Part shown: positions 1-64,000 of the stretch, one piece after another
How positions within the stretch are numbered: position 1 is the first letter of the stretch
How the letters are laid out: every line of letters begins with the position of its first letter
From: Gallionella sp.
Lineage (GTDB): Bacteria; Pseudomonadota; Gammaproteobacteria; Burkholderiales; Gallionellaceae
Assembly (NCBI GenBank): GCA_028689145.1
Contig: JAQTWT010000002.1
Coordinates: forward strand, 289,533-353,532
Length of the DNA stretch: 64,000 nt
Reading direction: 5' to 3'
Program-made: the position numbers and the translations under genes
Notes under the pieces: generated by a model
What the model was told of the DNA's origin: nothing
The model's database searches: none
Seen by the model: the letters and a program-made list of their open reading frames with translations, nothing else

Positions 1-64
1 CCTGCCCCGGCATTGACCTCCAAACACGCTCAATCTCGTCCGGCTGGGTAAGGTTATGACTCAT
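1..64 (-). CDS. 5' end of an unidentified gene running off the left edge (MSHNLTQPDEIERVWRSMPGQ...)
   Basis: Minus-strand ATG at 64 preceded by GAGGAG; open to the window edge. Too short to identify. Confidence 0.45.
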   Translation of the reverse strand, partial: MSHNLTQPDEIERVWRSMPGQ

Positions 65-341
65 AAATACTCCTCAATTAACTACCGCAAACAGGGAAAC
101 AGGTTGTACCACCGCGACGGCGGTACCATTGTGCGGCAACGCACGGAGCGATGATGTCCCGCTACGCGTGAAGCCACTATCGGCGTTTGTCTGATTAACG
201 TGTAGGCGGTGGAGAAATTTTGCTATCGGTGTTTGACTGACAGGGTGGAACTGGAATAGCTGTGAAGTCGAGCCATACTATCGGGCGCAAAGTCCTGTGT
301 GGTTCGCAACAGATTGGGCTTCACCTTTTTTGGGTGTGCGC

Positions 342-1577
342 TTACTTTGGTGCAACATCCGGCAGCGCAGTGTTCTGATCGTGCATCACGATACGTGCAA
401 CGAACCAGACCGCCAGCATATTCGCCGCCATCGCGATATAACCGACCGTCGCATAATCGGTGATCATGCCACCGGCATCCTGGGTGATAACGAAGCCGGT
501 CAGCGTGGTTGCCAGCCCCATCGCAAACGCTTGCATGGTGGCATTGAGCGACATGAAAGTGCCGCGCAGTTTGGGCTGCGCCGCCGAGGTGATGATCGCC
601 ATCGCCGGAACCATGCGCCCGGATACCAGCACAAAGAATACGGTGGTGCAGACCAGCCACAGCCACAATGGCACGGCACCGATCTGCGTCACTACCAGCA
701 GCGGCAACAAAGCGGCGATGGCAACCATGCGGTAGATTCTGATCTTGCCATGCAGGTCGGCCCAGTGACCAATGCGCCGCGCGCTGATCAGTGTCGCCGC
801 ACCGCCAAACAGGTAAATATACGGGATGTCCTGTTGCGCGATACCGACGTTGCTTACCGCGTAAATGGTGATGTAAGGAATCACCGTAAAACCGGAAAAA
901 ATGATCAGCGCGGAAAACAACAGCGCGCGCAGGTGATTTGGGTCGCGCAATACGGCAAACATTGCGGCAAACGGGTGACGTTGTTTGTCTGTACTGATAT
1001 GGCGGCGCAGCTCCGGCAGGACGCGCATGCCGATGATGAGAAACGCCGCCACCATCACGGCGATGAAAATGAACGGCGCACGCCACTGGAAATAATGCGC
1101 CAGCCATAGCGACAGCGGCACACCCGCCACGGTGGACAGCGAAAATGCCACCGATATTACACCGCTGGCGCGGGCACGCCGCGCAAACGGAATTACGTCA
1201 CCGACAATGGTCTGCACCAGCGCGCCCATCACACCGCCGAACGCACCGGCCATGCCGCGCGCGATCAGCAACGTGGCATAACCGGGAGCTAGAGCGCAGG
1301 CCAGTGTTGCCGCACCGAACAGCGCGAACATCAGCAGCAACAGGCGTTTGCGCTCGAACCTGTCCACGAACGTCGCGGCAAACAGACCGGACAATGCGGC
1401 ACTGAAACTGTAAGACGCGACCAGCAGGCCGAACTCGTGCGTGCCGATACCGAACGCTTTGATCAGGATCGGCCCGAGCGGCATCATGATTATAAAATCC
1501 AGCACGTGGCTGAACTGGATGCCGGCGAGAGTGAACAGCAAATATTTTTCGCGTTGCGGGGTAAGGGGGGTTTGCAT
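342..1577 (-). CDS. MFS transporter (DHA1-like efflux family)
   Basis: 411 aa, about 12 hydrophobic segments, MFS motif A-like DRFERKR after TM2 and repeat WADLHGK in the second half. Confidence 0.9.
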   Translation of the reverse strand: MQTPLTPQREKYLLFTLAGIQFSHVLDFIIMMPLGPILIKAFGIGTHEFGLLVASYSFSAALSGLFAATFVDRFERKRLLLLMFALFGAATLACALAPGYATLLIARGMAGAFGGVMGALVQTIVGDVIPFARRARASGVISVAFSLSTVAGVPLSLWLAHYFQWRAPFIFIAVMVAAFLIIGMRVLPELRRHISTDKQRHPFAAMFAVLRDPNHLRALLFSALIIFSGFTVIPYITIYAVSNVGIAQQDIPYIYLFGGAATLISARRIGHWADLHGKIRIYRMVAIAALLPLLVVTQIGAVPLWLWLVCTTVFFVLVSGRMVPAMAIITSAAQPKLRGTFMSLNATMQAFAMGLATTLTGFVITQDAGGMITDYATVGYIAMAANMLAVWFVARIVMHDQNTALPDVAPK

Positions 1578-1724
1578 CGGCAGAATTTTAACAGACCGCT
1601 TGAATTGTCATTTCAGTGCCATTATTTGCATGCGCAAAAATGGCTTTTTCATGGCATCCATTTCAGGGTTAATCGGGAGGCCATACAGTGCTAAAATCCA
1701 TTCCTGATTTTTGAGCGTTACATC

Positions 1725-4700
1725 ATGCCGCAACCATCCTTCGTCCATCTCCGTCTGCACAGCGAATATTCCATTTCGGATGGGATGGTGCGCGTGGATG
1801 AGGCGGTCGCCGCCGCCAAGAGCGACGGAATGCCGGCGCTGGCTTTGACCGACATGAACAACGTGTTCGGGCTGATCAAATTCTACAAGTCCGCGCGCGG
1901 CGCGGGACTGAAACCGGTGGTCGGTTGCGACGTGTTCATCAGCAACGATGCCGACCGGGACCGGCCGCACCGCTTGTTGCTGCTGTGCCAGTCGCGCGAG
2001 GGTTATCTGCTACTGTGTCGTCTGTTGTCGCGCGCCTATCTGGAAAACCAGCATCGCGGCCGCGCCGAACTGCGCCGCGAATGGCTCCACGAGGGAACCA
2101 ACGGCCTGATCGCTTTATCCGGTGCGCATCTCGGCGATGTCGGCAGCGCGCTGCTGGCCGGCAACACGAAGCAGGCCAAACAGTTCGCGCAGGAATGGGC
2201 GGCGCTGTTCAACAACCGTTATTACCTCGAAGTGCAGCGCGCCGGATTTGCCGACGAGGAGCATTACATCCACGCCGCGATTCATCTGGCCGCCAAACTC
2301 GGTTTGCCGGTGGTCGCCACGCATCCGGTGCAGTTTCTCGGTATTGAAGATTTCAAAGCGCATGAGGCGCGCGTGTGTATTGCCGAAGGTTATGTGCTCA
2401 ACGATAAGCGCCGCGCCAAGAAATTCACCGCGCAGCAATATTTCAAGACGCAGGCCGAGATGGCGGAACTGTTTGCCGATCTGCCTGAAGCATTGCAGAA
2501 CAGCGTGGAGATCGCGCGCCGCTGCAATCTTTCGCTGGTGTTGGGCAAGCCGCGCCTGCCGGATTTCCCCACGCCGAACGGCGAGAGTCTTGATGATTTT
2601 CTGCGCAGCGAATCCGAGCGCGGACTGAGGCAACGCATGGTGCTGCTCTATCCCGACGAGGCCGAGCGCGCCGCCAAGCTGCCGGAATATCAGGCGCGGC
2701 TGGTGTTCGAGACCGAGACCATCATCCAGATGGGCTTTCCCGGCTACTTTTTGATCGTGGCGGACTTCATCCGCTGGGCCAAAGCCTACCGTTCCGAGGA
2801 ATTTCCCAACGGCGTGCCGGTAGGCCCCGGGCGCGGCTCCGGCGCGGGTTCGCTGGTGGCGTACTGTCTGCTCATCACCGACCTTGATCCGCTGCGCTAC
2901 GAGCTGCTGTTCGAGCGTTTCCTGAACCCGGAACGTGTGTCGATGCCCGACTTCGACGTGGACTTCTGTCAGGACGGGCGTGAGCTGGTCATCAATTATG
3001 TGAAGGACAAGTACGGCGCGCAGTGCGTGTCGCAGATTGCCACCTTCGGCACGATGGCATCCAAGGCGGTGATCCGCGATGTCGGTCGCGTGATGGATTT
3101 CCCGTACGGACTGTGCGACAGCCTGTCCAAGGCGATCCCGGTGGAGGGGGTGAAGCCGGTGTCGCTGAAAAAAGCGCGCGAGATGGAGCCGGAGATCAAC
3201 GCGATCGCCGAACGCGAGGAGGGTGTGCCGGAGTTGCTGGAACTGGCCGGACGCCTCGAGGATCTGACGCGCAACGTCGGTATGCACGCCGGCGGCGTGT
3301 TGATCGCGCCGGGGCAGCTCACCGATTTCTGTCCGCTGTATTGCGCCGACAGCAGCACCAGCGTGGTCAGCCAGTTCGACAAGGACGATGTCGAGGCGAT
3401 CGGTCTGGTGAAATTCGACTTTCTCGGCCTGCGTACTCTGACCATCCTCGACTGGGCGATGCGCCATGTCGCGCGGCTGTGCGGCGGCACCGCACCATTC
3501 ACGCTGGAGACGATGCCGCTGGACGACAAGGCGAGTTATGATCTGCTGAAAGCCTGCAATACCACCGCGGTGTTCCAGCTGGAATCGCGCGGCATGAAAG
3601 ACCTGATCAAGCGCCTGCAGCCGGATACCTTCGAGGACATCGTCGCACTGGTCGCGCTGTTCCGCCCGGGCCCGCTGGAATCCGGCATGGTCGAGGACTT
3701 CATCAACCGCAAACACGGCAAGGCCACCGCCGATTATTTCCATCCCGACCTGGAAGTCTCGCTCAAGCCGACCTACGGTGTGATCGTGTACCAGGAACAG
3801 GTGATGCAGATATCGCAAATTATTGGCGGCTACACGCTAGGCGGCGCGGACATGCTGCGCCGCGCGATGGGCAAAAAGAACCCGGAAGAGATGGCCAAAC
3901 ATCGCGACATCTTCGTCGGCGGCGCGGTCAAGCGCGGCATCGACGACAAGCTGGCGACGCGGCTGTTCGACCTGATGGAGATGTTCGCCGGCTACGGCTT
4001 TAACAAATCGCACTCGGCGGCCTATGCGCTGGTGGCCTACCAAACCGCTTACCTGAAGGCGCATTATCCGGCCGCGTTCATGGCGGCGACAATGTCGGCC
4101 GATCTGGACAATACCGAGAAGGTGCGTACCTTCTATGCCGATACGCTGCAGCAAAAACTGCGCGTGCTGCTGCCGGATGTAAACAGTTCGGGCTACGCGT
4201 TTTCCCCGGTGGACGATCAGACCATTGCTTACGGGCTGGGTGCGATCAAGGGTACCGGCGAGGCGGCGATTGCCAGCATCGTCAAGGCACGCGCGAGCGG
4301 GCCGTTCAAGGATCTGTTCGATTTCTGCCGCCGCGTGGACAAGCGCATCGTCAACCGGCGCACCATCGAGACGCTGATCCGCGCCGGTGCCTTCGACACC
4401 ATCAGCGATCACCGCGCCGCGCTGATGGCCAGCGTGGACGCGGCGCTGACCAGTGCCGATCAGCAGGCGCGGGCGGCCAACCAGAACAGTTTGTTCGGAC
4501 ACGACGAAGCGGATGCGGTATTGATCGTGCAGACCGCCGATGTGCCGCGCTGGCGCTTGCGCGAGCAACTGGCGCACGAGAAAACCAGTCTGGGTATCTA
4601 TCTGGGCGGGCATCCCTATCAGGAATATGCGGCGGAGCTGGCCAATTTCATCAAGGTAAAATTGGGCGACCTGACCCCGCAATTTGCCTCGCGCGCGGAA

Positions 4701-5234
4701 GATCGCGGGCACCGGGCGGAAGATAAATCGCGGCGCGGCGTGCCGGTGGTGCTGGCGGGTATCGTATCGGGTTTTCGCATTCAGCAGACGCGGCGCGGAC
4801 GCATGGCCATCGTTACGCTGGATGACGGCAGCGCGCAGACGGAGTTGACGGTATTCAACGAAATCTACGAGGCCAACCGCCTGTGGATACGCGAGGACGA
4901 ATTGCTGGTGGTACGCGGCAGAGCCAGTCTGGACGAATATTCCGGCAACATGCGCGTGAGCGGGGAAGAGTTGTTCGACTTCGCCTCGGCACGCTCCCAT
5001 TTTGCGCAGCAACTGTCATTGCGCTGCAACGGCAGCATCGGTGTCGCGCAATTCAAGAAGATATTTACACCGTGGCGCGACGGCAAATGCCCGGTGCAGA
5101 TTCACTACCGCAACGATGACGCAACTTGCCAATTGCGCCTGAGCGAAGCGTGGCAGGTAACCTTGCACGACGATTTGCTGCATGATTTGCGCGAGCTGTT
5201 GCAGCCGGAGAACGTCAAGGTAATTTATGCCTGA
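1725..5234 (+). CDS. dnaE: DNA polymerase III alpha subunit
   Basis: N-terminal PHP domain (HLRLHSEYS), GPGRGSGAGSLVAY, PDFDVDF catalytic motif, YGFNKSHSAAY, C-terminal OB fold. Confidence 0.98.
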   Translation: MPQPSFVHLRLHSEYSISDGMVRVDEAVAAAKSDGMPALALTDMNNVFGLIKFYKSARGAGLKPVVGCDVFISNDADRDRPHRLLLLCQSREGYLLLCRLLSRAYLENQHRGRAELRREWLHEGTNGLIALSGAHLGDVGSALLAGNTKQAKQFAQEWAALFNNRYYLEVQRAGFADEEHYIHAAIHLAAKLGLPVVATHPVQFLGIEDFKAHEARVCIAEGYVLNDKRRAKKFTAQQYFKTQAEMAELFADLPEALQNSVEIARRCNLSLVLGKPRLPDFPTPNGESLDDFLRSESERGLRQRMVLLYPDEAERAAKLPEYQARLVFETETIIQMGFPGYFLIVADFIRWAKAYRSEEFPNGVPVGPGRGSGAGSLVAYCLLITDLDPLRYELLFERFLNPERVSMPDFDVDFCQDGRELVINYVKDKYGAQCVSQIATFGTMASKAVIRDVGRVMDFPYGLCDSLSKAIPVEGVKPVSLKKAREMEPEINAIAEREEGVPELLELAGRLEDLTRNVGMHAGGVLIAPGQLTDFCPLYCADSSTSVVSQFDKDDVEAIGLVKFDFLGLRTLTILDWAMRHVARLCGGTAPFTLETMPLDDKASYDLLKACNTTAVFQLESRGMKDLIKRLQPDTFEDIVALVALFRPGPLESGMVEDFINRKHGKATADYFHPDLEVSLKPTYGVIVYQEQVMQISQIIGGYTLGGADMLRRAMGKKNPEEMAKHRDIFVGGAVKRGIDDKLATRLFDLMEMFAGYGFNKSHSAAYALVAYQTAYLKAHYPAAFMAATMSADLDNTEKVRTFYADTLQQKLRVLLPDVNSSGYAFSPVDDQTIAYGLGAIKGTGEAAIASIVKARASGPFKDLFDFCRRVDKRIVNRRTIETLIRAGAFDTISDHRAALMASVDAALTSADQQARAANQNSLFGHDEADAVLIVQTADVPRWRLREQLAHEKTSLGIYLGGHPYQEYAAELANFIKVKLGDLTPQFASRAEDRGHRAEDKSRRGVPVVLAGIVSGFRIQQTRRGRMAIVTLDDGSAQTELTVFNEIYEANRLWIREDELLVVRGRASLDEYSGNMRVSGEELFDFASARSHFAQQLSLRCNGSIGVAQFKKIFTPWRDGKCPVQIHYRNDDATCQLRLSEAWQVTLHDDLLHDLRELLQPENVKVIYA

Positions 5235-5344
5235 AGCTCCCGAGCCCTTCTTTATGCATGGAACGTTCTAGTCGAGAAATTTCACGCGATGCGCCCTAAA
5301 TGCTAGAATAATAAGCTCAAATACACGGGTACAAACCAGCACAG

Positions 5345-7054
5345 ATGGAAACATCCAATTCAACATCGCAGCCCATCGGCGCATTGTTGCTGCAACGTGC
5401 GCTGATTAATGCCCAAGATATAGACAAGGCATTGGCGTTTCAGCAGCAGTTCAAGGGACGTTTTGGCGCAATACTCGTCCGTATTGGAGCCATTTCAGAA
5501 GATGCCCTGTTGCCCGTTCTTGCCGAGCAGCTCAATTTGCCTTTGTTCGGCAGCGACGAGCTGCGTATACCGCACGAAACAATTCTGAATACTATCCAGC
5601 TAAGCGGGCTTTCACCCGCATGGTTCCAAGATCAACATGTGCTGGTATGGGAAGATGAAGAGGGCATTATTCAATGCGCCTCGCGTGACCCGATTGACAG
5701 CAATCTGCAGGAAACTCTTTCCGCGGCCTATCTGCCCCGCACGCTGAAATGGGGGTTTGCCCGCACCCATGATATCGAGAATGCGCTTAAACCCCTACAG
5801 CAAAGCTCTCACGAAGGATTGCACGATGAAATAGCGCACTTGCGCGAACTCGCCGAAGAAGCTCCGATTGTCGAGCTGGTCAATAATCTGCTATCGCAGG
5901 CCGTCGACGATAATGCATCGGATATTCATCTGGAACCGGAGGAACGTTCTTTCGTGGTGCGCTACCGCATCGACGGTGTATTGCACCTGCGCATGACTTT
6001 GCCGCGCGAGCGTTTTGATGCAGTCGCTTCGCGCATCAAACTCATTTCCAACATGGATATCGCCGAGCGGCGACTGCCGCAGGACGGACGTATTTCCACC
6101 CGCGCCAGCGGCGTGGAGATGGATATTCGCGTTTCCTGCGTGCCGGGTGTCAATGGCGAATCCATTGTCATGCGTCTATTGCCCAAAGAACGTGCCGACC
6201 TCGATCTCAATTCCATGGGGATGGAATCCGACCATTTGCGACAATTTCTCCAATGCATCAATGAACCGCACGGAATTATGCTGGTAACCGGACCGACCGG
6301 TTCCGGTAAAAGCACCACGCTCTATGCAGGCCTGGAAAAAGCCAACGACCGGACGCGAAAAATCATTACGGTGGAAGATCCGGTCGAGTACAAAATGCCC
6401 GGCATTATCCAAATCCAGACCCAGAGTGACATCGGCTACACTTTTGCGCGCGCCCTGCGTGCCATTTTGCGTCAGGATCCGGACATCATCATGATCGGCG
6501 AAATCCGTGATTTGGAGACCGCTGAAATTGCGGTGCAATCGGCACTCACCGGACATATGGTGCTATCCACTTTGCACACCAATGATTCCCTGAGCGCCTT
6601 CACACGCTTGCTGGATATGGGCGTAGAACCTTTTCTGGTTTCATCTGCCGTGCGTGCCGTACAGGCACAGCGCTTGGTACGCAAACTGTGCAACAAATGC
6701 GCTGTGCCGGCAGAACCTTCGCAAAACTTTGTCGAAGCTACTGAAAAAATAAAAGCCCGGGTTCCCCATCTGTTCCAGGGGAAATCCGCCTGGAGAATTG
6801 CCAAGGGCTGCCCGGATTGCCGGGGCAGCGGCTATCGCGGACGGCTCGGTATATACGAATTTCTTGAAGTTACCCCGCCAATTCAAGAAGCCATCATGCG
6901 TCACGAGTCGCCGGCCGGGATGCTGAGACTCGCACAGCAGCAGGGCTACCGCAATCTCCGGGAAGATGGAATCATCAAGGCCTGGCGGGGGCTTACCAGC
7001 ACAGATGAAGTATTGCGCGTTACCGGCTTGAGCGATGCCGGGGAGACCATCTGA
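5345..7054 (+). CDS. gspE: Type II secretion ATPase GspE
   Basis: Walker A GPTGSGKST, RQDPDIIMIGE, His box HMVLSTLHTN, tetracysteine CNKC...CPDC. Confidence 0.93.
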   Translation: METSNSTSQPIGALLLQRALINAQDIDKALAFQQQFKGRFGAILVRIGAISEDALLPVLAEQLNLPLFGSDELRIPHETILNTIQLSGLSPAWFQDQHVLVWEDEEGIIQCASRDPIDSNLQETLSAAYLPRTLKWGFARTHDIENALKPLQQSSHEGLHDEIAHLRELAEEAPIVELVNNLLSQAVDDNASDIHLEPEERSFVVRYRIDGVLHLRMTLPRERFDAVASRIKLISNMDIAERRLPQDGRISTRASGVEMDIRVSCVPGVNGESIVMRLLPKERADLDLNSMGMESDHLRQFLQCINEPHGIMLVTGPTGSGKSTTLYAGLEKANDRTRKIITVEDPVEYKMPGIIQIQTQSDIGYTFARALRAILRQDPDIIMIGEIRDLETAEIAVQSALTGHMVLSTLHTNDSLSAFTRLLDMGVEPFLVSSAVRAVQAQRLVRKLCNKCAVPAEPSQNFVEATEKIKARVPHLFQGKSAWRIAKGCPDCRGSGYRGRLGIYEFLEVTPPIQEAIMRHESPAGMLRLAQQQGYRNLREDGIIKAWRGLTSTDEVLRVTGLSDAGETI

Positions 7055-8256
7055 TGGATTTTCAGTATCAGGCTGCCAATGCGGAAGGGCATGTGCTGAC
7101 GGGTCAAATCAGCGCCGCCAATGACCGTGAAGCGATGCGCCTGCTGCAACAGCAAAATCTGGTACCGATTTCCATTACGAATGCCGCGACAAACCAGCCC
7201 CTTGGACGCGCGCACAATAAAAAAGCCAGCAATCAGGACAAAACGCTGGCGATACAGGAACTGACAACCCTGCTCAATGCCGGCGTGCCTTTGGCCGAAT
7301 CGGTAGACTCGATCAGCATCGCGCATGCAGGAACAGCTATCGGCACGGCCTTCGCCAACGCGCTAAGCGCGTTGCGGCGCGGCGAACGGTTTTCCGAGGC
7401 GTTGCGTTTGACCGAACTTGATCTGCCCACCTACCTGTACCAATTGGTTGCGGCGGGCGAGTTAACCGGAAAGCTCGGCCTGTCATTGCAGACCGCGGTT
7501 GCACAAATGGAATATGAAGATCGCATGCGCCAGGAAATGCGCAACGCGCTGACCTATCCGGCGATACTTGTCGTTGCCGGCATCTCCGCAATATTGCTGG
7601 TGTTTATCGTGGTCGTGCCAAAATTTGCCAGCCTGCTCAAGGGCAATACGGCGAACATCCCGCTGCTGTCCAAATGGGTCATCGGTACCGGGATGTTCGT
7701 GCAGGCCAATCTGCTCTGGGTCGGTCTGATTTCATTGGCCCTGGTCATGGGAACAGTTGCTGCGCTGCGTAACCCGGTTATGCGGAGCCGGGCCTTTGAA
7801 GGGCTGGTAAGTGTGCCGATACTGGGACGATGGATCGTGGAGACGGAAATGGGCCGCTGGGCATCCATGTTAAGCGCGCTACTGGAAAATCGCGTTCCCA
7901 TCATTACCGCGATGGAACTGGCACTGAGCGGCGTTAAAGTTTCCACGTTGCGCAACAGTTTGCAACAGGTGCTACGCGATGTGCGCGGCGGCGCACGCTT
8001 TGCCGATGCGCTGGCCACCAATCGCGCGCTGGGAGCGACAGGTATTAATCTGGTGCGCGTGGGCGAACGCTCCGGTGCGCTTGCGCCGATGTTGCGCGCA
8101 TTGTCTACACTGCATGAAAATGCCGGACGCGATAGAATGAAACGCTTCCTGCTTTTGCTCGAGCCGATTGCCATTATATTGATTGGAATCGTGATTGGCG
8201 TAATCATGGTTGCCATCATGCTCGCGGTGACCAGCATGAATGACAGCGTCAGTTAA
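7054..8256 (+). CDS. gspF: Type II secretion inner-membrane platform GspF
   Basis: Two T2SSF repeats (ELTTLLNAGVPL; GERSGAL), YPAIL and EPIAI TM motifs; TGATG-coupled to gspE. Confidence 0.92.
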   Translation: MDFQYQAANAEGHVLTGQISAANDREAMRLLQQQNLVPISITNAATNQPLGRAHNKKASNQDKTLAIQELTTLLNAGVPLAESVDSISIAHAGTAIGTAFANALSALRRGERFSEALRLTELDLPTYLYQLVAAGELTGKLGLSLQTAVAQMEYEDRMRQEMRNALTYPAILVVAGISAILLVFIVVVPKFASLLKGNTANIPLLSKWVIGTGMFVQANLLWVGLISLALVMGTVAALRNPVMRSRAFEGLVSVPILGRWIVETEMGRWASMLSALLENRVPIITAMELALSGVKVSTLRNSLQQVLRDVRGGARFADALATNRALGATGINLVRVGERSGALAPMLRALSTLHENAGRDRMKRFLLLLEPIAIILIGIVIGVIMVAIMLAVTSMNDSVS

Positions 8257-8301
8257 TGTTTGCAAAATGAATAACAGAATATTTACACGGGAATTAGCTC
8301 A

Positions 8302-8745
8302 ATGAATGATTCACTTAAAACACAGCGGGGTTTCACCCTCATCGAAATGCTCGTGGTACTGGTTATCATTGGCATGTTGGCAGGATTGGTCGGCCCAAGG
8401 CTGTTTGGCCGCGTGGACAGTTCCAAAGTAAAAACTGCCGAAGTGCAAATCAAAATGTTCAAAGGATCGCTGGAAACCTTTCGTCTTGATGTGGGCAGAT
8501 TTCCGACCCAGGCAGAAGGCCTGCTGGTGTTGAATCAGTCACCCACCGAGGAGCTAGCCCGCGCGCATTGGCGCGGCCCTTATCTCGACCAGGATGTTCC
8601 GCTCGATCCGTGGAACAACCCGTATCTTTACAGCCTGCCCGGAGCCAATGGCCAACCTTTTGCGCTCTATTCGCTCGGCGGAGACAATAAGCGCGGCGGC
8701 GAAGGCACGGATGCCGATATCGGGGTGTTGCCGCCGTCCCAGTAA
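8302..8745 (+). CDS. gspG: Major pseudopilin GspG
   Basis: Class III signal QRG/FTLIEMLVV, W-x-GPYL, DPWNNPY, SLGGDNKRGGEG motifs. Confidence 0.95.
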   Translation: MNDSLKTQRGFTLIEMLVVLVIIGMLAGLVGPRLFGRVDSSKVKTAEVQIKMFKGSLETFRLDVGRFPTQAEGLLVLNQSPTEELARAHWRGPYLDQDVPLDPWNNPYLYSLPGANGQPFALYSLGGDNKRGGEGTDADIGVLPPSQ

Positions 8746-8969
8746 CAGCGCGCATTGCGACAAGTTAAATGCGAACGGATTCATGGCTAATTTGTAACTG
8801 CTCAATACCCCTGAAAACCGAAGTTGACTGTGTGCATTTCTATAATGGCCTGCTTAATGTTTGATTCAGGCGATGTTGTTCAGTTTTGGGTACACCATTG
8901 GCAGAAGCCGGGCATGCCCGAGATCAAACAACCCGCATGCATAACTCGCTCCGAATTTAAACTGTTTTT

Positions 8970-9404
8970 ATGACACACCGTTCCGCTGCAGGCAGCACGC
9001 AAAAATATCTCAACGGATTTACATTGATCGAGATACTGGTCGTCCTGGTGCTGGTTGGACTGTTGGCGGGCGTTGCCCTGCCGAGCATGCATGCAATCTC
9101 GCAGCGTTATGAAATTGCCGCCCAACGGGAAACCATACTGACCGAGATCAGCACCTTGGGATACCGTGCCTACAATAGCGGCCAAGCGACGGAGCTTGCT
9201 TCACTGGCGGCATCGGCAGTCAGAAACACCCCCCTCAGCATTCCTCCCGGATGGCGGATTGAAGCTCCGCAACCGATACGTTACAGCTTCAACGGCATTT
9301 GTAGCGGCGGAAAAATTACCCTTATTGGGCCGGACGAATTTCGCGAAAAATTCCAACTTAACCCGCCGCTGTGCAAACCGGCGACAGACAAAGGCGTGCC
9401 ATGA
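8970..9404 (+). CDS. gspH: Minor pseudopilin, GspH-like
   Basis: G/FTLIEILVVLVLVG prepilin motif; position after gspG. Confidence 0.7.
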   Translation: MTHRSAAGSTQKYLNGFTLIEILVVLVLVGLLAGVALPSMHAISQRYEIAAQRETILTEISTLGYRAYNSGQATELASLAASAVRNTPLSIPPGWRIEAPQPIRYSFNGICSGGKITLIGPDEFREKFQLNPPLCKPATDKGVP

Positions 9405-9835
9405 ACAGCATTCGGGGCCGCAAACAGCAGGGCTTTACCCTGATAGAAGCCATCGTCGCGCTGGTGCTAATCGCCACGACAGGCATGGCATTATTCAGCT
9501 GGATCAACAGCAACATCATCACCCTGAACCGCATTCAGGAAAGTAACGCTGAAAATACAGCCACCTTAAATGCTCTGGAATACATGAACAATATCAATCC
9601 GATGATATTGCCGGAAGGGCAAGCCAATCTCGGTTCGTATCGTTTGTCGTGGCAAGCAGAAGCGGCCACAGAACCGCGCGATGGAGCTGCCTACCCTTTT
9701 GGTCTCGGCTTCTATCAGCTCAGTCTTTATCAAACCAAGGTAACCATACAAAAGCCGGATGGGAAATTCTGGTTTTCCTTCACGTTGCAGCAAGTGGGCT
9801 ATAAAAAAGCGCGCGAATTATTAACGCCTTTCTAA
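9401..9835 (+). CDS. gspI: Minor pseudopilin, GspI-like
   Basis: G/FTLIEAIVAL motif; start moved to ATG 9401, which overlaps the upstream stop (ATGA). Confidence 0.7.
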   Translation: MNSIRGRKQQGFTLIEAIVALVLIATTGMALFSWINSNIITLNRIQESNAENTATLNALEYMNNINPMILPEGQANLGSYRLSWQAEAATEPRDGAAYPFGLGFYQLSLYQTKVTIQKPDGKFWFSFTLQQVGYKKARELLTPF

Positions 9836-9856
9836 TCCGGATATTCCATACTCAAA

Positions 9857-10477
9857 GTGTGCAACAACATCAAAACTGACCGGCATACCCAGACAGGTTT
9901 CACCCTGATCGAAGTGTTGGTGGTTCTCATTATTGTCGGCATGACAAGCGGGGTGTTATTTCAGGCACTTGAACGAGCCTACCAATTGCAACAACGCTTC
10001 GGGATGGAATTATTCAATATGCAGCATGTCCAGATGGCTACGGACTGGTATCGCCAGACAGTCCAAGGGTTGCACCCGGATTATCCGAACGGCCAACACA
10101 TATTTCACGGTGATGACAGAGAATTTTCCGGCTTAACCAACAATCCGCTCAGCGACGAATATGGCGCACCGACTCCGTTCATCTGGAAGCTCAGGGATAA
10201 GCCGCAAGACGGTATCACCGAGCTGGTTTACATCGAGGAAGAACGCGAGGCAATAGTCTTGGTCTTGCGCGGTAACCAGACACGATTCATTTATTTTGAC
10301 GAGAAACAGGTGTCCTCCGATAGCTGGCCCCCCCCTCTTGGGCTATCGACACAACTACCGAAACAAATCCAGTTAATGGTTAAAGATTCCATTGCCCCCC
10401 TCAACGTTGTCGCCTCGCCTATGGGTACGTCCAAGCGCCCGGCGCGCCCGCAAGATTTTATCGGGGGCCCCCAGTGA
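9857..10477 (+). CDS. gspJ: Minor pseudopilin, GspJ-like
   Basis: G/FTLIEVLVV motif; gene order H-I-J-K. Confidence 0.7.
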   Translation: MCNNIKTDRHTQTGFTLIEVLVVLIIVGMTSGVLFQALERAYQLQQRFGMELFNMQHVQMATDWYRQTVQGLHPDYPNGQHIFHGDDREFSGLTNNPLSDEYGAPTPFIWKLRDKPQDGITELVYIEEEREAIVLVLRGNQTRFIYFDEKQVSSDSWPPPLGLSTQLPKQIQLMVKDSIAPLNVVASPMGTSKRPARPQDFIGGPQ

Positions 10478-11508
10478 GACAGGTTGTATTTCAAACCGCA
10501 CAACCAGGCAAGCAACATGGATTTATTCTGGTACTTACTCTGTGGATTATGGTTATCGTGTCCATTGCAGCGGGATATTTTTCCGAACGCGTTGCGCGCT
10601 CTATCGAACTCGCGCAACAATCCCGCCAAAACACCCGTGCCATTATCGACATGGCCGGAACAAAAGCCGAAATACTCTATCGCCTCGGCACGGTATCCTT
10701 GACCGAATACGGAGCTGGACGGGGCAACACAGCGATTGCGCTTGATAACCGCCCGTATTATGGTTTTGGCAAAACCATAATACGTCTTCAGGATACGCGC
10801 GGCTTATTGAACCTTAACCTGACCGAAGACAGCAGAATGCAGCGATTTCTGGGTCTGCTAGAGATACCTGCGGAACAGCGCGGCCCCATGATTGATACCC
10901 TGCGTGATTTTATTGATGAAGACAAACTGCACCGGCTCAATGGCGCAGAAGATGACGAATATCGCGCACAGGGACTGCCACCTCCCCCCAATAGGAATCT
11001 TGTTACACCATGGGAATCAAAACGCATTATCGGTTGGCGTAATGCGCCTGAATTATGGAAAAACGGGAGGCTTGTCGAGCTGACAACCACCAGTTTCTCG
11101 GTTGGTATCAACCCCAACACTGCGCCGGCCGATGTGCTGGCAACACTTCCTGGTGTCACCGAAGAGTTCGCCCAAGCGATCATAGCGCGGCGCCAATTAT
11201 CCCCGATTACCCAAGAGGGGCAAATAGTCGAGATTACCTCAACACCGCTAAATCTGGGCTTGGGGACGGGGATTATCGCCATACCGAGCGATACCATACG
11301 CATTACGCAATCAACGCAGGGTGTTCCCTGGGCTCTCCAATACATTATCAAGTTAACACCCAACGACAAGGACGCGCCGTGGCAAACCGATTATTACAGC
11401 CGAGTTAGCTTGGATCGGCGTGATGAAACAAAAGCTGATATTCAGGAACTTCCTGCTCGTTCCAGCGCATTACCCGACAAAATGCCCAACTTCCTTTTCG
11501 GCGGATAA
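10474..11508 (+). CDS. gspK: Minor pseudopilin GspK
   Basis: G/FILVLTLW prepilin lacking E5 (typical of GspK), LLNLN, DFIDED..HRLNGAE and INPNTAPADVL helical-domain motifs. Confidence 0.88.
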   Translation: MRQVVFQTAQPGKQHGFILVLTLWIMVIVSIAAGYFSERVARSIELAQQSRQNTRAIIDMAGTKAEILYRLGTVSLTEYGAGRGNTAIALDNRPYYGFGKTIIRLQDTRGLLNLNLTEDSRMQRFLGLLEIPAEQRGPMIDTLRDFIDEDKLHRLNGAEDDEYRAQGLPPPPNRNLVTPWESKRIIGWRNAPELWKNGRLVELTTTSFSVGINPNTAPADVLATLPGVTEEFAQAIIARRQLSPITQEGQIVEITSTPLNLGLGTGIIAIPSDTIRITQSTQGVPWALQYIIKLTPNDKDAPWQTDYYSRVSLDRRDETKADIQELPARSSALPDKMPNFLFGG

Positions 11509-11774
11509 CGCACTAAAACATCAACTCTTAGGCAAAAACTGATTCTTTGGAAATTGCACTGAAAAAAGAGTTGTGTTCGGCGGAGTTAAAGCATCGGTTC
11601 AATTTCTGATTCAATAAAAGGCCGCAAATTAAATATGGTTTTGGTTTTTAATTTAATCGAAAAATATTATTTAATCAATGCGTTGAGAAGCTCACTGCCG
11701 AATCTATTAACCCGCAATAGAGCGCTTCCCTAAACCGGACTTTCATTTGCTTGTGCCTGTCTAAAATTTGCATC

Positions 11775-11801
11775 TTGGCACTCCTGTATCGAGAGTGCTA
11801 A
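11775..11801 (+). promoter_or_regulatory. CIRCE element (HrcA operator) overlapping a putative rpoH promoter
   Basis: TTGGCACTC-ctgtatcga-GAGTGCTAA: one mismatch to TTAGCACTC-N9-GAGTGCTAA, ending 24 bp upstream of the rpoH ATG; overlaps TTGGCA-N18-TAAAAT. Confidence 0.88.
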
Positions 11802-11825
11802 AATATCCCCAAAGGAGGACTTGCC

Positions 11826-12680
11826 ATGAATATTGCAATGGACTTACCCGTTCCGACAGCCGTTGGCAGCTTGGATGGCTACATACAGACAGTGAACCGC
11901 TTTCCGCTGTTATCGCAGGAAGAGGAGTTCGCGTTAGCGACGCGTTTCAGAACCGAGAATGATTTGGATGCCGCTCGCGAATTGGTGTTATCCCATCTTC
12001 GCGTGGTGGTCAGCGTTGCGCGCGGTTTTGCCGGTTACGGGCTGCCCCAAGCGGATCTGATTCAGGAAGGCAACATCGGCCTGATGAAAGCCGTAAAACA
12101 CTACGATCCGGATCGCGGAGTGCGGTTGGTGTCGTTCGCACTGCACTGGATACGTGCCGAGATTCATGAGTTCGTGGTGCGCAACTGGCGCTTGGTTAAG
12201 ATCGCCACCACCAAGTCGCAGCGCAAGCTGTTTTTCAACTTGCGCAGCATGAAGCAGGGGTTGGAACAGCTAAAACCGCAACAGATCACTGAGATTGCCA
12301 AACAATTGAATGTCAGCGAGCATGACGTGGTCGAGATGGAGGCACGTTTTGCCGGACACGAGATCGCGCTGGAACCGGGTGGTAGCGATGATGATGAGAG
12401 CCATGCGCCGATTTATTATCTGCCCGACAGCGAAGAGCATGAGCCGTTGCGTATTCTGGAAACAGTTGAGCGTGAGCGCCTGCAAACATCCGGTTTGGCG
12501 CGCGCGCTGGATGGTCTGGATGAACGCAGCCGCCGTATCGTGAAAGCACGCTGGTTAAGTGAGGGAGACGCGGCAACCCTGCATGAATTGGCTGCCGAAT
12601 TCAATGTGTCCGCCGAACGCATCCGCCAAATTGAGCAGAAAGCATTAAGTAAAATGCATGCGGTGCTAGCTGCAGTTTGA
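11826..12680 (+). CDS. rpoH: Heat-shock sigma factor sigma-32
   Basis: RpoH box QRKLFFNLR, region 2 DLIQEGNIGLMKAV, region 4 SAERIRQIE; RBS AAGGAGG. Confidence 0.97.
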   Translation: MNIAMDLPVPTAVGSLDGYIQTVNRFPLLSQEEEFALATRFRTENDLDAARELVLSHLRVVVSVARGFAGYGLPQADLIQEGNIGLMKAVKHYDPDRGVRLVSFALHWIRAEIHEFVVRNWRLVKIATTKSQRKLFFNLRSMKQGLEQLKPQQITEIAKQLNVSEHDVVEMEARFAGHEIALEPGGSDDDESHAPIYYLPDSEEHEPLRILETVERERLQTSGLARALDGLDERSRRIVKARWLSEGDAATLHELAAEFNVSAERIRQIEQKALSKMHAVLAAV

Positions 12681-12728
12681 CGGCAATATTTATAATATTG
12701 GCCGTTTCGTTAAGCACTGTAAGTTAAT

Positions 12729-12751
12729 CAAACCCGCTTCTGGCGGGTTTG
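12729..12751 (+). terminator. Probable intrinsic terminator after rpoH
   Basis: CAAACCCGC-ttctg-GCGGGTTTG inverted repeat followed by T-rich bases. Confidence 0.7.
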
Positions 12752-12855
12752 TTACTTTCCGGGCAGGATCCACAAACAAGCCATCGCGCTGCGCTTGCCT
12801 TTGGTAAAATGCGGGGTATGCACCAATATATTCATTTCAAGGATGTAACGTACTT

Positions 12856-14247
12856 ATGAACGCTGTAAATCAACTGATCGTGGACCTGGAGCTGATACGC
12901 AGGCTGGATAAGAACGGCCCACGCTACACTTCCTATCCGACCGCGGATCGTTTTGCCAAGGATTTTAATGCGGAGAGCTACGCCGGATGGCTGGCCAAGC
13001 GCAGGGCCGACAGCGTCGCCCGCCCGCTGTCGCTGTATATCCATATTCCGTTTTGCAATACGTTGTGCTTCTACTGCGCCTGCAACAAGATTATCACCAA
13101 GGATCGCAGCCAATCCGCCGAATATGTGCGCTACCTGATTAAGGAAATGGCGATGCAGGCTGAACTGCTCGGGCCGGGGCAGGTTGTCGAACAATTGCAC
13201 TTCGGCGGAGGCACGCCGACATTCCTGAGCGATGACGAAATTCGCCAGTTGATGGCGGCGATACGCGGGCACTTCAAGCTGGTGGAAGACGGCGAATACT
13301 CCATCGAGATCGACCCGCGCAAGGTTAGCGACGAAACCATCGCGCTGCTCGGCAAGGAGGGTTTCAACCGCATCAGCATCGGCGTGCAGGATTTTGATGC
13401 CGAGGTGCAGCGCGCGGTGAACCGCATCCAGAGCGAGGAAGAGACCTTGCGCATCATCAAGGCATCGCGGGCCAACGGTTTCAAGTCGGTCAGCATCGAC
13501 CTGATTTACGGCCTGCCCAAGCAGACGCTGGAAGGATTCGGTGTGACGCTGGACAAGATCATCGCCGCCGATCCGGACCGATTGTCCATCTACAATTACG
13601 CGCATATGCCGACCATTTTTATGCCGCAGCGGCGTATCGAGGAACAGGATTTGCCCGCGCCGCAGGTGAAGCTGGATATTCTCAGTCTGGCCGTGAGCAA
13701 GCTGACCGATGCCGGTTATGTGTACATCGGCATGGACCATTTTGCCAAGCCGGAGGACGAACTCGCCGTGGCGCAGCGCCAAGGCCGGCTGCACCGCAAC
13801 TTCCAGGGCTATTCCACCCATTCCGATTGCGATCTGGTCGCGCTCGGGGTGAGTGCTATTGGCAAGATCGGTACGACCTACAGCCAGAATTACCGCGAGG
13901 TGGAAGAATATTACGGTGCGCTGGACAAGGATCAATTGCCGATCATGCGCGGTATGGAGTTGAACGACGATGATGTGATTCGGCGCGAAATTATCCAGGC
14001 ATTGATGTGCCATTTCGAGCTTGCCAAAGATACGTTCAATACCGATTACAAGGTCGAGTTTGATAGCTACTTTGCTACCGAGCTTGAGGAACTGCGCGAA
14101 TACCAACGCGAAGGGCTGCTGGAAATGACACCGCAACGAATCGTCGTGACTCCCAAAGGACGTATGCTGATCCGCAACATCTGCATGGTATTCGACAAAT
14201 ATCTGCGCACCCGCACCGAACACGCACGTTATTCAAAAGTGATTTGA
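12856..14247 (+). CDS. hemN: Oxygen-independent coproporphyrinogen III oxidase (radical SAM)
   Basis: GPRYTSYPTA, HIPFCNTLCFYCAC (CX3CX2C), LHFGGGTPT, RNFQGYST. Confidence 0.97.
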   Translation: MNAVNQLIVDLELIRRLDKNGPRYTSYPTADRFAKDFNAESYAGWLAKRRADSVARPLSLYIHIPFCNTLCFYCACNKIITKDRSQSAEYVRYLIKEMAMQAELLGPGQVVEQLHFGGGTPTFLSDDEIRQLMAAIRGHFKLVEDGEYSIEIDPRKVSDETIALLGKEGFNRISIGVQDFDAEVQRAVNRIQSEEETLRIIKASRANGFKSVSIDLIYGLPKQTLEGFGVTLDKIIAADPDRLSIYNYAHMPTIFMPQRRIEEQDLPAPQVKLDILSLAVSKLTDAGYVYIGMDHFAKPEDELAVAQRQGRLHRNFQGYSTHSDCDLVALGVSAIGKIGTTYSQNYREVEEYYGALDKDQLPIMRGMELNDDDVIRREIIQALMCHFELAKDTFNTDYKVEFDSYFATELEELREYQREGLLEMTPQRIVVTPKGRMLIRNICMVFDKYLRTRTEHARYSKVI

Positions 14248-14250
14248 CCG

Positions 14251-14277
14251 GGTGCGCTGGCACCCTGCCAGCGCACC
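14251..14277. repeat. Perfect 12-bp hairpin between hemN and asmA
   Basis: GGTGCGCTGGCA-ccc-TGCCAGCGCACC; no U-tract, so more likely an mRNA stabiliser or REP-like element than a terminator. Confidence 0.6.
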
Positions 14278-14310
14278 ACTATAACCCCTCCATTCACCGC
14301 GGGAGTCATC

Positions 14311-16545
14311 ATGAACAGAATTCTCAAGTATGGTTTGATAGGTGTTGGCGCAGTGGTTGGTATCGCCGTTGCGGGTGGCGCGTACATAGCAGCGACTTTC
14401 AATCCCAACGACTATAAAGCCGCAATCATTCAGGCGGTGAAGGACAGCAAGCAGCGCGATCTGCATATCAACGGTGACATCAAACTTTCGTTCTTCCCCA
14501 GCATCGGCGCAACTATGGGCAAGGTATCGCTGTCCGAATTCAACAGCGACAAGGAGTTTGCCGCAGTCGAACATGCGCGGGTTTCGTTGGCGCTGATGCC
14601 ATTGTTGAGCAAGCAAATGATCGTGAATGAAGTGGCGGTGAGCGGTTTAAATGCCACGCTGGTCAAATATAAAAACGGCCCGACCAATATCGACGATCTG
14701 CTGGGCAAAGATGAAAAGAAAAATGACGATAGCCAGCCGGTTAAATTCGATATTGCATCGGTATCCATAGAAAAAACAAATCTCATTTATCGCGATGAAG
14801 GCACGGGGGCGCAGTACGCGATCAGGGACTTAAACCTGAAGACCGGACGCATCGCAAACGGCGCACCAAGCAAGATCGACCTGTCATTCAGCGTGCAGGC
14901 GAATCAACCCAAGCTGGACATTTCCGCGCAGCTCAAGACCACGCTGACCTTCGATCTGGAAAAACAGCGTTATCAATTGGAGGGTCTGGATTTGCAGGCC
15001 GGCGGCGCAGCGCTGGATATCAGCAATCTGACGCTGAATGCCGGCGGCGATGCCAGCGCGGATTTGACCACGCAGGAATTCAGCGCAAGCAAATTTACGC
15101 TGCATGCGACCGGAAAAAAAGCCAAGGATAACTTCGAGGCCACGCTGGATGCGCCGGCGCTGAGTCTGGCTAAAGATAAATTCTCCGGCGACAAATTGAC
15201 GCTGAATGCCAAGCTGGACGGCGCATCCGGTAATATTGCCGCAGCCTTGTCGCTGCCCGGCCTGGAAGGCAACGCACAATCTTTCAAGAGCAGCGCGTTC
15301 ACGCTCGATCTGGATATGAAACAGCCCGAGCAGGCTTTCAAGGTGACGCTCAGCTCGCCGCTTTCGGGAAACTTTCAGGCACGGCAATTCAACTTGAGCA
15401 ACCTCACCGTGGCGGTCAAGGCCACCGGTGACAAGCTGCCGAACAAATCGGTGAGCAGCGAGATGAAGGGCAGCGTGCAAGTGGATGCGTTAAAGCAGAG
15501 TGTTCAGGCGAATCTCGCAGGCGGATTGCTGCAAAGCCAGATCAGGGCCAAAGTCGGTGTGAACGGTTTTACCAACCCGACGATCCGCTTCGATGCGGAT
15601 GTGGATCAGTTCGATGCCGATCTGTACCTGCCGAAAAAATCTGCCGATGCAACCCGATCCGCTTCAGCCAAAACTGCCCAGCCAGAACAACCGCTGGATT
15701 TGTCGGTATTGCGCAAGCTCAATCTGGACGGCAGCCTGCGCATCGGTGCGCTGAAAGTGGCGAACGTGAAATCCGCCAAGGTGCGCCTCGATGTGAAAGC
15801 GCATAACGGGCTGGTGAATGTCAGTCCGCTATCCGCCAACCTGTATCAGGGCAGCATGAACGGCAGTCTGAGCGTGAATGCGCAAGCCTCGCCGAGCATC
15901 GTCATCAGGCAGAATCTGAGCGGCGTGAATGTCGCCGCGCTGACCGGAGATGCGGCGAATTTCGACACGCTGGAAGGCAAAGGTAATGTCGGTATCAACC
16001 TCGCCATGCAGGGTGATACAGTCAGTGCGATGAAGAAGACGCTTAACGGCAATCTGTCGCTGAACCTGACGGACGGCGCGATCAAGGGCATCAACATTGC
16101 CAAGAAACTGCGCGATGCTCAGGGTATGTTCGGCAAGGGCGGGGCAAGCACGCAAACGCAATCCGCCAACAAGGAAGAGAAGACCGACTTCAGCGAACTC
16201 AAGGCGACCTTCAAGGTGAACAACGGCGTGGCGCACAACGACGACCTGTCGGTGAAAGCGCCGCTGTTGCGCCTGACCGGCAACGGCGACATCAACATCG
16301 GCAATGACAGCATGAATTATGTCGCCAAAGCCACGCTGGCGAAGACGCTGGAAGGGCAGGGCGGCAGGGATATCGTCGGAGGCATCACCGTGCCGGTGAG
16401 GGTCAGCGGGGCGTTTTCCGATCTGAAATACACACTGGATTTCGCCGCAATGGTAGGAGATACCGTCAAGCAGAAGGTGCAAACCGAGGTCAAGACCAAG
16501 TTACAGGATCAGCTTAAAAGCGGGCTGAAGGGGTTGTTTCGGTGA
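14311..16545 (+). CDS. asmA: AsmA family protein
   Basis: N-terminal TM, FNPNDYK, GDIKLSFFPSIG, beta-rich body, C-terminal TDFSEL...HNDDL..KAPLLRLTG. Confidence 0.88.
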   Translation: MNRILKYGLIGVGAVVGIAVAGGAYIAATFNPNDYKAAIIQAVKDSKQRDLHINGDIKLSFFPSIGATMGKVSLSEFNSDKEFAAVEHARVSLALMPLLSKQMIVNEVAVSGLNATLVKYKNGPTNIDDLLGKDEKKNDDSQPVKFDIASVSIEKTNLIYRDEGTGAQYAIRDLNLKTGRIANGAPSKIDLSFSVQANQPKLDISAQLKTTLTFDLEKQRYQLEGLDLQAGGAALDISNLTLNAGGDASADLTTQEFSASKFTLHATGKKAKDNFEATLDAPALSLAKDKFSGDKLTLNAKLDGASGNIAAALSLPGLEGNAQSFKSSAFTLDLDMKQPEQAFKVTLSSPLSGNFQARQFNLSNLTVAVKATGDKLPNKSVSSEMKGSVQVDALKQSVQANLAGGLLQSQIRAKVGVNGFTNPTIRFDADVDQFDADLYLPKKSADATRSASAKTAQPEQPLDLSVLRKLNLDGSLRIGALKVANVKSAKVRLDVKAHNGLVNVSPLSANLYQGSMNGSLSVNAQASPSIVIRQNLSGVNVAALTGDAANFDTLEGKGNVGINLAMQGDTVSAMKKTLNGNLSLNLTDGAIKGINIAKKLRDAQGMFGKGGASTQTQSANKEEKTDFSELKATFKVNNGVAHNDDLSVKAPLLRLTGNGDINIGNDSMNYVAKATLAKTLEGQGGRDIVGGITVPVRVSGAFSDLKYTLDFAAMVGDTVKQKVQTEVKTKLQDQLKSGLKGLFR

Positions 16546-16666
16546 TCGTTATTTGCGCGATTAATGCAAGGGGAACTGCTTCTTGCATGATTGAATTTTT
16601 AACCCGGTAAACTTCAAACCGCTGAATGCCGGCTTCGCCCAGGCATGACAACCAATCCATCGTCAT

Positions 16667-18307
16667 ATGTATTTTATAAAACCAACCGACCCGCATCCGA
16701 TCACACCGGCTAAAGCAACGTTGCTCGGCCTGCTGTGTTTGATCTGGCTGTCCACCGGGCTGGTTGGACACGATCCCTGGAAACCGGATGAGGCGACCAG
16801 CTTCGGGTTGATTTATTCGATATTACAAAGCGGCGATTGGCTGGTACCGACCCTTGCGGGCGAACCGTTTATGGACAAGCCGCCGCTGTATTACTGGACC
16901 GCCGCGCTGTTTGCCAAGTTGTTGACGCCGTTACTGCCGCCGCATGACGGCGCGCGTCTAGCCAGCGGTTTTTACACCGCGCTGACCATGCTGTTTATCG
17001 GCCTCACCGGCCGCAAGCTGTACGGCGAAAATCGCGGTTGGGCGGCGGCGATCATCCTGATCGGCTGCCTTGGCATGCTGGTGCGCGCGCACCAGATGAT
17101 CACCGACCTGACCTTGCTCGCCGGTTGCGCGATGATGCTGTATGGCTTTGCGCAAAGTCAGGAGCGGGTTATGCGTGCTGGTATCTGGATCGGCACGGGA
17201 ATGGGTATCGGCTTCATGTCAAAAGGTTTTATTGCGCCGGTGCTGTTTGTCTTCATCGCATTGTCGCTGCCCGCGTTGTTTCAGAATTGGCGCCAGCGCA
17301 ATTATTGGCACAGCCTTGGTGTCGCCGTGCTGTGCGCGCTGCCGTGGCTCGGCGTATGGCCGTTGCTGTTGTATCAACACTCCCCGCGCTTGTTCACCGA
17401 CTGGGTGTGGACGCACAATGTCGGCAACTGGCTGGATTACGCAAAAAACTTGCCGGGCAAAGAATCGTTTTACTACCTGAAAAATCTGCCGTGGCTGGCT
17501 TGGCCCGCTTTCCCGCTGGCAGTATGGGCGGTATGGCAATCGCGCAAACGCATGGCGCAACGCGACGATCTGCAATTGCCGCTGGTTTGTTTTGCGGTGA
17601 TGCTGGTTACGCTCAGCTTCGTGCCGAATATCAAGGAAGTATTCGCGTTGCCGATGCTGCTGCCGCTTGTGCTGCTGGCGGCATCCTCGCTATCCATGCT
17701 GAAACGCGGTGCGGCCAACGCGCTGGACTGGTTCGGGCTGATGACTTTCGCGCTGCTCGCTATCATGATGTGGTGGGGCTGGGCAGGACTGTTGCTGGAC
17801 AACCACGCCAAAATCACCATCTGGCTGAAGGATTATCAGCCCGGCTTCGAACCGGAGTTTCAGACCATGCCGTTCGCCGCCGCCATCATTGCCACCGTGC
17901 TGTGGCTGGTACTGGTGTGGCGCGTCGGCCGCTCGATGCGCCGCGCGGTAGTGAACTGGCTGGCGGGTATTACCCTGATCTGGATTCTTGCCATGACGCT
18001 GTGGCTGCCGTGGCTGGACAGCGGCAAGAGCTACCGCAACATGGTTTCATCGCTGAAACATGCCATGCCGCAACAATACCGGTGCGTCGGCTACGATTAT
18101 CTGGGTGAAGGACAGCGCGCCATGCTGGATTATTTCGGTAATATCTTTGCCCGGCACGATCCGAAGCACCGTTGCGATTTGCGCCTGATACAGGGCGAAC
18201 GATTGTCCAAACCGCTGTTAGACGCAACGCGCTGGGAAAAGATCTGGGAAGGCAGCCGCAGGGGCGACAAGAGCGAACATTACCGTTTGTACCGGAAAGT
18301 CGGATAA
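16667..18307 (+). CDS. ArnT/PMT-family (GT-C) membrane glycosyltransferase
   Basis: HDPWKPDE, GDWLVPTLAGEPFMDKPPLYYW, many TM helices. Confidence 0.88.
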   Translation: MYFIKPTDPHPITPAKATLLGLLCLIWLSTGLVGHDPWKPDEATSFGLIYSILQSGDWLVPTLAGEPFMDKPPLYYWTAALFAKLLTPLLPPHDGARLASGFYTALTMLFIGLTGRKLYGENRGWAAAIILIGCLGMLVRAHQMITDLTLLAGCAMMLYGFAQSQERVMRAGIWIGTGMGIGFMSKGFIAPVLFVFIALSLPALFQNWRQRNYWHSLGVAVLCALPWLGVWPLLLYQHSPRLFTDWVWTHNVGNWLDYAKNLPGKESFYYLKNLPWLAWPAFPLAVWAVWQSRKRMAQRDDLQLPLVCFAVMLVTLSFVPNIKEVFALPMLLPLVLLAASSLSMLKRGAANALDWFGLMTFALLAIMMWWGWAGLLLDNHAKITIWLKDYQPGFEPEFQTMPFAAAIIATVLWLVLVWRVGRSMRRAVVNWLAGITLIWILAMTLWLPWLDSGKSYRNMVSSLKHAMPQQYRCVGYDYLGEGQRAMLDYFGNIFARHDPKHRCDLRLIQGERLSKPLLDATRWEKIWEGSRRGDKSEHYRLYRKVG

Positions 18308-18346
18308 GCCGGACAGGCCTGAACTCACGCTGTTCGGGTAGTGTTC

Positions 18347-18763
18347 TTACTGACTGAAGATAAGCGCGCTCCGCATCGACATTGCAATCACCCAGTAACG
18401 CGCAAATTTTCCCAGCGCCATGAATAACGCAGCCTGCCACCAGTTGAGGCGCAACCACCCTGCCGCCAGACACAGCGCGTCGCCGATCAGCGGTACCCAT
18501 GCCAGCAGCAACACCGGCGTGCCGTAGCGGCGCAATTTCTCCACATGCTTGAGTTGCTGCGTTTGCGGCAGCAACCAGCCCATGGCAAAACTCACCATGC
18601 CGCCCAGCGTGTTGCCGACCGTGGCGACGAACAGCGCAAGCCACAGCGTTTCCGGATAGTTTTTTAGTACGCCGAATAACACCGCTTCCGAGCCGCCGGG
18701 CAGCAGCGTGGCGGCAAAGAAACTGCCGAAGAAAAGTGACCAGAGACTGGCGGTTTCACTCAT
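18347..18763 (-). CDS. yqaA: YqaA/DedA-family membrane protein
   Basis: AATLLPGGSE, ATVGNTLG, WVPLIGDALCLAAGWLR, GKFARY. Confidence 0.85.
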   Translation of the reverse strand: MSETASLWSLFFGSFFAATLLPGGSEAVLFGVLKNYPETLWLALFVATVGNTLGGMVSFAMGWLLPQTQQLKHVEKLRRYGTPVLLLAWVPLIGDALCLAAGWLRLNWWQAALFMALGKFARYWVIAMSMRSALIFSQ

Positions 18764-18815
18764 ATTTTGAATATCTGTCCAAGCGGCAAGAACTTCCTTG
18801 GCGCGTTATGCCTGC

Positions 18816-19514
18816 TTAGAATTTGATAGCCGAAAAAACTTTTTTCGCCAGGCTCCCCGTCGCTTCAAGCGGATTTGCGCGGATCGCTTTTTCCTGTTCA
18901 GCCATCATCAGGAATAATCCGTCCATCGCTTTGCGCGTAATGTAATCGTCTAGCCTGGCATCGCGTTCGTTCACCAGACCGAACTTAACGCCTTTGCCGG
19001 CGAACTGGTCGTATTTTTCCGCGACCTTCACCTTCAGCATCGCCTTGTTGATGACGGGCTTGAATTTGTCCGCCAGCGCGGTTTCGGTCTTGTTGCGGAA
19101 GTATTGCGTGGCAGCGTCATCGCCGCCGGTGAGGATGGCTTTGGCATCTTCCACCGTCATTTTTTTGACTGCGCCGACCAGCAGGTTTTTCGCTTCAGGC
19201 ACGGCCGCTTCTGCGGCGCGATTCATCGAAGTGGTCAGCTCGTCCGCATATTTGCCCATTCCGAATTTGCGCAGCGCACCGTCGATTTTTTGCAGGCTCT
19301 CCGGCAGCGGAATGCGCACCTTGTCGTTGCCGAGGTAGCCGTTCTCTTTGGCCAGATTTTTTACCGCGGTTTCCGCTCCCTGAGTGAGCGCCTGCTTCAG
19401 GCTGGCGACCTGATCCTTATTGCTGAACCCGGAAAGGTCGAGGGCTGCTGCGCTGGTTGCGGCAAATAAAAATGCGGCAACGAAAATGGTGCGAATGAGA
19501 TTGTGAAATGGCAT
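18816..19514 (-). CDS. DUF4197 family exported protein
   Basis: Signal peptide, LKQALTQG, GYLGNDKVRIPLP, MNRAAEAAVP, DDAATQYF, DGLFLMMAEQEKAIR. Confidence 0.88.
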   Translation of the reverse strand: MPFHNLIRTIFVAAFLFAATSAAALDLSGFSNKDQVASLKQALTQGAETAVKNLAKENGYLGNDKVRIPLPESLQKIDGALRKFGMGKYADELTTSMNRAAEAAVPEAKNLLVGAVKKMTVEDAKAILTGGDDAATQYFRNKTETALADKFKPVINKAMLKVKVAEKYDQFAGKGVKFGLVNERDARLDDYITRKAMDGLFLMMAEQEKAIRANPLEATGSLAKKVFSAIKF

Positions 19515-19545
19515 GGTGAGAGTCCTCGAATGATTGGTTTCTCAT

Positions 19546-19617
19546 GTAGGGGCGTGATTTATCACGCCCTGATCTATTCAGGTATCGTAAAAAGGGCGCG
19601 ATGAATCACGCCCCTAC
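19546..19617. repeat. GTAG-tagged REP doublet (REPIN-like)
   Basis: GTAGGGGCGTGATTTATCACGCCC ... AGGGCGCGATGAATCACGCCCCTAC, inverted pair; the right GTAG contains the lpdA stop. Confidence 0.85.
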
Positions 19618-21098
19618 CGGGCTATTTTAGAATTTGAATTATTTTTTCGCGGTGGCAGTAAATCGGTGATGCTGCCCTCGGCCATTTCCGCCGCGAAACC
19701 GAGCGTTTCGGACAGGGTCGGGTGCGGGTGAATAGTCAGGCCGATGTCTTCCATATCCGCGCCCATTTCCAGCGCGAGCACCGCTTCGGCGATCAGTTCA
19801 CCGGCATTGGTGCCAACGATGCCCGCACCGAGGATGCGGCGTGTCTGCGGGTCGAGCAACAGTTTGGTGGCACCCTCTTCGCGGCCGATGGACAGCGCGC
19901 GTCCCGATGCCGCCCAGGGAAATGAGGCTTTTTCGTATTCGATGCCCTGTGCCTTGGCTTGTGTTTCGGTCAGTCCCATCCAGGCGATTTCCGGATCGGT
20001 GTATGCCACCGACGGAATAGTCAGCGGCTCGAAGAATGACTTGTGTCCGGCGATCACTTCCGCCGCGACCTTACCCTCATGCACCGCCTTGTGTGCCAGC
20101 ATCGGCTCGCCGACGATGTCGCCGAGCGCAAAAATATGCGGCACGTTGCTGCGCATCTGCTTGTCCACCGGGATGAAGCCGCGCTCGTTGACCGTCACGC
20201 CCGCCGCTTCCGCGCCGATGTCGCGCCCGTTGGGGCGGCGACCGACCGCCATCAGCACGCGCTCGTACAGTTGCGGTTCGGGTGCCTGCTCGCCCTCGAA
20301 GGTTACTTTCAGGCCGTCCTGTTGCGCCGCGATGTTGGCCACTTTGGTTTTCAGATAGATCGCTTCGTAGCGTTTTTCGATGCGCTTGTGCAGCGGGCGC
20401 ACCAGGTCGCGATCCGCGCCGGGAATCAGGCCGTCGGCCAGTTCCACCACGCTGATTTTGCTGCCGAGCGCGTCATACACCGTGGCCATTTCCAGCCCGA
20501 TGATGCCGCCGCCGACGATCAGCATGCGCTTCGGCACATCCCGGAGTTGCAGTGCGCCGGTGGAATCGATGATGCGCGGATCGTCATAGGGGATGCCGGG
20601 GATGCGCGCCACGCTGGAGCCTGCGGCGATGATGGCGTGGTCGAAGCTGATAGTTTGGTCGCCTTCGGCGGTTGCAACGACGATGCTGTTGGGCGAGATG
20701 AATTTTGCTTCACCCTGTACCACCTGCACCTTGCGCTGCTTGGCGAGCTGCTTCAGTCCGCCGGTCAGCTTGCTGACGACGCTGTCTTTCCATGAGCGGA
20801 TTTTATCGATGTCGATTTGCGGTTCGCCGAAAGATACGCCGTGCTGCGCCACTTCTCTGGTTTCGTTGATGACTTTTGCGACATGCAGCAACGCCTTGGA
20901 CGGGATGCAGCCGACGTTCAGGCACACCCCGCCAAGGCTGGTATGGCGTTCCACCATCACCACCTGTTTGCCCAGATCGGCAGCACGAAACGCCGCCGTG
21001 TAGCCGCCGGGGCCGGCACCGAGCACCAGCACTTCAGCGTGCATGGTCTTCCCGGAAGGGTCGCCCGCGTTAACCTTGGTTTCGATGCTTTGGCTCAT
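19614..21098 (-). CDS. lpdA: Dihydrolipoamide dehydrogenase (E3)
   Basis: GAGPGGY FAD motif, GGVCLNVGCIPSK redox disulfide, GGGIIGLE NAD motif, HPHPTLSE; start set at ATG 21098 behind AGGAAGAAG. Confidence 0.96.
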   Translation of the reverse strand: MSQSIETKVNAGDPSGKTMHAEVLVLGAGPGGYTAAFRAADLGKQVVMVERHTSLGGVCLNVGCIPSKALLHVAKVINETREVAQHGVSFGEPQIDIDKIRSWKDSVVSKLTGGLKQLAKQRKVQVVQGEAKFISPNSIVVATAEGDQTISFDHAIIAAGSSVARIPGIPYDDPRIIDSTGALQLRDVPKRMLIVGGGIIGLEMATVYDALGSKISVVELADGLIPGADRDLVRPLHKRIEKRYEAIYLKTKVANIAAQQDGLKVTFEGEQAPEPQLYERVLMAVGRRPNGRDIGAEAAGVTVNERGFIPVDKQMRSNVPHIFALGDIVGEPMLAHKAVHEGKVAAEVIAGHKSFFEPLTIPSVAYTDPEIAWMGLTETQAKAQGIEYEKASFPWAASGRALSIGREEGATKLLLDPQTRRILGAGIVGTNAGELIAEAVLALEMGADMEDIGLTIHPHPTLSETLGFAAEMAEGSITDLLPPRKNNSNSKIAR

Positions 21099-21182
21099 GG
21101 CTTCTTCCTGAATGGTTAACTTATCCACAGATTAAAAGCAGAGATTTTTAATCTGCGTCAATCTGCGGACAGGGTTGTTGTA

Positions 21183-22442
21183 TCAAACGCGAACCTGCCC
21201 GCTGCCCAGCACGATATATTTCTGCGAGGTCAGCCCTTCCAGACCGACCGGGCCGCGCGCGTGGATCTTGTCGGTGGAGATGCCGATCTCCGCGCCGAGG
21301 CCGTACTCGAAGCCGTCGGCGAAGCGCGTCGAGGCGTTCACCATCACCGAGCTGGAATCCACCTCGCGCAGAAAGCGCATCGCCCTGCTGTAATTCTCGG
21401 TGACGATGCTGTCGGTATGCTGCGAGCCGTAACTGTTGATGTGCTCGATGGCCTCGTCCAGCCCGGCGACCACGCGCACCGCGAGAATCGGCGCAAGATA
21501 TTCGGTGCGCCAGTCTTCCTCGGTGGCAGCCTGCATTTGCGCAACGATGGCGCGCGCCGCCGCGTCGCCGCGCAACTCGACGTGCTTGTCCAGATAGATT
21601 TTGCACAGCGGCGGCAGCACCCTGGCGGCCACACTTTGCGCGACCAGCAGCGTCTCCATCGCGTTGCACACGCCGTAGCGGTGCGTCTTGGCGTTGTCCG
21701 CGATACGGATCGCCTTGTCGAGGTCGGCTGCGTCGTCGATATACACATGGCAGACACCGTCCAAATGTTTGATTACCGGAATGCGTGCCTCCTCGGAGAT
21801 GCGCGCGATCAGGCTCTTGCCGCCGCGCGGCACGATCACATCCACATAATCCTTCATGGTGATCAGCTCGCCGACCGCAGCTCGGTCGGTGGTGGCAATC
21901 ACCTGCACCGCCGTTTCAGGCAGCCCGGCAGCGCGCAATCCAGCGTGTACGCAGGCCGCTATTGCCTGATTGGAATGAATTGCTTCCGAACCGCCGCGTA
22001 AAATCGCCGCGTTGCCGGATTTCAGGCACAGCCCGGCAGCGTCCGCCGTGACGTTGGGGCGCGACTCGTAAATGATGCCGATCACGCCGAGCGGCACGCG
22101 CATCTTGCCGACCTGGATGCCGGAAGGACGGTAACTCAAGTCACTAATCGCGCCGATTAGGTCGGGCAGTTGCGCGATCTGCAGCAAGCCTTCGGCCATG
22201 CTGCGCACGGTTTTTTCGGTCAGCGTCAGGCGATCCACCGAGGCGCTGTCCAGCCCGTTGGCCTGTGCCGCGGCCACATCTCTGGCGTTCGCGGCGATGA
22301 GTTGCGCGGACTGGTTGTGCAGCGCGGCAGCGATCTCGGTCAGCGCGTGGTTCTTGGTGGCGGTGTCGGCCTGTGCCATGATGCGCGAAGCCGCACGGGC
22401 CTGCTGTCCGACGGACTTCATGTATTGTTGGATGTCTTCCAT
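21183..22442 (-). CDS. proA: Gamma-glutamyl phosphate reductase
   Basis: [51 protein letters not shown]-like motif; start set at ATG 22442. Confidence 0.97.
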
Positions 22443-22513
22443 GACATTTCCTGAGTTGCGTGCAACGCGCATTTTAGCATCACGCTTACGCTAGAATGTG
22501 CACCTTATATTGC

Positions 22514-22579
22514 GTAGGGGCGTATGGCAATACGCTCTTGGTTTGTGTAGGGGCGTATGGCAATACGCCCTTGGGTTGT
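22514..22579 (+). repeat. Two tandem 33-bp GTAG-tagged REP units
   Basis: GTAGGGGCGTATGGCAATACGC(T/C)CTTGG(T/G)TTGT at 22514 and 22547, each with the internal palindrome GCGTAT..ATACGC. Confidence 0.88.
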
Positions 22580-22598
22580 ATATCAGAAAAGGGAAACA

Positions 22599-23387
22599 AT
22601 GTCCGACATCCTCAACAAAATCCTCGCCGTCAAGGCGCAGGAAGTGGCAGCCGCCCTTGCCGCCAAGCCGCTCGCAGCGGTACGCGCCGAGGCGGAGCAG
22701 GCTGCCGCGCCGCGCGACTTTACCGGCGCGATCCGCGCCAAAATTGCCGCAGGTCAAGCCGCCGTGATCGCGGAAATCAAAAAGGCCAGCCCGAGCAAGG
22801 GCATACTGCGCGCCGATTTTCGCCCCGCTGAAATCGCTCTCAGCTACGCGCAGCATGGCGCGGCGTGCCTGTCAGTGCTGACCGACGAACAGTTTTTTCA
22901 GGGCAGCGCGGAATACCTTAAGCAGGCGCGTGCCGCCTGCGCGCTGCCGGTGTTGCGCAAGGATTTCATGGTGGACGAATACCAGATATATCAGGCGCGC
23001 GCGATGGGTGCGGACGCTATCCTGCTGATCGCCGCCGCGCTGGATGTGAAGCAAATGCAGGCATTCGAAACGCTGGCGCGCAGCCTCAATATGGCGGTGC
23101 TGGTGGAAGTACATAACGGCGAAGAGCTGGATGCCGCGCTGCAACTCTCTACGCCGCTGCTCGGCGTGAACAACCGCAACCTGCGCACCTTTGAGGTGAG
23201 CCTGCAAACCACGCTGGACTTGCTGCCGCGCATTCCGGATGAACGCATCGTCGTCACCGAAAGCGGTATTCTCAAGGCGGAGGATGTCCGGCTGATGCGC
23301 GGCAACCGGGTGAACGCCTTTCTGGTTGGCGAAGCGTTTATGCGCGCGGACGATCCGGGTGCGGAGCTGGCGAAAGTGTTTGGATAA
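22599..23387 (+). CDS. trpC: Indole-3-glycerol phosphate synthase
   Basis: [43 protein letters not shown]; start set at ATG 22599. Confidence 0.97.
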
Positions 23388-23411
23388 ATAATTCGTTCGG
23401 GCTGCTGCTAA

Positions 23412-23621
23412 ATGTCGCACTCCATGAATACACAAGACCCCGCCAATAAACCCGCAGGGTGCAACGACTGCATCCACTACTTTATTACCCATGTCGCCAC
23501 ATTCAGATACGGCTGCCGAGCTTTGGATTTCAAGAGCAAACGGCAACCGCTTCTGGATGTCATCGAGGCATCCGGGCAACGGTGCCAGTTCTTCCGGGAA
23601 AAAGGGCGGGGGCGGAAATAG
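23412..23621 (+). CDS. Small four-cysteine protein of unknown function
   Basis: CNDC-x-HYFITH...YGCRALDFKS...EASGQRCQFF; follows trpC closely; the start may be ATG 23424. Confidence 0.7.
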   Translation: MSHSMNTQDPANKPAGCNDCIHYFITHVATFRYGCRALDFKSKRQPLLDVIEASGQRCQFFREKGRGRK

Positions 23622-23645
23622 TCCGTTAAGTGCCAATAACGGACT
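23620..23645. repeat. Short palindrome at the left edge of the AT-rich island (unit 1)
   Basis: AGTCCGTTA-agtgccaa-TAACGGACT, a perfect 9-bp stem with a GTGCCA loop. Confidence 0.75.
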
Positions 23646-23744
23646 TACAACTTGATGCTCCATTCTCGGTCTGTCTGTTAGGATAGGTATATACTTATCC
23701 ATTATTGAATATCCCTTGAGCCACTCAATTAACTTCTATCATCT

Positions 23745-24491
23745 GTGACAACATTTGCCGATCTATTCTCATCACTGAAAGATGAGCTTGCAGCGAGATA
23801 CAGGAGTCCATTTTGGGGAACTGCTCTTATCGTGCTCACTGCATATCACTGGAGAATCATCGTATTCTTCTTTACAGAGAAGCAAAATGCAAAAGATACA
23901 ATCGCATTTATTGAATCAAACGTGTCGTTTGTGAGCATCATGACATCCATTGCAATTGCGTTGTGTTATGTCATCGTATTTCCCTGGTTTGAGCTTGGAC
24001 TTGCGCGCGCTATGTCATTTGGTAAACGTGCCCGTAATGACTTCTATACGGAAGAGCGTGAGTGGGAGATTGGGCGGCGTAAATTGATCGCTCAGGAGCA
24101 AGCCAATATAATTGAAATGGAACTCAAAAATAGGAGCGACCAATCAAAGTTGGCAGATATTCAGTTAGTTAAGAGCTACCAGAATATACTTCAAGGAGAA
24201 AACTTCGGAAGGTGGCTGAATGATATTAAAAATGGTCCCATTCACAACAACCTACAAAACACAATAAACAACTACCTGAACATGGTGGATTCAATTGAAG
24301 GCAAATTCATCAATTCAGAAATCGAGTTAGCTCACGCCAACTTTGTGAGTGATCTGTCCACTTTGGTATCTGCTCTTAGTGATGGAAAGCTGGATGAAAC
24401 TCGACGAGCAGATATTATAAAATTTGGCAGCAAAGCCCTTGCATCTCAACAAGAGTACCGCAAAAAAGTTCGTGAGTTGCTAGGAGTTTAA
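23745..24491 (+). CDS. Hypothetical membrane protein (2 N-terminal TM + coiled coil)
   Basis: 248-aa ORF with GTG start, RSPFWG...HWR before TM1, second TM ~60-83, charged helical tail; AT-richer than its flanks. Confidence 0.8.
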   Translation: MTTFADLFSSLKDELAARYRSPFWGTALIVLTAYHWRIIVFFFTEKQNAKDTIAFIESNVSFVSIMTSIAIALCYVIVFPWFELGLARAMSFGKRARNDFYTEEREWEIGRRKLIAQEQANIIEMELKNRSDQSKLADIQLVKSYQNILQGENFGRWLNDIKNGPIHNNLQNTINNYLNMVDSIEGKFINSEIELAHANFVSDLSTLVSALSDGKLDETRRADIIKFGSKALASQQEYRKKVRELLGV

Positions 24492-24515
24492 AAAGGCAAC
24501 ATTGGGCATAAGTGT

Positions 24516-24541
24516 AACGGTCTCCTTTGTGCCAGAGGACT
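24516..24541. repeat. Degenerate palindrome between island ORFs (unit 2)
   Basis: AACGGTCTCCTTTGTGCCAGAGGACT: shares the GTGCCA loop and GGACT end with unit 1, and GGTCTCCTTYG with unit 3. Confidence 0.55.
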
Positions 24542-24644
24542 TTAGAAATAAAGTTTAGCTTGGCATGAATTCCTTATTTCTAAACGAGCAAGCCCATGTA
24601 TTTTTATAGTATAGAATTGTACGCACTCCATAATTAATTGTCTG

Positions 24645-25160
24645 TTGAGAGCATCAACGATGAACGATACCAGCATCCCTATACCGAAAGAATCGGGCTC
24701 AGATGGTCACCAAGTCAAGGCCGACGTGAGTGGCGAGCTTGTTCAGGCACAACCGTTGACGCACATGGTACAAGCGATTACGGGACTGGCTGCATCCAAT
24801 GCTCGTTTCTTTGGCGGGGAGGTAGCATCTACTCTCATTGCTGGGGCAACATCTCAGATGTCTGCCGAGCTAGCTCAGACTAAGCAAGAATTGGGGGCTC
24901 TTCGCCAAAAATATGAGGTGCTATCAAACAGTTTTGCCGATGAACGGATTCAAAAAGCCATACTAGCCGAGCGCATTGATTCATTCCGTTCTTCCCGCCA
25001 TCTCAAGAACATCGGAATATCGGTAGGTACTTTGCTGCTAGGGATCGGCGCTCAATTGATTAAAATTGATTACGTTCCACATGGTATTGCCTCAATTGTA
25101 ATTGGCGCGCTTCTTGTACTTTTAAGTTGGCTATCCGTACCGAAGGGAGCTGACAAATGA
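24645..25160 (+). CDS. Hypothetical protein (coiled coil + 2 C-terminal TM)
   Basis: 171-aa ORF (start may be ATG 24660); heptad-like LAQTKQELGALRQKYEVL, two hydrophobic helices at the C-terminus; ATGA-coupled to the next ORF. Confidence 0.78.
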   Translation: MRASTMNDTSIPIPKESGSDGHQVKADVSGELVQAQPLTHMVQAITGLAASNARFFGGEVASTLIAGATSQMSAELAQTKQELGALRQKYEVLSNSFADERIQKAILAERIDSFRSSRHLKNIGISVGTLLLGIGAQLIKIDYVPHGIASIVIGALLVLLSWLSVPKGADK

Positions 25161-25573
25161 TTGTTTCTGACCTTGCGGAATTGTTACTGTATCCGGTTGC
25201 CGACCGAGGTGTACCAAATTCAGAAAGAGTCCCAATTCTTGTTCGAGAAGCTACAGATATGGGTCGTTATGGGTTAATGATAGGCTTTTCCGGCCCAAAT
25301 AGATTTGCTATGCCGTTCCAAGACAATCTTTTTTGGTTCGGTGATGGTGTTGTTAACGCTGGAGATTGGATTCTCGTCTTTACAGGAAGCGGCAACCCAA
25401 AAATAGACGATTGGACAACTCCCCCGGGTAGCAAAGTGTATTCAGTTCACTGGGGGAGGCCAAATACAATGTTTGCTAATTCTCAAATTGTTCCCATTTT
25501 GTTTCGTACCGACTCAGCTATTGTCGGTCAGCCCCAAGGCGACTTACCACAGTTAAAGATTGCAAATACCTAG
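25157..25573 (+). CDS. Hypothetical beta-rich protein (possible lamin-tail-like Ig fold)
   Basis: 138 aa; DRGVPNSERV, FWFGDGVVNAGDWILVFTGSG, VHWG. The fold guess is from motif resemblance only. Confidence 0.75.
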   Translation: MIVSDLAELLLYPVADRGVPNSERVPILVREATDMGRYGLMIGFSGPNRFAMPFQDNLFWFGDGVVNAGDWILVFTGSGNPKIDDWTTPPGSKVYSVHWGRPNTMFANSQIVPILFRTDSAIVGQPQGDLPQLKIANT

Positions 25574-25575
25574 CC

Positions 25576-25611
25576 TGTAGGATGCGGTTCGCAAGCTCAC
25601 CGCGTCCTACA
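25576..25611. repeat. GTAG-tagged REP, compact palindrome
   Basis: TGTAGGATGCGGTTCGCAAGCTCACCGCGTCCTACA; core GGTTCGCAAGCTCACC also present in the 47629 REPIN. Confidence 0.8.
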
Positions 25612-25625
25612 AGGTTGGAAGCGAG

Positions 25626-25652
25626 AAGGTCTCCTTCGGGTCGTTGTCAGCC
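25626..25652. repeat. Island right-edge motif (unit 3)
   Basis: AAGGTCTCCTTCGGGTCGTTGTCAGCC; GGTCTCCTTYG is directly repeated from unit 2. Confidence 0.45.
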
Positions 25653-25786
25653 ATCGTCAATACCCGCTATTGGTGAAGCTGGCATTACCGGTCAGGCAAT
25701 GAGCCAGGCAAGCAATGCGCATAAATTCTGCCCGTCAACTGTTGGCAAACTCTTCAAGGTAGAATTGCGGCCACATCAATCATGAG

Positions 25787-26242
25787 ATGAGCGCGGTTAT
25801 GGACTACCATGAACTAATCGCAATTACGCTTGCCGAGGCGCGCAGCGGGCTTGCCGAGGGCGGCGTTCCGGTAGGTGCGGCGTTATTTGGCGCGGATGGC
25901 ACTTTGTTGGGGCGTGGGCACAACCGTCGCGTGCAGGACGGCGATCCTTCGATACATGGCGAAACTGATGCGTTTCGCAAGGCCGGACGCCAAAAAAACT
26001 ATCGCGACAAAATCCTGGTTACCACACTTGCGCCCTGCTGGTATTGCAGTGGCCTGATACGCCAATTCAATATCGGTACCGTGGTCGTCGGGGAGTCGGT
26101 AAATTTTTCGGGTGGGATCGATTGGTTGCGCCAGAATGGTGTCAATGTTATTGACCTTAATTCGGCAGAGTGCATCGATATGATGGCCGACTTCATCCGT
26201 GATTATCCCGATTTATGGCATGAAGATATTGGGGAAGCGTGA
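25787..26242 (+). CDS. Nucleoside/cytosine deaminase (zinc-dependent CDA fold, FCY1-like)
   Basis: EGGVPVGA, HGETDA (HxE) and PCWYC (PCxxC) zinc motifs, WHEDIG C-terminus. Confidence 0.92.
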   Translation: MSAVMDYHELIAITLAEARSGLAEGGVPVGAALFGADGTLLGRGHNRRVQDGDPSIHGETDAFRKAGRQKNYRDKILVTTLAPCWYCSGLIRQFNIGTVVVGESVNFSGGIDWLRQNGVNVIDLNSAECIDMMADFIRDYPDLWHEDIGEA

Positions 26243-27993
26243 TGCTGCGATTAGCCAATAACCTGCTTGTGCTGGTCGCAATGTTGATTTGCGCGACATC
26301 CGCATCGGCACTCGAACAGATTACCCTGCAACTGAAGTGGACGCACGCCTTCCAGTTCGCCGGATATTATGCCGCGCAAGAGCAGGGGTATTACCGGGAT
26401 GCAGGCTTGGAAGTTAATATTGTTGAGGCCGCCCCCCATACTGAGCCAGTACGCAGCGTGCTGGAAGGTAAAGCGCAGTATGGCGTGGGAACCAGCAGCC
26501 TGTTACTGGAACGTGCTGCAGGAAAACCGGTGGTTGTGTTGGCCGTAGTGTTTCAGCAATCCCCTTACGAGATTTATGCTGCACCGCATATCCAGAGTCT
26601 GAATCAGTTGATTGGCAAACGCATCATGCTGGAGCCGCAATCGGATGAATTGCTGGCTTATCTGAAAAAAGAGGGTATTCCCATCGACCGTGTCCGGCAA
26701 TTACCGCACAGTTTCGATGCGACCGGGCTGATGACCGGCAAGACCGACGCGATTTCCGGGTATGTATCCAACGAACCGTTCTACTTTAAACAGGCGCATT
26801 ATCCCTACCAGACTTTTAGCCCCCGTTCGGCGGGAATCGATTTTTACGGCGACAATCTGTTTACCTCGACGCAGGAGTTAGAGTCCAATCCAAAGCGTGT
26901 TAAAGCCTTTCGGGCCGCCAGTTTGCGCGGCTGGCAATATGCAAAAGAACATCGCGACGAAGTGATTGCGCTGATTCTTGCCAAGTATTCAACGCAACAT
27001 AGCCGCGAATATTTGCGTTTTGAATCGGACCAGATGATTCCGTTATTGCAGCCCAATCTGATCGAGATCGGCTACATGAATCCGAATCGCTGGCGTGATA
27101 TAGCCAACACCTACGCGGATATTGGACATTTGCCGCACGATTTTTCTTTGGCGGGATTTATGTACGACGCGAGCGAACCGGACTTGACCTGGTTCTATCG
27201 CAGTCTGCTGGCTGCCCTGCTAGTCATAGCAGTCATCTCGTCGGTAACACTCTATATTTACCGCATTAACCGCAAGTTGCTCGCCAGCGAAAAGCATAAT
27301 CTGGTTATTCAGGAAAGTCTCAGGCAGTCCAATGAAGCTATCGAACGGTCACTGGCTGAACAACACCGCTTCATGGATATGCTTACCCATGAGCTTAAAA
27401 CTCCTATCTCAGTGGTACGTATGGCGCTGGGGGTTATGAAGGCGGAAGGGCCGTTCAAACGACATGCCGATCAGGCTTTGGAGGATATGAGCGGGATTGT
27501 CGAGCGATGCCGGCAGCTGGATCAGCTGGAACAGCGGAAGCTGACACCTTATGTGCAACCTTGCCACATCGAACAGATACTTGCTGAATTGCGCTCAAGC
27601 AGCGGTGCGCCGGATCGAATATCCATTACGAGTGCATCCCTGCCGGAGCTCAATACCGATGTACAATTATTGCGTATCATTCTCGGCAACCTGATCGGCA
27701 ATGCCATCAAATATTCACTGCCGGAATCCCTGATCGAGATTTATGCCGAGCCAGACCGTCGCTGTGACATACCGGGTGTCAGTGTGACTGTAATGAATCA
27801 GCCGGGAGTGGCGGGGCTGCCGGATTCCGCCCAGGTGTTTGGCAAGTATTACCGCAGTCCGGGTGCGCACAAACAAACCGGTTCCGGTCTCGGCCTGTAT
27901 TTGGTGCACAGTTTCACGGAATTACTGGGCGGACAGGTTGCATATGATGTCGTACAGGAAAAAGTAAGATTCACCCTATGGATACCCTGCTGA
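26239..27993 (+). CDS. Sensor histidine kinase with NMT1/THI5-like substrate-binding domain
   Basis: LQLKWTHAFQFAGYYAA and DFYGDNLF solute-binding motifs, one TM, HELKTP H-box, NLIGNAIKY and GSGLGL boxes. Confidence 0.9.
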   Translation: MMLRLANNLLVLVAMLICATSASALEQITLQLKWTHAFQFAGYYAAQEQGYYRDAGLEVNIVEAAPHTEPVRSVLEGKAQYGVGTSSLLLERAAGKPVVVLAVVFQQSPYEIYAAPHIQSLNQLIGKRIMLEPQSDELLAYLKKEGIPIDRVRQLPHSFDATGLMTGKTDAISGYVSNEPFYFKQAHYPYQTFSPRSAGIDFYGDNLFTSTQELESNPKRVKAFRAASLRGWQYAKEHRDEVIALILAKYSTQHSREYLRFESDQMIPLLQPNLIEIGYMNPNRWRDIANTYADIGHLPHDFSLAGFMYDASEPDLTWFYRSLLAALLVIAVISSVTLYIYRINRKLLASEKHNLVIQESLRQSNEAIERSLAEQHRFMDMLTHELKTPISVVRMALGVMKAEGPFKRHADQALEDMSGIVERCRQLDQLEQRKLTPYVQPCHIEQILAELRSSSGAPDRISITSASLPELNTDVQLLRIILGNLIGNAIKYSLPESLIEIYAEPDRRCDIPGVSVTVMNQPGVAGLPDSAQVFGKYYRSPGAHKQTGSGLGLYLVHSFTELLGGQVAYDVVQEKVRFTLWIPC

Positions 27994-28667
27994 ATATCAT
28001 CGTGGTGGAAGACCACGATGTGCTGCGCGAAGTCACCGTAGCGGCCTTGCGCGGCGAAGGTCACCATGTGACCGGCGTGGACTGCGCCGAAGCGCTGGCA
28101 GATATGGCGAATGTCATGCATATTGATCTGATGGTGATCGACCTCAATTTGCCGGGCGAGGACGGTATCAGCCTGACCCGGCGTATCCGCCAGACCCAGC
28201 CGGATGTCGGTATCATCATGGTCACCGCGCGCGGACAGCTTGCAGAAAAAATGCAGGGGTACGAGAGCGGTGCCGATATTTATCTTACCAAGCCGACTTC
28301 GGTAGAAGAACTCAGCGCGGCGATTCAGGCATTGTCCCGCCGCCTCAAGCCGGTTTCCCATGTTACATCCGCCCTCAAACTTGACCTTAACAAGCTTTCA
28401 CTGTCTGGTGAGCAGGGTGAGGTCAGTCTCACTGCCCACGAAGCCGCGCTGTTAGCCGCTTTTGTTCGCGCGCCGGGACATCGGCTGGAAAATTGGCAAA
28501 TCATCGCCCTGATGGGCAAGGGTGAAGCCGACTACAGCAAAACCAGTTTGGAGGTGCAAATTTCCCGGATACGCAAGAAGCTGGTGCAGGCCGGTGTTGC
28601 CGGGCAACCCATCAAATCTATCCGCCAGTTCGGTTATCAGTTATGTGTGGGTGTGAGGGTGATGTAG
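27978..28667 (+). CDS. OmpR-family response regulator
   Basis: VVEDH, IDLNLPGEDG (phospho-Asp), GADIYLTKP, winged-helix LEVQISRIRKKL...IRQFGY. Confidence 0.93.
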   Translation: MDTLLNIIVVEDHDVLREVTVAALRGEGHHVTGVDCAEALADMANVMHIDLMVIDLNLPGEDGISLTRRIRQTQPDVGIIMVTARGQLAEKMQGYESGADIYLTKPTSVEELSAAIQALSRRLKPVSHVTSALKLDLNKLSLSGEQGEVSLTAHEAALLAAFVRAPGHRLENWQIIALMGKGEADYSKTSLEVQISRIRKKLVQAGVAGQPIKSIRQFGYQLCVGVRVM

Positions 28668-28988
28668 TCGGAGTTTAAATTCGTGGGAGGTTGCAGCAAC
28701 CCACTTTCAATTGCCGCCAAGCGGCATCGTAGGCTTCTGTAAGGTTTCTTTTTCCTGTTTTGATACCCTGTAAAAATTGGCACGTAATGCATTTTATTTA
28801 CGTATTTCATGTATTTTTTATCACGGAATATGTGAGATGCCTATGCGATAGGCAAAACATATGCGAATAACAATTCGAACTGAATCTGACATCAGGTTTT
28901 GTCAGCCTAAAAATTGCTATTTAGCCCACTATATAGCGCCGAAAAATTTCAATTCGGCAATCACAGATTAAAAAATTAAGAGGATCGC

Positions 28989-31067
28989 ATGCGCAATAAC
29001 CAGCCTGTCACCAATCGCGAATATGAACTGCGCGAAGGTTCAAACATCATTTCACGTACCGACAATAAAGGCATTATCACCGATTGCAACGACGAGTTTG
29101 TCGAGGCATCCGGATTTTCCCGCGAGGAGCTGATCGGCAAGCCGCATAACATCGTGCGCCACCCGGATATGCCGGAGGAAGCGTTCCGCGATGTCTGGGA
29201 TACGCTGAAGAGCGGGCGCCCTTGGGGCGGGTTGGTCAAAAACCGGCGCAAGAATGGCGATCACTACTGGGTGCGCGCTACCGCCACGCCCTTGCCGGAT
29301 GGCAGCGGCTATACCTCGGTGCGCAGCAAACCGGCACGTTCGGAGACGCAGGGTGCGGAAGCGCTCTACCAGCGCATGCGCAACGGGGAAAATATCCGTC
29401 TGGACGAGGGCTATATTCGGACGGCGGGTGTCATGAATTTCTTTAAAAAGATTAAAATTTCGCAACGCCTGATGCTGATGGTGGTTTTGCCCGTGGTGCT
29501 TGCCATCGCCCTGTTGAGCAATTGCTTATGGGCATTGCATGCCAGCAACGATGCAATGAAATCCGTTTACGAAGACCGTCTCGTCACTATGGACAGGTTG
29601 GGCAGGATCAATGATCTTAACCAGATGAGTCTGATCGATCTGCTGCTAGCATCGAGAACGGGAGCCGATAAGAGCACTGTCGGCGAACTATTGGGCAATG
29701 TCAAAAAGAACAAGGCCGACATCGATAAAACCTGGTCGGACATTATGGCGACACATCTTAATGAAGATGAAAAACCATTGGCTGCCGATCATGCCGCCAA
29801 GCGCGATGCCATGTGGGCACTCATTTTGAAAGCGGCGGATTTGATTGCCGCGGGCGATGTGGCGCGGGCCAATGATTTGTTTGACCATGAGTTGAAAAAT
29901 ATCAGGGACGAACAGGAAGAGTCCATCGATATACTCAATAACTATCAGGTAGCTTCGGCTGAAGCATCATATGGAAAGGGTGTGGAGCGATACAACCTCA
30001 ACCTGCAACTTGGTTTGGGGTTGGGTACTCTGGGTATTCTGATTACGCTGACGATCGCCGGGTTCAGCATGCGTCATATCAGCAGCAGCTTGCGCGAGGC
30101 CAGCGAGGCGGCAACGGCCATTGCCAACGGCGATCTTACCCGCCCCATGCCGCGTGCCGCACATGATGAAATTGGCGAACTGGTGGCCAAAATGTCCATT
30201 ATGCGCAATGCACTGCACGAAATGATCGCCTCGATGCGCGAAAATGTGGATGTGCTGAACCAGTCGGCTGTCGAGTTGTCGGCTTCAGCAAACAACAGCG
30301 CCCGCGCTTCGGAAAGCCAATCGGATGCGGCCTCCAGTATGGCTGCTGCGGTAGAGCAAATGTCCGTTTCTATCGACCATGTGGAAGAAGGTGCGCGTGA
30401 AACCCATGAGGTTACCCAATCTTCTGGAACCAGATCAGACGAAGGTGCGCGCATTATTCATGCCGCAGCTGAAGAAATGGGGCGTATCGCCGAGGCAGTC
30501 AAATCAACAGCAGGCACCATTCGCGAACTGGAAGGATTCTCCGAGCAGATTTCCAGTATTGCCGGTGTTATCAAGGATATTGCGGATCAAACCAACCTGC
30601 TCGCCTTGAATGCAGCCATTGAGGCGGCACGCGCCGGCGAACAGGGACGGGGTTTCGCCGTGGTGGCTGATGAGGTGCGCAAACTGGCAGAGCGTACCGC
30701 CAATTCCACCAAGGAAATTACCGGGATGGTCGTCATGATCCGTGAAGGAACGCAGCGCGCAGCGCAGGAAATGGAGGCGGGTGTCGTTCGTGTCAGTGAT
30801 GGTGTGAAACTGGCCCAACAGGCTGGCGAGTCGATGACGGGTATTCGCCAGGGTGCCGAGCAAACCAGCCGGGCGGTAAATGAAATTTCCAATGCGCTCA
30901 AGGAACAGACGATCGCGGCACGCGAGATCGCCCAACGGGTCGAGCAGATCGCACAGGGTTCCGAGTTAAATAGCGCGTCGGCGGCACTCACGGCCACCTC
31001 GGCGCAGCAAATGGAAAGTTTGGCCCGGCAGCTGCAAAAACTGTCCACGCGCTTCAGGATCGCGTAA
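28989..31067 (+). CDS. Aer-like PAS methyl-accepting chemotaxis protein
   Basis: PAS with [21 protein letters not shown]; two TMs with a periplasmic four-helix region; HAMP; [35 protein letters not shown]. Confidence 0.95.
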
Positions 31068-31101
31068 TGGTAATGGAGCGTATGAAAGAGGGGGTTTCAT
31101 C

Positions 31102-31518
31102 ATGCCGTTCTCGAAAAGGCTTAGTGTCGGCAATAGCATGTTGGGTGCCACACACCGGACTCTGAACAACAAAATTAACGTAATAGTTGGCTCGATTGCG
31201 GCCAGGGACGTTTCTGCTCTCTCTGATGCATTCGATTCATTTGAGAAATGTCTGAATACCTATTTCCTCGTTGAGGAGCAGTTTGCACGCGCGGTTAACT
31301 TCGACTTTACCCGGCATAAATTAACACACCAGAATTTGTTAAAGGATTTCAGGTTTATCAAAGAGGAGCTGCTGAATAAAAACGGCATATGGTCTGAGCA
31401 TGAGGAAAAATGCTATATCCAGGCCCTGAAGAATAGTCTTGTTCGATATGTCGAGGTGGATATCAAGCCGTTAAGGCTGGTATGTGATACTTGTCTCGAC
31501 GATTTCAAAATAAGCTGA
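31102..31518 (+). CDS. Hemerythrin-like protein with degenerate metal ligands
   Basis: SVGN..L..TH, YF..EE, H...H spacing matches bacteriohemerythrin; two His positions appear as Tyr. Confidence 0.65.
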   Translation: MPFSKRLSVGNSMLGATHRTLNNKINVIVGSIAARDVSALSDAFDSFEKCLNTYFLVEEQFARAVNFDFTRHKLTHQNLLKDFRFIKEELLNKNGIWSEHEEKCYIQALKNSLVRYVEVDIKPLRLVCDTCLDDFKIS

Positions 31519-31554
31519 ATTCCCGGCGCAGATAACAGGCGAAGGTGAGCGAAA

Positions 31555-32751
31555 ATGATCGTAAAGATACCCGTAAAACAACTCAGGGTCGGCATGTACC
31601 TCCACGACCTTAATTGCAGCTGGATAGATCATCCGTTTGCGCTCAACCGTTTTATGATCGACGATGCCGCCACTTTAAAAAAGATCCATGCTGCCGGTGT
31701 CGCGGAAGTCTATATCGACACCAAGCTCGGTTTGGGTGTCGATTTCTCGGAAGCCGAAGCGGAGGAAGAGGAAGAAATTGAAGCTCCAGTATCCGAGCCG
31801 ACCATTCTTGTCAAACGTTCCCCCGCCGAGGAATTCGAATATGCCAAGAATCTGTACTCCAATGCCAACCAGTTGATGCAGGACATGATGAAAGATGTCC
31901 GTATGGGCAAGCAAATCAAGGTGGAGCAATGCGAGCCGATGGTCGACAATATTCTCGATTCGATATTCAGCGCCCCCTCCGCGCTGCTGCCGCTGGCCCA
32001 AATCAAGACCAGCAACGAATACACCTTCCAGCACTCGGTTTCGGTCGCCGCGCTGGCGGTCGCGTTCGGGCGGGTACTGGAAATGCCGCGCACCGAGATC
32101 AAGGAGCTGGCGTTGGGCGGTTTGCTGCATGATGTGGGCAAGGCCATCGTGCCGGGGAATATATTGAACAAACCGGGCAAACTGGACGATGCGGAATTTG
32201 TCGTGATGAAGAGCCATGCGGCGAACACCGCCGACCTGCTCAAGGGGCTAGAGGGGATCAGCGAGGTCGCGTTTAATGCCGCCGCGCAGCACCACGAACG
32301 TTTTGACGGCTCCGGTTACCCGAAGGGGCTGAAAGGCGAGCAGATCAGCCAGCACGGCCAGATGCTCGCCATCGTGGATGTCTATGATGCGATCACCTCG
32401 ATCCGCGTCTATCACAAGGGCATGTCGCCGACCGAGGCATTAAGGAAAATGTACGAATGGAGCGGCAGCCACTTTAATCCCCGGCTGGTGCAGGCGTTCA
32501 TCAAAGGGATCGGTATCTATCCGGCGGGTTCGCTGGTGCGCATGGAGAGCGACAAGCTGGGTATCGTGCGGGAAGTTGTGCCGGACAAGTTGTTGCAGCC
32601 AGTCGTGCAATATATCTACGATTGCAAAAAAATGAGCTATATCCCGGCCGAGACGGTGAATCTTTCTGTCTCGGAGGACAAGATAAAGTCCCACGAGTCT
32701 TTCGAGAAGTGGGGCATCGATCAGGCTAAATGGGCTATGAGGCTCATCTGA
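31555..32751 (+). CDS. HD-GYP cyclic di-GMP phosphodiesterase with DUF3391-like N-terminus
   Basis: LRVGMYLHDL..W..HPF N-terminus, HSVSV, LLHDVGK, HHERFDGSGYP, YDAITS.R.YHK. Confidence 0.93.
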   Translation: MIVKIPVKQLRVGMYLHDLNCSWIDHPFALNRFMIDDAATLKKIHAAGVAEVYIDTKLGLGVDFSEAEAEEEEEIEAPVSEPTILVKRSPAEEFEYAKNLYSNANQLMQDMMKDVRMGKQIKVEQCEPMVDNILDSIFSAPSALLPLAQIKTSNEYTFQHSVSVAALAVAFGRVLEMPRTEIKELALGGLLHDVGKAIVPGNILNKPGKLDDAEFVVMKSHAANTADLLKGLEGISEVAFNAAAQHHERFDGSGYPKGLKGEQISQHGQMLAIVDVYDAITSIRVYHKGMSPTEALRKMYEWSGSHFNPRLVQAFIKGIGIYPAGSLVRMESDKLGIVREVVPDKLLQPVVQYIYDCKKMSYIPAETVNLSVSEDKIKSHESFEKWGIDQAKWAMRLI

Positions 32752-32809
32752 TAATGCGTTTCGTAGCAGTCACAATGGCAATAAATTATCTACTTCCTTC
32801 ACTGCGCGT

Positions 32810-33226
32810 CTACTCTTGAATTACTTCAAAGTCGTGTGTAATTTTGGCGGTCGCGCCGAGCATAATGGAGGCAGAGCAGTATTTTTCAGCCGACAATTTG
32901 ATGGCTTTTTCAACAGCCTCCGGTTTGATGTCCTTGCCGGTCACGACAAAGTGCATGTGGATTTTGGTGAATACCTTGGGATCGGTTTCGGCGCGTTCGG
33001 CATCCAGTTCCACATAGCAATCCGAGACAGCTTGGCGGCTTTTTTTCAGGATGCCGATTACATCAAAACTGGTGCAGCCTCCGGCACCGAGCAGCAACAT
33101 TTCCATCGGGCGCGGGCCGAGATTGCGCCCGCCTGCAGCCGGTGAACCATCCATCAATACCGCGTGACCACTTTCTGTTTCGCCCAGAAACGAGACTTGC
33201 TCCACCCATTTGACGCGCGCTTTCAT
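32810..33226 (-). CDS. OsmC family protein (YhfA-like)
   Basis: GPRPMEMLLLGAGGCT and SAEKYCSAS with two conserved Cys. Confidence 0.92.
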   Translation of the reverse strand: MKARVKWVEQVSFLGETESGHAVLMDGSPAAGGRNLGPRPMEMLLLGAGGCTSFDVIGILKKSRQAVSDCYVELDAERAETDPKVFTKIHMHFVVTGKDIKPEAVEKAIKLSAEKYCSASIMLGATAKITHDFEVIQE

Positions 33227-33242
33227 GTTGTTCCTTTCTTGC

Positions 33243-34025
33243 TTAAGTATTAGAGATTGCTAATCTTACCCGATACCATAGCAATCCGATCATTTCATGG
33301 ACAAAGATTTTGCTGTCATGCAACGATCCGGCGTTGGGCAGGAAAGCGAGCAGGTCGATCTGATAGTGCGTGCTGAAAGCGGTCGGCGCTTCGATTACCT
33401 CGAATCCGGCGCGGCGGAATACTTCAGCGGAGCGGGGCATGTGCCAAGCGTGGGTAATGAGATAAATCTTTTTGATGCCGGCCTTTTGCAAAGTCTGAAA
33501 TGAGTAGTGCGCATTTTCAAAGGTGTTGTCAGACGCATCCTCGATCCAGCGTACCGGTACCCGAAAGTCCTGTTCCAGTGACGAGCGCATTTGCTGTGCT
33601 TCAGATGTGCTGTTGCCGAACGGTTTTCCACCGGTTACCAGAATTGGTTTTCCTGTTTCACGCTGGAGCTTGGCTCCATAGCGCAGGCGAATCAGGGTAG
33701 CTTCACCAATAGTATCGGCGCCTGCATATTCCGGTGCATGGAAGTACGTTCCACCACCGAGTATCACGATTGCATCGGCAATTTTAGATTGTCCGATTTG
33801 ATGCTGGTTTCCCAGCGCTGCAGTGCGCCCTTCAAGCAAGTGCAGCGCGCCTTCGGAAAAATAAGGCGTGGAAGTAATCCACAGTAAAGTGAAAGCAACA
33901 AACAGTAACGGCTTGGCAAATTTGCTGCGGCGATACAGCAAGAGGATACCCAGCGCGAGCACCAGCAGCATGTTGAGCGGCGGCAGCAGGATGGCGGCGA
34001 TGAAATTGGTAATGAACCAGGACAT
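33243..34025 (-). CDS. YdcF/DUF218 (ElyC/SanA-like) envelope protein
   Basis: IVILGGG, VTGG, SEA..M, EDASDNTFENA, LITHAWHMPRS, HEMIG. Confidence 0.9.
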   Translation of the reverse strand: MSWFITNFIAAILLPPLNMLLVLALGILLLYRRSKFAKPLLFVAFTLLWITSTPYFSEGALHLLEGRTAALGNQHQIGQSKIADAIVILGGGTYFHAPEYAGADTIGEATLIRLRYGAKLQRETGKPILVTGGKPFGNSTSEAQQMRSSLEQDFRVPVRWIEDASDNTFENAHYSFQTLQKAGIKKIYLITHAWHMPRSAEVFRRAGFEVIEAPTAFSTHYQIDLLAFLPNAGSLHDSKIFVHEMIGLLWYRVRLAISNT

Positions 34026-34151
34026 ATGAATATGGGCTAAAGCGGGATGAAAATATTTTACAGGTTTTTACGGGTCAATTTTGAATTGGCCGGCGATTTT
34101 TAAACACGCTGCAATGCGAAAGAAACTAAAAATCGCAGGCCGGTTAATACC

Positions 34152-34178
34152 TACAGTTCGTATGCAATAGGCCGAAAT
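34152..34178 (+). promoter_or_regulatory. Putative sigma-28 (FliA) promoter
   Basis: TACAGTTC-N11-GCCGAAAT versus consensus TAAAGTTT-N11-GCCGATAA. Confidence 0.4.
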
Positions 34179-34384
34179 ATATAGATATTTTGGCATATAT
34201 GAACTTGAAAATGTTTTGTGTATCGTTCACACCTATGCAGCAGTTTGTTTGTATCCGGAGTGGTGGGATTGCCTGATAGACGCAGCACTGTTGTTGTAAC
34301 GGAGTGTCGTATGTTTGTCCGGTAGCGCTGGATGGTTTTTCAGGGCTGCACGGATTAACTGAACAAAACGGATAGGAGAAACAA

Positions 34385-34567
34385 ATGAATTCTATATTTT
34401 CTACATTAGCAGTACTGGTAGTCGGGATGGTTGTGCTGATGGCGGGTATCCTGATCAACAAAGATCCGGATCAAAGTATGCAGGATGTGCTCAGTGAGAG
34501 TTTGGTTTGGGGTGTGGCATTCTTCTTCTCTTTCGGTGCGCAGACTCTTATTATTCACGAATTCTGA
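34385..34567 (+). CDS. Small two-TM membrane protein (60 aa)
   Basis: Strong RBS AGGAG upstream of the ATG, two hydrophobic segments, sits alone in an intergenic gap. Confidence 0.6.
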   Translation: MNSIFSTLAVLVVGMVVLMAGILINKDPDQSMQDVLSESLVWGVAFFFSFGAQTLIIHEF

Positions 34568-34650
34568 CCCGGGTCTCTGCCGTGCAGATGATTCGGATTT
34601 GAGAGTGTCATTTTATTGACAAGGTGTTTTCCCACTTTGGGTGTCCGCGG

Positions 34651-35454
34651 TTACTCGGACCCTGTTTCCCGATCCAAATTGGGTGACACGATAGTGATCG
34701 TTACCCGCCGGTTTCTGGCGCGGTTTTCTGCACTGTTATTCGGTGCCAACGGCTGGTTCGAGGCTAACCCAACTGCAGTCAGGCGTTTTGCGGGCATGCC
34801 GTTTTCAATCAGTACCCTGACTACACTGCTGGCACGCGCTGACGACAATTCCCAGTTGGAAGGGAATTGTGCGGTGGTGATGGGGATATCGTCGGTATGG
34901 CCTTCCACCTCAATGGGCATATCTTCCTTGCCCAATATAGTAGATACCTGACGCAACACATCCAGTGACCTGTCCTGCAAGTTTGCTTCACCGATGTTGA
35001 ATAATGTGCTCTCGCTGATATCCATGACCACCCCGCGCTTGGTCTGGTTGATATTGACCATACGCTGCTCGATCATCGGAGCCATCACCTGGCGCAATCC
35101 GCTAGCCAGCTTCTTCATGCGCTCCTCAATTTTGCGCTGCTGTTCGCCCAGTTGCGCGGTATGCTTATCCACCAGTATTTTGTTTCTACCCGGCACGATG
35201 CTGGGGGGTTGCGTCCTTTGCTGGGTGGGCTGAACCAGCGGTTGATTGACTGGGGCAATCGGCGTGGTTATGGGCAATCGCTGGGAAAAGGCGATGTTGA
35301 GCGAATCGCTGAAGATTTTGTACTTCGCCTCGTTCACGGATGAAATGGAATACATCACCACGAAAAAGGCAAACAGCAGGGTAATGAAGTCGGCATACGA
35401 GACCAGCCAACGATCCGTGTTGTTGTGTTCCGCGCGCTTGCCCCTACGCTCCAT
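34651..35454 (-). CDS. motD: Flagellar stator protein MotB/MotD
   Basis: WLVSYADFITLLFAFFV (conserved Asp), OmpA-like EGHTD...NWELSSARA...RNRRV. Confidence 0.92.
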   Translation of the reverse strand: MERRGKRAEHNNTDRWLVSYADFITLLFAFFVVMYSISSVNEAKYKIFSDSLNIAFSQRLPITTPIAPVNQPLVQPTQQRTQPPSIVPGRNKILVDKHTAQLGEQQRKIEERMKKLASGLRQVMAPMIEQRMVNINQTKRGVVMDISESTLFNIGEANLQDRSLDVLRQVSTILGKEDMPIEVEGHTDDIPITTAQFPSNWELSSARASSVVRVLIENGMPAKRLTAVGLASNQPLAPNNSAENRARNRRVTITIVSPNLDRETGSE

Positions 35455-35456
35455 GA

Positions 35457-36200
35457 TCAGGTTAGATAGCTTTGCAACCTGACGGTGATCAGCCGGGGAT
35501 TATCGCCGTTCGCGATAGCTACCAGCCCATCCACCAGCATTTCGCGCATATCGGCTTGATGCGTGATGATGGCTTTCAATTTATTGGCTACCGGCAAGTA
35601 CAGCAGATTGGCTAACGACACACCGTAGATAGTGGCGATGAAGGCGACGGCGATACCGTTGCCCAGCTTGGCCGGTTCGCTGAGATTTTGCATGACGTGC
35701 GTCAGCCCCAGCACCGCGCCGATAATCCCGATGGTCGGCGAATAACCGGCGGCAGCTTCCCATACCGAGGCTGCTTGCCAGCGCAATTGCTGCCACGCGT
35801 GGATCTCCACATTGAGCACTTCGCGAATTTTGTCGGCGCTATAACCGTCCACCAGCAACTGCAATCCCTTTTGCAGGAAGGGATCCGGCTCCTTGGCAAT
35901 ATTGCCCTCCAGCGCCAGAATACCGTCAACCCGCGCTACCGAACTCCATCCGGTGATTTTGTGTATCAATTCCTGCGGTGATGATTGCTTCGGCGTGACG
36001 AATACCCAGCCCAACATCCTGACTGACAGGGTAAATACTTTTAGGGGGCTTTGCAGCATCACCGCACCCAATGTGCCGCCGAAGACGATCAGGAAAGCCG
36101 CGCCCTGCAGCAGGATGGACAGATCTCCGCCTTCAAGCAGTTGCCCGGACAGGATGCCGGTCAGGCTGATGATCAAACCCAAGATGGCGAGTTTATCCAT
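35457..36200 (-). CDS. motC: Flagellar stator protein MotA/MotC
   Basis: IVFGGT.GA, G.LALE, GYSPTIGIIGAVLGL, AFIATIYG, P.ANKL. Confidence 0.92.
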   Translation of the reverse strand: MDKLAILGLIISLTGILSGQLLEGGDLSILLQGAAFLIVFGGTLGAVMLQSPLKVFTLSVRMLGWVFVTPKQSSPQELIHKITGWSSVARVDGILALEGNIAKEPDPFLQKGLQLLVDGYSADKIREVLNVEIHAWQQLRWQAASVWEAAAGYSPTIGIIGAVLGLTHVMQNLSEPAKLGNGIAVAFIATIYGVSLANLLYLPVANKLKAIITHQADMREMLVDGLVAIANGDNPRLITVRLQSYLT

Positions 36201-36212
36201 CAGGGGTTCCTG

Positions 36213-36923
36213 TTAATAACCCTTCATCCAGCTGCGTAATCTTGCCACCGCCTGGCTGTGCAGCTGCGAAACGCGCGACTCGCCGACACCCAGCACTTCG
36301 CCGATTTCGCGCAGGTTCATCTCCTGCTCGTAGATCATGCCCATCAGCATCTTTTCACGTTCCGGCAGGCTGTCGATCGCGCGTACCAGTTCGGTCTTGA
36401 AACGCTCGTCTTCCAGCAGGTCGAGAGGGTTTGAGTCGTCGTTAAACTCGAAACGTTCGAAAAAATCATCGTGATCTTCGCCGTGAAAATCTTCGTAATA
36501 GACCAGCTGCGCGCCGCGCGATTCCTGCAGCAGTTGTTGATATTCCGGAAGAGATAACTTCATCTCTTCGGCAATCTCGGTTTCGTTCGGCGATCTGCCC
36601 AGCTTTTGTTGCAGGCAGTTGATGGCCGCTTCGATACGCCGCATATCGCGGCGCAAACTGCGCGGCAGCCAATCCGCCTCGCGCAGCTCGTCCAGCATCG
36701 CGCCGCGGATACGCTGCGTCGCGTAGGTTTCGAACTGTGCGCCGTGAAATTCATTGTAGCGGCTGGCGGCATCCAGCAAGCCCATCATGCCGGCCTGAAT
36801 GATGTCGTCGATCAGCACGCTGTGGGGCAGTTTAACCATCATTTTGTGCGCGATACGCTTCACCAGATGGGCATATTCCCTCAGGCATTGGTCCTTGTCG
36901 TTTAATCCTGATGCGTTGTACAT
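36213..36923 (-). CDS. fliA: Flagellar sigma factor sigma-28
   Basis: DDIIQAGMMGLLDAA, YATQRIRGAMLDELR..DW.PRS, EIGEVLGVGESRVSQLH. Confidence 0.97.
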   Translation of the reverse strand: MYNASGLNDKDQCLREYAHLVKRIAHKMMVKLPHSVLIDDIIQAGMMGLLDAASRYNEFHGAQFETYATQRIRGAMLDELREADWLPRSLRRDMRRIEAAINCLQQKLGRSPNETEIAEEMKLSLPEYQQLLQESRGAQLVYYEDFHGEDHDDFFERFEFNDDSNPLDLLEDERFKTELVRAIDSLPEREKMLMGMIYEQEMNLREIGEVLGVGESRVSQLHSQAVARLRSWMKGY

Positions 36924-37136
36924 AATTGGCAGCTGGGCGTTATGTGTCGGTTATTGGTGAGTCTGCACGGCGGCCTGTCGGGTGATTAACGGCAAAGCGT
37001 CAAGGCAGCTTTCGCTAGTTTACAACTAGTGCGGCTTTCCTGCTGCATCGGTTGGGGATGCGATTTGCCGGTAATCATTTAAATTTCCCTGTGCCGCCTT
37101 TCGGCGCAATGCTTTTTATTTGGTGCCCGATGTTTC

Positions 37137-38072
37137 TCAGCAATGTGTCAAGGCGGACGGTTGCGATACCTGCTTTATCAGGTTCTGAATGATGGTGGAT
37201 ACCCCGCCTTCCGCTTCATCCTGCCGCATTGAAAGGCGCAGCAACTTTTGCGACAGATTTGAGTAGGACTTTGCCGAGGCGGCAGCCGGGAACGCATCTA
37301 TTACCGACTTTCCCATGCGGGTCGCGAAGTTGATTCTGTCGTCCAAAGGGATGTAGCCCAGATATTCCAGATGCGCCGGAAGATTGCGCCGTGTCACCTT
37401 GGCCATATTCTCAAAAACCGTCATTGCCGCTTTTTCGTTGCCGGCCTTGTTCACCACGATCTCAAACTGCTGCCGCATATTGGCGGTAGCCAGACGCTTG
37501 ATCAGGGCGTAGCTCTCGGTGATGCCGCTGGGGGTGGCTTCTACCACCACCAGTAGCGCGGCACCGCTGACCAGGCTTGATGAAATAGTGGCTTGTCCGA
37601 CCAGCATTGCGGTATCCACCAGCATTACATCCATGCCGTCGCTGGCTTCGGTCAGCGCATTTTTGAGCCGTTGTTGTTCGGCTTGCTTCAACGCGGTCAT
37701 GCTGTCGCGAGCCTGGTATCTGCCGGTGGTGTCGGTCATCTGTAGCGCTTGCATGGCGCGCGCAGCCGGTAAGATGCCAAATCCCATATTGGTGAGCACT
37801 GCATCGCGGAGTTTGCATTTGCCCTGCGCGACGTCCAGCAAATCATATTTCGGGAATAAACCCAAACGATCCGGCAAATTATTCGGTGCATGGTTTTCGT
37901 CCAGCACCAGTACGTTCTTGCCTGAATAAGCCAGTGCCGTTGCCAGATTAATGGTTGCGCTGGTTCGCCCGACACCGGCTTTGCCGGCCACTACGGTAAT
38001 TACCTGCGTCTGGTTGCATACCAATAAACGCCGTAACCCTTCGGCTTGATCCATTCCGCAATCAGAATGCAT
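37137..38072 (-). CDS. flhG: FlhG/FleN MinD-like flagellar number regulator
   Basis: DQAEGLRRL N-terminus, deviant P-loop GKAGVGRT, ESYALIK, VVNK, YLGYIP.D; follows flhF. Confidence 0.88.
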   Translation of the reverse strand: MHSDCGMDQAEGLRRLLVCNQTQVITVVAGKAGVGRTSATINLATALAYSGKNVLVLDENHAPNNLPDRLGLFPKYDLLDVAQGKCKLRDAVLTNMGFGILPAARAMQALQMTDTTGRYQARDSMTALKQAEQQRLKNALTEASDGMDVMLVDTAMLVGQATISSSLVSGAALLVVVEATPSGITESYALIKRLATANMRQQFEIVVNKAGNEKAAMTVFENMAKVTRRNLPAHLEYLGYIPLDDRINFATRMGKSVIDAFPAAASAKSYSNLSQKLLRLSMRQDEAEGGVSTIIQNLIKQVSQPSALTHC

Positions 38073-39585
38073 AGGATGTCTCCTTGCTTGTTCCTGCTAC
38101 GCGCGGGTTATTCGGCACCGCTCCCTTTGCCGGGGTTCGTAGCGGACCTTCAGTAGCCATCAATACCGGGAAATCCAGTTCGCGCAAAGTGAACGGCGAT
38201 TTTTCTTCCGCCTGCTTGAGCGCCCGATGCAGCAGATAATCGGCATTGATGAGATGCAGGTCTTCCGGCACGCGCTGGCCGTTTGCCATGTAGTGCATTG
38301 TCAGACGATGGCGCACCGCCACATCCAGCACCGTGCCGACATTGACAGCTTCATCCAGCTTGGTGGTGATGCAGCCGATCACCTTATTGCTGCGGTACAT
38401 GCGCACCACTTCTTCCAGCGTATCGCCGCCGCTGGTGGCATTCAATAACAGCAGGCACTTCACGCCGGTCGCATCGAACATCTCGTTCTGGTTGAATACA
38501 CGCTCGTCGCGTTGTCCCATCCCGACGGTATCAATCAGCACCAGATGTTTGTGGCGCAGCGCGGAAAGTGTTACGCGCAGGTCATCGGTATCCTTTACCG
38601 CATGTACCGACAAACCGAGTATCTTGCCGTAAATCTTGAGTTGTTCGTAAGCGGCGATACGGTAGCTGTCGGTAGTCAGTAATGCGACCTTGTCCGCGCC
38701 GTAACGCACCACGGCACGAGCTGCCAGTTTTGCTGTGGTGGTGGTTTTTCCCACACCGGTCGGCCCGATCAGCGCGTACACCCCGCCCTTTTCAATAATG
38801 TCATCGGCCTTGTTGGTCACCAGTATGTTGCGTTTCAGTACCTGCTTGATCCACGGTTCACCTTGTTCTTTTCCGGCGGGCATCTTGTCCAGTAACTTGT
38901 GCGCCAGCACTGTGCTGAATCCGGCATTGAGCAATTTGCGCAATAAACCGGCACGTTGCGGGTCGCGCATTTGCACGTCGTTCCAGTACAGTGTCGCGAA
39001 CTGCTGGCGCAACATAGTACCGATCGATTTGATCTCGCTGATAATGTGCTCTTCCTGCTGCGAAGACGGTTGCTGGGTAGCCCCGGTCTGTTGCAAGGGT
39101 TTTGTTTGCCGTACAGGTTCTGCGAGCGGTAACGGTTCGGACTGCGGGAAAGATCTGGCCAACGGCGTGGATCTTTGGGGTGCAATTAGTTTCGGCTGTG
39201 ACGACTTGCCGGGATGGCGCAGGACACCGGGTGTTTGTGCCGATCCGGCAGTTTCAGAATTGAACTGAAGCGCCTGTCTGGGTTGATTTAACGGTTTGGC
39301 TTGCTGTGCCGGTTTGGCCGCATGTGACAGCATATCCGCAGGTTGCGCATGATGTTCTTCGTCGACCGATTGTGTCCATTCGTCCGCCGTAATCTCCGGC
39401 CATTCGCGTGGCTGAGTTACCGCGCTGGCGGTCAGATGGGCAATGTCGCCGTTCGCCAAAGCAACGATTTCAACGCCGTATTCGGTCTTGCGGTTCGACA
39501 GGATCATCGCGTCGGCCCCCAGCTCGTTACGGATCTCTTTCATTGCCTGACGCGCTGTCGGGGCGATGAATCTTCTGATGCTCAT
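38062..39585 (-). CDS. flhF: SRP-family GTPase FlhF
   Basis: GPTGVGKTTTTAKLAA, TTDSYRIAA.EQL, DTVG, TKLDE, GQRVPEDL; long Pro/Gln-rich B region. Confidence 0.95.
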   Translation of the reverse strand: MSIRRFIAPTARQAMKEIRNELGADAMILSNRKTEYGVEIVALANGDIAHLTASAVTQPREWPEITADEWTQSVDEEHHAQPADMLSHAAKPAQQAKPLNQPRQALQFNSETAGSAQTPGVLRHPGKSSQPKLIAPQRSTPLARSFPQSEPLPLAEPVRQTKPLQQTGATQQPSSQQEEHIISEIKSIGTMLRQQFATLYWNDVQMRDPQRAGLLRKLLNAGFSTVLAHKLLDKMPAGKEQGEPWIKQVLKRNILVTNKADDIIEKGGVYALIGPTGVGKTTTTAKLAARAVVRYGADKVALLTTDSYRIAAYEQLKIYGKILGLSVHAVKDTDDLRVTLSALRHKHLVLIDTVGMGQRDERVFNQNEMFDATGVKCLLLLNATSGGDTLEEVVRMYRSNKVIGCITTKLDEAVNVGTVLDVAVRHRLTMHYMANGQRVPEDLHLINADYLLHRALKQAEEKSPFTLRELDFPVLMATEGPLRTPAKGAVPNNPRVAGTSKETSYAF

Positions 39586-41675
39586 GCTCTACCTCCTACC
39601 ATAGCTGTTACCCGGATGGTTTTGAAGTCCGGTACTTCATCGTGTGAAATGACCCTGATGTTTGGCACGGCGCGTTTCAGGAAGCGCGCCAGCAGATCGC
39701 GCAACTGCGCGGGCACCAGCATCACTGCCGGCAATCCCATATTCTCTTGAGTTTCGGCGGCGGCGCGGGTTTCGCGCAGCACGGTATCGGCCAGTCCCGG
39801 CTCGATGCCGATGCCGTTCTGGCTCGATTGCATTGCCTGTATCAGGATGTATTCCAGTTCCTTGTCCATACCTATTACCTGCAATTCCTGCGCGGAAGGG
39901 TAAAACTGCTGCACGATGGCAGGACCGAGCGCGACGCGCACCAGCGCGGTGAGCTGGTACGGATCCTGGGTGCGCGACGCGTTTTCCGCCAGCGTTTCCA
40001 CGATGGTGCGCATATCGCGGATATGCATGCCTTCGTCCAGCAGGTTTTGCAGTACTTTCTGCACCACGCCCAGCGGCAGTGTCTTCGGCACCAGATCTTC
40101 AACCAGCTTGGGCGAGACTTTTGCGATATGGTCGAGCAGTTGCTGTACTTCCTGCCGTCCGAGCAATTCTGCGGCGCGTGAGCTGAGCAGGTGGCTCAGG
40201 TGTGTGGCTACGACAGTTCCCGGGTCGACCACGGTGTAGCCCATGACCTGCGCCTGGTCGCGCAGTGCGCTTTCGATCCATACCGCGGGCAAGCCAAAGG
40301 CCGGGTCGCGCGTCGGGATGCCGCCGTGCAACTCGCCTGTCACGTTACCCGGATTAATCGCCAGTAGCATATGCGTGTACGCCTCGCCGCTGCCGACATC
40401 CACGCCCTTGAGAGTGATACGGTAGCCGTTCGGGCGCAAGTCCAGATTGTCGCGAATGTGTACCGCGGGAGGCAGAAAGCCGATGTCCTGGGTAAATTTT
40501 TTGCGGATGCCTTTGATGCGGCGCAACAGGTCGCCGTCCTGTGTCTTATCCACCAGTGCGATCAGCCGGTAGCCTACTTCCAGCCCCAGTACATCGACTT
40601 GTTCTACATCTTCCCAGCGCGCCTCATTGGTCTCTGGGATAACCGGTACTACCTCGGCGGCAGTTTGTTCCAGCGCCGCCGCTTCCTGTTCGTTCTTTTG
40701 TATCAGGTAATAGGCCAGTGCACCCATCGCGCCGGCCAATGACAGGAAAGCAAAATGCGGCATGCTGGGGATCAAGCCCATCGAGCCGATAATGATTGCG
40801 GTCAGGATGATGATTTGCGGTTGTTTGAACAACTGCCGGATTAGTTGCTGCCCGATGTTTTCATCGCTGGCTACGCGGCTTACCACCAGACCGGCGGCAG
40901 TGGAGATTACCAGAGCCGGAATTTGCGCCACCAGGCCGTCGCCGATGGTCAGCAGGGTATAATTTTTTGCCGCCACGGAGATATCGAGATCATGCTGCAA
41001 CACACCAACCACCATACCGCCGATGATACTGATGAACAGGATGATGATGCCCGCGACCGCGTCGCCGCGCACGAATTTGCTGGCACCGTCCATCGCGCCG
41101 TAGAAATCGGCTTCCTGCGCGATCTCGGCGCGGCGTTTACGCGCCACGTCTTCACCGATTAGCCCCGCGTTCAGGTCGGCATCGATGGCCATTTGCTTGC
41201 CGGGCATCGCATCCAGAGTGAAACGCGCGCCCACTTCGGCAATGCGCCCGGCACCTTTGGTGATCACCACAAAGTTGATGACCACCAGAATCGCAAACAC
41301 CACGATACCGACGGCATAGTTGCCGCCCACCAGAAAATTCCCGAACGACTCGATTACCTTGCCTGCGGCATCCGGTCCGGTATGTCCTTCCAGCAATACG
41401 ACGCGGGTCGAGGCTACGTTCAATGACAAGCGCAACAATGTGGTGATCAGCAATACGGTGGGGAATATCGCAAAATCCAGCGCCTTGTTGGTGTTCATGC
41501 TGACCAGCAGCACCATGATCGAGACTGCGATGTTGAACGTGAACAGGATGTCCAGCAGCATCGGCGGCAATGGCAATACCATCATCGCCAGAATCAGCAC
41601 GATCAGCGCCGGACCGACCATGCCGATCAGCCCGGCGCGCTTAACAAAGTTTTGCAGTATCAGTAATATGTTCAT
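39582..41675 (-). CDS. flhA: Flagellar export gate FlhA
   Basis: GAGRIAEVGARFTLDAMPGKQMAIDADLN, FYGAMDGASKFVRGDA, IRDMRTI. Confidence 0.98.
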   Translation of the reverse strand: MNILLILQNFVKRAGLIGMVGPALIVLILAMMVLPLPPMLLDILFTFNIAVSIMVLLVSMNTNKALDFAIFPTVLLITTLLRLSLNVASTRVVLLEGHTGPDAAGKVIESFGNFLVGGNYAVGIVVFAILVVINFVVITKGAGRIAEVGARFTLDAMPGKQMAIDADLNAGLIGEDVARKRRAEIAQEADFYGAMDGASKFVRGDAVAGIIILFISIIGGMVVGVLQHDLDISVAAKNYTLLTIGDGLVAQIPALVISTAAGLVVSRVASDENIGQQLIRQLFKQPQIIILTAIIIGSMGLIPSMPHFAFLSLAGAMGALAYYLIQKNEQEAAALEQTAAEVVPVIPETNEARWEDVEQVDVLGLEVGYRLIALVDKTQDGDLLRRIKGIRKKFTQDIGFLPPAVHIRDNLDLRPNGYRITLKGVDVGSGEAYTHMLLAINPGNVTGELHGGIPTRDPAFGLPAVWIESALRDQAQVMGYTVVDPGTVVATHLSHLLSSRAAELLGRQEVQQLLDHIAKVSPKLVEDLVPKTLPLGVVQKVLQNLLDEGMHIRDMRTIVETLAENASRTQDPYQLTALVRVALGPAIVQQFYPSAQELQVIGMDKELEYILIQAMQSSQNGIGIEPGLADTVLRETRAAAETQENMGLPAVMLVPAQLRDLLARFLKRAVPNIRVISHDEVPDFKTIRVTAMVGGRA

Positions 41676-41684
41676 GGTTTATTT

Positions 41685-42836
41685 TTATGCGGCAGTCAAT
41701 GCGGCTGCCGGGTCGAGTTCGACCGGCACCGACAAGTTCGCCGGTTCATGCGGGCGCGCCCCGCCTTGCTTTTCGTAGCGGCGCAGCTGGTAGACGTAGG
41801 CCAATACTTCGGCGACGGCGGTATATAGCGCTTCCGGAATGGATTCGCCCAGTTCTGTATGCTTGTGCAGCGCGCGCGCCAGCGGTGGTGCTTCCAGTAT
41901 CGGCACATGGTTTTCTTCGGCGATCTCGCGAATGCGTAGCGCCAGCAGATGCGAACCCTTGGCGACTACAACCGGAGCGCCGAAGCCATTTTTGTCGTTG
42001 TATTTCAACGCCACGGCATAGTGCGTCGGGTTGGTTACCACCACGTCTGCGGTCGGGATTTCCGACATCATGCGGCGGCGTGCAGCCTCGCGTTGCAACT
42101 GGCGGATACGTCCCTTGACCATCGGGTCGCCTTCGGTCTCCTTGGATTCCTGTCGCACCTCTTCCTTGGTCATCATCAGCTTCTTGTTGTGATCCCATAA
42201 CTGGAACGGCACGTCGATAGCCACGATCAGCAGCATTGCGCCGATAATCATCATGGAGCAGGTGACCACCAGATTGCCCATTTGCGGAATGGCGGCAGCG
42301 GCCGGTTGCGTGCCGAGTGCCATCACCGCATCCTTGTTGTGCCAGATCACCCATGCCGCAATGCCGCCGACCAGAATGGATTTGCCGATCGCCTTGACCA
42401 GTTCCACCAGCGAGGTTCTGGAAAACATCCGGGAGATTCCGGAAATCGGATTTAGTTTGGAAAATTTCGGCTGCAGCGCTTCGATGCTGAACAGCCAGCC
42501 GTTGAGTATCAGTGGGGAGAACAATGCGGCAAGCAGAACCACGAGCAGCAAAGGTGCGAAGGTGATGAGTGCATCCAGCGAAAGCTCATACAGGCGCGGA
42601 ATCATCAAGCCGGTGTCGAATGCCATATCCCGGTCAATGGTTAGCCCGTCGCGCAATGACTTGACCATATGCTGGGTGAACGACGTGCCCATAAACCACA
42701 GCATACCGCCGCCCGCCAGCAATACGGCGAACGTGGACAGCTCGCGCGAACGCGCGACTTGACCTTTTTCTCTTGCCTGGTCAAGTCGTCGCTGTGAGGG
42801 TTGTTCGGTTTTTTCTAGATCGCTGTCTTCTGCCAT
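41685..42836 (-). CDS. flhB: Flagellar export switch FlhB
   Basis: EKTEQPS.RRL..AR.KGQ, EGDP.VK.R.R, VVTNPTHYAVAL autocleavage site. Confidence 0.98.
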   Translation of the reverse strand: MAEDSDLEKTEQPSQRRLDQAREKGQVARSRELSTFAVLLAGGGMLWFMGTSFTQHMVKSLRDGLTIDRDMAFDTGLMIPRLYELSLDALITFAPLLLVVLLAALFSPLILNGWLFSIEALQPKFSKLNPISGISRMFSRTSLVELVKAIGKSILVGGIAAWVIWHNKDAVMALGTQPAAAAIPQMGNLVVTCSMMIIGAMLLIVAIDVPFQLWDHNKKLMMTKEEVRQESKETEGDPMVKGRIRQLQREAARRRMMSEIPTADVVVTNPTHYAVALKYNDKNGFGAPVVVAKGSHLLALRIREIAEENHVPILEAPPLARALHKHTELGESIPEALYTAVAEVLAYVYQLRRYEKQGGARPHEPANLSVPVELDPAAALTAA

Positions 42837-43253
42837 ATTGGACTCCGCGGGTCATGGCAATTATCGGCAGCTTTGGCAAAGTTCAATCGCGTGAATAGCG
42901 ACGGTATTTTCTGTCTATTCAGCAAGTTTTACGTCATTCTTACACCGGTTTGACAACCCGATATGGGTTGTGAAAATTTAAGCTTTGCCCAAAATTTCCC
43001 CAAATATTCTGCTAGGATGAGTATGTGGAAAGATCATGAATAATCCGTAAGTAACGCATTGAAATAGAGAATGTTTGGATAGATATTCTTTTATCTATTT
43101 GATATTAAATAGATATAGTGTTTTTTGGTGTCGAATATGAACGTTATCAAGATCGTGAAATTCTTGTGTGATCATTTTTTGCCATCCTGAGGCAGGATGG
43201 CATCATGCAGGCAGAATCCGGGGCGGATGGGTTTTGATCGGGGAATATCGGGG

Positions 43254-45758
43254 TCAGGCACAAATGTAATAAGCGATGACCTCATTCCCTTTGCCAAAAT
43301 ATTCCAGTTTGTAGGCCATACTTTTCATCAGGGTGATGCCTCTGCCATGCTGCATCTGTTTAACTTGGCCGGGGGCGGGGGGCTGCATTGCCGCATAATC
43401 AAAGCCGTTGCCGCTGTCGGCCACACGAATCTTCACAGCTTGCCGGTTTTCAATGAATATTCTCTCGATGTCGATCTCGATCCTGCCGTTGCTGAGTTCC
43501 TGCATCCGCGTTTCGCGTAATTGCAGGAATTTGTCGAATCCGTCAGGCCCCAGTTTAATACCGGAATCAAGCTGCAATACACCGTGGTCGAGGGCGTTAT
43601 TGAACAATTCGGAAAGAATCAGGAATAGCGCGGAATGGTGTTCCCGGGTTACGTGAATTTTGGCGATGATTTGGGTGAGCAAAGGGACAACATCCAGGTA
43701 CTTCAGCTCGTTTGCGCCCAGACTGAGCGAAATTCTCCAGTCATCGCTTACTTCAGTCGTTTTGTGGGAATCCAGATTGCAGTGCAGTACGCCCGTATCT
43801 ATTTCGGCTGAAATATCCACCAATGCAAGCGAAATATCATCGTGCGCGCGTTGTCCGTGCAAGTGCCGGTCGAGTTTCGTGATCAGCGTCTCGAAGCGGG
43901 AGTGGTGCGCTGTTTCTTTGAATATTTCGACAATGCGTTCGTTGCCGAAGTACTCGCCCTGCGGAGAACAGGCTTCCGGCAGGCCGTCTGAAAACAGGCA
44001 CAACTGGCAATCTTCATCGTAAGAAAGAAACTCCGGCTTGCCGGAAAAATCTTCACCCGACAAGATACCCAACGGCAAATGCCTAGAATCGTAACTATGC
44101 AATAAACGGCCATTGCGCAGGAATAGCTGCGGCGCGGGGATTCCTCCATTCCATACTTCGACGATACGGGTCTGGCGGTTGATGGAAACCAGCGCGGCAG
44201 AAACAAAACGGTCCACCGGCATGAATTTGTTCACCAGTGAATTGAGCTCGACGGCGATCTCCTCGATGGAAAACCCCTTCGCGGTTAAATCGTAAAAAGA
44301 TTGGCATAACGGCAATACATTTATCGCGGCGCTAAGCCCGTGTCCGACCGCATCCGCCAGCAAAATATGCACGATGTTGTTTGGTGTTGTGGCTGCGATC
44401 AGGATGTCGCCGCTGAGATGGCTGGCCGATTTTGTGTAGCAGTGCATATAAGGAGCGACCTGTTCATCTATCTTGGTCATGCGCGACATGATGAAACTGC
44501 CGACACGCTGCTCTTCGTCTACACGGTCGCCGTATTCTTCCAGCACCAGTATCTTGCCGAGAAACTGTTGTTGCAATTCCACAACCCTGTCCAGCTTGCT
44601 GCCGGTGCGGCGGATCGGCCTCATGATACCGACGATGAACCAGATGGACAGCAGCAGGCCGCCCAAAGCCGCCGCCGCCAGTATTTCAACGGAACGGTCA
44701 CGCTGGAAACGGTAGGATTTCTCCAGCGCTTCATTGGTATCTCCCAGTCCGCGCAGCTGTTCTTCGCGAATCTTTGCGACAATCGCTTCAAAATCTTCGA
44801 TCACGCCGCGGTCGGCATCGCCGACCAGATTCTGGACAATCATGCTGGTCTCCGGCCGATGAATATCGAAAGATTTCAGCGCCGAGTGATATTGTTCGAC
44901 CAGTTGGGTATGCGACACCAACAACTCATCCAGAGCATCGGTAGACAACCCAAGTTGCTGCATGATCGGCTTTAACTGTCCGGTAAGCTTGCTTTCAACT
45001 TCATTCCCTTGCTGGTCGAATTTCTTCAGGTATTGCCGGAACAGCGTCGCATCGTGACCGCTAATCAAAATGTCTTTCCAAGTGTGCAATTGCTCCTTGA
45101 AAGTTGATTCTGCAACACGCGCGGTATCCACGGCATAAGCTTGTGTGCTGGAGGCGGCCAGACTTTCTAGCGCGTAATTGTTGGCTTGTGCCGCGATATA
45201 CAGGTTGAATATCCCGAAGATGACCAGCGTGCCGAGTAACATTGCGATGAGCGCCAGCAGCCGGATCTTGATGCTGATCGTTTCCATCCAGCGCAGCAGC
45301 CGGTTATTTGCCCGGATAACATTGCCGTCCTCGATGCGCAGCTTGGACAAGCCTCTGCGAATTTCCTGGTAAGCGACAGAGGCATACTTGATTTGATCGC
45401 GGGTGGCCTTGTAACGGAACGATACATAGCCGGTAGTTTTTCCATGTTCCTGCAACGGGGTGACGATGGCTGTCGTCCAGTAGTAACTGCCGTCTTTGCG
45501 CCGGTTTTTGACGATGCCCTGCCAGGGTTTGTTGGCTTTAATGGTTCGCCACAGGTCGGCGAACGCCTCGGGCGGCATGTCGGGATGACGAACTATATTG
45601 TGCGACGAACTGATCAGCTCATCGCGGCTATACCCGCTTATTTCGACAAACGTATTGTTGCAATAGGTGATGATCCCTTTGAGATCGGTTTTGGAAACGA
45701 TCACCGCGCCGTCCGGCAGCGTAAATTCAATATTGGAAACCGGCAAATTCAACCGCAT
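43254..45758 (-). CDS. Membrane sensor fusion: Aer-type PAS + periplasmic domain + PP2C/SpoIIE phosphatase + HATPase_c anti-sigma kinase
   Basis: [12 protein letters not shown]; two TMs; SGDILI, ADAVGHG, FSDGL, DDISL PP2C metal motifs; ELFNNALDHG, DSGNGF, HGRGI GHKL motifs. Confidence 0.88.
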   Translation of the reverse strand: MRLNLPVSNIEFTLPDGAVIVSKTDLKGIITYCNNTFVEISGYSRDELISSSHNIVRHPDMPPEAFADLWRTIKANKPWQGIVKNRRKDGSYYWTTAIVTPLQEHGKTTGYVSFRYKATRDQIKYASVAYQEIRRGLSKLRIEDGNVIRANNRLLRWMETISIKIRLLALIAMLLGTLVIFGIFNLYIAAQANNYALESLAASSTQAYAVDTARVAESTFKEQLHTWKDILISGHDATLFRQYLKKFDQQGNEVESKLTGQLKPIMQQLGLSTDALDELLVSHTQLVEQYHSALKSFDIHRPETSMIVQNLVGDADRGVIEDFEAIVAKIREEQLRGLGDTNEALEKSYRFQRDRSVEILAAAALGGLLLSIWFIVGIMRPIRRTGSKLDRVVELQQQFLGKILVLEEYGDRVDEEQRVGSFIMSRMTKIDEQVAPYMHCYTKSASHLSGDILIAATTPNNIVHILLADAVGHGLSAAINVLPLCQSFYDLTAKGFSIEEIAVELNSLVNKFMPVDRFVSAALVSINRQTRIVEVWNGGIPAPQLFLRNGRLLHSYDSRHLPLGILSGEDFSGKPEFLSYDEDCQLCLFSDGLPEACSPQGEYFGNERIVEIFKETAHHSRFETLITKLDRHLHGQRAHDDISLALVDISAEIDTGVLHCNLDSHKTTEVSDDWRISLSLGANELKYLDVVPLLTQIIAKIHVTREHHSALFLILSELFNNALDHGVLQLDSGIKLGPDGFDKFLQLRETRMQELSNGRIEIDIERIFIENRQAVKIRVADSGNGFDYAAMQPPAPGQVKQMQHGRGITLMKSMAYKLEYFGKGNEVIAYYICA

Positions 45759-45804
45759 CGATCAAATTCCTTCAAAGATACCTAATCATAACCGCAACTC
45801 TGTG

Positions 45805-47562
45805 TTAACCGGTACTGTCCGGTGCAAACTGGATGCGGTGAAGTTGCGCATACACCCCGTTTTTCGCCAGCAGCTCGCGGTGTGTGCCGATCTCGGCGAT
45901 TTCGCCTTTTTGCAACACCACAATCCGGTCCGCCTTTTCGATGGTCGACAGGCGGTGCGCGATTACCAGCGTGGTGCGGCCCTGCATCAGGGTTTCCAGC
46001 GCAGCCTGTACATGGCGTTCCGATTCGCTGTCCAGCGCCGAGGTCGCCTCGTCGAGGATCAGGATCGGCGCATCCTTGAGAATCGCGCGCGCGATGGCGA
46101 TACGCTGGCGCTGCCCGCCGGACAGCTTTACGCCGCGTTCGCCGACCAGTGTATTCAGACCTTCCGGCCACTCGCCGATGAATTCCATCGCGTGCGCGGC
46201 CTGTGCGGCGGCGATGATCTCGTCCTTGCCGACTGCGCGCATCTGCCCGTAGGCGATGTTTGCCGCGACCGTGTCGTTGAACAGCACCACCTCCTGGCTC
46301 ACCAGCGCGATATTGGCACGCAGGCTGGCGAGCGTCAGGTCGGCGAGGTTGTGTCCGTCGAGCAGGATCGCGCCGCCGGTCGGCGTATAGAAGCGCGGCA
46401 CCAGATTGGCCAGCGTGGTTTTGCCGCTGCCGGACGCGCCGACCAGCGCGACGTTCTCGCCGGCGCGTACCTGCAGCGTGATGTCCTGCAGCGCCTGGCG
46501 CCCGTCCGTCCCGTAGGCGAATTGCACATGGTCGAACTGCAACTCGCCGCGCACCCTGCCTATTGTCTCGGTGCCGCTGTCCGTTTCGCCTGCGGTATCG
46601 AGCAGCGCGAACACGCTCTCCGCCGCCGCCAGGCCGCGTTGCAGATATTCGCTCACACCGGTCAGGCGTTTCAGCGGCGCGGTCAGCATCAGCATTGCCA
46701 TGATGAACGACACGAAGCCGCCCACCGTAACCTCGTCGGTGTTGGATTGCAGCGTCGCCAGATACACCACTACCGCCAATGCCAGGGCCGCGACCATCTG
46801 CACGATCGGCACATTCGCCGCCGCTGCCGCCGCCTGCTTCATCGCATAGCGGCGCACCCAGTTGGCCTGCTCGTTGAAACGTTTGCTTTCATAGGGCTGC
46901 CCGCCGAACAGCTTGACCACCTTGTGCGCGGACACGCTTTCCTCGATCACCTGCGTGATGTAACCCATTGCGCGCTGCGAATCGCGGCTGCTGGTGCGCA
47001 TCCGCTTGCTGATGGTGCTGATGATGTAGGCGATAACCGGAGCCATCAGCAGCGTCAGCAGCGTCAGTTTCCAGTTGAGATAGAACAGCCAGCCGAGCAG
47101 CCCGACGATAACGATGCTGTCGCGCACCGCGATCGTCACCACCGTGGTGGCGGCATTGGTCACCTGCGTGACATCGAAAGTCAGTTTGGAAATCAGCGAG
47201 CCGGTGGCGTGGTCGTCGTAATAACGCGTTGGCAGGCTGAGCAGCTTGCGGAACATCGCGTCGCGCAGATCCATCACCAGTTTATTGCCCACCCAGTTGA
47301 TCGCGTAAGTGCCGATGAACGTCGCCAGCCCGCGCACCAGAAAGATCAGGATGATGACCACTGGAACCATGCGCATCATTTCCTGATCCTTGTGCACAAA
47401 CGTCCCGTCCAGCATCGGTTTCATCAGCGCCGGCACCAGCGGCTCGGTGATCGCGACCACCATCATGCCGAGCAGGGAAACCGCAAACACGCGCCAGTAA
47501 GGTTTGACGTAGGTGAGAAGGCGCAAATAAAGCTGGCTGCTGGTCATATTCATGGCGCGCAC
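45805..47562 (-). CDS. msbA: Lipid A export ABC transporter MsbA
   Basis: Six-TM domain, Walker A GASGSGKT, LSGGQRQR, LDEATSALD, AHRLSTI; the start may be ATG 47553. Confidence 0.95.
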   Translation of the reverse strand: MRAMNMTSSQLYLRLLTYVKPYWRVFAVSLLGMMVVAITEPLVPALMKPMLDGTFVHKDQEMMRMVPVVIILIFLVRGLATFIGTYAINWVGNKLVMDLRDAMFRKLLSLPTRYYDDHATGSLISKLTFDVTQVTNAATTVVTIAVRDSIVIVGLLGWLFYLNWKLTLLTLLMAPVIAYIISTISKRMRTSSRDSQRAMGYITQVIEESVSAHKVVKLFGGQPYESKRFNEQANWVRRYAMKQAAAAAANVPIVQMVAALALAVVVYLATLQSNTDEVTVGGFVSFIMAMLMLTAPLKRLTGVSEYLQRGLAAAESVFALLDTAGETDSGTETIGRVRGELQFDHVQFAYGTDGRQALQDITLQVRAGENVALVGASGSGKTTLANLVPRFYTPTGGAILLDGHNLADLTLASLRANIALVSQEVVLFNDTVAANIAYGQMRAVGKDEIIAAAQAAHAMEFIGEWPEGLNTLVGERGVKLSGGQRQRIAIARAILKDAPILILDEATSALDSESERHVQAALETLMQGRTTLVIAHRLSTIEKADRIVVLQKGEIAEIGTHRELLAKNGVYAQLHRIQFAPDSTG

Positions 47563-47628
47563 TTTAGCAGAAAAGTAGCCTTATCGGCGCGCCAGCGCCT
47601 TAAAACATGGAGCATCCTGCGGAGTGCC

Positions 47629-47704
47629 GTAGGCTGGGGTGAGGCACGAACCCCAGCGTTTGAAATCTCGAAATGCCGGGGTTCGCAAGCTCACCCCAGC
47701 CTAC
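47629..47704. repeat. GTAG-tagged REP doublet (REPIN-like)
   Basis: GTAGGCTGGGGTGAGGCACGAACCCCAGC ... GCCGGGGTTCGCAAGCTCACCCCAGCCTAC, inverted pair. Confidence 0.85.
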
Positions 47705-47766
47705 CGTGCTGGACATGCATTGCGCGCACTGCTAGTCTGGCTGCGCTTTCATTTTTACTGCTCATC

Positions 47767-48543
47767 ATGTTGCAAGAACTGCGTTTATTTCTCACTGCCG
47801 TCCAATTTTTCACGCGCATCCCGGTGCCCGCGTGGGTCGGCCATTCCGCGCAGCAACTCGAACAGGCCGCGCGCTACTTCCCGCTGGTCGGCATTTGCGT
47901 CGGCATGCTGTCCGCCGCCGTGCTGTATTTCGGCGCGCAACTGCTGCCGCTGGCGCTGGCGGTGGGGCTGAGCATCGCGGCCGGCATCCTCGTCACTGGT
48001 GCATTCCACGAAGACGGCCTGAGCGACTTTGCCGACGGCATGGGCGGCGGGCACAACAAGGAAAAAGCGCTGGCAATCATGAAGGATTCGCGCGTCGGCG
48101 CATACGGCGTGATCGCCCTGGTACTGGTGCTGCTGATGAAATACCAGGCGCTGCTGGCGCTGTGCGGCGTGCAATCGCTGCTGTTCGCCGCCGCCGCGCT
48201 GATCGCCGCGCATTCCTTCAGCCGCCTGATGGCTGCCAGCCTCATGCTGACCCAGCGCTACATCCGCGATGACGACAGCGCGCGCGCCAAACCCGCCGCG
48301 CAACTCAGCCATACCAGCTTCGCCATCGCGCTGCTCATCGGCATCGCGCCGCTCGACCTGCTGTTCATCGCCACCCCCGATCCGTATCCGGTGCTCGCCG
48401 CCGTCGCTGCCGCATTGCTGATGCGCATATACCTCGCATGGCGGCTGCAAAAACGGCTGGGCGGCTACACCGGTGACTGTCTCGGCGCGGTGCAGCAATT
48501 GTGCGAACTGGCGTTTTATCTCGGTTTGCTGGCCGCCTTGTAA
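47767..48543 (+). CDS. cobS: Adenosylcobinamide-GDP ribazoletransferase (cobalamin synthase)
   Basis: FFTRIP, TGAFHEDGLSDFADG, IMKDSRVGAYG, GGYTGDCLGA; the true start ATG 47767 lies inside the long 958-aa ORF call. Confidence 0.95.
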   Translation: MLQELRLFLTAVQFFTRIPVPAWVGHSAQQLEQAARYFPLVGICVGMLSAAVLYFGAQLLPLALAVGLSIAAGILVTGAFHEDGLSDFADGMGGGHNKEKALAIMKDSRVGAYGVIALVLVLLMKYQALLALCGVQSLLFAAAALIAAHSFSRLMAASLMLTQRYIRDDDSARAKPAAQLSHTSFAIALLIGIAPLDLLFIATPDPYPVLAAVAAALLMRIYLAWRLQKRLGGYTGDCLGAVQQLCELAFYLGLLAAL

Positions 48544-48587
48544 CGGGCATGATGCGACTCCCGATAATGTAATTCACCATGCACACA

Positions 48588-48716
48588 CCCTCATCCCAAC
48601 CTTCCCCCGAGATAAGCCCCTCACCTCATTCCTCTCCCGCAAGCGGGCGAGGAGGCGAACGAGAAAGGCAAATTTTTAATTCCAGCGGGGGAAGGGGCAA
48701 ACGAATCGCTACGCGA
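48588..48716. repeat. Nested CCCTCTCCC-family palindromes
   Basis: Outer CCCTCATCCCAACCTTCCCCC ... GGGGGAAGGGG with an inner CCCCTCACCTCATTCCTCTCCCGCAAGCGGGCGAGG (48617-48652). Confidence 0.65.
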
Positions 48717-48721
48717 CTTTC

Positions 48722-49270
48722 ATGTTTACGCAAACCCTGTATCTGATCCGCCACACCAAGCCCGACATTGCGCCCGGTACCTGTTACGGGCAACTCGACA
48801 TCGGGCTGACCGACAGCTTCGACGCGGAAGCGGATCGCGTGCTGCGCTGGCTCCCCTCCGTTGAACTCATTCTCACCTCGCCGCTGCAACGCGCTCACCG
48901 GTTGGCCGAACACTTGGCTCATGCTCAACACTGCGAATTGCGCAGCGATGCGCGCCTGATGGAAAAACACTTCGGTATATGGGAAGGCAAAGCGTGGAAC
49001 GACATCGCGCGCGACGAGATTGATGCCTGGGCTGCCGATGTAATGGGTTACGCCCCGCCGGGCGGTGAGTCGGCGCAGCAGCTGATGCAGCGCGTGCAGA
49101 GTTTGTTGCGCGACGTGGCGCAACTGCCGCAGCAAAACATCGCGCTGGTCGCGCACGGCGGGAGTATCCGCGCGCTGCTGGCGACGATTGGCGGGGTACC
49201 GCTGGCCGACACGTTGGATTGGGATGTGGGGTATGGGGCGGTGATCGGCGTGAAGGTATCCCTTTGCTGA
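48722..49270 (+). CDS. cobC: Histidine phosphatase, probable alpha-ribazole phosphatase
   Basis: LIRHTKP, TSPLQRA, RL.E..FG.WEG..W, PPGGES, VAHGGSIR; next to cobS. Confidence 0.85.
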   Translation: MFTQTLYLIRHTKPDIAPGTCYGQLDIGLTDSFDAEADRVLRWLPSVELILTSPLQRAHRLAEHLAHAQHCELRSDARLMEKHFGIWEGKAWNDIARDEIDAWAADVMGYAPPGGESAQQLMQRVQSLLRDVAQLPQQNIALVAHGGSIRALLATIGGVPLADTLDWDVGYGAVIGVKVSLC

Positions 49271-49279
49271 ATTTCAAGC

Positions 49280-49307
49280 AAAAAAAACGGCATCCGTGGA
49301 TGCCGTT
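49280..49307 (-). terminator. Intrinsic terminator of the candidate sRNA
   Basis: 9-bp stem with a 4-nt loop followed by a T-run on the minus strand (A8 at 49280-49287 on plus). Confidence 0.8.
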
Positions 49308-49371
49308 ATCAAAGGAGGAAGCCATCAGATTAATAATGAGAGGAGGGAGGAGCTTTTCTCATTAATCTGAT
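49280..49371 (-). ncRNA. Candidate ~92-nt sRNA with two anti-Shine-Dalgarno CU-rich motifs
   Basis: -10 TACAAT (49383-49378); 5' hairpin with loop CUCCUCCCUCC; linker UUCCUCCUUU; terminator AACGGCATC-cacg-GATGCCGTT followed by a U tract. Confidence 0.7.
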
Positions 49372-49404
49372 GAAATGATTGTAGTGGCGGGGGGAATATC
49401 GCGT

Positions 49405-49420
49405 TATGAACTGGTTCACA
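49405..49420 (-). promoter_or_regulatory. CRP-family binding site centred at -41.5 of the candidate sRNA
   Basis: TGTGA-accagt-TCATA, one mismatch to TGTGA-N6-TCACA; centre 49412.5 versus predicted +1 at 49371. Confidence 0.65.
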
Positions 49421-49517
49421 ATTGCATAAGTTTTTTCGCATTTCAAGCAAAGCAAAATCAACACCGCCGGGGGCAGCCTCGCTCAACCGCTGGCAATTGA
49501 CCGCTCGGACATTCCGG

Positions 49518-51680
49518 TCAGGCACTGTCGCCGTGCCGGGCTGCAACAGCGGATTTCCCGTTTGCTTCAATAATGGGCAGCCACTTGCCCAGCACTTTTC
49601 TAAGCTGCATCAGGTCGGACGGTTTGACCAGCAGATCATCCATGCCGGAAGCGTGACAGTGTCCCGCCTCCTCGGCAAGCGCATTGGCTGTCCATGCGAT
49701 GACCGGTATGCGCCGGCGCGACTCTGCTATTTCGCTCCGGCGTATCTCTCTGGCAAGCTCATAGCCGTCCATCTCGGGCATATGGCAATCGGTGATGACC
49801 ATCGCGAAGCGGCCGTCACGCCACATCGACAAAGCGACTTGCCCGTTCTCTGCTGTTTCGGCGCGCAGACCGAGCAGCCTGATCTGGTGTGCCAGCAGCT
49901 TCTGGTTGGTGGTATTGTCGTCCACTGCCAGTACCAGCGGGGCATCCGCGGTATTGGTGAACAGCGGCTTCACATCCCTTTGTCTCACTTCCGGATGCGT
50001 ATTCAGCACGTCCTCTCCCGGTGCGCCGGAAACGGGCAGGGCGAGCGTGATGCTGAAGATGGAGCCCTGCCCAAGCTCGCTTTTTAGTTCGATCTGCCCG
50101 TCCATCATCTCCGCCAAACGGCGGCATATCGCCAAGCCCAAGCCGGTCCCGCCATACATGCGCGCGGTGTCTGCGCTTTCCTGATGGTAGCGCTGGAACA
50201 ATTGTTCCTGAACCTCGCGCGAAATACCTTTGCCGGTGTCTTTGACAGAGAAACGTATGCGATCGCCGCCATCGAGATGGCTCATCAATTCGGCGCGCAC
50301 TTCGATCTCGCCATGTTGCGTGAACTTGATGGCATTGCTGACGAAATTGTTGAGCACCTGCGAAAGGCGCAGAGCATCGACGGTATAGGCCGAATGCAGC
50401 CGGGCATCGGCATGCTGCCAGAGCAGCAAGGTCTTGGCGCTGGCAACACGCGAGTAGGTGTTGACGACATCTTGCAGCATCTGCGTGATCGAAACGGGGT
50501 GAGGAGACAACTCAAGTTTCCCCTCTTCGATTTTCGACCAGTCGAGGATATCGCTGACGATACGCAACAGCCCTCTGCCGGAATCCCAGGCCGCATCCAC
50601 TGTATCCCGCTGCTCGCTATCCAGATCGGTCAACGAAAGCAGTTCCAGCATTCCGAGCATCCCGGTAAGCGGGGTGCGAATCTCATGGCTCATGGTGGCA
50701 AGGAACGAGTCTTTGGCGCTATTGGCCTTCTCGGCAGCCATTTTTAGTTCGTTGAGCGCCTGTTCCTTTGCCTTCGCTTCGCTGACATCATTGATCACCC
50801 ATATTTCACTGCCAGGCTGGCTGTGCGTGTCGAGCGATTTGGCAATCAGATGGCTCCAGAATTCTTCTCCGTCCTGGCGCAACATGCGGGACTCGATGCT
50901 GAACACCCCGTTCTCGGCCAAGCGTTCTCTGGCTGCATCGATCAACGGCAGGTTGCTGTCCGCAGTAGCAAGCAGAGTTTGCAGCGGCGTGCTAATCATC
51001 GCATCCGGCGCTGCGCACCTGAATATCTCGGCCGACTTCGGGTTGGCGCGGACGATGCGGCCATCCACCGAAAACACTATGCCAACCTGTACATTGTCGA
51101 GAATGGACTGCAGTTCCGAGGTGCGCTGCTGCACCCGTTGCTCGAGTTCTTCGTAGACACGAACATTCTCCATGGTCACGGCGGTAATATCCGCGAGCGC
51201 TTGCAGCACCTTGATCTGCTCCGGAGTCGGAAGATGTTGTGTCGCCCAGTAGTTGCCGATCGCGCCGACCGGGTCGATGGTGCGGATCGGCACCATGGCG
51301 AGACTGTGCACAAAAGTCGGACGGTAGGCGTCGGCCGGAATGCGCGGATCGGCATAAATATCCTCGATCACCGCCGGTTGCCGATTGATCATGGCCCAGC
51401 CGCTGATGCAGGTGCTCATCGGAAAACGCTGCCCTTTCCATAGCGGGCTGATGGCATCTTCCTCGGCATAAAAACACTTGCCGTTATCGCGCAGCACAAA
51501 CGTTGCACCATCGGCACCGGTCAATTTGCGCGCCGCATGCCGGACGATATCCATTACCGTAGCCAGATCGCGGGCGAGGGAAAGTTGTTGTACGACCTCA
51601 ACCAATTGCTCCATAGCCTGCGCATACCACAGGCTCGGCGTATCATCTTCCTGACTGACGGTTGCGAGACATTCATGCAT
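49518..51680 (-). CDS. Cytoplasmic hybrid histidine kinase (GAF-PAS-HisKA-HATPase-REC)
   Basis: GAF (DPRIPADAY), PAS, SHEIRTPL, NFVSNAIKFT, DTGKGI, GGTGLGL, receiver VDDN...ITDCHMP...KP; no TM. Confidence 0.93.
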   Translation of the reverse strand: MHECLATVSQEDDTPSLWYAQAMEQLVEVVQQLSLARDLATVMDIVRHAARKLTGADGATFVLRDNGKCFYAEEDAISPLWKGQRFPMSTCISGWAMINRQPAVIEDIYADPRIPADAYRPTFVHSLAMVPIRTIDPVGAIGNYWATQHLPTPEQIKVLQALADITAVTMENVRVYEELEQRVQQRTSELQSILDNVQVGIVFSVDGRIVRANPKSAEIFRCAAPDAMISTPLQTLLATADSNLPLIDAARERLAENGVFSIESRMLRQDGEEFWSHLIAKSLDTHSQPGSEIWVINDVSEAKAKEQALNELKMAAEKANSAKDSFLATMSHEIRTPLTGMLGMLELLSLTDLDSEQRDTVDAAWDSGRGLLRIVSDILDWSKIEEGKLELSPHPVSITQMLQDVVNTYSRVASAKTLLLWQHADARLHSAYTVDALRLSQVLNNFVSNAIKFTQHGEIEVRAELMSHLDGGDRIRFSVKDTGKGISREVQEQLFQRYHQESADTARMYGGTGLGLAICRRLAEMMDGQIELKSELGQGSIFSITLALPVSGAPGEDVLNTHPEVRQRDVKPLFTNTADAPLVLAVDDNTTNQKLLAHQIRLLGLRAETAENGQVALSMWRDGRFAMVITDCHMPEMDGYELAREIRRSEIAESRRRIPVIAWTANALAEEAGHCHASGMDDLLVKPSDLMQLRKVLGKWLPIIEANGKSAVAARHGDSA

Positions 51681-51895
51681 GGCAGCCCCCCAGATAGTCG
51701 ACTATCTTCGCTCCGCTTGCACCGGAACATCGAGTGTTGATTTGCAACCTTATCAACCGCTATCCGCTCTCGCAATATGCCAAAATATCTAGATAATTCG
51801 ACATAGGTGTTTATCTGACAATCTGCATGAAGTGATAGTGCGTAAGGAAGGTATGTTGGAATGTGCCTTGCGCAGTTTTTCGCCGGAAGCCGCAC

Positions 51896-51949
51896 GTAGG
51901 TTGGGTTGAGCCCTTCGATAAACTCAGGGCAGGCTCCGCGATACCCAAC
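51896..51949 (+). repeat. GTAG REP with a CTTCGA..CTCAGGGC element inserted in its loop
   Basis: GTAGGTTGGGTTGAG[CCCTTCGATAAACTCAGGGCAGGCTCC]GCGATACCCAAC. Confidence 0.7.
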
Positions 51950-51980
51950 ATCAAAATCAACACCGCCTGAGATACAACTA

Positions 51981-52019
51981 CTCCCTCTCCCCTCGCGGGA
52001 GAGGGTTGGGGAGAGGGGG
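51981..52019. repeat. CCCTCTCCC-family palindrome (intergenic copy)
   Basis: CTCCCTCTCCCCTCGCGGGAGAGGGTTGGGGAGAGGG, near-identical to the copies at 56113 and 57057. Confidence 0.85.
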
Positions 52020-52021
52020 GT

Positions 52022-52292
52022 AAATCAACACCGCCGGGGGTAGCCCGGCAGCTAGTCACTTTTTCTTGCTTCGCCAAAGAAAAAGTAACCAAAAAGAAGG
52101 CGCCCCCGGTTTGCCGCCCCTGCGGGGTTCCCTCGATCAACTGCAAGCAAGCGGGGCTGCGGAACTCGCGCTATGCGCTCAGACAGTCCTCGCCTAAACC
52201 TCCGCCTGCTTGCAGTTGATCGAGGCGGCGCTCAGGGGAGGAAAATCAAAACCCAAAAGCAAAGGCATGGTGAGCTGTGCTCACCATGCCTT
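52022..52292 (+). mobile_element. Structured ~250-bp dispersed element, left copy (MITE-like or ncRNA-like)
   Basis: AAATCAACACCGCCGGGGG start, ACTTTTTCTTGCTTCGCCAAAGAAAAAGT hairpin, long stem, A-rich tail, terminal 14-bp perfect palindrome; inverted homologue at 53278-53549. Confidence 0.7.
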
Positions 52293-52312
52293 GAAATTAA
52301 ATGCGATGCTAA

Positions 52313-53194
52313 CTATTCAAATTCTTTGAAAAAGTCATGATTGATATCAAAAACAACTCTTGGAGTCAGCCCGAATTTAAGCTTTTCGAACATCGATACC
52401 AACTTTTCACCATCAACCAATTCTATGGGGGGTACGCCGTCCCGAACGGCCTCATTTTTTGCATCTTGGGTAAACCGTCCGGTAGTGATGATTATTCCCT
52501 TATCGGCTCTCCCCGCCATCGCTCCCCTAAAGTCCCTTACCTTGTCAGTAGAAACAACCTCCTTGTATCTCTTCGACTGAAAAAGGACTTTGAAACTCAT
52601 CAGTGGGTTCAGTTCCAAAACTCCATATCCATCAATTCCACCGTCTCCCGATTTCCCTGTAACTTTTACATGCGAAAACCCCGATTCACGAAGCAGCCGT
52701 TGGCATAACCGCTCAAATCCTTCTGGTGGAAGCTGCTTCAAAATTTCAAGAACCTGCACGCGATAGTTCTCGTCTTCTACTTTTTCTTCTATCTCTTCAT
52801 CTATTCCAAATGATATATGTGTGTCTGTTGAGGACGCTACTTTCTTCTTGTCAAAGATGCCATGCGTCTTCGAAAAAAATTCGCTAGGCTTCTCAAGGTC
52901 AATTAAATCTAAGTAATTTGGCTTCAATATCCAAACTCCACGTTTAGTGGAATCAAGCACACCACCTTTAACCAAATAGAACCTGGCCCACGCAATTCGG
53001 TTTTTTACCGTTGAGCCACCATTTTTATTTCTTAACTCAAGCTCTTCTTCAGAAATGTTATAGCGCTCAATAATCAGATCCGTAACTTCAGCAGGATTAC
53101 CTGAGCCACCCAATTCCCGAAGAATCTCAATAATTGGAACAAAGTACTTTGTGAAATCGGGGCCTTTTATATGTTTTAGTGCTTTCTTTGCCAT
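52313..53194 (-). CDS. mrr: Mrr-family (type IV-like) restriction endonuclease
   Basis: Mrr N-terminal wHTH (LRELGGSG...NRIAWAR.YL.K.G), catalytic GDGGIDG...FQSKRY, VRDFRG, LVDGEKL; AT-rich. Confidence 0.92.
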   Translation of the reverse strand: MAKKALKHIKGPDFTKYFVPIIEILRELGGSGNPAEVTDLIIERYNISEEELELRNKNGGSTVKNRIAWARFYLVKGGVLDSTKRGVWILKPNYLDLIDLEKPSEFFSKTHGIFDKKKVASSTDTHISFGIDEEIEEKVEDENYRVQVLEILKQLPPEGFERLCQRLLRESGFSHVKVTGKSGDGGIDGYGVLELNPLMSFKVLFQSKRYKEVVSTDKVRDFRGAMAGRADKGIIITTGRFTQDAKNEAVRDGVPPIELVDGEKLVSMFEKLKFGLTPRVVFDINHDFFKEFE

Positions 53195-53277
53195 TTCAAA
53201 TTTCCTTTATGAGTCTTGCGGAAGGCTCCAATGTACCGGAGTCGAATTGTTTTTGCTATCTGCCTCAATGATGTGGC

Positions 53278-53549
53278 GGGCAACTTGTTGCCCATCTGGT
53301 TTTAAGGTTTTTGATTTTTGTTTTACCTCCCCTGAGCGCCGCCGAGTAGCGCAGGCGGGTCAGGGGATTTCGGCGAGGACTGTCTGAGCGCGCAGCGCGA
53401 GTTCCGCAGCCGCCTGACCAGTCGAGCAACGCAGGGAACCCGAAGGGCGGCAAACCGGGGTCGCCTTTTCTTTGGTTACTTTCTTTTTGGCGAAGCAAAA
53501 GAAAGTAACTAGCTGCCGGGCTACCCCCGGCGGTGTTGATGTTGATTTT
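53278..53549 (-). mobile_element. Structured ~250-bp dispersed element, right copy (inverted)
   Basis: Reverse complement matches the left copy over the first ~110 nt and the GGAACTCGCGCT..GCGCTCAGACAGTCCTCGCC core; ends in an A-rich tail and GGGCAAC-aa-GTTGCCC. Confidence 0.7.
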
Positions 53550-53565
53550 GATCTACGTTCAAGCA

Positions 53566-53591
53566 CCCTTCGACAGGCTCAGGGCGAACGG
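53566..53591 (+). repeat. CTTCGACAGGCTCAG-family repeat
   Basis: CCCTTCGACAGGCTCAGGGCGAACGG; related copies at 51911 and 55283-55379. Confidence 0.75.
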
Positions 53592-53607
53592 TGAACGAAA
53601 TAAAAAC

Positions 53608-54660
53608 CTAAATCTTCCCCGATACTGCCGCCTCGGCAAACGTCGCCATCCCGTTATGCAATGCACACGCCAGTTGCAGCATCGGCACCGCCATCGCCGC
53701 ACCGCTGCCCTCTCCCAGCCGCATGCCGAGTTGCAGCAGCGGTTGCGCGTTGAGTGCGGCGAGCACGCACTGATGGCCAGGTTCGGCGGAGGTGTGCGCG
53801 AAGATCAGCCAGCTGCTGACATGCGGGTTGAAGCGCACCGCGACCAGCGCGGCAACCGAGCTGATGAAGCCGTCCACCAGCACCGGGATGCCGTTTTGCG
53901 CGGCGGCCAGATACGCGCCGGTCAATGCGGCGATTTCGAAGCCGCCCAGATGGCGCAATACGTCGAGCGGTTGCGTCAGGTTGGCCTGATGCAGGTTCAG
54001 CGCGCGTTGGATCACGATGGCTTTGTGCGCCACGCCGTGGTTGTCCAGCCCGGTGCCGGGGCCAGCCAGCAGCTGCGGCGATTCATGCAATATTGCGCAG
54101 GCGATGGCGCTGGCCGAGGTGGTGTTGGCGATACCCATTTCGCCGCCGATGAACAGTTGCGCACCATCCTGTTTGGCGCGCAACAGCGCGGCCCGCCCGG
54201 CTTGCAATGCGGCGGCCAGTTGCGCTTCGGTCATTGCCGAGTCGCGCGCAAAATTGGCGGTGCCTGCCGCGATGCGTTCATCGCGCACGTTGGTCAACGG
54301 TTCGACCGGCGCTACCGTGCCGAGGTTGACGACTTCCAGCGTGGCGTTCAGGCGTTTGGCTAGCACGCTGATCGCCGCGCCGCCGCGCGCAAAGTTGCGC
54401 ACCATTTCGGCGGTGACGGCCTGCGGGAAGGCTGATACGCCTTCTGCCGCGACACCGTGATCGGCGGCGAAGATGCTGATATAGGCGCGCTCCAGCTGCG
54501 GCTTTTCGCTGCCCTGCATCGCGGCCAGTTGCACCGCGATGGCTTCCAGCCTGCCCAGCGAGCCGGGCGGTTTGGTGAGTTGTCCCTGCCGTGCCAGCGC
54601 CGCTGCGCGCGAAGTTTCGTTCAATACGGCACAGGGTTGTACCAGCCAATCGGTGTTCAT
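53608..54660 (-). CDS. cobT: Nicotinate-nucleotide dimethylbenzimidazole phosphoribosyltransferase
   Basis: [46 protein letters not shown]. Confidence 0.97.
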
Positions 54661-54695
54661 ATTCTCTCCTTGAAAAACGTGTAATTATTTTTTAT

Positions 54696-54720
54696 TAGTC
54701 GTGCGCACAGCGCACGCTAC
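54696..54720 (-). repeat. Single GTAG-tagged REP
   Basis: Minus strand GTAGCGTGCGCTGTGCGCACGACTA, between cobU and cobT. Confidence 0.65.
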
Positions 54721-54724
54721 ATTG

Positions 54725-55243
54725 TTACGGTGATCCTTTTACCGCCAGCGGTAATCCTGCCACCATCAGCGTCACGCGCTCGCACAATGCGGCGATCTGC
54801 TGGTGTAATCGCCCGGCTTCATCGCAGTAACGGCGCGACAATTCGCCCATCGGCACGATGCCCATGTTGGTCTCGTTGCTGACCAGAATGATCTGTCCGG
54901 GCAGTTGCGGCAGCGCTTCCAGCAGTGCGGCACACTCGCGCTGCAACTCCGCTTCGCTGGCATCGCACAGCAGTTGCGTCAGCCATAGCGTCACGCAATC
55001 CACCAGTATGCAACGCTGCGCGCCGGCTTCGCGTTGCAGCACTTCGGCCAGATTCTGTCCGGCTTCTACCGATAGCCAATGATCCGGTCGGCGTGCCTGA
55101 TGTTCCGCGACGCGCCGCTGCATCTCCGCATCGCGTACCTGTGCGGTAGCGACATATACCACCTGCAAGCCGGAAGCCTGCGCGCGCTGTTCCGCCAGAC
55201 GGCTCTTGCCGGAGCGCACGCCACCGAGGATTAGTTCGCGCAT
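54725..55243 (-). CDS. cobU: Adenosylcobinamide kinase/guanylyltransferase
   Basis: LGGVRSGKS, YVATA...D.EM..RV..HQ.RRP..W, VDCVTLW, VSNETNMG, MVAGLP. Confidence 0.96.
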   Translation of the reverse strand: MRELILGGVRSGKSRLAEQRAQASGLQVVYVATAQVRDAEMQRRVAEHQARRPDHWLSVEAGQNLAEVLQREAGAQRCILVDCVTLWLTQLLCDASEAELQRECAALLEALPQLPGQIILVSNETNMGIVPMGELSRRYCDEAGRLHQQIAALCERVTLMVAGLPLAVKGSP

Positions 55244-55282
55244 GATGTTTTTCCTGATTCAATACTGTTCATTTAAGAATAT

Positions 55283-55379
55283 CCGTTCGCCCTGACCCTT
55301 CGACTTTGCTCAGGACTAAAGGCTTTGTCGAAGGGCTTTGGGTGAGTAGCAGGTGGTTCGACAGGCTTACCACGAACGG
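55283..55379. repeat. CTTCGACAGGCTCA-family doublet with a nested copy
   Basis: CCGTTCGCCCTGA[CCCTTCGACTTTGCTCAGGACTAAAGGC]TTTGTCGAAGGG ... GGTTCGACAGGCTTACCACGAACGG. Confidence 0.7.
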
Positions 55380-55397
55380 TTAAGTGAGACTGCTGCT

Positions 55398-56870
55398 TCA
55401 TAATCCGAATAACTGCCGCAGTTGTTTACCATCCAGATGCTGTTCCACCGCATCGGCGAGCCGGTCGATGTCGGTTTCGCGGCGTGCATGATAATCCGGC
55501 GTGGCCACTTCGCGTAGTCCCGCCCAGCGCAACAGCGCGTCGGTCGCCTGCCGCGATTCGAACAGGCCGTGCAGATAGCTGGCGAGAATTTGCCCGTCAT
55601 CCGAGATTGCGCCATCCGCACCGTGTTCGAGTTGCACGGCCGGATGTTGCAGCGCGCGGCCTGTGGTAACCCCGGCGTGTATCTCGTAACCCGTTACCGG
55701 CGCGCCTTCCAGCGTCAGTGTGCCGCGCACGTTGCGCAGTTGTTTTTCCGCTTCCAGCGTGGTGTTCAGTTCCAGCAGGCCGAGTCCGGCGCTGCTGCCG
55801 GTGTCGCCTTCCAGCCCGAGCGGGTCGTGGAGTTTCTGTCCCAGCATCTGCAAACCGCCGCAGATGCCGATCAGTTTTCCGCCGTAGCGCAGATGGCGCT
55901 GTATTGCGGCTTCCCAGCCCGCCTTGCGCAGGCTGGCCAGATCGTTGCGCACCGCTTTGCTGCCCGGCAGGATGATCAGGTCGGCATCGGGAATCGCCGC
56001 GCCCATCGCGACGAAGCTGAACTCGATCTGCGGATGCAGGCGCAGCGGATCGAAGTCGGTGTGGTTGCTGATATGCGGCAGGGTGGGGACGATTACGCGC
56101 AGTTTGTTTTTACTCCCTCTCCCGCTTGCGGGAGAGGGTTGGGGAGAGGGTGGCACCGCATCTTCCGCTTCCAGATGAAAATCGTGCAAATACGGCAGTA
56201 CGCCGAGCACCGGTTTTCCGGTGCGCTGCTCCAGCCAGTCCAGCCCCGGCTGCAACAGCGCCAGATCGCCGCGAAAACGGTTGATGACGAAACCCGCCAC
56301 GCGCGCCTGTTCGCTTGGCGTGAGTAATTCCAGTGTGCCGACCAGATGGGCGAATACGCCGCCTTTGTCGATGTCGCCGATCAGGATCACCGGGCAATCC
56401 ACCGCTTCGGCGAAGCCCATGTTGGCGATGTCGTTCTCGCGCAGGTTGATTTCGGCGGGACTGCCCGCGCCTTCCACGACGATCACTTGATATTGATCGC
56501 TCAGGCGGCGGTGCGATGCCAGCACCGCCGCGCGCGCGGTGCTTTTGTACTGGTGATATTCCAGCGCTTCCATGTTGCCGATGGCGTGGCCGTGAATGAT
56601 GACCTGCGCGCCGGTGTCGCTGTTCGGTTTGAGCAGCACCGGATTCATATCGGTGTGCGGCGCGAGGCGCGCGGCCTGCGCCTGCACCGCCTGCGCGCGA
56701 CCGATCTCGCCGCCGTCGCCGGTGACTGCGCTGTTCAGCGCCATGTTCTGCGGCTTGAACGGCACGACGCGCACATCCTGACGCACCAGCCAGCGGCAGA
56801 GCGCAGCGACCAGCGTACTCTTGCCGGCATCGGAAGTGGTGCCCTGCACCATCACGGTTGTGGCGTTCAT
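55398..56870 (-). CDS. cobQ: Cobyric acid synthase
   Basis: [65 protein letters not shown]. Confidence 0.97.
56113..56150. repeat. CCCTCTCCC-family palindrome translated inside cobQ
   Basis: Encodes [13 protein letters not shown] between HLEAEDAV and KLRVIVP. Confidence 0.88.
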
Positions 56871-57895
56871 CGTTCGATCCGGTTCAGCGCTTCAGCCAGG
56901 CGCGCCCACTGCGCCTCATCGCGCGGCAAGCCAAAGCGCACGCTGTGCGGTGCGTCATACAAACGGGTCAGGATGCCCTGTTGCGCCAGTTGCTTGTGCA
57001 CGTTCGCGGCATCCGCGCAGCACACCCACTGGAACAGGCTGTTGCCGCCAGAATTTCTCCCCTCTCCCGCTTGCGGGAGAGGGGCTGGGGGAGAGGGTGA
57101 GATTAAACCATGCGTGCGCAGCAGTTCCGCCAGACGTTGCGCTGCCAGCGGCAGCGCTTTGCGAGTCGCGTCCTGCCAAGCCGTATCACACAACGCCAGT
57201 GTCGCGACATGGCGCGACGGTGCGGCGATTGTCCACGGCCCGAGCAACTCGGCGAGCGGATGCAATACCGTTTTTTCCGCCAGCACGAAACCGACCCGCG
57301 CCCCCGCCAGCCCGAAAAATTTGCCGAGCGAACGCAGCACGATCAGGCCGGGAAGCGGGCAGAGCGAAGCGAGGCTGTGTTCGGGTGTGGCATCGATGAA
57401 CGCTTCGTCCACCACCAGCCAGCCGTTGCGCGCTGCCAGACTCGTATGCATGCCGAGCAATTCATCGCGGCCGAACAGTTTGCCGGTGGGGTTGTTCGGG
57501 TTGATGATGACCACGACTTGTGCGGTTTCGGCGGCGCGCTGAATCTCCGCCGCAGGAACCGTGCTGACACGGTGACCGTTGCGCCGCCAGGCATGTGCGT
57601 GTTCCGCATAACTGGGTGCGACAAGTGCTACCTGTGCGGCCGGGAGCAGCATCGGCAGCGCCTGGATTGCCGCCTGCGAACCGGCCACCGCCAGCAATTT
57701 TGTCGTGCCGTAATAATCTTGCGCGGCGGCCTCCAGCCCGTCATCGTCCTGCGGCAGGCGTTGCCAGATTTCGTCCGGTATGGCGGGTACCGGCCAGCCG
57801 TCCGGGTTGATGCCGGTGGACAAATCCAGCCAGTCGTTTTCGGGAATGCCGTATTGCCGCGCCGCGCGACGCAGCCTGCCGCCGTGTTCAAGCAT
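56867..57895 (-). CDS. cobD: Threonine-phosphate decarboxylase (PLP-dependent; CobD in Salmonella naming, CobC in Pseudomonas denitrificans naming)
   Basis: [48 protein letters not shown]. Confidence 0.92.
57057..57097. repeat. CCCTCTCCC-family palindrome translated inside cobD
   Basis: Encodes [15 protein letters not shown] between LRTHGLI and [11 protein letters not shown]. Confidence 0.88.
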
Positions 57896-58853
57896 GTTGC
57901 CATCCTGTTATCAACAACGCTCCCAGCGTAATGACGATCAGCCAGGCATATAGCGTGTGGCGCACCAGCTGCACGGCGCGCGCAATGTCGGCCGCCCCGG
58001 CGGCCATGCCGCAGCCGAGCGCCGGGCGCTGTTCCACCGCGCCGTGGTAGATCGCCGCGCCGCCGAGTTGCACGCGCAACGCGCCCGCACCGGATGCCAT
58101 CACCGGCCCGGCGTTCGGGCTGTCCCAGCCTGGTGCCTGCTGCCGCCAGCAGCGCAGCGCGCTGCGCGTGTGCCCGAGTAGCGCGTAGCTTAAGGCAGTC
58201 AGGCGTGACGGGATGAAATTCAATACGTCGTCGAGCCGCGCCGCCGCCCAGCCGAAATAGTTGTAGCGCGCGTTGCGGTAGCCCCACATCGCATCCAGCG
58301 TATTGCTCAGGCGATACAGCAATACGCCCGGCGCACCGGCCAGCACAAACCAGAACAGCGCGGCGAAAATCGCATCGTTGCCGTTTTCCAGCACCGATTC
58401 CACCGTGGCGCGCGCCACGCCGGATTCGTCCAATTGGCTGGTGTCGCGGCTGACTAGATAGCTCACCTGCTGGCGCGCATCGGGCAGATTGCCGGCAGAA
58501 AAAGCGTCCGCCACGCGCGCGGCGTGTTCGCTCAGGCTGCGCGGCGCGATGGCGAAATACAGCAGGATTATGGAGAGCAGCGTGCCGAAGATCGCGAGCT
58601 GTTGCAGCAGCGCGGCGAGTGCCACCAGCGGGATCAGTAATGCGCAGACCGAGATGATGCCGCGCAGGTAGTGCATTGCGGGGGAGGCATCGGCTGTTCC
58701 ATAAAATATTTTTTCGATGCGCCGCGCCAGATTGCCGAAGCCGACCAGCGGATGGAAACGGTGCGGCTCACCCAGCCACCGGTCGAGCAGTACCGCCGCC
58801 AATATCATCAGCGGTATCGCCAGATCATTTAATAATTGCGTTGCCTGCATCAT
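57888..58853 (-). CDS. cbiB: Adenosylcobinamide-phosphate synthase CbiB
   Basis: LD..LGEP..FHPLVGFG, VSRDT..L, VESVLEN.ND, YRLSNTLDAMWGY, ARLDDVLNFIPSRL, SPNAG; start at 58853 is ATGA-coupled to bluB. Confidence 0.95.
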   Translation of the reverse strand: MMQATQLLNDLAIPLMILAAVLLDRWLGEPHRFHPLVGFGNLARRIEKIFYGTADASPAMHYLRGIISVCALLIPLVALAALLQQLAIFGTLLSIILLYFAIAPRSLSEHAARVADAFSAGNLPDARQQVSYLVSRDTSQLDESGVARATVESVLENGNDAIFAALFWFVLAGAPGVLLYRLSNTLDAMWGYRNARYNYFGWAAARLDDVLNFIPSRLTALSYALLGHTRSALRCWRQQAPGWDSPNAGPVMASGAGALRVQLGGAAIYHGAVEQRPALGCGMAAGAADIARAVQLVRHTLYAWLIVITLGALLITGWQHA

Positions 58854-59509
58854 TCTTTCGCGCGGCATCCCCAGCTATTTTCAAACAGCATCTCGTGCAG
58901 CGGCTGCGGCGTGCGCCATTGTTCCAGCTGCAACATCGGTGCGGGATAAAACTCTTCGACCTGACCGATACACAGGATCGCGACCGGCTTGCCGCCCGCT
59001 GGGATGTTCAGCAGTGCCGCGAGCGCCTGCGGATCGAACAGCGACACCCATCCCATCCCCAATCCTTCGGCACGCGCCGCCAGCCACATGTTCTGGATGG
59101 CGCAGGCGACCGAGGCGAGATCCATGTCCGGCATGGTGCGCCGCCCGAAGATGTGCTCGTCGCGCTGATCCATCAGGCTGACCACCCACAGTTCGGCACA
59201 ATCGCGTATCCCCTCGACTTTCAGGCGCAGGAATTCCTTGTCGCGTTCGCCGAGCGCCTGTGCGGTCAATTGTCTTTCGGCTTTCACCAGCGCGTGGATT
59301 TGCCCGCGCAACGCGCTGTCGCTGATGCGGATGAATCGCCACGGTTGCATCAGCCCGACACTGGGTGCCTGATGCGCGGCATGCAGAATGCGTTGCAGGA
59401 TTTCGGCCGGAACCGGGTCGCTGCGAAAATGGCGCATGTCGCGCCGTTCGGCGATCACGCGGTACACGGCGGCGCGTTCGGCGTCGGAAAAACGATGCGG
59501 CAAGCTCAT
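58850..59509 (-). CDS. bluB: 5,6-dimethylbenzimidazole synthase
   Basis: RRDMRHF, AHQAPSVGLMQPWRF, LKVEGI, GRRTMPDMD.ASV.CAIQNMWLAARAEGLG.GWVS; start set at ATG 59509. Confidence 0.94.
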   Translation of the reverse strand: MSLPHRFSDAERAAVYRVIAERRDMRHFRSDPVPAEILQRILHAAHQAPSVGLMQPWRFIRISDSALRGQIHALVKAERQLTAQALGERDKEFLRLKVEGIRDCAELWVVSLMDQRDEHIFGRRTMPDMDLASVACAIQNMWLAARAEGLGMGWVSLFDPQALAALLNIPAGGKPVAILCIGQVEEFYPAPMLQLEQWRTPQPLHEMLFENSWGCRAKE

Positions 59510-59591
59510 GGTCAAAGTATCCGCGCGATTGCGTCCGGATTGGATTGGGAATGACGGGCTAATGCGGTGCTTTGCAAGTATAGATGCCATT

Positions 59592-59637
59592 GTAGGGGCG
59601 GATTTATTCGCCCACGGGCGGATAAATCCGCCCCTAC
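59592..59637. repeat. GTAG-tagged REP doublet (compact REPIN)
   Basis: GTAGGGGCGGATTTATTCGCCC-AC-GGGCGGATAAATCCGCCCCTAC. Confidence 0.88.
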
Positions 59638-59726
59638 AGAGTTGCTACCTATGAATCGAATGGTTTCGGCTATTCCGAAGCAAGCCACTAGTGGATTATT
59701 TTGGTTGAAACCACCTTGTCTGACGC

Positions 59727-61079
59727 TCATCGCATTCCGGGGAATTTCCCCGCCATGCCGCGCATCATCTTGGCCATGCCGCCTCCCTTGCCGAACATCT
59801 TCATCATTTTCTGGGTCTGCTCGAACTGGTTGAGCAGTTGGTTGACGTGCATTACCTGCACCCCTGCACCCGCAGCGATGCGCCGTTTGCGCGAGGCTTT
59901 GATGAGTTCCGGTTTGCTGCGCTCCAGCGGGGTCATCGAGTTGATGATGCCTTCGATGCGGCTGATCTGTTTGTCGTCCACGTTGGAACCGGCAGCGGCC
60001 TGGCTGAGTTGTGCGGGCATCTTGTCCATCAGCGCCGACACACCGCCCATTTTGCGCACCTGTACGATCTGCATCTTGAAATCGTTGAGATCGAAGCCTT
60101 TGCCGCTTTGCATCTTCTTGGCGAGCTTCTCGGCTTCGACATGATCGACACCGCGCTGCGCTTCTTCTAGCAGCGACAGCACGTCGCCCATGCCGAGCAC
60201 GCGCGAGGCCATGCGTTCGGGGTGGAAGGCCTCGAGGCCGTTGGGTTTTTCGCTGACGCCGACGAACTTGATCGGCTTGCCGGTGATCTGTCGCACCGAC
60301 AGGGCCGCGCCGCCGCGCGCATCGCCGTCCAGTTTGGTGAGGATCACGCCGGTTAGCGGCAGCGCATCGCCGAACGCCTTGGCGGTGTTCACCGCATCTT
60401 GCCCGGTCATCGCGTCGACTACGAACAGCGTCTCGATCGGTTTGAGCGCGGCGTGCAGTTGCTGGATTTCTGCCATCATCGCGGCATCGATAGCTAGTCG
60501 TCCGGCGGTATCAACGATCAGCACATCGTGGTAATGCTTGCGCGCGAAATCCAGCGCGGCCAGCGCGATGTCCTGAGGTTTTTGGCTGATGTCTGAGGCG
60601 AAGAAATCGATTTCCAGCTGCTGCGCCAGCGTGCGCAATTGTTCGATCGCAGCGGGGCGGTACACGTCGCAGCTGACCAGCAACACTTTCTTCTTGTGCT
60701 GGTCGCGCAACAATTTGGCGAGTTTGCCGCTGGTGGTGGTTTTACCCGCACCCTGCAAACCGGCCATCAGGATCACGGCGGGCGGGGTGATGGCGAGGTT
60801 CAGCGCATCGTTGTGCTCGCCCATCAGCTTGGTGAGTTCGCGATGCACCACGCCGATCAGCGCCTGTCCCGGATTCAGGTTGCCGATGACTTCCTGGCCG
60901 AGCGCGGCCTGTTTGACCTGTGCGATGAATTCCTTGACGACCGGCAGCGCCACGTCGGCTTCAAGCAGCGCCATGCGCACTTCGCGCAACGCATCCTGGA
61001 TGTTGCTTTCGGTGAGGCGCGCTTGTCCGCGCAGGGTTTTGATGACACCGGAAAGGCGGGTGGTTAAATTATCTAACAT
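59727..61079 (-). CDS. ffh: Signal recognition particle protein
   Basis: GLQGAGKTT, DVYRPAA..QL, DTAGR, DAMTGQDA, TKLDGDARGG, INSMT..ER, SRKRRIA.GAG. Confidence 0.98.
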   Translation of the reverse strand: MLDNLTTRLSGVIKTLRGQARLTESNIQDALREVRMALLEADVALPVVKEFIAQVKQAALGQEVIGNLNPGQALIGVVHRELTKLMGEHNDALNLAITPPAVILMAGLQGAGKTTTSGKLAKLLRDQHKKKVLLVSCDVYRPAAIEQLRTLAQQLEIDFFASDISQKPQDIALAALDFARKHYHDVLIVDTAGRLAIDAAMMAEIQQLHAALKPIETLFVVDAMTGQDAVNTAKAFGDALPLTGVILTKLDGDARGGAALSVRQITGKPIKFVGVSEKPNGLEAFHPERMASRVLGMGDVLSLLEEAQRGVDHVEAEKLAKKMQSGKGFDLNDFKMQIVQVRKMGGVSALMDKMPAQLSQAAAGSNVDDKQISRIEGIINSMTPLERSKPELIKASRKRRIAAGAGVQVMHVNQLLNQFEQTQKMMKMFGKGGGMAKMMRGMAGKFPGMR

Positions 61080-61158
61080 AGGGCGAGTCTGTTGGTCTGA
61101 TGGTGGGCATTCATACAGATAGTGTAGAATTCGTTAAGTCTAAAACATCCTGACAAAA

Positions 61159-61971
61159 ATGCCTAATATTCTCCTTGCTTTGGTTGCCTGCGCCGCTTAT
61201 GGCGTGCTTGCCGCCTACTTCTGGCGGGCGCAGTCGCGCGGTGAAGGGGATAAGGTGAGCCGCGGGGCGATGGGGCATCTGGTGCTGATCCCGCTGGTGT
61301 TGCACGGTTATCTGCTCACCCAGGATGTGTTTGCAGGCGGCGGGTTGAACCTGAGCATGACCAACGCGCTATCGCTGATTGTATGGCTGACCTTGCTGGT
61401 GTATTCGGTGGCGCGCTTCTTTTACCCGATCTGCGGATTGCAGACGCTGGTGTTGCCGTTGGCCGCGGTGACGGTATTGTTGCCGGAGCTTTTTCCGTCC
61501 GAGCACCCGCTGTCCAACACCGGCCTGCTTGCCTTCATGGCGCATATCGCCGCCGCGATGCTGGCCTACAGTCTGTTTACCATCGCCGTGCTGCATGCGG
61601 TGCTGATCTCGCAGGTGGAAAAACGGCTGCATCACGCCACCCTGCCGCGCGTGTTGCAAAACCTCCCGCCGCTGCTCACTATGGAAACCCTGCTGTTCCG
61701 CATGATAGCCGCCGGTTTTGTGTTGCTGACCCTGACGCTGGTGTCCGGTGTGATGTTTTCCGAAGAGATATTCGGCAAGGCCTGGCAGCTCAACCACAAG
61801 GTGCTGTTCGGCTTCATTTCCTGGCTGGTGTTCGCCGTGCTGTTGTGGGGCCATCATTTCTACGGTTGGCGCGGGCGCATCGCGGTGCGCTGGACCGTGA
61901 GCGGCTTCGTGTTTCTGCTGCTGGCCTATCTGGGCAGCAAATTCGTGCTGGAAGTATTGCTGCACAGATAA
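61159..61971 (+). CDS. ypjD: Inner-membrane YpjD/CcsA-family (cytochrome c assembly domain) protein
   Basis: Eight TM-like segments, HIAAAMLAYS, LPPLL.ME..LF, HKVLF, GWRGR..W...G, LAY.GSKFVLE; divergent from ffh, as is usual. Confidence 0.85.
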   Translation: MPNILLALVACAAYGVLAAYFWRAQSRGEGDKVSRGAMGHLVLIPLVLHGYLLTQDVFAGGGLNLSMTNALSLIVWLTLLVYSVARFFYPICGLQTLVLPLAAVTVLLPELFPSEHPLSNTGLLAFMAHIAAAMLAYSLFTIAVLHAVLISQVEKRLHHATLPRVLQNLPPLLTMETLLFRMIAAGFVLLTLTLVSGVMFSEEIFGKAWQLNHKVLFGFISWLVFAVLLWGHHFYGWRGRIAVRWTVSGFVFLLLAYLGSKFVLEVLLHR

Positions 61972-61999
61972 ACCCACAGTCTAAACCCAAAGGAAGACG

Positions 62000-63160
62000 A
62001 TGAGGATTCCGGAAGACGAAGTGCTCCGTTTGGTGGGTCTGATTTACGATGCGGCTCTGGATGAGCGCAAGTGGTCGGCTTTTCTTGATGCGTTTGCAAA
62101 CGCTGTAGGTGGGAGTTCTTCCATTTTGCGCTCGGTAGATTTGCAAACCAACGAGGCGGGGTTTGTCGCCAGCGTTGGTTATGATCCCGCCTGGCAGTCG
62201 GCTTACTGCAGCCATTTTGTCAAAATGGACTATGTGACCCGCGCCCTGTATGAATTTCCGTTGGGTGCAGTCAAGTCGGTCGATCAGGTTTTTGACATGT
62301 CCGAACAGCGCAAGACCGAGTTCTACAACGATTACTATATTCCTCAGGATAAACCGCATGCGATGGGCGCGCTGCTGATTAAAGATGGCAGCCATACGCT
62401 GTTATTTGCATCGCAGCGCGGCAAACGTGCCGGGGTATGGAGCGAGAAAGAAAAGCGGCTAATGGAGATTCTGGTGCCGCATGTCACCCGTGCCGTGCAG
62501 GTGCATCGGCGGATCAATAGCGCCACCGTTGAGAAGGATTGGGCGCTCGGTGCACTTGATCATCTGCGCATGGGTGTGATCCTGACCAATAAACTTGGCA
62601 GACCTCTGTTTGTAAACCGTGCGGCGGAGCTGATGCTGTCTCCCAGTTACGGGGTAAGCGTTTACCACGGCAGGCTGGTGTTGAATACACCGCCTGAAAC
62701 CGCGCAATTGTATAAGCTTATAACAGATGCCGCACAGGGTGCTCCCGGCGCAAATGCCGGAGGCGATATGCGCATCGCCTTGCCCGATGGTGAATCATTG
62801 CATTGCATGGTTATGCCCATCCCGCTAGAGCTTTCCACGCGTTGGGATATTGCGCTTGCATCGGGTTGTGTTGCAGTATTTCTTTCCAAGCCGGGCGGCT
62901 TGCAATTGCCCGCCCAACGATTGGCAGTACTGTACGGATTAACCCCTGCGGAGGCCAGATTGTCCAGCAAACTCGCCGCATGCAAGAACGTTGAACTGGC
63001 GGCGGATGATATGGGTATCACCTTGAATACCGCACGCAGTCAACTCAAAGCGATCTTCGCCAAAACTGGCGCACGAAGCCAATCCGAGTTGCTTGTGTTG
63101 CTCGCGACCGGCGCGCTCGCGCATTGCCGCGATGATCCGGACAAAAGCGCGGGTAGCTAA
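62000..63160 (+). CDS. LuxR-type HTH regulator with N-terminal sensory (GAF/PAS-like) domains
   Basis: C-terminal YGLTPAEARL...TARSQLKAIFAKTG...Q.EL; PAS-like VILTNK.GRP.F.N.AA. Confidence 0.85.
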   Translation: MRIPEDEVLRLVGLIYDAALDERKWSAFLDAFANAVGGSSSILRSVDLQTNEAGFVASVGYDPAWQSAYCSHFVKMDYVTRALYEFPLGAVKSVDQVFDMSEQRKTEFYNDYYIPQDKPHAMGALLIKDGSHTLLFASQRGKRAGVWSEKEKRLMEILVPHVTRAVQVHRRINSATVEKDWALGALDHLRMGVILTNKLGRPLFVNRAAELMLSPSYGVSVYHGRLVLNTPPETAQLYKLITDAAQGAPGANAGGDMRIALPDGESLHCMVMPIPLELSTRWDIALASGCVAVFLSKPGGLQLPAQRLAVLYGLTPAEARLSSKLAACKNVELAADDMGITLNTARSQLKAIFAKTGARSQSELLVLLATGALAHCRDDPDKSAGS

Positions 63161-63169
63161 TTGTCTGTG

Positions 63170-63221
63170 GTAGGGGCGCGATTCATACACAAAAGAAGTG
63201 CGTGATAAATCTCGCCCCTAC
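63170..63221. repeat. Degenerate GTAG-tagged REP doublet
   Basis: GTAGGGGCGCGATTCAT ... GATAAATCTCGCCCCTAC; the right GTAG holds the hydrolase stop. Confidence 0.75.
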
Positions 63222-64000
63222 TGTACCAACCGCTCCAGAATTTCTTCCCAGTGCACGTAGAGTGATAAATGCCCTTCGTCAGGCAGCATGAAGGTATGGC
63301 AGTTGGGAAGTATTGACGAAAGATAAGCCGTCATGGCGAGCGGGGTGTTGCAGTCGGCTGTTCCGCACCACAGATGGGTCCCGGTATTAATATTGTCCAA
63401 CGTGAAGCCCCAATTTCCAGAGATCAGCGCGAAGTCGGAGATGATTCCTTCAATGCCGCCGCGCAGTGTTTGCGTGTATTCCGTTGTAAATTCGGCGATC
63501 CGTTGATTGACCTCATGCTTGTCCCATTCCGGTAACGAGGCGGACATGGCTCCCAGCAAAACAGCAGGCGATTCAGTCAACGGGGATAAGACCTTTTTTA
63601 ATTCTTCCGGGTTGGATTGTGCGAGTGAGAACAGCCCGCCTGACGAGGGCGACATGCCCGACATCACGCCGGGTGCATCAAGCGGTGCGAATGGGCCGGC
63701 CAAAGCTAATCTGGATATCCGGGTAGGAAACCTGCTCGCACAGGCAAGGGCGTACGGGCTGCCGCCGGAAAAGCCGACGATTGAAAATTGCCCGATTCCC
63801 AGTCTATCTGTTAATGCAGCGATGTCGTCCGCCCAATCAGGCAATGTGCGTCCCGGATGCGGATCGGACAAACCATAGCCGGGGCGATCTACCGCAATCA
63901 GCCTGATGTCGCGTTGTGCCGCAATAACGGCCATGTCTGCATGAATGTAACTGGAACCGGGCATGCCATGGAAAAACAGCACCGGAATGCCATTCGGCAC
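63218..64000 (-). CDS. Alpha/beta hydrolase (5' end beyond the window)
   Basis: FFHGMPGS oxyanion motif, DRPGYG.SD, nucleophile GFSGG (GxSxG), W.G.AD, EGH. Confidence 0.9.
   Translation of the reverse strand: MPNGIPVLFFHGMPGSSYIHADMAVIAAQRDIRLIAVDRPGYGLSDPHPGRTLPDWADDIAALTDRLGIGQFSIVGFSGGSPYALACASRFPTRISRLALAGPFAPLDAPGVMSGMSPSSGGLFSLAQSNPEELKKVLSPLTESPAVLLGAMSASLPEWDKHEVNQRIAEFTTEYTQTLRGGIEGIISDFALISGNWGFTLDNINTGTHLWCGTADCNTPLAMTAYLSSILPNCHTFMLPDEGHLSLYVHWEEILERLVQ

Follow-up and report, generated by a model that had tools for sequence, protein, structure and literature searches.

The AT-rich block of about 2 kb that follows trpC and orf69 in the analysed stretch of DNA (64,000 nt, referred to below as the window; all positions are those of the window) is real and consists of horizontally acquired modules, with no sign that the short palindromes within it serve as capture sites. 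The reading we favour, to which we assign a probability of roughly 0.6, is that the block is an islet of foreign DNA in which two unrelated modules, the single gene ORF-A and the gene pair ORF-B/ORF-C (B-C), lie side by side at an intergenic hot spot, and that the motifs found between the genes are four different things. This differs from an earlier sequence-only reading, in which the block was a cassette-like array whose related palindromes were the recombination sites of a non-integron capture system. The finding is, overall, an ordinary one.

Synteny comparison places the block at the left edge of a 9.2-kb lineage-specific fill, which lies between two convergent conserved units, trpC-orf69 and osmC-DUF218:

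22557-23387, plus strand: trpC (indole-3-glycerol phosphate synthase; Pfam IGPS, E 3e-94), the conserved left anchor
23412-23621, plus strand: orf69, a small Cys-rich protein (CxxC...C...C) of 69 aa, the final conserved gene before the variable segment
25787-32751, plus strand: the remaining lineage-specific fill (Pfam), absent between orf69 and osmC in L002, L094, L117, L095 and L103
32810-34025, minus strand: osmC-like and DUF218 genes (Pfam OsmC, DUF218), the conserved right anchor, convergent with orf69

The host would be a betaproteobacterium of the Gallionella/Sideroxydans type, and the spot would correspond to the short spacer between proA/trpC-orf69 and osmC-DUF218. The proA-trpC order is retained in Gallionellaceae relatives, and orf69, with 32 homologue clusters, 21 invariant columns and Gallionella or Gallionellales as its named sources, is found 3' of trpC in L002, L094, L095, L103 and L117. 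In three of these loci (L002, L094 and L117) orf69 and osmC are joined in direct synteny across a single hairpin, with osmC/DUF218 proteins that are 90-96% identical and located 40-78 nt from orf69, while the same junction is filled with differing genes in L095 (2.9 kb), L103 (1.5 kb) and the window (9.2 kb). To the right of the block the fill encodes a cytidine/dCMP-type deaminase, an NMT1-domain histidine kinase, an OmpR-type response regulator, a PAS-4HB-HAMP chemoreceptor, a 138-aa protein without a family and an HD-GYP-type protein (DUF3391 + HD_5). A minus-strand ORF of 276 aa at 22872-23702 was treated as spurious because it overlaps trpC.

The base composition agrees with what had been claimed for the block, which at about 44% GC is AT-richer than its surroundings (about 56-59%). 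The exact value is 43.8%, with a range of 0.40-0.48 along the block, compared with 52.7% in the rest of the fill, 59.4% in the left core and 0.56-0.65 leftward. Island hallmarks (integrase, tRNA, direct repeats) are lacking at the site of the block; no tRNA gene is present in the 64-kb window, no terminal inverted or direct repeats above chance surround the block or ORF-A, and an Rfam search of 22-34 kb with E up to 1 returned nothing relevant. The reported absence of an integrase was likewise borne out in the part scanned: no recombinase was found in the genes at 22.5-34 kb, nor in 20 more mid-sized ORFs of the window.

Integrase-less hot spots of defence or accessory genes between core genes have been described in E. 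coli (PMC10121019) and, as core defence hotspots, in P. aeruginosa (PMC10250203). The locus resembles them in that the position is empty in some relatives and carries other cargo in others within conserved bounds, in that the fill includes no mobility gene, and in that the cargo is low in GC and has homologues in defence islands. It differs from them in being much smaller, with a fill devoted mostly to signalling (kinase, regulator, chemoreceptor, HD-GYP); none of the block's three genes is a known defence gene, and the site lacks any recognised defence system. What it offers is a clean case of a very small hot spot flanked by convergent genes, from an uncultured lineage of iron oxidisers.

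The first of the two modules is delimited as follows:

23630-24506, plus strand: the ORF-A unit, defined by nucleotide homology to L177 (local alignment) from -115 nt of the start to +15 nt of the stop
23745-24491, plus strand: ORF-A, 248 aa, GTG start (homologue clusters, AF2 model)

ORF-A has 42 homologue clusters, whose members are 245-254 aa long and share a conserved MTTFAD start. Its AF2 model (pLDDT 86) comprises two N-terminal hydrophobic helices (predicted membrane helices), one very long helix (residues 62-148) and, at the C-terminus, a helical bundle, and a fold search against the PDB gave no match. Searches with Pfam, PADLOC and NCBIfam were equally negative; residues 3-82 match phrog_4780 (function unknown) weakly, with E 1e-6, and this is the sole match obtained when the four small proteins of the locus were run against Pfam, PADLOC, PHROGs and NCBIfam. 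No match was found in 2.9 million viral contigs and no homologue in collections of plasmids and isolated phages. We regard ORF-A as a putative stand-alone membrane protein gene that would bring along 115 nt of upstream sequence. Conservation between the window and L177 covers the unit's first 16 nt, and the left limit of homology depends on the context (-115, -95, or -18 to -25). On the 3' side, the sequence at 24518-24550 continues collinearly with L177 (P = 0.012), and the unit probably reaches, in degenerate form, to about 24550.

The second module and the sequence in front of it are:

24607-24657, plus strand: promoter-proximal stretch 5' of ORF-B, resembling 23679-23728 upstream of ORF-A
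24660-25160, plus strand: ORF-B, 166 aa, with a coiled-coil region and two C-terminal hydrophobic segments (read by eye from the sequence), the upstream partner of ORF-C
25157-25573, plus strand: ORF-C, 138 aa, an all-beta sandwich, whose start overlaps the ORF-B stop (ATGA)

The three ORFs are thus co-oriented, as had been described. The 230 representative relatives of ORF-B are nearly all 160-175 aa long, and ORF-B is found directly upstream of every checked ORF-C homologue; the exceptions are L179 and L182, two viral loci in which the ORF-C homologue had no ORF-B match beside it. None of the 102 homologue clusters of ORF-C carries a function-bearing name or a Pfam domain. The best PDB matches of its AF2 model (pLDDT 89, pTM 0.80) are lamin A/B tail domains, at the weak level of E 3.5e-3 and TM 0.48-0.56, and a fold search in BFVD returned nothing meaningful. 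The term "lamin-tail-fold defence protein" is absent among the top-ranked literature results, and we know of no lamin-tail-like sandwich that acts as a defence sensor.

The B-C pair recurs in at least nine other loci, which represent seven distinct contexts, and the 4-nt overlap is retained across contexts; the two genes are, by this sequence criterion, a translationally coupled pair. Sequence shared among the homologues extends from -18/-23 to +3 nt of the coding region, with unrelated flanks beyond. In the 2.9 million viral contigs B-C has only four weak matches, and ORF-C has no homologue in the plasmid and isolated-phage collections. As we picture it, B-C would be an operon for a coiled-coil protein with a hydrophobic C-terminal hairpin and a small cytoplasmic beta-sandwich protein.

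The homologues often have defence, toxin-antitoxin or integrase genes as neighbours. B-C lies near HicAB (L085), McrBC and Eco57I (L087), an integrase (L083), YoeB/YefM (L174) or a pPIWI-associated nuclease (L178), and in L088 it is part of a tRNA-Gly/Cys/Leu island together with PD-T7-3-like and dCTP-deaminase genes. ORF-A homologues adjoin an integrase together with GmrSD (L091/92) or with GajA/GajB-like genes (L093). Both modules have homologues next to genes for toxin-antitoxin or restriction systems, Gabija, integrases or tRNAs, which makes the two candidate defence cargo, by context only; the pattern is anecdotal, with seven distinct contexts for B-C and four for ORF-A, and the Ferrigenium copy resides in the nif cluster, where its neighbours include no defence gene. 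The GC content of the module is below that of the host locus in 13 of 14 contexts. PADLOC 2.0, with E up to 1, returned no match for orf69, ORF-A, ORF-B or ORF-C, and no known defence gene adjoins the block in the window, so any guess at function is drawn from context. With low confidence, the likeliest role of the genes would be phage defence or another membrane conflict function, and within B-C, with equally low confidence and again from context, ORF-B would act as membrane effector, with ORF-C as sensor or regulator. Of the proposal that the block holds accessory, possibly defence cargo, the accessory part stands (separable units, a variable spot), and the defence part remains a matter of context with no PADLOC match.

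As a functional analogy only, B-C can be likened to two-gene membrane-effector defence modules: it couples a membrane-anchored with a soluble small protein, and it is patchy in distribution, low in GC and located beside defence or toxin-antitoxin genes. Unlike such modules it matches no PADLOC family and is known from sequence alone. ORF-A (about 40 clusters) and the B-C pair (about 100-230 clusters) are two compact families without functional annotation, and their distribution marks them as candidates for a conflict or defence role.

ORF-A and B-C each occur elsewhere without the other and co-occur at no other fetched locus, which supports the view of the block as accessory DNA of separable units. 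Both modules would move between genomes as ordinary island cargo, arriving by recombination of incoming DNA, probably through flanking homology or a short microhomology such as GTGCCA, and a dedicated capture enzyme would be unnecessary. Their independence also speaks against the next best explanation, which we consider rather unlikely, namely that the block came from a single donor in one import, as part of a once larger island or prophage, now decayed, in which ORF-A and B-C were neighbours by descent. In its favour, GC is uniformly low across the block, differences from the X3 contigs bracket the block as a whole (23635 to about 25625), and the hairpin at its right end (labelled REP, see below) is foreign to this genome's own metagenome. 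Moreover, when intergenic regions 1 and 2 are aligned locally, the best match pairs 24607-24657 with 23679-23728 (P = 0.008 on the same strand, 0.04 on either strand), as if the upstream stretches of ORF-A and ORF-B were a promoter type of one donor. Against it, the viral contigs yielded the four weak matches to B-C and none to ORF-A, the isolated phages and plasmids none at all, and the site has neither integrase nor tRNA nor direct repeats.

To reconcile the islet explanation with the motifs, each of them has to be considered in its own right. The motifs and the architecture described in the sequence-only reading are all present:

23620-23645, unstranded: palindrome 1, AGTCCGTTA-AGTGCCAA-TAACGGACT, with perfect 9-bp arms and the 8-nt loop AGTGCCAA
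24519-24541, unstranded: "palindrome 2", GGTCTCCTTTGTGCCAGAGGACT, a weak inverted repeat with imperfect arms, located in the flank 3' of ORF-A
25574-25614, unstranded: REP-like hairpin with a 13-bp stem, in a long inverted repeat (25569-25618) directly 3' of the ORF-C stop
25628-25643, unstranded: "unit 3", GGTCTCCTTCGGGTCG, in conserved sequence upstream of the deaminase gene

The short palindromes resemble one another no more than expected by chance. When the three intergenic regions were put through 1500 dinucleotide shuffles, some pair shared a 9-mer in 21% and a 6-mer and a 5-mer within 8 nt in 59%, and both patterns occurred in 13%; the words said to be shared between the units are there to the letter, and the relatedness read into them is not sustained. 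An unbiased local alignment of the intergenic regions did not pick out the palindromes. The scan for further copies, by which the capture idea could be judged, yielded none of palindrome 1, palindrome 2 or unit 3 elsewhere in the 64-kb window, the part of this genome that the scan covered, or in 1.65 Mb of related loci; as far as these data reach, the outcome that the sequence-only reading had named as refuting it, the absence of further genomic copies, applies. A motif search of IMG/VR gave six GTGCCAMWAACGGACTT matches, at or below a rough chance estimate and with no ORF-A nearby.

Palindrome 1 overlaps the TAG stop of orf69 and spans the point where the orf69 flank meets the ORF-A unit; its RNA fold has an energy of -15.2 kcal/mol (z -2.6). 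An X3 contig matches the orf69 flank through GTGCCA to 23635 and then diverges, and the homology to L177 begins at 23630 with the same GTGCCA in an unrelated context, so that both homology breakpoints (23630 and 23635/6) fall within the 8-nt loop. They are defined by two low-coverage Logan contigs (depth 4-5), with 30 nt read past each break. Palindrome 1 would accordingly be viewed as a junction hairpin whose left arm derives from the orf69 flank and whose right arm derives from the ORF-A unit, and the perfect 9-nt pairing of arms from different partners is unlikely to be a coincidence. Site-specific integrative elements are flanked by direct copies of a core that also stands at the empty site, and their cognate recombinase is encoded in the element or the genome. 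GTGCCA is found at 23630 and 24529 and also in the flank of X3, while the loci recovered include no genuine empty site from this lineage. A sigma-54 reading of the minus-strand TGGCAC in palindrome 1 was rejected by eye because TTGC is missing at the right spacing.

In palindrome 2, the arms are 7 nt long and include one mismatch and two G-T pairs. The region folds no better than shuffles (z -1.4), and the predicted fold pairs GUGCCA with UGGCAU (24561-24566) around an AT hairpin in place of palindrome 2; given the collinearity with L177 (P = 0.012), it most likely belongs to the 3' flank of ORF-A. Unit 3 forms no significant hairpin (fold z -0.06); of the four motifs, palindrome 1 and the REP hairpin alone are conspicuous by their fold. 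X3 and X2 contigs match the window from about 25625-25637 rightwards and differ from it leftwards, and unit 3 is, judged from these alignments, resident sequence upstream of the deaminase gene. The expectation that differences between relatives break at the motifs is borne out at the loop of palindrome 1 (two partners); unit 3 lies in sequence that relatives with a different left side have kept.

These results bear on a further explanation, one that we hold to be improbable: a short site with GTGCCA at its core, within or next to a hairpin, would be the substrate of a cutting and rejoining enzyme (a recombinase or an HUH-type nuclease) whose gene lies elsewhere, and ORF-A, perhaps also B-C, would have entered singly. 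It would account for the X3 relative that shares the orf69 flank through GTGCCA before differing, for the start of the L177 unit at the same GTGCCA in an unrelated context, and for the perfect pairing of the palindrome 1 arms despite their different partners; GTGCCA followed by GGACTT recurs at 24529, on the boundary between ORF-A and B-C, and the X3 difference ends just 3' of the REP hairpin (25625-25637). However, a single event, a microhomology join, accounts for both breakpoints; of the two arms of palindrome 1, L177 lacks one and X3 the other, so that neither shows a complete site, and the left homology limit of ORF-A varies. Furthermore, upstream-versus-downstream similarity around ORF-A does not exceed that of shuffles in any of five contexts (P 0.38-0.84), B-C homologues share no flank, no recombinase was found among the window genes scanned, no further motif copy was found in the 64 kb and the 1.65 Mb searched, and the motif sharing is reached by 13% of shuffles. 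Our findings do not support the proposal that the motifs are recombination sites of a capture system, given their chance-level likeness, the lack of other copies in the DNA searched and the B-C homologues without motifs. Nor do the assembled contigs of the metagenome runs contain excision or circle joints of the block. A capture system independent of integrons would, if true, matter greatly, and the evidence does not carry the claim.

Against the islet explanation stand the double breakpoint in palindrome 1 and the GTGCCA/GGACTT between ORF-A and B-C; that two breakpoints of homology meet in the loop of a single hairpin deserves attention. A joint reading would make the hairpin-associated GTGCCA-core site the crossover for integrase-less insertion of single modules by an enzyme encoded elsewhere, with the palindrome 1 junction as a hybrid site, and would separately make B-C an uncatalogued two-gene, membrane-acting anti-phage system; we judge this combination quite improbable. 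Less probable still is a regulatory role, with GTGCCA/TGGCAT half-sites and the promoter-proximal stretch binding one regulator of ORF-A and B-C: GTGCCA at 24529 does pair with TGGCAT at 24561, TGGCAT precedes GTGCCA by 18 nt in L177, the ORF-A and ORF-B upstream stretches are similar and conservation with L177 covers the 16 nt that open the ORF-A unit, but the block contains no regulator gene, half-sites of 5-6 nt are common by chance, and B-C homologues elsewhere have unrelated upstream regions.

The motifs can also be compared with known repeat classes. Integron attC sites are imperfect palindromes of about 57-141 nt that open on the 5' side with R'' (RYYYAAC) and close on the 3' side with R' (GTTRRRY); they occur next to intI and attI, or as CALIN with at least two attC in a row, and the cassettes are usually promoterless single ORFs that keep their attC elsewhere. 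The block resembles such cassettes in having small co-oriented genes with short imperfect palindromes between them and no adjacent recombinase. Unlike attC, the units here are 16-26 nt long (the palindromes 23-26 nt), and the one GTTRRRY-type word (GTTAAGT in palindrome 1) lies in the 5' half with no RYYYAAC before it, which is also the case on the reverse strand; the statement that the motifs do not fit attC cores is correct, the core words being absent or wrongly ordered. There is no attI, intI, attC-like site or array here, ORF-A has 115 nt of conserved upstream sequence, B-C comprises two genes, and the homologues occur without sites.

REP elements are imperfect GC-rich palindromes with a stable stem-loop, present in many extragenic copies per genome. 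The hairpin at 25574-25614 is like REP/BIME in being an imperfect GC-rich palindrome just 3' of a stop and in occurring in several unrelated contexts in a related community: the segment 25577-25618 matches six contigs with unrelated flanks in a sediment metagenome (run X3), which supports the label "REP" as a multi-contig repeat family. Unlike REP/BIME, it is single both in the window and in the strain's metagenome (one contig only in run X1, which holds this strain), and no RAYT-type gene was seen. Palindrome 1, palindrome 2 and unit 3 are not REP members. The region 25560-25660 folds with -38.8 kcal/mol (z -3.5), and the hairpin probably ends or stabilises the B-C transcript and was probably imported together with B-C. 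A 67-aa ORF at 25582-25785 was treated as spurious because it overlaps the REP hairpin.

Rho-independent terminators consist of a GC-rich stem-loop followed by a T run. The resemblance to them lies in hairpins directly 3' of stops (palindrome 1 after orf69, REP after ORF-C), and the difference in that no T run comes after any of the four motifs (tails ACTTACAAC, TTTAGAAAT and GGTTGGAAG), nor does a terminator consensus scan call any of them. In the relatives with an empty site, one GC-rich hairpin serves both of the convergent genes, orf69 and osmC.

The window belongs to a Gallionella/Sideroxydans-type betaproteobacterium, the best relative of its trpC being found in an uncultured Gallionella MAG (92% amino-acid identity). 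The sequences and the architecture listed for the AT-rich block by the sequence-only reading are real and lie where it placed them:

Features of the block and its flanks (window positions)
before trpC, minus strand: proA
22557-23387: trpC, after proA
23412-23621: orf69, a 69-aa Cys-rich ORF, after trpC
23620-23645: palindrome 1, perfect, 9-bp, overlapping the orf69 stop
23745-24491: ORF-A
24519-24541: "palindrome 2", GGTCTCCTTTGTGCCAGAGGACT
24660-25160: ORF-B
25157-25573: ORF-C, overlapping ORF-B by ATGA
25569-25618: long hairpin (REP-like)
25628-25643: "unit 3", GGTCTCCTTCGGGTCG
25787-26242: deaminase gene

Comparison with the closest relatives (loci L002, L094 and L117) reveals that there a convergent osmC-like gene ends 40-78 nt past orf69 and is followed by a DUF218 gene, with one GC-rich hairpin in the orf69/osmC spacer. 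Because in the window the osmC-like and DUF218 genes are found only at 32810-34025, the interval of ~9.2 kb between them and orf69 (23.6-32.8 kb) is a lineage-specific fill, of which the block is only the left edge. The fill comprises ORF-A, the ORF-B/ORF-C pair (B-C), the deaminase, an NMT1-domain histidine kinase, a response regulator, a PAS chemoreceptor, a 138-aa orphan and an HD-GYP-type protein; the orphan (31102-31518, between the genes of the chemoreceptor and the HD-GYP-type protein) matches no Pfam family at E 0.001. The GC content of the block is 0.40-0.48, versus 0.56-0.65 to its left and ~0.53 across the remaining fill to its right. Another short low-GC dip (0.405) occurs within the fill at 28600-29000, in the interval between the response regulator and chemoreceptor genes.

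The same junction is filled differently in L095 (2.9 kb) and L103 (1.5 kb), each fill with one multi-pass membrane protein and small ORFs, and in more distant Gallionellaceae the interval from trpC to osmC is occupied by other content again. The part of the sequence-only reading that sees modular accessory cargo here is right, and the site is a variable one. No tRNA was found in the whole window, and no recombinase among the fill genes or 20 other mid-sized ORFs of the window. In L095 (3133-6044) and L103 (2257-3794) the fill begins within the terminator hairpin of orf69/osmC: its left arm (GCGCAGGG.TGC) is retained, and the loop and right arm are replaced; such a start is expected by chance, since the spacer is mostly hairpin. 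The orf69 family is small (32 clusters, invariant CxxC..H..FRYGC..C), and its named sources are Gallionella or Gallionellales; in the closest relatives its members come after trpC, and in most of 80 metagenome loci they occupy other contexts.

The sequence-only reading suggested that the related palindromes may be recombination or insertion sites of a non-integron gene-capture system with a recombinase acting in trans. Their relatedness is not borne out. Among 1500 dinucleotide shuffles of the three whole intergenic regions, some pair shared a 9-mer in 21%, a 6-mer plus a 5-mer at most 8 nt apart in 59%, and both jointly in 13%; thus, the words common to the motifs are not unusual. Unbiased local alignment gave P = 0.62 for regions 1 and 3 and P = 0.13 for regions 2 and 3, while for regions 1 and 2 it selected not the palindromes but promoter-proximal segments upstream of ORF-A (23679-23728) and ORF-B (24607-24657). 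These are closer than shuffles (P = 0.008 on the same strand, 0.04 on either strand), which could reflect one type of promoter or operator in both places, or a common provenance. Folding is more stable than in shuffles for just two motifs, palindrome 1 (z -2.6) and the long hairpin (z -3.5); "palindrome 2" is not the fold that its region prefers (z -1.4), and unit 3 folds as shuffles do. None of the motifs fits a canonical terminator in a terminator scan, and none matches an Rfam family. Neither the window nor 1.65 Mb of related loci contains palindrome 1, palindrome 2 or the long hairpin a second time. A capture system based on these motifs is unsupported, and by the refuting condition named in the sequence-only reading, an absence of further copies, it fails within the sequence covered.

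The motifs do not travel with B-C either: across contexts, nucleotide homology of the pair is lost beyond -18/-23 and +3 relative to the coding region, and the hairpins downstream of its homologues all differ. In the case of ORF-A, the closest context (L177) is homologous from -115 to +15, and past a gap of 11 nt the homology probably resumes across the palindrome-2 region (collinear alignment P = 0.012), so that palindrome 2 is best read as ORF-A 3' flank rather than as a site of joining. Comparing the flanks before and after ORF-A in five contexts gives no significant repeats (P 0.38-0.84). Unit 3 lies within sequence common to the window and to contigs of two metagenome runs (X3, X2), which diverge leftward of it; it is resident deaminase-flank DNA. 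The REP-like hairpin (25577-25618) represents a true repeat family, since six X3 contigs whose flanks are unrelated contain it (word depth up to ~80), whereas X1, the metagenome containing the window strain at 100% identity, has a single copy. This difference suggests that the long hairpin came in along with B-C; the family of repeats itself seems to be that of a different genome.

In favour of the sequence-only reading, two partner breakpoints fall in palindrome 1, both in its GTGCCA loop. One X3 contig, of 587 nt, shares 91% identity with the window across orf69 as far as 23635, a stretch that includes GTGCCA and the palindrome-1 left arm, and then continues into unrelated sequence. Homology of the L177 ORF-A unit, which has a different genomic context, begins at 23630, the G of GTGCCA. 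Each partner lacks the other's arm, yet the two arms form a perfect 9-nt pairing in the window. Two readings may account for this, given 30 nt of visible sequence beyond each break and contigs of depth 4-5. In one, a recipient resembling X3 and a donor resembling L177 were joined once, at the 6-nt microhomology, and the arm complementarity would be a coincidence of order 1e-4. In the other, two independent breaks fell within one 8-nt loop, which has a probability of ~0.004 if breaks are random in the 123-nt spacer, and a higher one if the loop is break-prone. The right limit of the X3 difference (~25625-25637) together with the left one encloses the whole block, and is as compatible with a single import as with any other course of events. 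The best explanation, with a probability of about 0.6, is a small islet of an ordinary kind, acquired at an intergenic hot spot. The alternative that survives, a crossover at GTGCCA or in a hairpin loop used by a trans-acting enzyme, is improbable.

ORF-A was never found together with B-C at the other loci examined, and therefore the two are independent modules. Their GC content is below that of the host locus in 13 of 14 contexts; viral contigs yielded four weak matches to B-C and none to ORF-A, and neither module was found in isolated phages or plasmids. This distribution is the pattern of chromosomal island cargo. From context alone, a defence or conflict role for both is a reasonable guess, and the two uncharacterised protein families are testable candidates.

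ORF-A is a genuine gene: it encodes 248 aa from a GTG start, and its 42 homologue clusters (245-254 aa) share the MTTFAD beginning. The AlphaFold model (pLDDT 86) is all-helical, with two N-terminal hydrophobic helices, a helix of ~85 residues and a C-terminal bundle, and has no match in the PDB; a PHROG of unknown function matches only the N-terminus. Homologues adjoin GajA/GajB-like genes and an integrase in L093, and GmrSD and an integrase (6 kb away in L091) in L091/92. In the latter, the homologue is flanked by 82-nt inverted repeats (L091 1095-1176 and 2147-2228; also L092), 94% complementary and 970 nt apart, which include a tRNA-Arg 3' fragment (21 nt identical to the 3' ends of Ferrigenium tRNA-Arg(ACG) genes). 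A lone homologue in Ferrigenium kumadai (AP019536.1; L090 8001-8753) lies within the nif cluster (46% GC vs 61% for the locus), between a draG-type ADP-ribosylglycohydrolase gene and the convergent rotamase/nifZ/nifW genes.

ORF-B has ~230 representative relatives, nearly all of 160-175 aa; inspection by eye gives it a coiled-coil centre and two C-terminal hydrophobic segments. It directly precedes ORF-C, with a 4-nt overlap, at every genome or metagenome locus having upstream DNA; among the four viral ORF-C matches, an ORF-B match is present in L180 and L181 and was not found in L179 and L182. None of the 102 ORF-C homologue clusters has a Pfam domain or a function-bearing name. The ORF-C model (pLDDT 89) is a beta-sandwich that consistently matches only the Ig-fold domains of lamin tails (E 3.5e-3, TM 0.48-0.56), a predicted resemblance of fold that assigns no family. 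Neighbours of B-C include HicAB (L085), McrBC with an Eco57I-type gene (L087), an integrase (L083), YoeB/YefM (L174), a pPIWI-associated nuclease (L178) and, in L088, a tRNA-Gly/Cys/Leu cluster before a PD-T7-3-like gene, dCTP deaminases and an AlpA-type HTH.

Elsewhere in the window, the proA-trpC spacer (22515-22573) contains a 26-nt palindromic unit, TAGGGGCGTATGGCAATACGCCCTTG, twice in tandem, 33 nt apart and reaching into the annotated trpC start region; the window holds no copies beyond this pair (4 strand-wise matches vs 0.03 expected), and a weak Rfam miRNA match at the units is spurious. An Mrr-type restriction endonuclease gene (Mrr_N + Mrr_cat; 52313-53194, minus strand), which adjoins cobalamin-pathway genes, may be another small acquired islet.

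Follow-up and report, generated by a model that had tools for sequence, protein, structure and literature searches.

A gene lying upstream of the flagellar flhB operon in Gallionella sp., within the 64,000-nucleotide stretch of contig JAQTWT010000002.1 that was analysed (hereafter, the window), encodes a mosaic protein built on a PP2C phosphatase and RsbW-type kinase core, with the receiver domain replaced by the sensing half of an Aer-type chemoreceptor. It is this replacement that is new, since partner switches with fused phosphatase and kinase were already known. Evidence from domain searches, structural models and the comparison of related loci points to a redox-responsive and ligand-responsive regulator of a small STAS protein, with sigma-28 and motility as its probable, if only modestly favoured, output.

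Domain architecture and the recombination junction

The open reading frame begins with ATG and encodes 834 amino acids, in which Pfam detects PAS_3 (residues 31-114, E 2.2e-17), SpoIIE/PP2C (463-648, 9.4e-31) and HATPase_c_2 (694-829, 2.3e-11), with hydrophobic stretches covering 166-190 and 358-380 and no match to Response_reg, HAMP or MCPsignal anywhere in the protein; the order of PAS, TM-periplasmic-TM, phosphatase and GHKL kinase without a receiver, as originally predicted, is thus borne out. The kinase domain forms the C-terminal end, with no STAS domain fused behind it in the translation or by Pfam, and the computed topology places both termini in the cytoplasm. The NCBIfam scan of the protein returned no named HsbR or CrsR model, only PAS and generic SpoIIE/SpoIIAB models, weakly. 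The AF2 model of the full protein (pTM 0.41) is unreliable for inter-domain geometry. The features are collected in Table 1.

Table 1. Features of the regulator gene and of the genes discussed with it (window coordinates; residues refer to the 834-aa protein)
Feature	Position	Strand	Evidence
Whole gene, PAS-TM-4HB-TM-linker-PP2C-RsbW-kinase	43254..45758 (incl. stop codon)	-	ORF list, Pfam, 100%-coverage homologues in independent assemblies
Aer-type FAD-PAS domain, cytoplasmic, residues 14-131	45366..45719	-	phmmer, Foldseek, contact residues
TM1, residues ~166-190	45189..45263	-	Kyte-Doolittle window maximum 2.49; AF2 helix 163-233
Predicted periplasmic four-helix domain, residues ~191-357	44688..45188	-	AF2, Foldseek, MCP homology
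TM2, residues ~358-380	44619..44687	-	Kyte-Doolittle window maximum 2.31; within AF2 helix 315-427
Helical linker from TM2 to PP2C, residues ~381-437	44448..44618	-	AF2 continuous helix 315-427; no HAMP
PP2C (SpoIIE/RsbU-type) Ser phosphatase, residues ~438-650	43809..44447	-	Pfam SpoIIE 9.4e-31, motifs, Foldseek
RsbW/SpoIIAB-type Ser kinase/anti-sigma-like GHKL domain, residues ~672-834	43257..43745	-	Pfam HATPase_c_2 2.3e-11, boxes, Foldseek
Putative sigma-28-type -10 element GCCGATAA, 35 nt upstream of flhB ATG	42861..42868	-	Sequence
flhB	41685-42836	-	Pfam
flhA	39582-41675	-	Pfam
flhF	38062-39585	-	Pfam, NCBIfam FlhF
flhG	37137-38072	-	Pfam
fliA	36213-36923	-	Pfam; NCBIfam FliA 299.6 bits
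Paralogous Aer-PAS/4HB chemoreceptor (MCP)	28989..31067	+	Pfam PAS_3-4HB_MCP_1-HAMP-MCPsignal

On sequence comparison, residues 1-394 are chemoreceptor-like (PAS-TM-periplasmic-TM) and residues 389-834 resemble PP2C-kinase partner switches, and the homology of the two parts to different families supports the domain-shuffling origin proposed earlier. The recombination junction maps by homology to the linker, where chemoreceptor similarity stops at residue 394 and PP2C-family similarity starts at 380-389; the linker motif VxLQQxFLxKILxLExYxDR is conserved among homologues. A HAMP domain after TM2 was considered and rejected, as Pfam finds none on the juxtamembrane stretch at E values up to 5 and the AF2 helix runs unbroken into the phosphatase.

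Sensory input

The PAS domain matches the Aer PAS structure 8DIK in a phmmer search against PDB (E 4e-38), gap-free and with identical residue numbering, and its model superimposes on that structure with a TM score of 0.96 and an rmsd of 0.8 A (Foldseek). It retains G28, H53, R57, L69, W70, N85 and R115, which are all the FAD contacts of E. coli Aer (listed in PMC9668731), including the key FAD residue W70 (bioRxiv 10.1101/2023.04.23.537977), and flavin binding is therefore predicted from the complete contact set. The likeness to E. coli Aer (about 50% identity in the PAS, H53, R57, W70, N85 and R115 kept, a membrane anchor after the PAS) ends there: Aer has no periplasmic domain, and its signal passes from PAS via HAMP into the kinase-control module of an MCP and on to CheA, whereas the Gallionella protein has a predicted periplasmic 4HB domain, a PP2C-kinase output and no HAMP. 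The route from PAS to PP2C would accordingly differ from the HAMP-dependent one of Aer.

The original prediction had noted a close similarity to the MCP encoded elsewhere in the window; this holds for the N-terminal 200 residues (46% identity, E 3e-51, with VKNRRK.G..YW common to both), but the similarity ends at TM1. A second family of Gallionellaceae chemoreceptors, of about 900 residues (e.g. L062:12855-15557), aligns in blast through the periplasmic domain and TM2 to residue 394, with 42% identity over residues 1-394 including the first residues after TM2 (RPI/RPL), and is encoded in the same che cluster; in these receptors, unlike the regulator, HAMP and MCPsignal follow, and signalling proceeds through CheA. 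The periplasmic domain, 37% identical to the same part of one such 900-aa MCP, is modelled by AF2 as four long helices (sub-model pLDDT 86.6), and its best Foldseek analogues are the 4HB ligand-binding domains of Vc1313, PcaY and NarQ, with TMt of 0.7 but non-significant E values of about 0.1. Scanned alone it matches no Pfam family, and a weak TarH match at TM1 (E 0.027) is the only 4HB-type Pfam signal in the protein. The earlier description of a one-component redox sensor needs a qualification: the protein would not be a purely redox sensor, because a putative periplasmic sensor domain is also present.

Phosphatase and kinase domains

In the PP2C domain, the metal motifs G450-D451, D469-A-V-G-H-G474, S590-D591-G592 and H639-D640-D641, which contain all the metal-binding Asp residues, do not vary among 64 homologues, and Foldseek matches this part to the PP2C domains of RssB, SiaA and SpoIIE. 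The kinase boxes are likewise intact (N box E717..N720-N721..D724-H725, G1 D781-S-G-N-G785, G2 G805-R-G807), and the top Foldseek match of the model is 3KE6, the RsbU and RsbW domains of Rv1364c. Both phosphatase and kinase activities are predicted from these metal sites and ATP-binding boxes.

The closest precedents are HsbR-HsbA of Pseudomonas aeruginosa and CrsR-CrsA of Shewanella oneidensis, which share PP2C followed by an RsbW-type kinase/anti-sigma domain in one chain, a small STAS target with phospho-Ser 56 (predicted for Gallionella), and linkage to che genes, as at the S. oneidensis che1 locus (che1-crsRA; PMC9855816). The Gallionella protein differs in having no receiver, and hence no phosphorelay input, and in carrying an FAD-type PAS and a pair of TM helices flanking a predicted four-helix domain in the periplasm, which make it membrane-bound. 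Rv1364c of Mycobacterium tuberculosis (PAS-PP2C-RsbW kinase-STAS) also fuses PAS to PP2C and an RsbW-like kinase, but it is soluble, has its own STAS at the C-terminus and a PAS outside the Aer FAD type, and is only 13-14% identical. The RsbP/RsbU-type phosphatases of Bacillus subtilis combine a sensor (PAS in RsbP), a helical linker and a PP2C domain that dephosphorylates STAS; they are soluble and without a fused kinase, and RsbP requires RsbQ.

Distribution and evolution

Nothing found speaks for a misassembled fusion or a pseudogene in decay, and the probability of either is negligible. About 65 protein clusters drawn from NCBI, JGI, ENA and Logan assemblies share this architecture, at 816-855 residues, as do 19 species-representative genomes, among them the closed chromosome CP194331; the reading frame is open, the catalytic motifs are all invariant and conservation runs across the junction. 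The agreement of independent assemblies with a closed chromosome indicates a real gene.

Of 301 genomes from the order, 65 encode REC-PP2C-kinase proteins with 33-43% identity to residues 387-832, and through these relatives the C-terminal half is assigned by homology to the HsbR/CrsR family; neither Pseudomonas nor Shewanella appeared among the best 80 genome loci. In the betaproteobacterial loci of the family, a REC-PP2C-kinase gene adjoins a STAS gene in 37 of 37 cases, usually after cheD-cheB (for instance cheB-STAS-REC-PP2C-kinase at locus L065). The tree places the REC types outside the Gallionellaceae clade (support 100/100), inside which input domains have been swapped repeatedly, REC being replaced by TM-HAMP, by a soluble PAS or by the PAS-TM-4HB-TM half of a chemoreceptor. 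In evolutionary terms, a receiver fed by a chemosensory pathway would have been exchanged for the sensing half of a chemoreceptor, short-circuiting the relay. HDOD genes accompany the HAMP-type paralogues. The novelty is consequently less than first implied: replacement of the receiver by an Aer-type chemoreceptor half stands, but sensor-swapped PP2C-kinases are common in the family and a PAS-PP2C-kinase fusion is known in Rv1364c.

The STAS partner

A STAS anti-anti-sigma partner, whose search had been recommended, was found next to the gene in relatives and as an orthologue in the same genome. The STAS gene lies directly upstream of the regulator gene in Ferrigenium and the other loci inspected, and the reconstructed ancestral order is cheB-STAS-gene-flhBAFG-fliA. 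In a census of 79 related loci, STAS occurred within 3 kb in 73, and the five intact loci that lack it coincide with the subclade of the window (78-81%); no STAS gene adjoins the regulator in the window. The orthologue in the same genome (79% identical, with the D55-S56 phospho-site, and matching the anti-sigma-factor antagonist model TIGR00377) sits after MCP-cheR-cheD-cheB on a different contig (C7:281725-282039). From this gene order, the partner in the subclade stayed behind after cheB and became unlinked from the regulator gene. Because the STAS gene lies apart from the regulator gene and seven close paralogues exist (eight HsbA-like STAS proteins in total), the cognate pair is assigned by orthology alone.

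These paralogues adjoin, by eye from the sequence, HD-GYP-like and hemerythrin-like proteins and MCPs. The genome also encodes four kinase-less REC-PP2C phosphatases, and a PAS-GGDEF-EAL-like protein (by eye) adjoins a REC-PP2C gene. A tblastn search of the genome with the kinase domain gave no second RsbW-type kinase, the only other HATPase_c_2-like match being a stressosome-like fused protein on contig C16. Relatives of the regulator at 48-53% identity adjoin an EAL-GGDEF gene instead.

Flagellar neighbourhood and sigma factors

The predicted position of the gene upstream of flhB...fliA on the same strand was confirmed, with a gap of 418 bp to flhB, after which Pfam identifies flhB, flhA, flhF, flhG, fliA, motA and motB in this order. 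The octamer GCCGATAA recurs at the same distance from flhB in L059, L063 and Ferrigenium (L044/L045), while L062 and L060 have near-matches; despite this perfect, conserved -10 octamer, no canonical -35 element was matched by eye upstream of flhB. The octamer suggests a separate, putatively sigma-28-dependent promoter for the flhB operon. Adjacency of regulator and flhB is restricted to Gallionellaceae (0 of 37 REC-type loci), and what is conserved across the family is linkage to the che cluster and the STAS gene, not to flagellar genes. Proximity to fliA is thus weak evidence for a sigma-28 output, because the flhB adjacency is lineage-specific and the flhB promoter apparently its own.

With regard to the sigma factors available, RpoS, the target of CrsR, was rejected: the genome (96.7% complete) holds no orthologue, the best match, at 274 bits, falling short of the cut-off of 378.7. 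This separates the protein from CrsR, as does the unlinked STAS gene in the window's subclade. FliA and RpoH are the only group-3 sigma factors, and the genome also encodes FlgM (C7:104905-105063).

Proposed mechanism and alternative outputs

In the mechanism that we favour with modest confidence, the protein would set STAS phosphorylation according to redox state and periplasmic ligand, and thereby feed sigma-28 and motility. It would form a dimeric inner-membrane sensor that both phosphorylates and dephosphorylates a small STAS protein, an anti-sigma-factor antagonist like HsbA and CrsA. Oxidation or reduction of the FAD in the PAS domain, together with a periplasmic ligand on the four-helix domain, would alter the packing of the continuous TM2-linker helix, and this would shift the balance between PP2C and kinase, in line with the coiled-coil linker model of RsbU-type phosphatases (PMC12143880). 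The phosphorylation state of STAS would then determine its choice of binding partner, so that sigma-28 is released or sequestered through FlgM, as described for HsbR/HsbA/FlgM (PMC6482189). Expression of the genes for flagella and chemotaxis would in this way follow the redox conditions of Fe(II)/O2 gradients. Sigma-28 through FlgM is the most likely output because FlgM and FliA are present, RpoS is absent and the ancestral site lies between the che operon and flhBAFG-fliA. Several observations weigh against this mechanism: the HAMP domain used by Aer is missing here, the STAS gene is unlinked and one of eight, flhB adjacency is confined to one lineage, and the relatives at 48-53% identity adjoin an EAL-GGDEF gene.

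The kinase domain might instead be the anti-sigma factor itself, binding FliA or possibly RpoH until displaced by unphosphorylated STAS, with FlgM uninvolved. Direct anti-sigma kinases have precedents in CrsR-RpoS, RsbW-SigB and SpoIIAB-SigF. FliA, encoded five genes downstream and one of the two sole group-3 sigma factors, scores 106 bits on the SigB/F/G subfamily model, which places it in the sigma class bound by RsbW-type proteins, and the kinase domains of CrsR and HsbR bind RpoS directly (PMC6482189). This direct reading is nevertheless improbable, given that a dedicated FlgM is already present and that no characterised precedent was found for an anti-sigma kinase of this sort that is anchored in the membrane. 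Nor do we know of an RsbW-type protein that sequesters a proteobacterial FliA, which counts further against it.

It is also conceivable, though still unlikely, that the switch acts on something other than a sigma factor: through its phospho-state, STAS would govern c-di-GMP enzymes or the chemosensory apparatus, and thereby set motility against attachment at the post-translational level. Phospho-HsbA binds and activates the cyclase HsbD (PMC5085249, PMC6482189), and the neighbours described above, namely the che rather than flagellar genes conserved in the family, the HDOD genes of HAMP-type paralogues, the EAL-GGDEF gene of distant members and the genes near the STAS paralogues, are in agreement with such an output; however, no cyclase or phosphodiesterase adjoins the regulator gene or the orthologous STAS in this genome, and a c-di-GMP or Che output is compatible with one through sigma-28, the two occurring together in Pseudomonas. 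A wider proposal, of comparably low probability, is that the protein alone phosphorylates the STAS proteins of the cell on Ser and would thus be the redox-gated hub of a many-branched partner-switching network, linking chemosensory, c-di-GMP and sigma-28 modules in the swim-or-settle decision of iron oxidisers in opposing Fe(II)/O2 gradients, with the PAS acting directly on the TM2-PP2C helix without HAMP.

Significance

The family provides a natural input-swap series (REC, TM-HAMP, soluble PAS and PAS-TM-4HB-TM) on one phosphatase-kinase core and in one genomic slot, and this corresponds to the modular exchange of inputs predicted for coiled-coil-linked PP2C phosphatases (PMC12143880). Should the FAD-PAS prove to control the switch without HAMP, the protein would offer a tractable system for signal transmission by Aer-type PAS domains. 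Gallionellaceae occupy narrow Fe(II)/O2 bands, and sensing takes up about a tenth of their genes (PMC3770913); on the same condition, the family would show how uncultivated iron oxidisers turn redox state into a motility decision, whether transcriptional or behavioural.

Domain architecture

The target, described in the original prediction as a PAS sensor joined to PP2C phosphatase and GHKL kinase-type domains and devoid of a receiver, was resolved by Pfam into these same parts, and the scan of the protein found no receiver, HAMP or MCP signalling domain. Two hydrophobic segments (residues 166-190 and 358-380) each carry basic residues at their cytoplasmic side, which makes the PAS domain and the enzymatic half cytoplasmic and residues ~191-357 periplasmic. 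The PAS domain aligns without gaps to the E. coli Aer PAS crystal structure 8DIK (E 4e-38), so that residue numbers coincide, and its model matches 8DIK with a TM of 0.96 and an rmsd of 0.8 Å (Foldseek). At the flavin contacts of 8DIK, namely H53, R57, M69, W70, N85 and R115 plus a Gly at 28 (PMC9668731), the target has G28, H53, R57, L69, W70, N85 and R115; W70 is regarded as diagnostic of FAD-PAS domains (bioRxiv 10.1101/2023.04.23.537977). The periplasmic domain matches no Pfam model; it forms four long helices in an AF2 sub-model (pLDDT 86.6), and its closest structures in Foldseek are chemoreceptor four-helix ligand-binding domains, at a similarity that is not statistically significant. 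In the AF2 model of the protein a single helix (315-427) carries TM2 on into the PP2C domain, and Pfam finds no HAMP in this linker.

In Foldseek the fold of the enzymatic half comes closest to 3KE6, the fragment of M. tuberculosis Rv1364c that spans RsbU+RsbW; the PP2C domains of RssB and SiaA come next. The PP2C metal-binding aspartates (D451, D469, D591, D640/D641) are invariant across 64 homologues, and the kinase retains its N, G1 and G2 boxes in the target as well as in every relative at least 54% identical to it. The deepest full-length relatives (proteins P0055, P0061 and P0063-P0070, loci L046 and L061; 48-56% identical, 816-829 aa) still have the PP2C motifs and the N box, but their G1 and G2 ATP-binding boxes are gone and the kinase is therefore probably dead; at the two loci inspected (P0063 in L061, P0070 in L046) the gene is convergent with an EAL-GGDEF gene and does not adjoin flhB.

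Coordinates of the target, its domains and related features (C, contigs of the same genome)
Feature	Location	Strand	Details
Target gene	window 43254-45758	minus	834 aa; ORF list and translation
PAS_3	target residues 31-114		Pfam 2.2e-17
SpoIIE/PP2C	target residues 463-648		Pfam 9.4e-31
HATPase_c_2	target residues 694-829		Pfam 2.3e-11
flhB, flhA, flhF, flhG, fliA, motA, motB	downstream of target	same as target	
Sigma-28-type -10 octamer GCCGATAA	window 42861-42868	minus	perfect; 35 nt 5' of flhB ATG
Paralogous PAS/4HB chemoreceptor	window 28989-31067		46% identical to target residues 1-200
138-aa ORF, then DUF3391/HD-GYP-type (HD_5) protein	window 31102-32751		ORF without family match
RpoH	window 11826-12680		
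STAS orthologue	C7:281725-282039		
Kinase-less REC-PP2C	C17:107811-108989; C23:100390-101517; C23:112871-114034; C8:934-2061		
Other STAS paralogues	C23:74660-75145, 82106-82471, 89846-90223, 94405-94830, 133873-134217; C17:113176-113484; C4:15815-16129		
RsbW/RsbT-like protein	C16:72952-74028		358 aa
RsbR-like protein	C16:74169-75029		286 aa; next gene

Distribution and mosaic origin

Over its full length the target aligns (48-83% identity) with about 65 protein clusters, which come from NCBI, JGI, ENA and Logan assemblies and bear the names Gallionella, Nitrosomonadales or Ferrigenium. A scan of species-representative genomes recovered the PAS-TM-periplasmic-TM-PP2C-kinase layout in 19 genomes, one of them the closed Candidatus Ferrigenium straubiae chromosome. 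Conservation among homologues spans the domain junction, and together with the independent assemblies this rules out an assembly chimera for practical purposes.

Relatives of the C-terminal half (387-832), proteins of ~570 aa and 33-43% identical, occur in 65 of 301 genomes of the order; the one inspected (locus L065) reads cheB-STAS-[REC-PP2C-kinase]. In a census of the best 79 loci from named genomes, one of them cut off at the N-terminus, CheB adjoins 24 of the 37 REC-type loci, and all other input types come from Gallionellaceae-like genomes.

Input types in the census of the best 79 loci
Input	Loci	STAS within 3 kb	flhB within 3 kb
REC	37	37	0
TM-HAMP	15	15	6
Soluble PAS	7	7	4
PAS-TM-4HB-TM	19	14	15

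The five PAS-TM-4HB-TM loci without a STAS gene are the window-like ones. In a maximum-likelihood tree built from the C-terminal halves, REC types fall outside a Gallionellaceae clade (support 100/100), within which the three sensor types are interleaved and at least six input changes are required. In other Gallionellaceae two or three PP2C-kinase sensors of the TM-HAMP and soluble PAS types stand in tandem between cheB-STAS and flhB (L062 on G029 C9, L063 on G053 C9; census loci L079, L081, L087, L090, L095 and L103), often separated by an HDOD protein and a further CheD.

Residues 1-394 share 42-44% identity with ~900-aa PAS-TM-periplasmic-TM-HAMP chemoreceptors of the same che cluster (37% for the periplasmic part alone, E 1e-35). 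For residues 389-834 the identity to PP2C-kinases of the HAMP and soluble PAS types is 50-60%, and the junction lies at the first residues after TM2 (RPI in the target, RPL in the MCP). These segment comparisons identify the target as a mosaic of a chemoreceptor sensing half and a PP2C-kinase half, and the predicted graft of a chemoreceptor input onto a partner-switching output is thus correct as evolutionary history; the predicted resemblance of the N-terminus to the paralogous chemoreceptor also holds, with both quoted motifs present. In effect, a receiver listening to a chemosensory pathway gave way to the sensing half of a receptor itself.

Fused PP2C-kinase switch proteins are already known (HsbR, CrsR, Rv1364c), as are PP2C phosphatases with PAS, HAMP, GAF or REC inputs (PMC12143880) and Aer-type PAS domains on kinases, cyclases and chemoreceptors (bioRxiv 10.1101/2023.04.23.537977). 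The layout seen in the census is also that of CrsR-CrsA, whose genes close the Shewanella che1 locus (PMC9855816), and that of HsbR-HsbA (PMC6482189). A receiver is a defining feature of HsbR and CrsR, and HAMP plus a signalling domain one of Aer and MCPs; since the target lacks all of these, it is classed as a variant of the HsbR/CrsR kind and a member of neither group. No paper on such a system in Gallionellaceae was found in the literature, nor any account of precisely this architecture.

Genomic context and the STAS partner

The position upstream of flhB...fliA on the same strand agrees with the original prediction, and the STAS partner that it suggested looking for adjoins the target gene in relatives. 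In Ferrigenium and other 59-62% relatives the order is cheA-cheW-MCP-cheR-cheD-cheB-STAS-target gene-flhB-flhA-flhF-flhG-fliA-motA, the STAS gene (104 aa) lying 48 bp upstream of the target homologue. In the window's subclade (76-81% identity) this gene is absent there and msbA lies upstream, as in the window itself. The genome of the window still encodes the orthologous STAS protein (79% identical) on contig C7, last in line after MCP-MCP-cheR-cheD-cheB. A rearrangement has thus split the ancestral cluster exactly between the two genes. The C7 protein scores as an anti-sigma-factor antagonist (NCBIfam TIGR00377) and has Asp55-Ser56, the latter corresponding to the phosphorylated position of HsbA (PMC6482189).

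The octamer GCCGATAA recurs at the same spacing before flhB in Ferrigenium (L044/L045), L059 and L063, with near-matches in L062 and L060; no canonical -35 element was matched by eye upstream of flhB. Because the octamer is conserved at a fixed distance, the flhBAFG-fliA operon may be sigma-28-dependent, i.e. autoregulated. Elsewhere in the window, the HD-GYP-type protein and the small ORF directly after the Aer-PAS chemoreceptor may form a c-di-GMP phosphodiesterase module tied to it.

Likely mechanism and output

By homology, the kinase and PP2C domains would both have Ser56 in the STAS protein as their substrate. In the model for RsbU-type phosphatases, inputs alter how crossing linker helices pack, and thereby the active PP2C dimer (PMC12143880); coupling in the target would follow this coiled-coil model. 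Since the linker directly continues TM2, the periplasmic four-helix domain could act on it through a piston or scissor movement. In Aer, the FAD-PAS docks on HAMP; that of the target would need another docking site, the linker or the PP2C switch helices, and this is the least certain step of the mechanism.

Sigma-70-family matches in the genome (96.7% complete) comprise RpoD, RpoH, FliA and one short ORF; no RpoS orthologue was found in it, so that the target of CrsR is unavailable. FlgM, FliA and RpoH are encoded, and sigma-28 control through FlgM is the favoured output, on the analogy with HsbA and the ancestral slot between che and flhBAFG-fliA. As alternatives, the kinase domain would sequester FliA directly, or the output would be non-transcriptional, on c-di-GMP or Che proteins.

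Possible partner-switching network

Four of the six SpoIIE-family proteins in the genome are REC-PP2C proteins without a kinase domain, and about eight closely related HsbA-like single-domain STAS proteins are encoded; judged by eye from sequence, the latter adjoin MCPs, an HD-GYP protein and a hemerythrin-like protein, and a PAS-GGDEF-EAL-like protein adjoins one REC-PP2C. By kinase-domain tblastn the target is the sole strong RsbW-type kinase. The gene complement looks like an expanded partner-switching network and suggests one kinase opposed by several phosphatases. On C16, one protein combines an RsbW/RsbT-like HATPase_c_2 region with a PP2C domain that is weak and possibly degenerate, and the next has a STAS domain at its end; the pair may be a stressosome-like remnant.

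The appeal of the system lies in the natural series of inputs exchanged at a single locus, in an Aer-type PAS domain that would signal without HAMP, and in the possible role of the target as a hub of the partner-switching network.

Follow-up and report, generated by a model that had tools for sequence, protein, structure and literature searches.

Organization of the cobC-kinase intergenic region

The window, that is, the whole 64-kb stretch of DNA that we analyzed, derives from a Gallionella-like betaproteobacterium. The closest relatives of its CobC and kinase proteins bear the names Gallionella sp. or Gallionellaceae. When we searched a word index of public runs, the entire stretch was present in one run only, a landfill metagenome. 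The genes cobC and a hybrid histidine kinase are convergent here and leave a gap of 247 bp between them, in which a candidate small RNA (sRNA) sits. The GC content of this sRNA unit is 41%, against 56% for the window. The elements detected in the region were:

48722-49270, plus strand: cobC (His_Phos_1)
49271-49282, minus strand: 12-bp direct repeat, downstream copy (TTTGCTTGAAAT on the minus strand)
49280-49371, minus strand: predicted sRNA of 92 nt (+1 = A49371, end of U8 = 49280)
49280-49307, minus strand: intrinsic terminator with a 9-bp stem (5 G-C pairs), a 4-nt loop and U8
49311-49320, minus strand: CU motif 2, UUCCUCCUUU, in a single-stranded linker (fold prediction)
49324-49371, minus strand: 5' hairpin of 9+6 bp with a 3-nt bulge and the loop AAAGCUCCUCCCUCC (fold prediction)
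49342-49352, minus strand: CU motif 1, CUCCUCCCUCC, in the hairpin loop, complementary to GGAGGGAGGAG
49378-49383, minus strand: -10 hexamer TACAAT (position -12 to -7), no extended -10
49405-49420, minus strand: CRP/FNR-superfamily-like box TGTGA-ACCAGT-TCATA, centered at -41.5 from the predicted start
49421-49442, minus strand: A-rich conserved stretch upstream of the box (-50 to -71), with 4 substitutions inside
49440-49451, minus strand: 12-bp direct repeat, upstream copy, an exact match to the downstream copy
49518-51680, minus strand: GAF-PAS hybrid histidine kinase (720 aa)

The U tract and the promoter-like pattern of conservation fix the strand of the sRNA as minus. The run of U8 follows the stem on the minus strand only, and the promoter elements are found upstream on that same strand. 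The terminator stem-loop (49307-49286, then U8) can act in the minus direction only, since the A run comes ahead of the stem when the plus strand is read. As cobC is convergent, there is no minus-strand gene downstream of the unit, so that it is not a leader or a riboswitch, and this reading was rejected. The unit has the general attributes of a trans-acting sRNA ended by a terminator, namely a promoter of its own (predicted), an intrinsic terminator and no downstream gene on the same strand. A further one is that its conservation is above that of the flanking sequence.

Both neighboring genes have peculiarities. cobC lacks an intrinsic terminator; a terminator scan of the plus strand detected none between its stop codon (49270) and position 49574, and the first terminator-like site (49574-49591) is already within the kinase gene. 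Therefore, cobS-cobC transcripts probably run antisense through the sRNA gene and the 3' end of the kinase gene. The hybrid kinase is devoid of the C-terminal Hpt domain typical of most of its homologues, which have ~800-845 aa. This domain is also missing in the closest kinase relatives (720-722 aa), with or without the sRNA alongside, and thus the truncation of the kinase is not tied to the sRNA. At the Rfam gathering score the whole 64-kb window is without a cobalamin riboswitch despite having at least eight cobalamin genes.

A predicted promoter of class II

Two promoter elements had been proposed on the minus strand in the initial annotation, a TGTGA-N6-TCATA box centered at -41.5 and a -10 hexamer TACAAT, and both were found (49420-49405 and 49383-49378, respectively). 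Along this strand the order is the box, a 21-nt spacer, TACAAT, CATTTC, the A at 49371 and then UCAGAUUAAUGAGAAAAGCUCCUCCCUCCUCUCAUUAUUAAUCUGAUGGCUUCCUCCUUUGAUAACGGCAUCCACGGAUGCCGUUUUUUUU up to 49280. The box itself reads TGTGAACCAGTTCATA and belongs to a longer palindrome, TTGTGAAC-CA-GTTCATAA. Its left half (TGTGA) is of the CRP type rather than the FNR type, and its right half is imperfect (TCATA, not TCACA). The box is centered at 49412.5, exactly -41.5 from A49371, a position at which it would overlap and replace the -35, as is characteristic of class II promoters. The +1 at 49371 is a prediction based on the position of the -10 and on the edge of the conserved block. There is no usable -35, the corresponding position reading TAACGC, and a two-hexamer sigma-70 scan of the region gave no match. 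A good -10 without a -35 points, therefore, to a promoter that would depend on a CRP/FNR-superfamily dimer at -41.5. The A-rich stretch located upstream (49421-49442) may be an UP element. The box alone is not above chance, with 2 matches at one mismatch or less versus 2.4 expected. No gene of the CRP/FNR family was found within the 64-kb window.

Transcript and predicted fold

Measured from the start set by the -10 to the end of the U8 (49371-49280), the transcript would have 92 nt, exactly the size that had been put forward. Its predicted layout consists of a 15-bp 5' hairpin, a 16-nt single-stranded linker, a 9-bp terminator stem and U8. The minimum free energy of the 92-nt RNA is -28.2 kcal/mol. 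A 98-nt version reached -31.8 kcal/mol (z = -5.9) and none of 200 shuffled sequences was as stable. The 5' hairpin of the initial annotation was recovered, with a small difference in the pairing since it folds as 9+6 bp with a 3-nt bulge and not as 12+4 bp. The GC stem with its U tract was also there (49307-49286 plus U8). The two CU motifs, described as exposed in the loop and in the linker, had high probabilities of being unpaired in the predicted fold: ~1.0 for most of CUCCUCCCUCC, with two positions at 0.2, and 0.70-1.0 for UUCCUCCUUU. This second motif resembles the 3' end of 16S rRNA, which is the part that recognizes Shine-Dalgarno sites. Taken by itself, the CU 11-mer does not exceed chance. 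The features that do exceed chance are the stability of the fold and the conservation across samples.

Homologues in other metagenomes

Synteny of the flanking genes failed at first to provide homologues, and these were located afterwards through the word index of public runs. Near-identical copies of the unit were found in five other metagenomes, from aquatic (X3), soil (X5 and X9), groundwater (X8) and drinking-water (X10) samples. A sixth one, from groundwater (X2), is partial and divergent. The whole X3 contig (L136) has the same gene order as the window, cobC, sRNA unit and kinase, and in X9 and X10, as in the window and X3/L136, the unit is adjacent to cobC.

Between L136 and the window, all 92 bases of the transcript match (92/92) and the sole difference is an additional C in the terminator loop, while the DNA of cobC is only 84% identical (72% at third codon positions) and that of the kinase 92% (85% at third positions). 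With a neutral divergence of 15%, the probability of finding zero changes in 92 nt is ~3e-7. The identity of the transcript in the face of 15-28% neutral divergence in its neighbors makes selection on the exact non-coding sequence the simplest reading. To the extent that a comparison can show it, the contrast between 92/92 and the 84% of cobC supports a discrete promoter-sRNA-terminator unit under strong constraint.

Considering all the full homologues, the changes within the transcript were restricted to G49323A (X8 and X9), which affects the first linker base after the 5' stem, the insertion in the terminator loop (X3, X5 and X10) and the last U (X9). Changes appear just outside, at -1, -2 and -6 upstream and from 49279 downwards. 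The conserved block is thus delimited by the predicted +1 on one side and by the U-tract end on the other. Of the 92 transcript positions 2 are variable, versus 13 of the 71 positions of the promoter region (p = 0.0006, Fisher's test). None of these 13 promoter sites (-1 to -71) falls in the 16 positions of the half-sites and the -10 (p = 0.025). The half-sites of the box are unchanged in L136/X3, X5 and X8, and also among those differences of X2 that have a given position; the single change seen in the box affects its central spacer (49412, in X2). The -10 hexamer is unchanged in all the listed differences of the homologues. The homology between samples ends near 49442 (-71), where the contigs of X3, X8 and X2 stop fitting, and beyond this point there are at least two different upstream flanks among the samples. 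All the full homologues are nearly identical and the stems show no compensatory changes.

The copy in X2 covers 49354-49442, is more divergent and has a promoter ~85% identical. It has 13 differences, 7 of them without a listed position, so that the box half-sites of X2 can be called invariant only with regard to the differences listed. Its loop motif is altered (CGCCCUCCGC) and a U run replaces the 3' arm: its sequence at the place of the loop and 3' arm is AGCAUCGCCCUCCGCUCAUUAUUUUUU, after which the contig stops. This copy could be a variant member of the family or an artefact of the contig. The CU motifs, whose conservation in relatives had been proposed as a check, are unchanged in the full homologues, and only CCCUCC is retained in the partial copy of X2.

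Distribution of the unit

The unit had been described as unannotated, and the comparison with Rfam placed it in no family. No Rfam family was detected at gathering score over the whole window, and permissive E-values gave none either. The best-scoring Rfam alignments were weak, 16 bits for ar14 (threshold 58.8) and 15.6 for mmgR (threshold 41). RF02278 gave 14.4 bits versus a threshold of 50 (E = 0.69 in a search with 109 nt), in an alignment that spans only motif 2 and the terminator. A covariance-model search with the filters off retrieved no second copy in the 64-kb window, the next best minus-strand match having 10.3 bits (E = 1.9).

The pair of CU motifs had at least 119 matches in the genome collection, in unrelated phyla of bacteria and archaea, and among these loci neither blastn nor nhmmer detected a homologue. 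Hence, the pair of CU motifs alone is not specific. A scan of the JGI metagenomes with the exact 24-base two-motif pattern retrieved only two low-complexity chance matches. There were no matches to the unit in viral contigs or in plasmids. The unit is also absent after cobC in seven related loci (L001, L003, L137 and L140-L143) and beside the kinase orthologues of L004-L016. The kinase orthologues that are 86-89% identical lie elsewhere, without the sRNA unit, and no other locus compared has it. From these searches, the sRNA family looks narrowly distributed.

Comparison with known small RNAs

The double-hairpin RNAs of Burkholderia (ncS03/05/27/62), the "Betaproteobacteria toxic small RNA" of Rfam (RF02278), act on ribosome-binding sites by CU-rich unpaired tracts and are found in 3-5 dispersed copies per genome (PMC5688073). 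They have a layout in common with our candidate, a 5' hairpin, a terminator hairpin and CU tracts mostly unpaired, which is a resemblance and not homology: the RF02278 model matched the candidate neither in sequence nor in structure (14.4 versus 50 bits). The candidate has one copy in the 64-kb window. Its long AT-rich first stem of 15 bp and the CRP-type box in its promoter set it apart from the Burkholderia RNAs.

The CU tracts of the Neisseria sRNAs NmsRA/NmsRB (also RcoF1/2 or NgncR_162/163) act on ribosome-binding sites as well and repress the translation of metabolic genes (PMC5362039). Like the candidate, they have two UC-rich anti-Shine-Dalgarno tracts, one in a loop and another in a linker, completely conserved within the group. 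[quoted passage not shown] Of the two tandem homologous copies that define NmsR, we found one copy only.

The cuckoo RNAs have 2-4 adjacent hairpins, each with CCUCCUCCC in the loop (PMC4615179). To this group belongs the alpha-r14 family (NfeR1, CcsR; RF02344; PMC4615179). The candidate has a loop motif of this type, GCUCCUCCC, with a match at 8 of 9 positions. Nevertheless, it has a single hairpin with a near-motif, its second tract being linear in the linker. The cuckoo RNAs are alphaproteobacterial and the candidate comes from a different class of bacteria, with 16 bits versus 58.8 against ar14.

[quoted passage not shown] The enterobacterial FnrS, the gonococcal and meningococcal FnrS (AniS) and the candidate have in common the class II site at -41.5, the 5' stem-loop, a pairing region and the terminator. 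However, the sites of FnrS are FNR boxes (TTGAT-N4-ATCAA), whereas the box found here has TGTGA to the left and a degenerate TCATA to the right. There is no sequence similarity between them and the seeds of FnrS are not CU-repeat tracts. A CRP-dependent sRNA also exists in Enterobacteria, CyaR, that represses translation by pairing near ribosome-binding sites. Its sequence is unrelated, it belongs to a different bacterial class and the candidate had no Rfam match. The candidate is best filed, judging from its sequence, as a new and narrowly distributed family of a known kind, the CU-rich anti-Shine-Dalgarno type with a putative FnrS-like drive.

Proposed function and alternative explanations

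The anatomy of the unit, the stability of its fold and its pattern of conservation support an independently transcribed sRNA with a class II promoter of the CRP/FNR type. It is probably a new regulatory RNA of a familiar kind that would block ribosome-binding sites. In the reading that we prefer, and to which we give moderate confidence, this is a 92-nt, independently transcribed and trans-acting sRNA of a Gallionella-like betaproteobacterium, class II-activated and blocking Shine-Dalgarno sites. Transcription would start around 49371, activated in the class II manner by a dimer of the CRP/FNR superfamily bound at -41.5, and would end at the GC stem and U8. The tracts CUCCUCCCUCC in the loop and UUCCUCCUUU in the linker would then pair with the purine-rich Shine-Dalgarno regions of the targets, and ribosome binding would be blocked there. 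Hfq could bind to the U tail together with the UA-rich stretch that precedes the terminator. By analogy, the layout matches that of the characterized RNAs that occlude ribosome-binding sites, i.e. NmsR, the Burkholderia double-hairpin RNAs and the cuckoo RNAs.

The sRNA could be real and yet act mainly in cis, as an antisense to cobC read-through, in the decay of the cobC mRNA or by transcriptional interference. The adjacency to cobC, kept in the window, X3/L136, X9 and X10, fits this explanation, and so does the overlap that is likely given that no plus-strand terminator was detected from the stop of cobC (49270) to 49574. However, an antisense RNA is complementary whatever its sequence, which leaves unexplained the letter-perfect conservation while cobC changed by 16%, as well as the two unpaired tracts complementary to Shine-Dalgarno sequences. 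Moreover, close relatives retain cobC without the sRNA, and we consider a role mainly in cis unlikely. We regard as equally unlikely that the sRNA is expressed but does not target Shine-Dalgarno sites, its tracts perhaps finding other G-rich partners or sequestering a protein that binds pyrimidines, for example ribosomal protein S1 or Hfq. The anatomy and conservation would be accounted for just as well as by the preferred explanation, and a naive duplex scan of the start regions in the window, which ignores intramolecular structure, yielded no usable target. Against it stands the closeness of motif 2 to the tail of 16S rRNA. In addition, the characterized sRNAs of CU-rich layout with which we compared the candidate act at ribosome-binding sites (PMC5362039, PMC5688073, PMC4615179).

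A different type of explanation is that the unit is not selected as an RNA but is a recently spread piece of mobile or recombined DNA, possibly MITE-like, whose identity between samples reflects recent transfer. Several observations go in this direction: the sharp edges of homology (49442 and 49281) with at least two upstream flanks, the 41% GC of the unit versus 56% in the window, the 12-bp direct repeat that brackets it in the window and a locus rich in further repeats and rearrangements. On the other hand, there is one copy in the window and none in the other loci compared, the unit occupies the same place close to cobC in most samples and looks orthologous, the 12-bp repeat is not shared with L136, X9 and X10, and neither viral contigs nor plasmids have the unit. 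The substitutions are concentrated in the flanks and in the spacer of the promoter, a pattern predicted by selection. There are no terminal inverted repeats other than the RNA hairpin, and a MITE was rejected as the identity of the unit. Overall, recent spread of such DNA seems to us rather less probable than the two previous alternatives. Two further readings were considered. A functional plus strand, as a purine-rich element (GGA/GGAGG) in the 3' UTR of cobC, for example a protein-binding site of the CsrA type, would show GGAGGGAGGAG in the loop of the same hairpin and AAGGAGGAA in the linker, and there is no cobC terminator ahead of it. But on the plus strand a U tract follows neither hairpin, conservation continues for 70 nt beyond the hairpin with the pattern of a minus-strand promoter, and no usable start is found behind AGGAGG (ATC comes next and a 9-aa ATG ORF is 17 nt away), all of which makes it very improbable. 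The last one, a tiny protein, we find the hardest to believe. Two short ORFs do exist, encoding 10 aa (MRKAPPSSHY, minus strand) and 9 aa (MRGGRSFSH, plus strand). Both lack a ribosome-binding site at a suitable distance, every base is conserved including the would-be wobble positions and the part outside the ORFs, and a search with all six reading frames joined, aimed at miscalled ORFs, gave no protein at the locus. With no protein relatives either, this candidate was rejected.

The Gallionellaceae are uncultured or hard-to-grow iron oxidizers, and our literature search surfaced no described regulatory RNA for this family. If the blocking of Shine-Dalgarno sites by a trans-acting sRNA is correct, an sRNA under a sensor of the CRP/FNR type and endowed with two ribosome-binding-site mimics would provide a simple path from an environmental signal, possibly oxygen, nitric oxide or a cyclic nucleotide, to the control of translation. 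The gain would be a new family and a testable entry point to a regulon, the kind of regulator being well known and involving no new principle. From the methodological point of view, the case shows that conservation alone, read from short contigs of public metagenomes, can be enough to set the precise limits of a non-coding gene.

Repeats and rearrangements around the locus

The 12-bp direct repeat that brackets the unit is exact (49271-49282 and 49440-49451), as had been described. The suggestion drawn from it, that the unit had been acquired as a whole, is not supported: the repeat is absent in L136, X9 and X10, and local repeats of this kind are common, with nine 12-bp direct repeats in the window. 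In L136 the place of the upstream copy is taken by CTCTGGTAAT along with ~70 additional bases, and that of the downstream copy by CACCCGAAAT; X9 and X10 differ from the window in the downstream copy. Being specific to the window, the repeat was rejected as evidence of acquisition. There is only a slim chance that promoter, sRNA and terminator form a self-contained cassette, a mobile regulatory RNA gene relocating between intergenic sites of Gallionellaceae, with the 12-bp repeat as the footprint of the last insertion and the neighboring repeats as substrate for recombination.

A second repeat, of 19 nt (AAATCAACACCGCCGGGGG), appears four times, twice exactly, with 0 expected by chance. Its copies flank the kinase and Mrr genes:

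49455-49473, plus strand: 19-nt repeat
51954-51972, plus strand: 19-nt repeat
52022-52040, plus strand: 19-nt repeat
53524-53542, minus strand: 19-nt repeat

Read on the minus strand, the first of these copies (49455-49473) contributes to a terminator-like hairpin located after the kinase. In L136, a related sequence (gttgatttgg...aaccaaacctacg) is found in the interval from the kinase to the sRNA promoter. The 19-nt repeat may correspond to cassette borders or to a REP-like element.

The site 3' of cobC is highly variable among Gallionella relatives: in L001 it is occupied directly by ffh, in L003 by a response regulator, in L143 by a hicB-like gene and in L137 by other sequence. A distance of ~10.4 kb (49270-59727) separates cobC from ffh in the window, while some relatives join both genes directly. 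This segment holds the sRNA, the kinase, an Mrr-type nuclease and the cluster cobT-cobU-cobQ-cobD-cbiB-bluB, in which cobD is an aminotransferase and bluB is bluB-like. Judged by gene order, the locus is a rearrangement hotspot.

Upstream of cobC, the ORF at 45667-48543 (plus strand, 958 aa) is an artefact of a long open frame, and only its residues 711-952 match CobS. The rest overlaps a minus-strand ORF of 585 aa (45805-47562), at the place where the close relatives L001 and L002 have an ABC transporter gene. The real start of cobS is probably near 47785. Elsewhere in the window, positions 22510-22575 contain a tandem pair of 33-nt units (TTGCGTAGGGGCGTATGGCAATACGC...) that are 91% identical.

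Follow-up and report, generated by a model that had tools for sequence, protein, structure and literature searches.

An intact, AT-rich mrr gene of Gallionella sp. lies between two homologous units of ~240 nt in opposite orientations (Table 1) in the 64 kb stretch of DNA that was analysed here (hereafter, the window), and all of the features described for this arrangement in the original prediction were indeed present. The neighbouring genes encode, by their Pfam matches, a hybrid histidine kinase, CobT, and a His_Phos_1 (CobC-like) protein, and further neighbouring ORFs match by synteny the cobU, cobQ, and aminotransferase genes of relatives. The absence of a nearby transposase had also been noted before, and we found no transposase, integrase, or reverse transcriptase near the mrr locus; furthermore, no tRNA or tmRNA as an integration target was found within the window.

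Table 1. Features of the mrr locus and its surroundings, in positions of the window
Feature	Position	Strand	Basis or remark
Unit 5′-end remnant, 25 nt, truncated (AAATCAACACCGCCGGGGGCAGCC)	49455..49482	+	Abuts 3′ end of histidine-kinase gene; exact match to 5′ motif
REP-like hairpin module C (GTAGGTTGGGTTGAGC...GCGATACCCAAC)	51896..51952	+	Precedes unit 5′ ends at many loci
First copy of unit 5′ motif AAATCAACACCGCC, then 54-nt palindromic insert (module G, CCCTCTCCCCTCGCGGGAGAGGG type)	51954..52021	+	
Left structured unit, subtype with long 24-bp P4 stem	52022..52259	+	nhmmer score 220
Module A, 14-bp perfect hairpin, then conserved GAAATYAAATGCGATG	52262..52309	-	Terminator scan
Cargo mrr, 293 aa	52313..53194	-	Pfam Mrr_N and Mrr_cat
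Cargo-specific 5′ leader with ribosome-binding site AAGGAAA	53195..53225	-	Read from sequence; family conservation ends at ~53225
Promoter-like part of module B (ATAGCAAAAACAATTCGACTCCGGTACATTGGAG)	53226..53259	-	Conserved upstream of ~60 different cargos
Hairpin GGGCAAC-tt-GTTGCCC, then T-run	53278..53293	+	Outward-facing, terminator-like REP hairpin
Right structured unit, consensus X subtype	53308..53548	-	nhmmer score 264; collinear with cobT in orthologous L111
REP-like module CCGTTCGCCCTGAGCCTGTCGAAGGG	53566..53591	-	Between cobT and right unit; also outside units at many loci

The two units and their surroundings

The left unit has its 5′ end outward and its A-rich tail inward, and the two copies match each other in three inverted arms: namely, 52024-52119/53445-53540 (96 nt, 92%), 52155-52203/53363-53411 (49 nt, 90%), and 52224-52258/53309-53343 (35 nt, 89%). 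The mean column identity of the two copies on the alignment was 83%, and three diagnostic 18-21-mers each occurred exactly twice in the 64 kb, while 0-0.1 occurrences were expected. The core of the left unit is enclosed by a stem of 24 bp (52131-52154/52202-52225, 96% complementary) and that of the right unit by GGTCAGG/CCTGACC; as had been predicted, the two stems differ in sequence, yet both pair.

Pieces of the same family are scattered around the locus. The truncated remnant at 49455 aligns to the start of a complete unit located 3′ of the cobC homologue in L014, and module C is found directly outside units also in L021, L060, L102, L076, and L036. The outer flanks of units are often inverted REP modules themselves. 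The unit 5′ motif is repeated at 52022, resulting in a 14-nt duplication around module G, and the same insert with the identical duplication exists in L107. Such duplications of the 5′ motif and the P1 hairpin around inserted modules are indeed recurrent, being found in the window (49455, 51954, and 52022) and also at L107, L103, L030, L047, and L075. The closest copies of the left unit are in L107 (91%) and L100 (90%), and module A occurs in L021, L107, L080, and L070, all with other cargo.

The mrr gene product

The mrr ORF matches Mrr_N (PF14338, E = 3.8e-18, residues 14-90) and Mrr_cat (PF04471, E = 1.7e-31) in Pfam, and its product is composed of an N-terminal winged helix and a PD-(D/E)xK domain with the D...QxK residues, in which GDGGID...FQSK aligns with GDGGVD...GQAK of the MspJI catalytic domain (4f0p). 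It also matches mREase_IV (E = 3e-25) and PDC-S02 in PADLOC. Judging from these matches, the cargo is an Mrr-like type IV restriction endonuclease. The GC content of mrr is 38-46%, compared with 57-67% in the flanks. A 90%-identical mrr cassette was found at an unrelated site (L119), where it is accompanied by module B, although both that module and one unit survive there in fragments only.

A family of units in convergent pairs

A search with nhmmer gave 165 matches to the unit in 118 genome loci, mostly in metagenome-assembled genomes of Gallionellaceae and Sulfuricellaceae. The mrr locus itself is present in groundwater and landfill samples. The units are almost always arranged as convergent pairs, and the 52 pairs in the genome loci fall into two classes: 28 are empty, with 46-250 nt separating the units, and 24 are loaded with an insert of 0.75-2.4 kb, which is AT-rich except for the insertion sequence (IS) of L007. 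Empty pairs combine differing subtypes (X with Y1) and have linkers unlike those of loaded pairs, and the identity between their two arms is 41-82%, mostly below 70%; given these differences in subtypes and linkers, empty pairs are not simply loaded pairs minus cargo.

No Rfam family matched any part of the window at the gathering threshold, and relaxing the limit to E ≤ 10 brought only spurious microRNA-hairpin matches to the long hairpin, far below the threshold. With its 52 convergent pairs and covarying stems (see below), the family thus turned out to be the uncharacterised structured one that the original prediction had supposed. A prior description was not found in the literature by a lexical search, which is weak evidence of absence. 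No match was found in plasmid and phage collections by blastn, nor to the unit core or module B in viral contigs, and the elements are therefore considered to be chromosomal and not obviously phage- or plasmid-borne. Also, clustering of the ORFs in the flanks of the 118 loci revealed no gene recurrently linked to the units beyond local synteny groups of at most five loci.

Fold and covariation of the unit

The unit contains nine helices, six of which have compensatory changes. In the structure model, which comprises 53 pairs and is 96.5% paired, double changes were found in 19 pairs (170 cells), a level reached by none of 500 shuffles, and slid controls gave at most seven pairs. Furthermore, the long-range pair 93:228 changes from C-G to U-A in all of the five variant sequences. 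The core helix 144-148:173-177 given by RNAalifold was dropped in favour of 150-152:176-178, where compensatory changes distinguish the subtypes (GGA/TCC, GCA/TGC, and ATA/TAT), and a pseudoknot proposed for the P2 loop (57-61:85-89) gained no support from double changes. The selection on structure suggested from the two copies in the window is supported by stems covarying family-wide. Whether as RNA or as single-stranded DNA, the unit adopts a conserved fold with several helices, in which P1/P1b and P4/P6 may cross as pseudoknots.

Which strand folds is indicated inconsistently. The wobble counts are 189 for G.T and 32 for A.C overall, but 5 and 24, respectively, in the covarying pairs, and the minimum free energy (MFE) favours the opposite strand, which is G+T-rich, in 112 of the 118 units. 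The wobble counts and the MFE thus disagree as strand indicators.

Cargo of the loaded pairs

The cargo was surveyed in the genome set, which we regard as unbiased, and in 67 additional metagenome loci. All of the 24 cargos in the genome set were unrelated to each other, and the 71 cargo ORFs in the two sets together formed 62 unrelated clusters, with a GC content of 39-50% as compared with ~60% in the host; the sole exception was an IS. The domains found are Mrr, PIN_8/PIN_12, TIR/ThsB, RES, AbiJ, Cap15, SLFN_AlbA_2 (Schlafen), DUF2971, DUF4145, DUF4238, RelA_SpoT, AAA_15/21, HNH, and KilA-N/BstA, and PADLOC single-gene candidates among the cargos are PDC-S02, PDC-S31, PDC-S33, PDC-S66, PDC-S67, and HEC-04. 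As assigned from domain matches, the cargo is dominated by single-gene proteins of the anti-phage or abortive-infection type. The bias in cargo expected of paired copies was evident, the genes between pairs being hypervariable and strongly defence-like. The exceptional insert in L007 carries an IS4/Tn5-like IS, and its transposase was considered as an autonomous master of the family but rejected, because this IS has its own 19-bp ends and lies in the loop of an inner palindrome, at the centre of the pair.

Architecture of the cassette

In about half of the loaded pairs of the genome set, a shared promoter-like module of ~35 nt (module B) precedes the cargo. In the window, this module has a putative -35 element TAGCAA (53253-53258) and a putative -10 element TACATT (53230-53235) with a spacer of 17 nt; its conservation ends 7-10 nt past TACATT, at the predicted transcription start, and the module itself ends in a small hairpin, CTCC-GGTACATT-GGAG. 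Module B would act as a promoter of the cargo. At the other end, the cargo in most loaded pairs terminates at a REP-like terminator, to which the unit tail supplies the T-run, and with module B upstream and terminators downstream the insert is a directional cassette.

Two short palindromes (52262-52292 and 53278-53293) had been regarded as the ends of the two elements. Both exist, but they are not equivalent; the former belongs to module A, which on the minus strand and with the T-run from the unit tail is the predicted intrinsic terminator of mrr, and the latter is an outward terminator-like hairpin just upstream of module B. Of 22 loaded pairs, 12 have hairpins of the latter, GGGCAAC type on both sides of the cargo and 7 others have one on a single side, whereas just one of the 25 empty pairs contains such a hairpin. 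The cargo-adjacent REP-type hairpins have the form GGTGGGCA(A)C...G(T)TGCCCACC, often with a GTAG foot; those at the 3′ side of the cargo fall into several families, and the hairpin-plus-T-run terminators face outward from the cargo.

Comparison of orthologous sites

Orthologous sites in separate species contain differing cargo, as is the case for the site shared by L029, L036, L056, L058, and L102. The window also provides such a case: L111 has the identical site beside cobT with other cargo between the equivalent units, and the collinearity with L111 extends over 53303-54639 of the window. Together with the lack of an Rfam match, this means that the conditions named as refuting the original prediction mostly fail. 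Empty cobT-proximal sites do exist in relatives (L195-L197), in which cobT and cobC overlap, representing the empty ancestral state. At L047, L076, and L116, furthermore, outer unit and flanking gene remain collinear and the homology ends at the tail, while L009 and L134 share both the site and the cargo, diverged to the same degree as their flanks.

Some observations point to mobility. In L107, the left half-element of the window is found again, with 90.5% identity but in another context, and together with the mrr cassette in L119 this shows that there is some movement from site to site. The units of orthologous sites are not mutually closest relatives, and at one such site L009 and L047 have the pair in opposite orientations. 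Nonetheless, no target-site duplication was found at the outer flanks of ~120 units inspected, a set without a clean empty-versus-filled pair, and neither the 71 loaded copies nor the regions flanking the 118 loci contained a cognate autonomous element. The loci compared gave no sign of an exchange event, circle, or recombinase, and no circular or excised form of the cassette was seen in the data, which are contigs only. Genes for integrase, Xer-like, HUH, or RAYT proteins neither adjoin any of ~185 loci nor appear among the listed cargo Pfam matches, and Y1_Tnp is absent among the cargo Pfam families listed (25 of 33 in one listing).

Discussion

In our view, one chromosomal cassette holder carries mrr as its cargo, and the pairs of structured repeats are landing pads at which single-gene defence cassettes become exchanged, a reading to which we would give an even chance. 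The units have long resided at their sites, as shown by the collinearity with the adjoining genes that they retain in different species, and comparison of the pairs shows that what lies between the A-rich tails is one single-gene cassette or else a short linker made up of small hairpins. Each holder is made of two convergent units of ~240 nt and lies between genes, in most cases 3′ of them; it would form an insulated landing pad ready for expression. The swapping of cassettes would not involve transposition of the whole pair; instead, the conserved arms (units, tails, and flanking hairpins) would recombine with those of other copies or with incoming DNA, and recombination between the near-identical 5′ halves of inverted units could flip the core-cargo-core segment. 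The fold would be kept by recognition by a trans-acting enzyme or by a role in the 3′ UTR of the flanking genes, which are the likeliest candidates. We infer this recombination mechanism from comparative anatomy only, and homologous exchange fails to explain how more than 60 unrelated ORFs became joined at one point to one promoter module; such precision in joining ORF and promoter module is rather what would be expected of a site-specific process or of another exact one.

The original prediction had favoured the pair as a shuttle that captures and moves genes. This gained no support, as the outer unit is collinear with the flank and only the inner cargo differs, and neither a target-site duplication nor an autonomous copy was found at the loci described above. 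The data agree better with its second proposal, in which a repeated structured element would mark a hotspot of integration. A related possibility is that the whole pair is a non-autonomous transposon (MITE or mobile insertion cassette) with terminal inverted repeats of ~240-290 bp, mobilised in trans and carrying the cargo as passengers. The architecture with terminal inverted repeats in many copies at many sites, the k-mer depth of the units in metagenomes (100- to 1000-fold above that of the flanks), the half-element in an unlike context in L107, units at orthologous sites that are not mutually closest, and the flipped orientation of the pair at one such site (L009 versus L047) would all be in line with it. 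We nonetheless regard it as unlikely; the outer ends, often flanked by inverted REP modules, have no target-site duplication, none of the 71 loaded copies has a transposase of the family (that of L007 belonging to an independent, centrally inserted IS), homology at orthologous sites breaks at the tail and not at the outer end, and the arms of empty pairs are of different subtypes with mostly less than 70% identity (41-82%).

A trans-acting enzyme might instead insert and excise promoter-ORF cassettes at the units or the cargo-adjacent hairpins, as in an integron-like or HUH/RAYT-like system working site-specifically on folded single-stranded DNA. In favour of this, the cargo is joined at its 5′ side precisely where the promoter module ends, and this module has a small hairpin at its end; furthermore, one hairpin family brackets the cargo in 12 of 22 loaded pairs and is nearly missing from empty pairs, the 5′ motif and P1 hairpin are repeatedly duplicated around inserted modules, and strong covariation is a signature of folded-strand sites such as attC or REP. 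An enzyme of the integrase, Xer-like, HUH, or RAYT type is, however, found neither beside the ~185 loci nor among the cargo Pfam matches, the 3′ hairpins belong to several families, each site has a single cassette and no array, and circular or excised forms were not seen in the contigs; the idea appears improbable to us. We doubt even more that the units are merely cis-acting structured RNAs that stabilise or insulate the 3′ UTRs of flanking genes, like a giant REP/BIME, and mark permissive intergenic sites in which foreign genes accumulate. The outer genes are transcribed towards the units in 82 cases versus 26 away, covariation includes the long-range pair and possible pseudoknots, terminators are directed outward from the cargo, and unit-like sequences occur in metatranscriptome assemblies. 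These assemblies are, however, unstranded contigs with possible carry-over of DNA, and the metatranscriptome and metagenome contigs aligned to the locus give abundance only, with no direction, excision joints, or ends; also, the wobble counts conflict, the MFE prefers the opposite strand in 112 of 118 units, and the obligatory convergent pairing, common promoter module, and precise junctions are left unexplained. It is somewhat improbable, though conceivable, that the pairs constitute a new integrase-less cassette system, in which inverted, folded, and possibly pseudoknotted ~240-nt modules at many chromosomal sites would be recognised by a trans-acting enzyme and receive promoter-to-terminator cassettes from it. 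Such cassettes would possibly be derived from transcripts, because the cargo-specific DNA spans the predicted transcription start to the terminator, and the system, if real, would provide Gallionellaceae and their relatives with a bank of single-gene anti-phage defences that is spread over many sites and ready for expression.

The landing pads proposed here share features with several known systems. Mobile insertion cassettes and cargo MITEs, such as MIC231 of Bacillus cereus, also have inverted terminal repeats around passenger genes in many copies with no transposase inside. Their ends are, however, transposase-binding sequences of 20-50 bp, whereas the repeats here are ~240 nt, structured, and covarying, no target duplication or cognate IS was found at the loci, and the arms persist at orthologous sites while the cargo changes. 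REP/BIME/REPIN elements with RAYT resemble the units as intergenic palindromic repeats at gene 3′ ends, in forming inverted doublets of two subtypes with specific linkers, and in their vertical persistence, hairpin covariation, and nearby GTAG-footed hairpins. A REP is, nevertheless, an imperfect palindrome of 20-40 nt, while the units are ~7 times longer, have nine helices and possible pseudoknots, hold genes centrally, and have no association with RAYT at the level of the loci.

Integron cassettes, especially those of the defence-rich sedentary chromosomal integrons of Vibrio, are likewise hypervariable, single-ORF, AT-biased, and rich in defence genes, with precise joints beside folded site-like hairpins and a shared promoter logic. 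In contrast to integrons, IntI, attI, and attC are absent at the present loci, the flanking elements are inverted and not direct, one cassette resides at each of many dispersed sites and not in one array, and the promoter module accompanies each cassette; as read from their sequences, furthermore, the hairpins have no attC cores (RYYYAAC/GTTRRRY). The pdif (XerC/D) modules of Acinetobacter plasmids are also bounded by inverted sites and have no recombinase of their own, but pdif is a 28-bp Xer site on plasmids, while the elements here are chromosomal with no dif-like motif recognised by eye. Minimal mobile elements of Neisseria and defence hotspots between core genes place differing cassettes at one site between conserved flanks, the exchange of which is thought to use homologous recombination; in our case, the arms are not unique core genes but a structured repeat that is portable and exists in many copies, and a common promoter and terminators come with it.

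In conclusion, we have identified a large new structured element, which shows strong covariation and has no match in Rfam 15, and its pairs yield ~60 compact, mostly uncharacterised candidate defence genes in their natural promoter and terminator context. The precise junction between promoter and cassette makes the assembly of promoter-linked single-gene cassettes directly testable. If the landing-pad reading holds, the pairs would provide a third route to exchangeable banks of small defence genes, beside integrons and phage/satellite hotspots, and this bank would be dispersed over many chromosomal sites and built on a structured repeat, not on a recombinase platform, in iron and sulfur oxidisers that are environmentally important and hard to culture.

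Organization of the mrr locus

The original prediction described an AT-rich Mrr gene framed by two homologous inverted units with a stem that differs in sequence and still pairs, and this description was borne out in the window. Inverted-repeat detection resolved the arms flanking mrr into three collinear pairs (96 nt, 92%; 49 nt, 90%; 35 nt, 89%). Aligned end to end, the two units have 83% column identity; they hardly differ over the first ~110 nt or within the core GGCTGCGGAACTCGCGCT..GCGCTCAGACAGTCCTCGCC, which is enclosed by a long helix in the left unit (see the table) and by GGTCAGG/CCTGACC in the right unit. Diagnostic 18-21-mers of the units occur exactly twice each in the 64 kb, versus ~0 expected. 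The GC content of the mrr ORF is 38-46% versus 57-67% in the neighbourhood, where Pfam identified a hybrid histidine kinase, CobT, and a His_Phos_1 (CobC-like) protein; cobU, cobQ, and an aminotransferase gene were assigned through synteny with relatives. CobT homologues (top match, 93% identical) place the window in Gallionella. No mobility genes were found near the mrr pair in the window, and the 64 kb contained no Rfam family at the gathering threshold, tRNA, or tmRNA; also, no cobalamin riboswitch was detected there despite the cob gene cluster.

Several smaller elements accompany the units. At L014, one of the comparison loci (L-numbers), which is collinear with the window across 47785-49270, a complete unit directly follows the cobC homologue without the kinase gene; together with the shortened third unit copy in the window, this shows the 2.4-kb kinase segment to be bracketed by two copies of the unit 5' motif. 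A 14-nt sequence, AAATCAACACCGCC, is duplicated around the 54-nt mini-element of the left unit, and L107 has the same insert and duplication. Furthermore, the unit 5' motif or P1 hairpin is duplicated around inserted REP-like modules in L103, L030, L047, L075, and L011, and the 5' end of the unit itself seems to be a hotspot for insertion or recombination. Small palindromes of the same kind as the mini-element lie in frame within two ORFs and are apparently tolerated as short peptide inserts.

Positions of features in the window and in comparison loci
Feature	Location	Strand	Remarks
Left unit	52022-52259	+	A-rich tail inward
Right unit	53308-53548	-	A-rich tail inward
mrr ORF	52313-53194	-	Mrr_N and Mrr_cat domains; D...QxK motif aligned to MspJI
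Cargo-specific DNA	about 52310-53225		
Core-enclosing stem, left unit	52131-52154/52202-52225		24-bp near-perfect helix
mrr terminator hairpin	52262-52292		T-run from complement of unit tail
P2 and A-rich stretch	52065-52105		alignment A2 of the units, columns 46-53, 63-70, 77-84
Mini-element with its 14-nt duplication	51954-52035		mini-element 54 nt, palindromic, CCCTCTCCCCTCGCGGGAGAGGG type; extreme 5' end of left unit
cobC-like gene	48722-49270	opposite to cobT	
Third, shortened unit 5' end	49455-49482		25 nt; abuts 3' end of histidine-kinase gene
CTCTCCCGCTTGCGGGAGAGGG palindrome	56115-56138 and 57060-57083		cobQ-like and adjacent aminotransferase-like ORFs
Mini-element insert in L107	about 4580-4650		
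IS in L007	1950-3437		IS4/Tn5-like; 444-aa transposase; ends CTACCGTATGCACACATCT
Core-only element, L037	3059-3096	-	
Core-only element, L037	3230-3333	+	
Core-only element, L037	6429-6473	+	

Distribution and pairing of the units

No match to the unit was found in Rfam, plasmids, phages, or viral contigs. In genomes, nonetheless, an exact search with a core 20-mer matched at least 118 loci, and an nhmmer profile gave 165 units among the matches listed. Most of these loci come from MAGs of Gallionella, Sideroxydans, Ferrigenium, Sideroxyarcus, Sulfuricella, and other Nitrosomonadales, and a few come from gammaproteobacteria; core-only or partial relatives occur in Thauera, Aromatoleum, and Nitrospirales. 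In all cases with both neighbours in view, the order is a plus unit and then a minus unit, their A-rich tails facing inward, and 52 such pairs are among the matches listed: in 28, just 46-250 nt separate the tails ("empty" pairs), and the other 24 carry an insert of 748-2355 nt with 39-50% GC and one main ORF on either strand ("loaded" pairs). The exception in GC is L007 (60%), which has an inserted IS. Its transposase, the sole one found, was rejected as the element's own because it belongs to this independent IS, which interrupts the loop of a small palindrome lying centrally in a Sulfuricella pair that is otherwise empty.

In metagenomes holding the mrr locus, the summed k-mer depth over the units exceeds that of unique flanks 100- to 1000-fold, which indicates a very high abundance of the family in these communities. 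Over the units of the window (51872-52372 and 53208-53708; runs X1-X4), summed contig k-mer depth was 300 to 27000 versus ~16 for unique flanks; the mrr cassette is single-copy in the source-like sample, and another groundwater metagenome contains a variant showing 27 differences over 560 nt. In Thauera and Aromatoleum (L037; also L059 and L109), a far smaller element consists solely of the core motif (GGCTGCGGAACTCGC-hairpin-GCTCAGACAGTCCTCGCC, with a short closing stem), and partial units are found in the Nitrospirales loci L020, L078, L090, and L098. The core may be an ancestral or functional module of the family.

Conserved structure of the unit

We evaluated a nine-helix model with two crossing helix pairs on an alignment of 56 full-length units of the X subtype, in which 96.5% of the cells are paired. 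Compensatory double changes were found at 19 of the 53 pairs (170 cells), values that none of 500 column shuffles reached, and sliding the 3' partners by 1-3 columns left at most 7 pairs and 12 cells with double changes. Selection on structure, originally proposed from the two copies in the window, is thus upheld family-wide. The clearest examples are the pairs 20:34 (U-A in 31, C-G in 25), 28:39 (U-A in 27, A-U in 26), and 106:114 (C-G in 25, G-C in 19), the helix 41-53:63-75 with nine covarying pairs, the helix 134-142:192-200 (CUGG/CCAG, CAAG/CUUG, ACGG/CCGU), and the long-range pair 93:228, at which each of the five variant sequences has U-A in place of C-G. By eye, the core apical hairpin varies in length and sequence across subtypes with its flanking AACUCGC...GCUCARACAG motif conserved, and a 3-bp helix beside this motif alternates among GGA/UCC, GCA/UGC, and AUA/UAU.

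The strand on which the structure forms is less clear-cut. Wobbles number 189 G.T versus 32 A.C overall, the G.T surplus coming from three invariant positions and one pair of an unsupported pseudoknot; within covarying pairs, our tally is 24 A.C versus 5 G.T, mostly from one pair. By minimum free energy, the reverse complement is preferred in 112 of 118 units, although that strand is G+T-rich. Unit-like sequences also appear in metatranscriptome assemblies, which are unstranded and may include DNA carry-over. Outer genes are directed towards the units in 82 cases versus 26 away, which could reflect either a 3'-UTR role or merely that insertions are tolerated where genes converge. Helix P2 is followed by an A-rich stretch that mirrors the P2 purine strand, and by eye its lone G moves with the P2 G-C pair in four variants (e.g., AAGAAAAA/AAAAAGAA versus AAAAGAAA/AAAGAAAA); a triple-helix contact would give such a co-shift.

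Anatomy and content of the cassettes

The two short palindromes beside mrr, which the original prediction placed at the end of each unit, are not equivalent: one is the intrinsic terminator of mrr, and the other resembles a terminator for outward transcription. The former hairpin and the following 16 nt are common to other loci with different cargo. In loaded pairs, the stop codon is followed by a REP-like hairpin within 0-30 nt (in some, up to ~100 nt), most commonly GTAGGGTGGGCAC-N4-GTGCCCACCCTAC, and then by the tail. At the other end, 5' of the cargo, the tail leads into the terminator-like hairpin GGTGGGCAAC-AA-GTTGCCCACC and, ~14 nt beyond, into ATAGGCAAAACAATTCGACTCCGGTACATTGGAG, which contains a plausible sigma-70 promoter (TAGGCA-N17-TACATT). 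This part of module B, the conserved module upstream of the cargo, would function as a promoter. Across 64 non-identical copies, conservation is near-complete up to TACATT, fades over the next 7-10 nt, and is then random; cargo-specific DNA therefore starts at about the predicted transcription start. Of 22 loaded pairs, 12 have hairpins of the GGGCA(A)C...G(T)TGCCC family on both cargo sides and a further 7 have them on a single side; by contrast, such hairpins occur in only 1 of 25 empty pairs, the linkers of which have other small hairpins. Empty pairs combine two subtypes (X and Y1) alike in the 5' ~110 nt and differing in the core, with identities of 41-82%, mostly below 70%.

No similarity was detectable among the 24 cargo ORFs of the loaded pairs. 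Scanning metagenomes for the conserved module beside the mrr start gave 67 additional loci, in 63 of which a unit lies directly upstream of the module, with a cargo ORF starting 18-170 nt downstream and, where the contig is long enough, an inverted unit 660-2270 nt downstream. Genome and metagenome loci combined, 71 cargo ORFs fell into 62 clusters. Nine of the clusters have more than one member, and in five of these nine the members are identical sequences that stem from overlapping assemblies. We then searched 60 representatives against the Pfam and PADLOC libraries. Pfam matches were Mrr_cat/Mrr_N, PIN_8, PIN_12, TIR_2/TIR, RES, AbiJ_NTD4, Cap15_CD_rec, SLFN_AlbA_2, DUF2971, DUF4145, DUF4238, RelA_SpoT, AAA_15/AAA_21, HNH_5, KilA-N, Trypsin_2, and DnaB_C; PADLOC matches were ThsB, 2TM effectors, BstA, PtuA/AriA-like ATPases, mREase_IV, HEC-04, and the single-gene candidates PDC-S02, S31, S33, S66, and S67 (E down to 1e-104). 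Recognised defence or abortive-infection domains occur in at least one third of the cargos, and the suspected defence bias is hence real at the level of domain content; many of the remaining cargos are small proteins without a Pfam match.

Residence of the units and turnover of the cargo

Some orthologous sites were encountered repeatedly in different species. Five loci (L029, L036, L056, L058, and L102) have common flanking genes and five different cargos. In L047, L076, and L116, the flanking gene is collinear through the outer unit at ~80% identity, and divergence begins at the tail, with cargo in L047 and a linker in L076. Homology between the window and L111 likewise covers cobD, cobT, and the adjacent unit and ends at 53303, namely, at the tail; the L111 cargo at this orthologous site is a 328-aa DUF2971 protein, not Mrr. 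L009 and L134, on the other hand, have both site and cargo in common, and the cargo (79% identity) is as diverged as the flanks (80%), so cassettes can pass vertically for long periods. Compared with L047, L009 has the core-cargo-core segment in reversed orientation, as recombination between the near-identical 5' halves of inverted units would produce.

Empty cobT-proximal sites, which the original prediction suggested seeking, do occur in relatives: L195-L197 (CobT 83% identical) are without the element, cobT and cobC overlap (TAATG), and cobT, cobC, and cobS are all on one strand. This is the ancestral state, empty of the element. Unlike in L195-L197, the cobC-like gene of the window is opposite to cobT, indicating an operon broken at the site now holding the element; the histidine-kinase gene and the unit pair separate the two genes. 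No inverted repeats flank the cobC-like gene.

In another organism, an Mrr 90% identical to that of the window (DNA, 84% over 1064 nt) is encoded between icd and cspD/clpS, and this copy keeps only the promoter part of module B, the terminator, the tail, and 75 nt of a unit. Also, L107 has a counterpart of the left half-element of the window, including the 54-nt insert nested in it, at 90.5% identity in a different context with different cargo. These two cases point to some movement between sites. More distant Mrr homologues (86% and 77%) are without units, and no recurrent gene was found near the loci.

Interpretation

A classical MITE or mobile insertion cassette, in which the whole pair is the mobile element, is weakened because no target-site duplication was seen at the unit ends, no autonomous copy was found, and the units are collinear with their flanks. 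Cassettes would instead be swapped through recombination in the conserved arms. Homologous exchange alone, however, does not account for more than 60 unrelated ORFs precisely joined to the same module, and this precision leaves a site-specific mechanism acting on single-stranded DNA, or a transcript-derived origin of the cassettes, as candidate explanations.

Mobile insertion cassettes, REPIN/BIME repeats, integron cassette banks, and pdif modules or minimal mobile elements work partly like the unit pair, while each known family that could be tested has at least one defining feature that the pair lacks. Lexical searching of the literature found no earlier description of the system. We file it as a variant resembling known repeat-bounded cassettes or hotspots; that it is a truly novel cassette system served by enzymes of its own seems rather unlikely.

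In conclusion, the family, its pairing, covariation, cargo diversity, and domain bias are established, as are the common promoter-like and terminator modules, the precise 5' junction, and the persistence of units amid cargo turnover; from domain content, the cargos would function in defence. In the reading with the best support, the pair serves as a resident, insulated landing pad, and mrr is one among many single-gene defence cassettes that can be exchanged.
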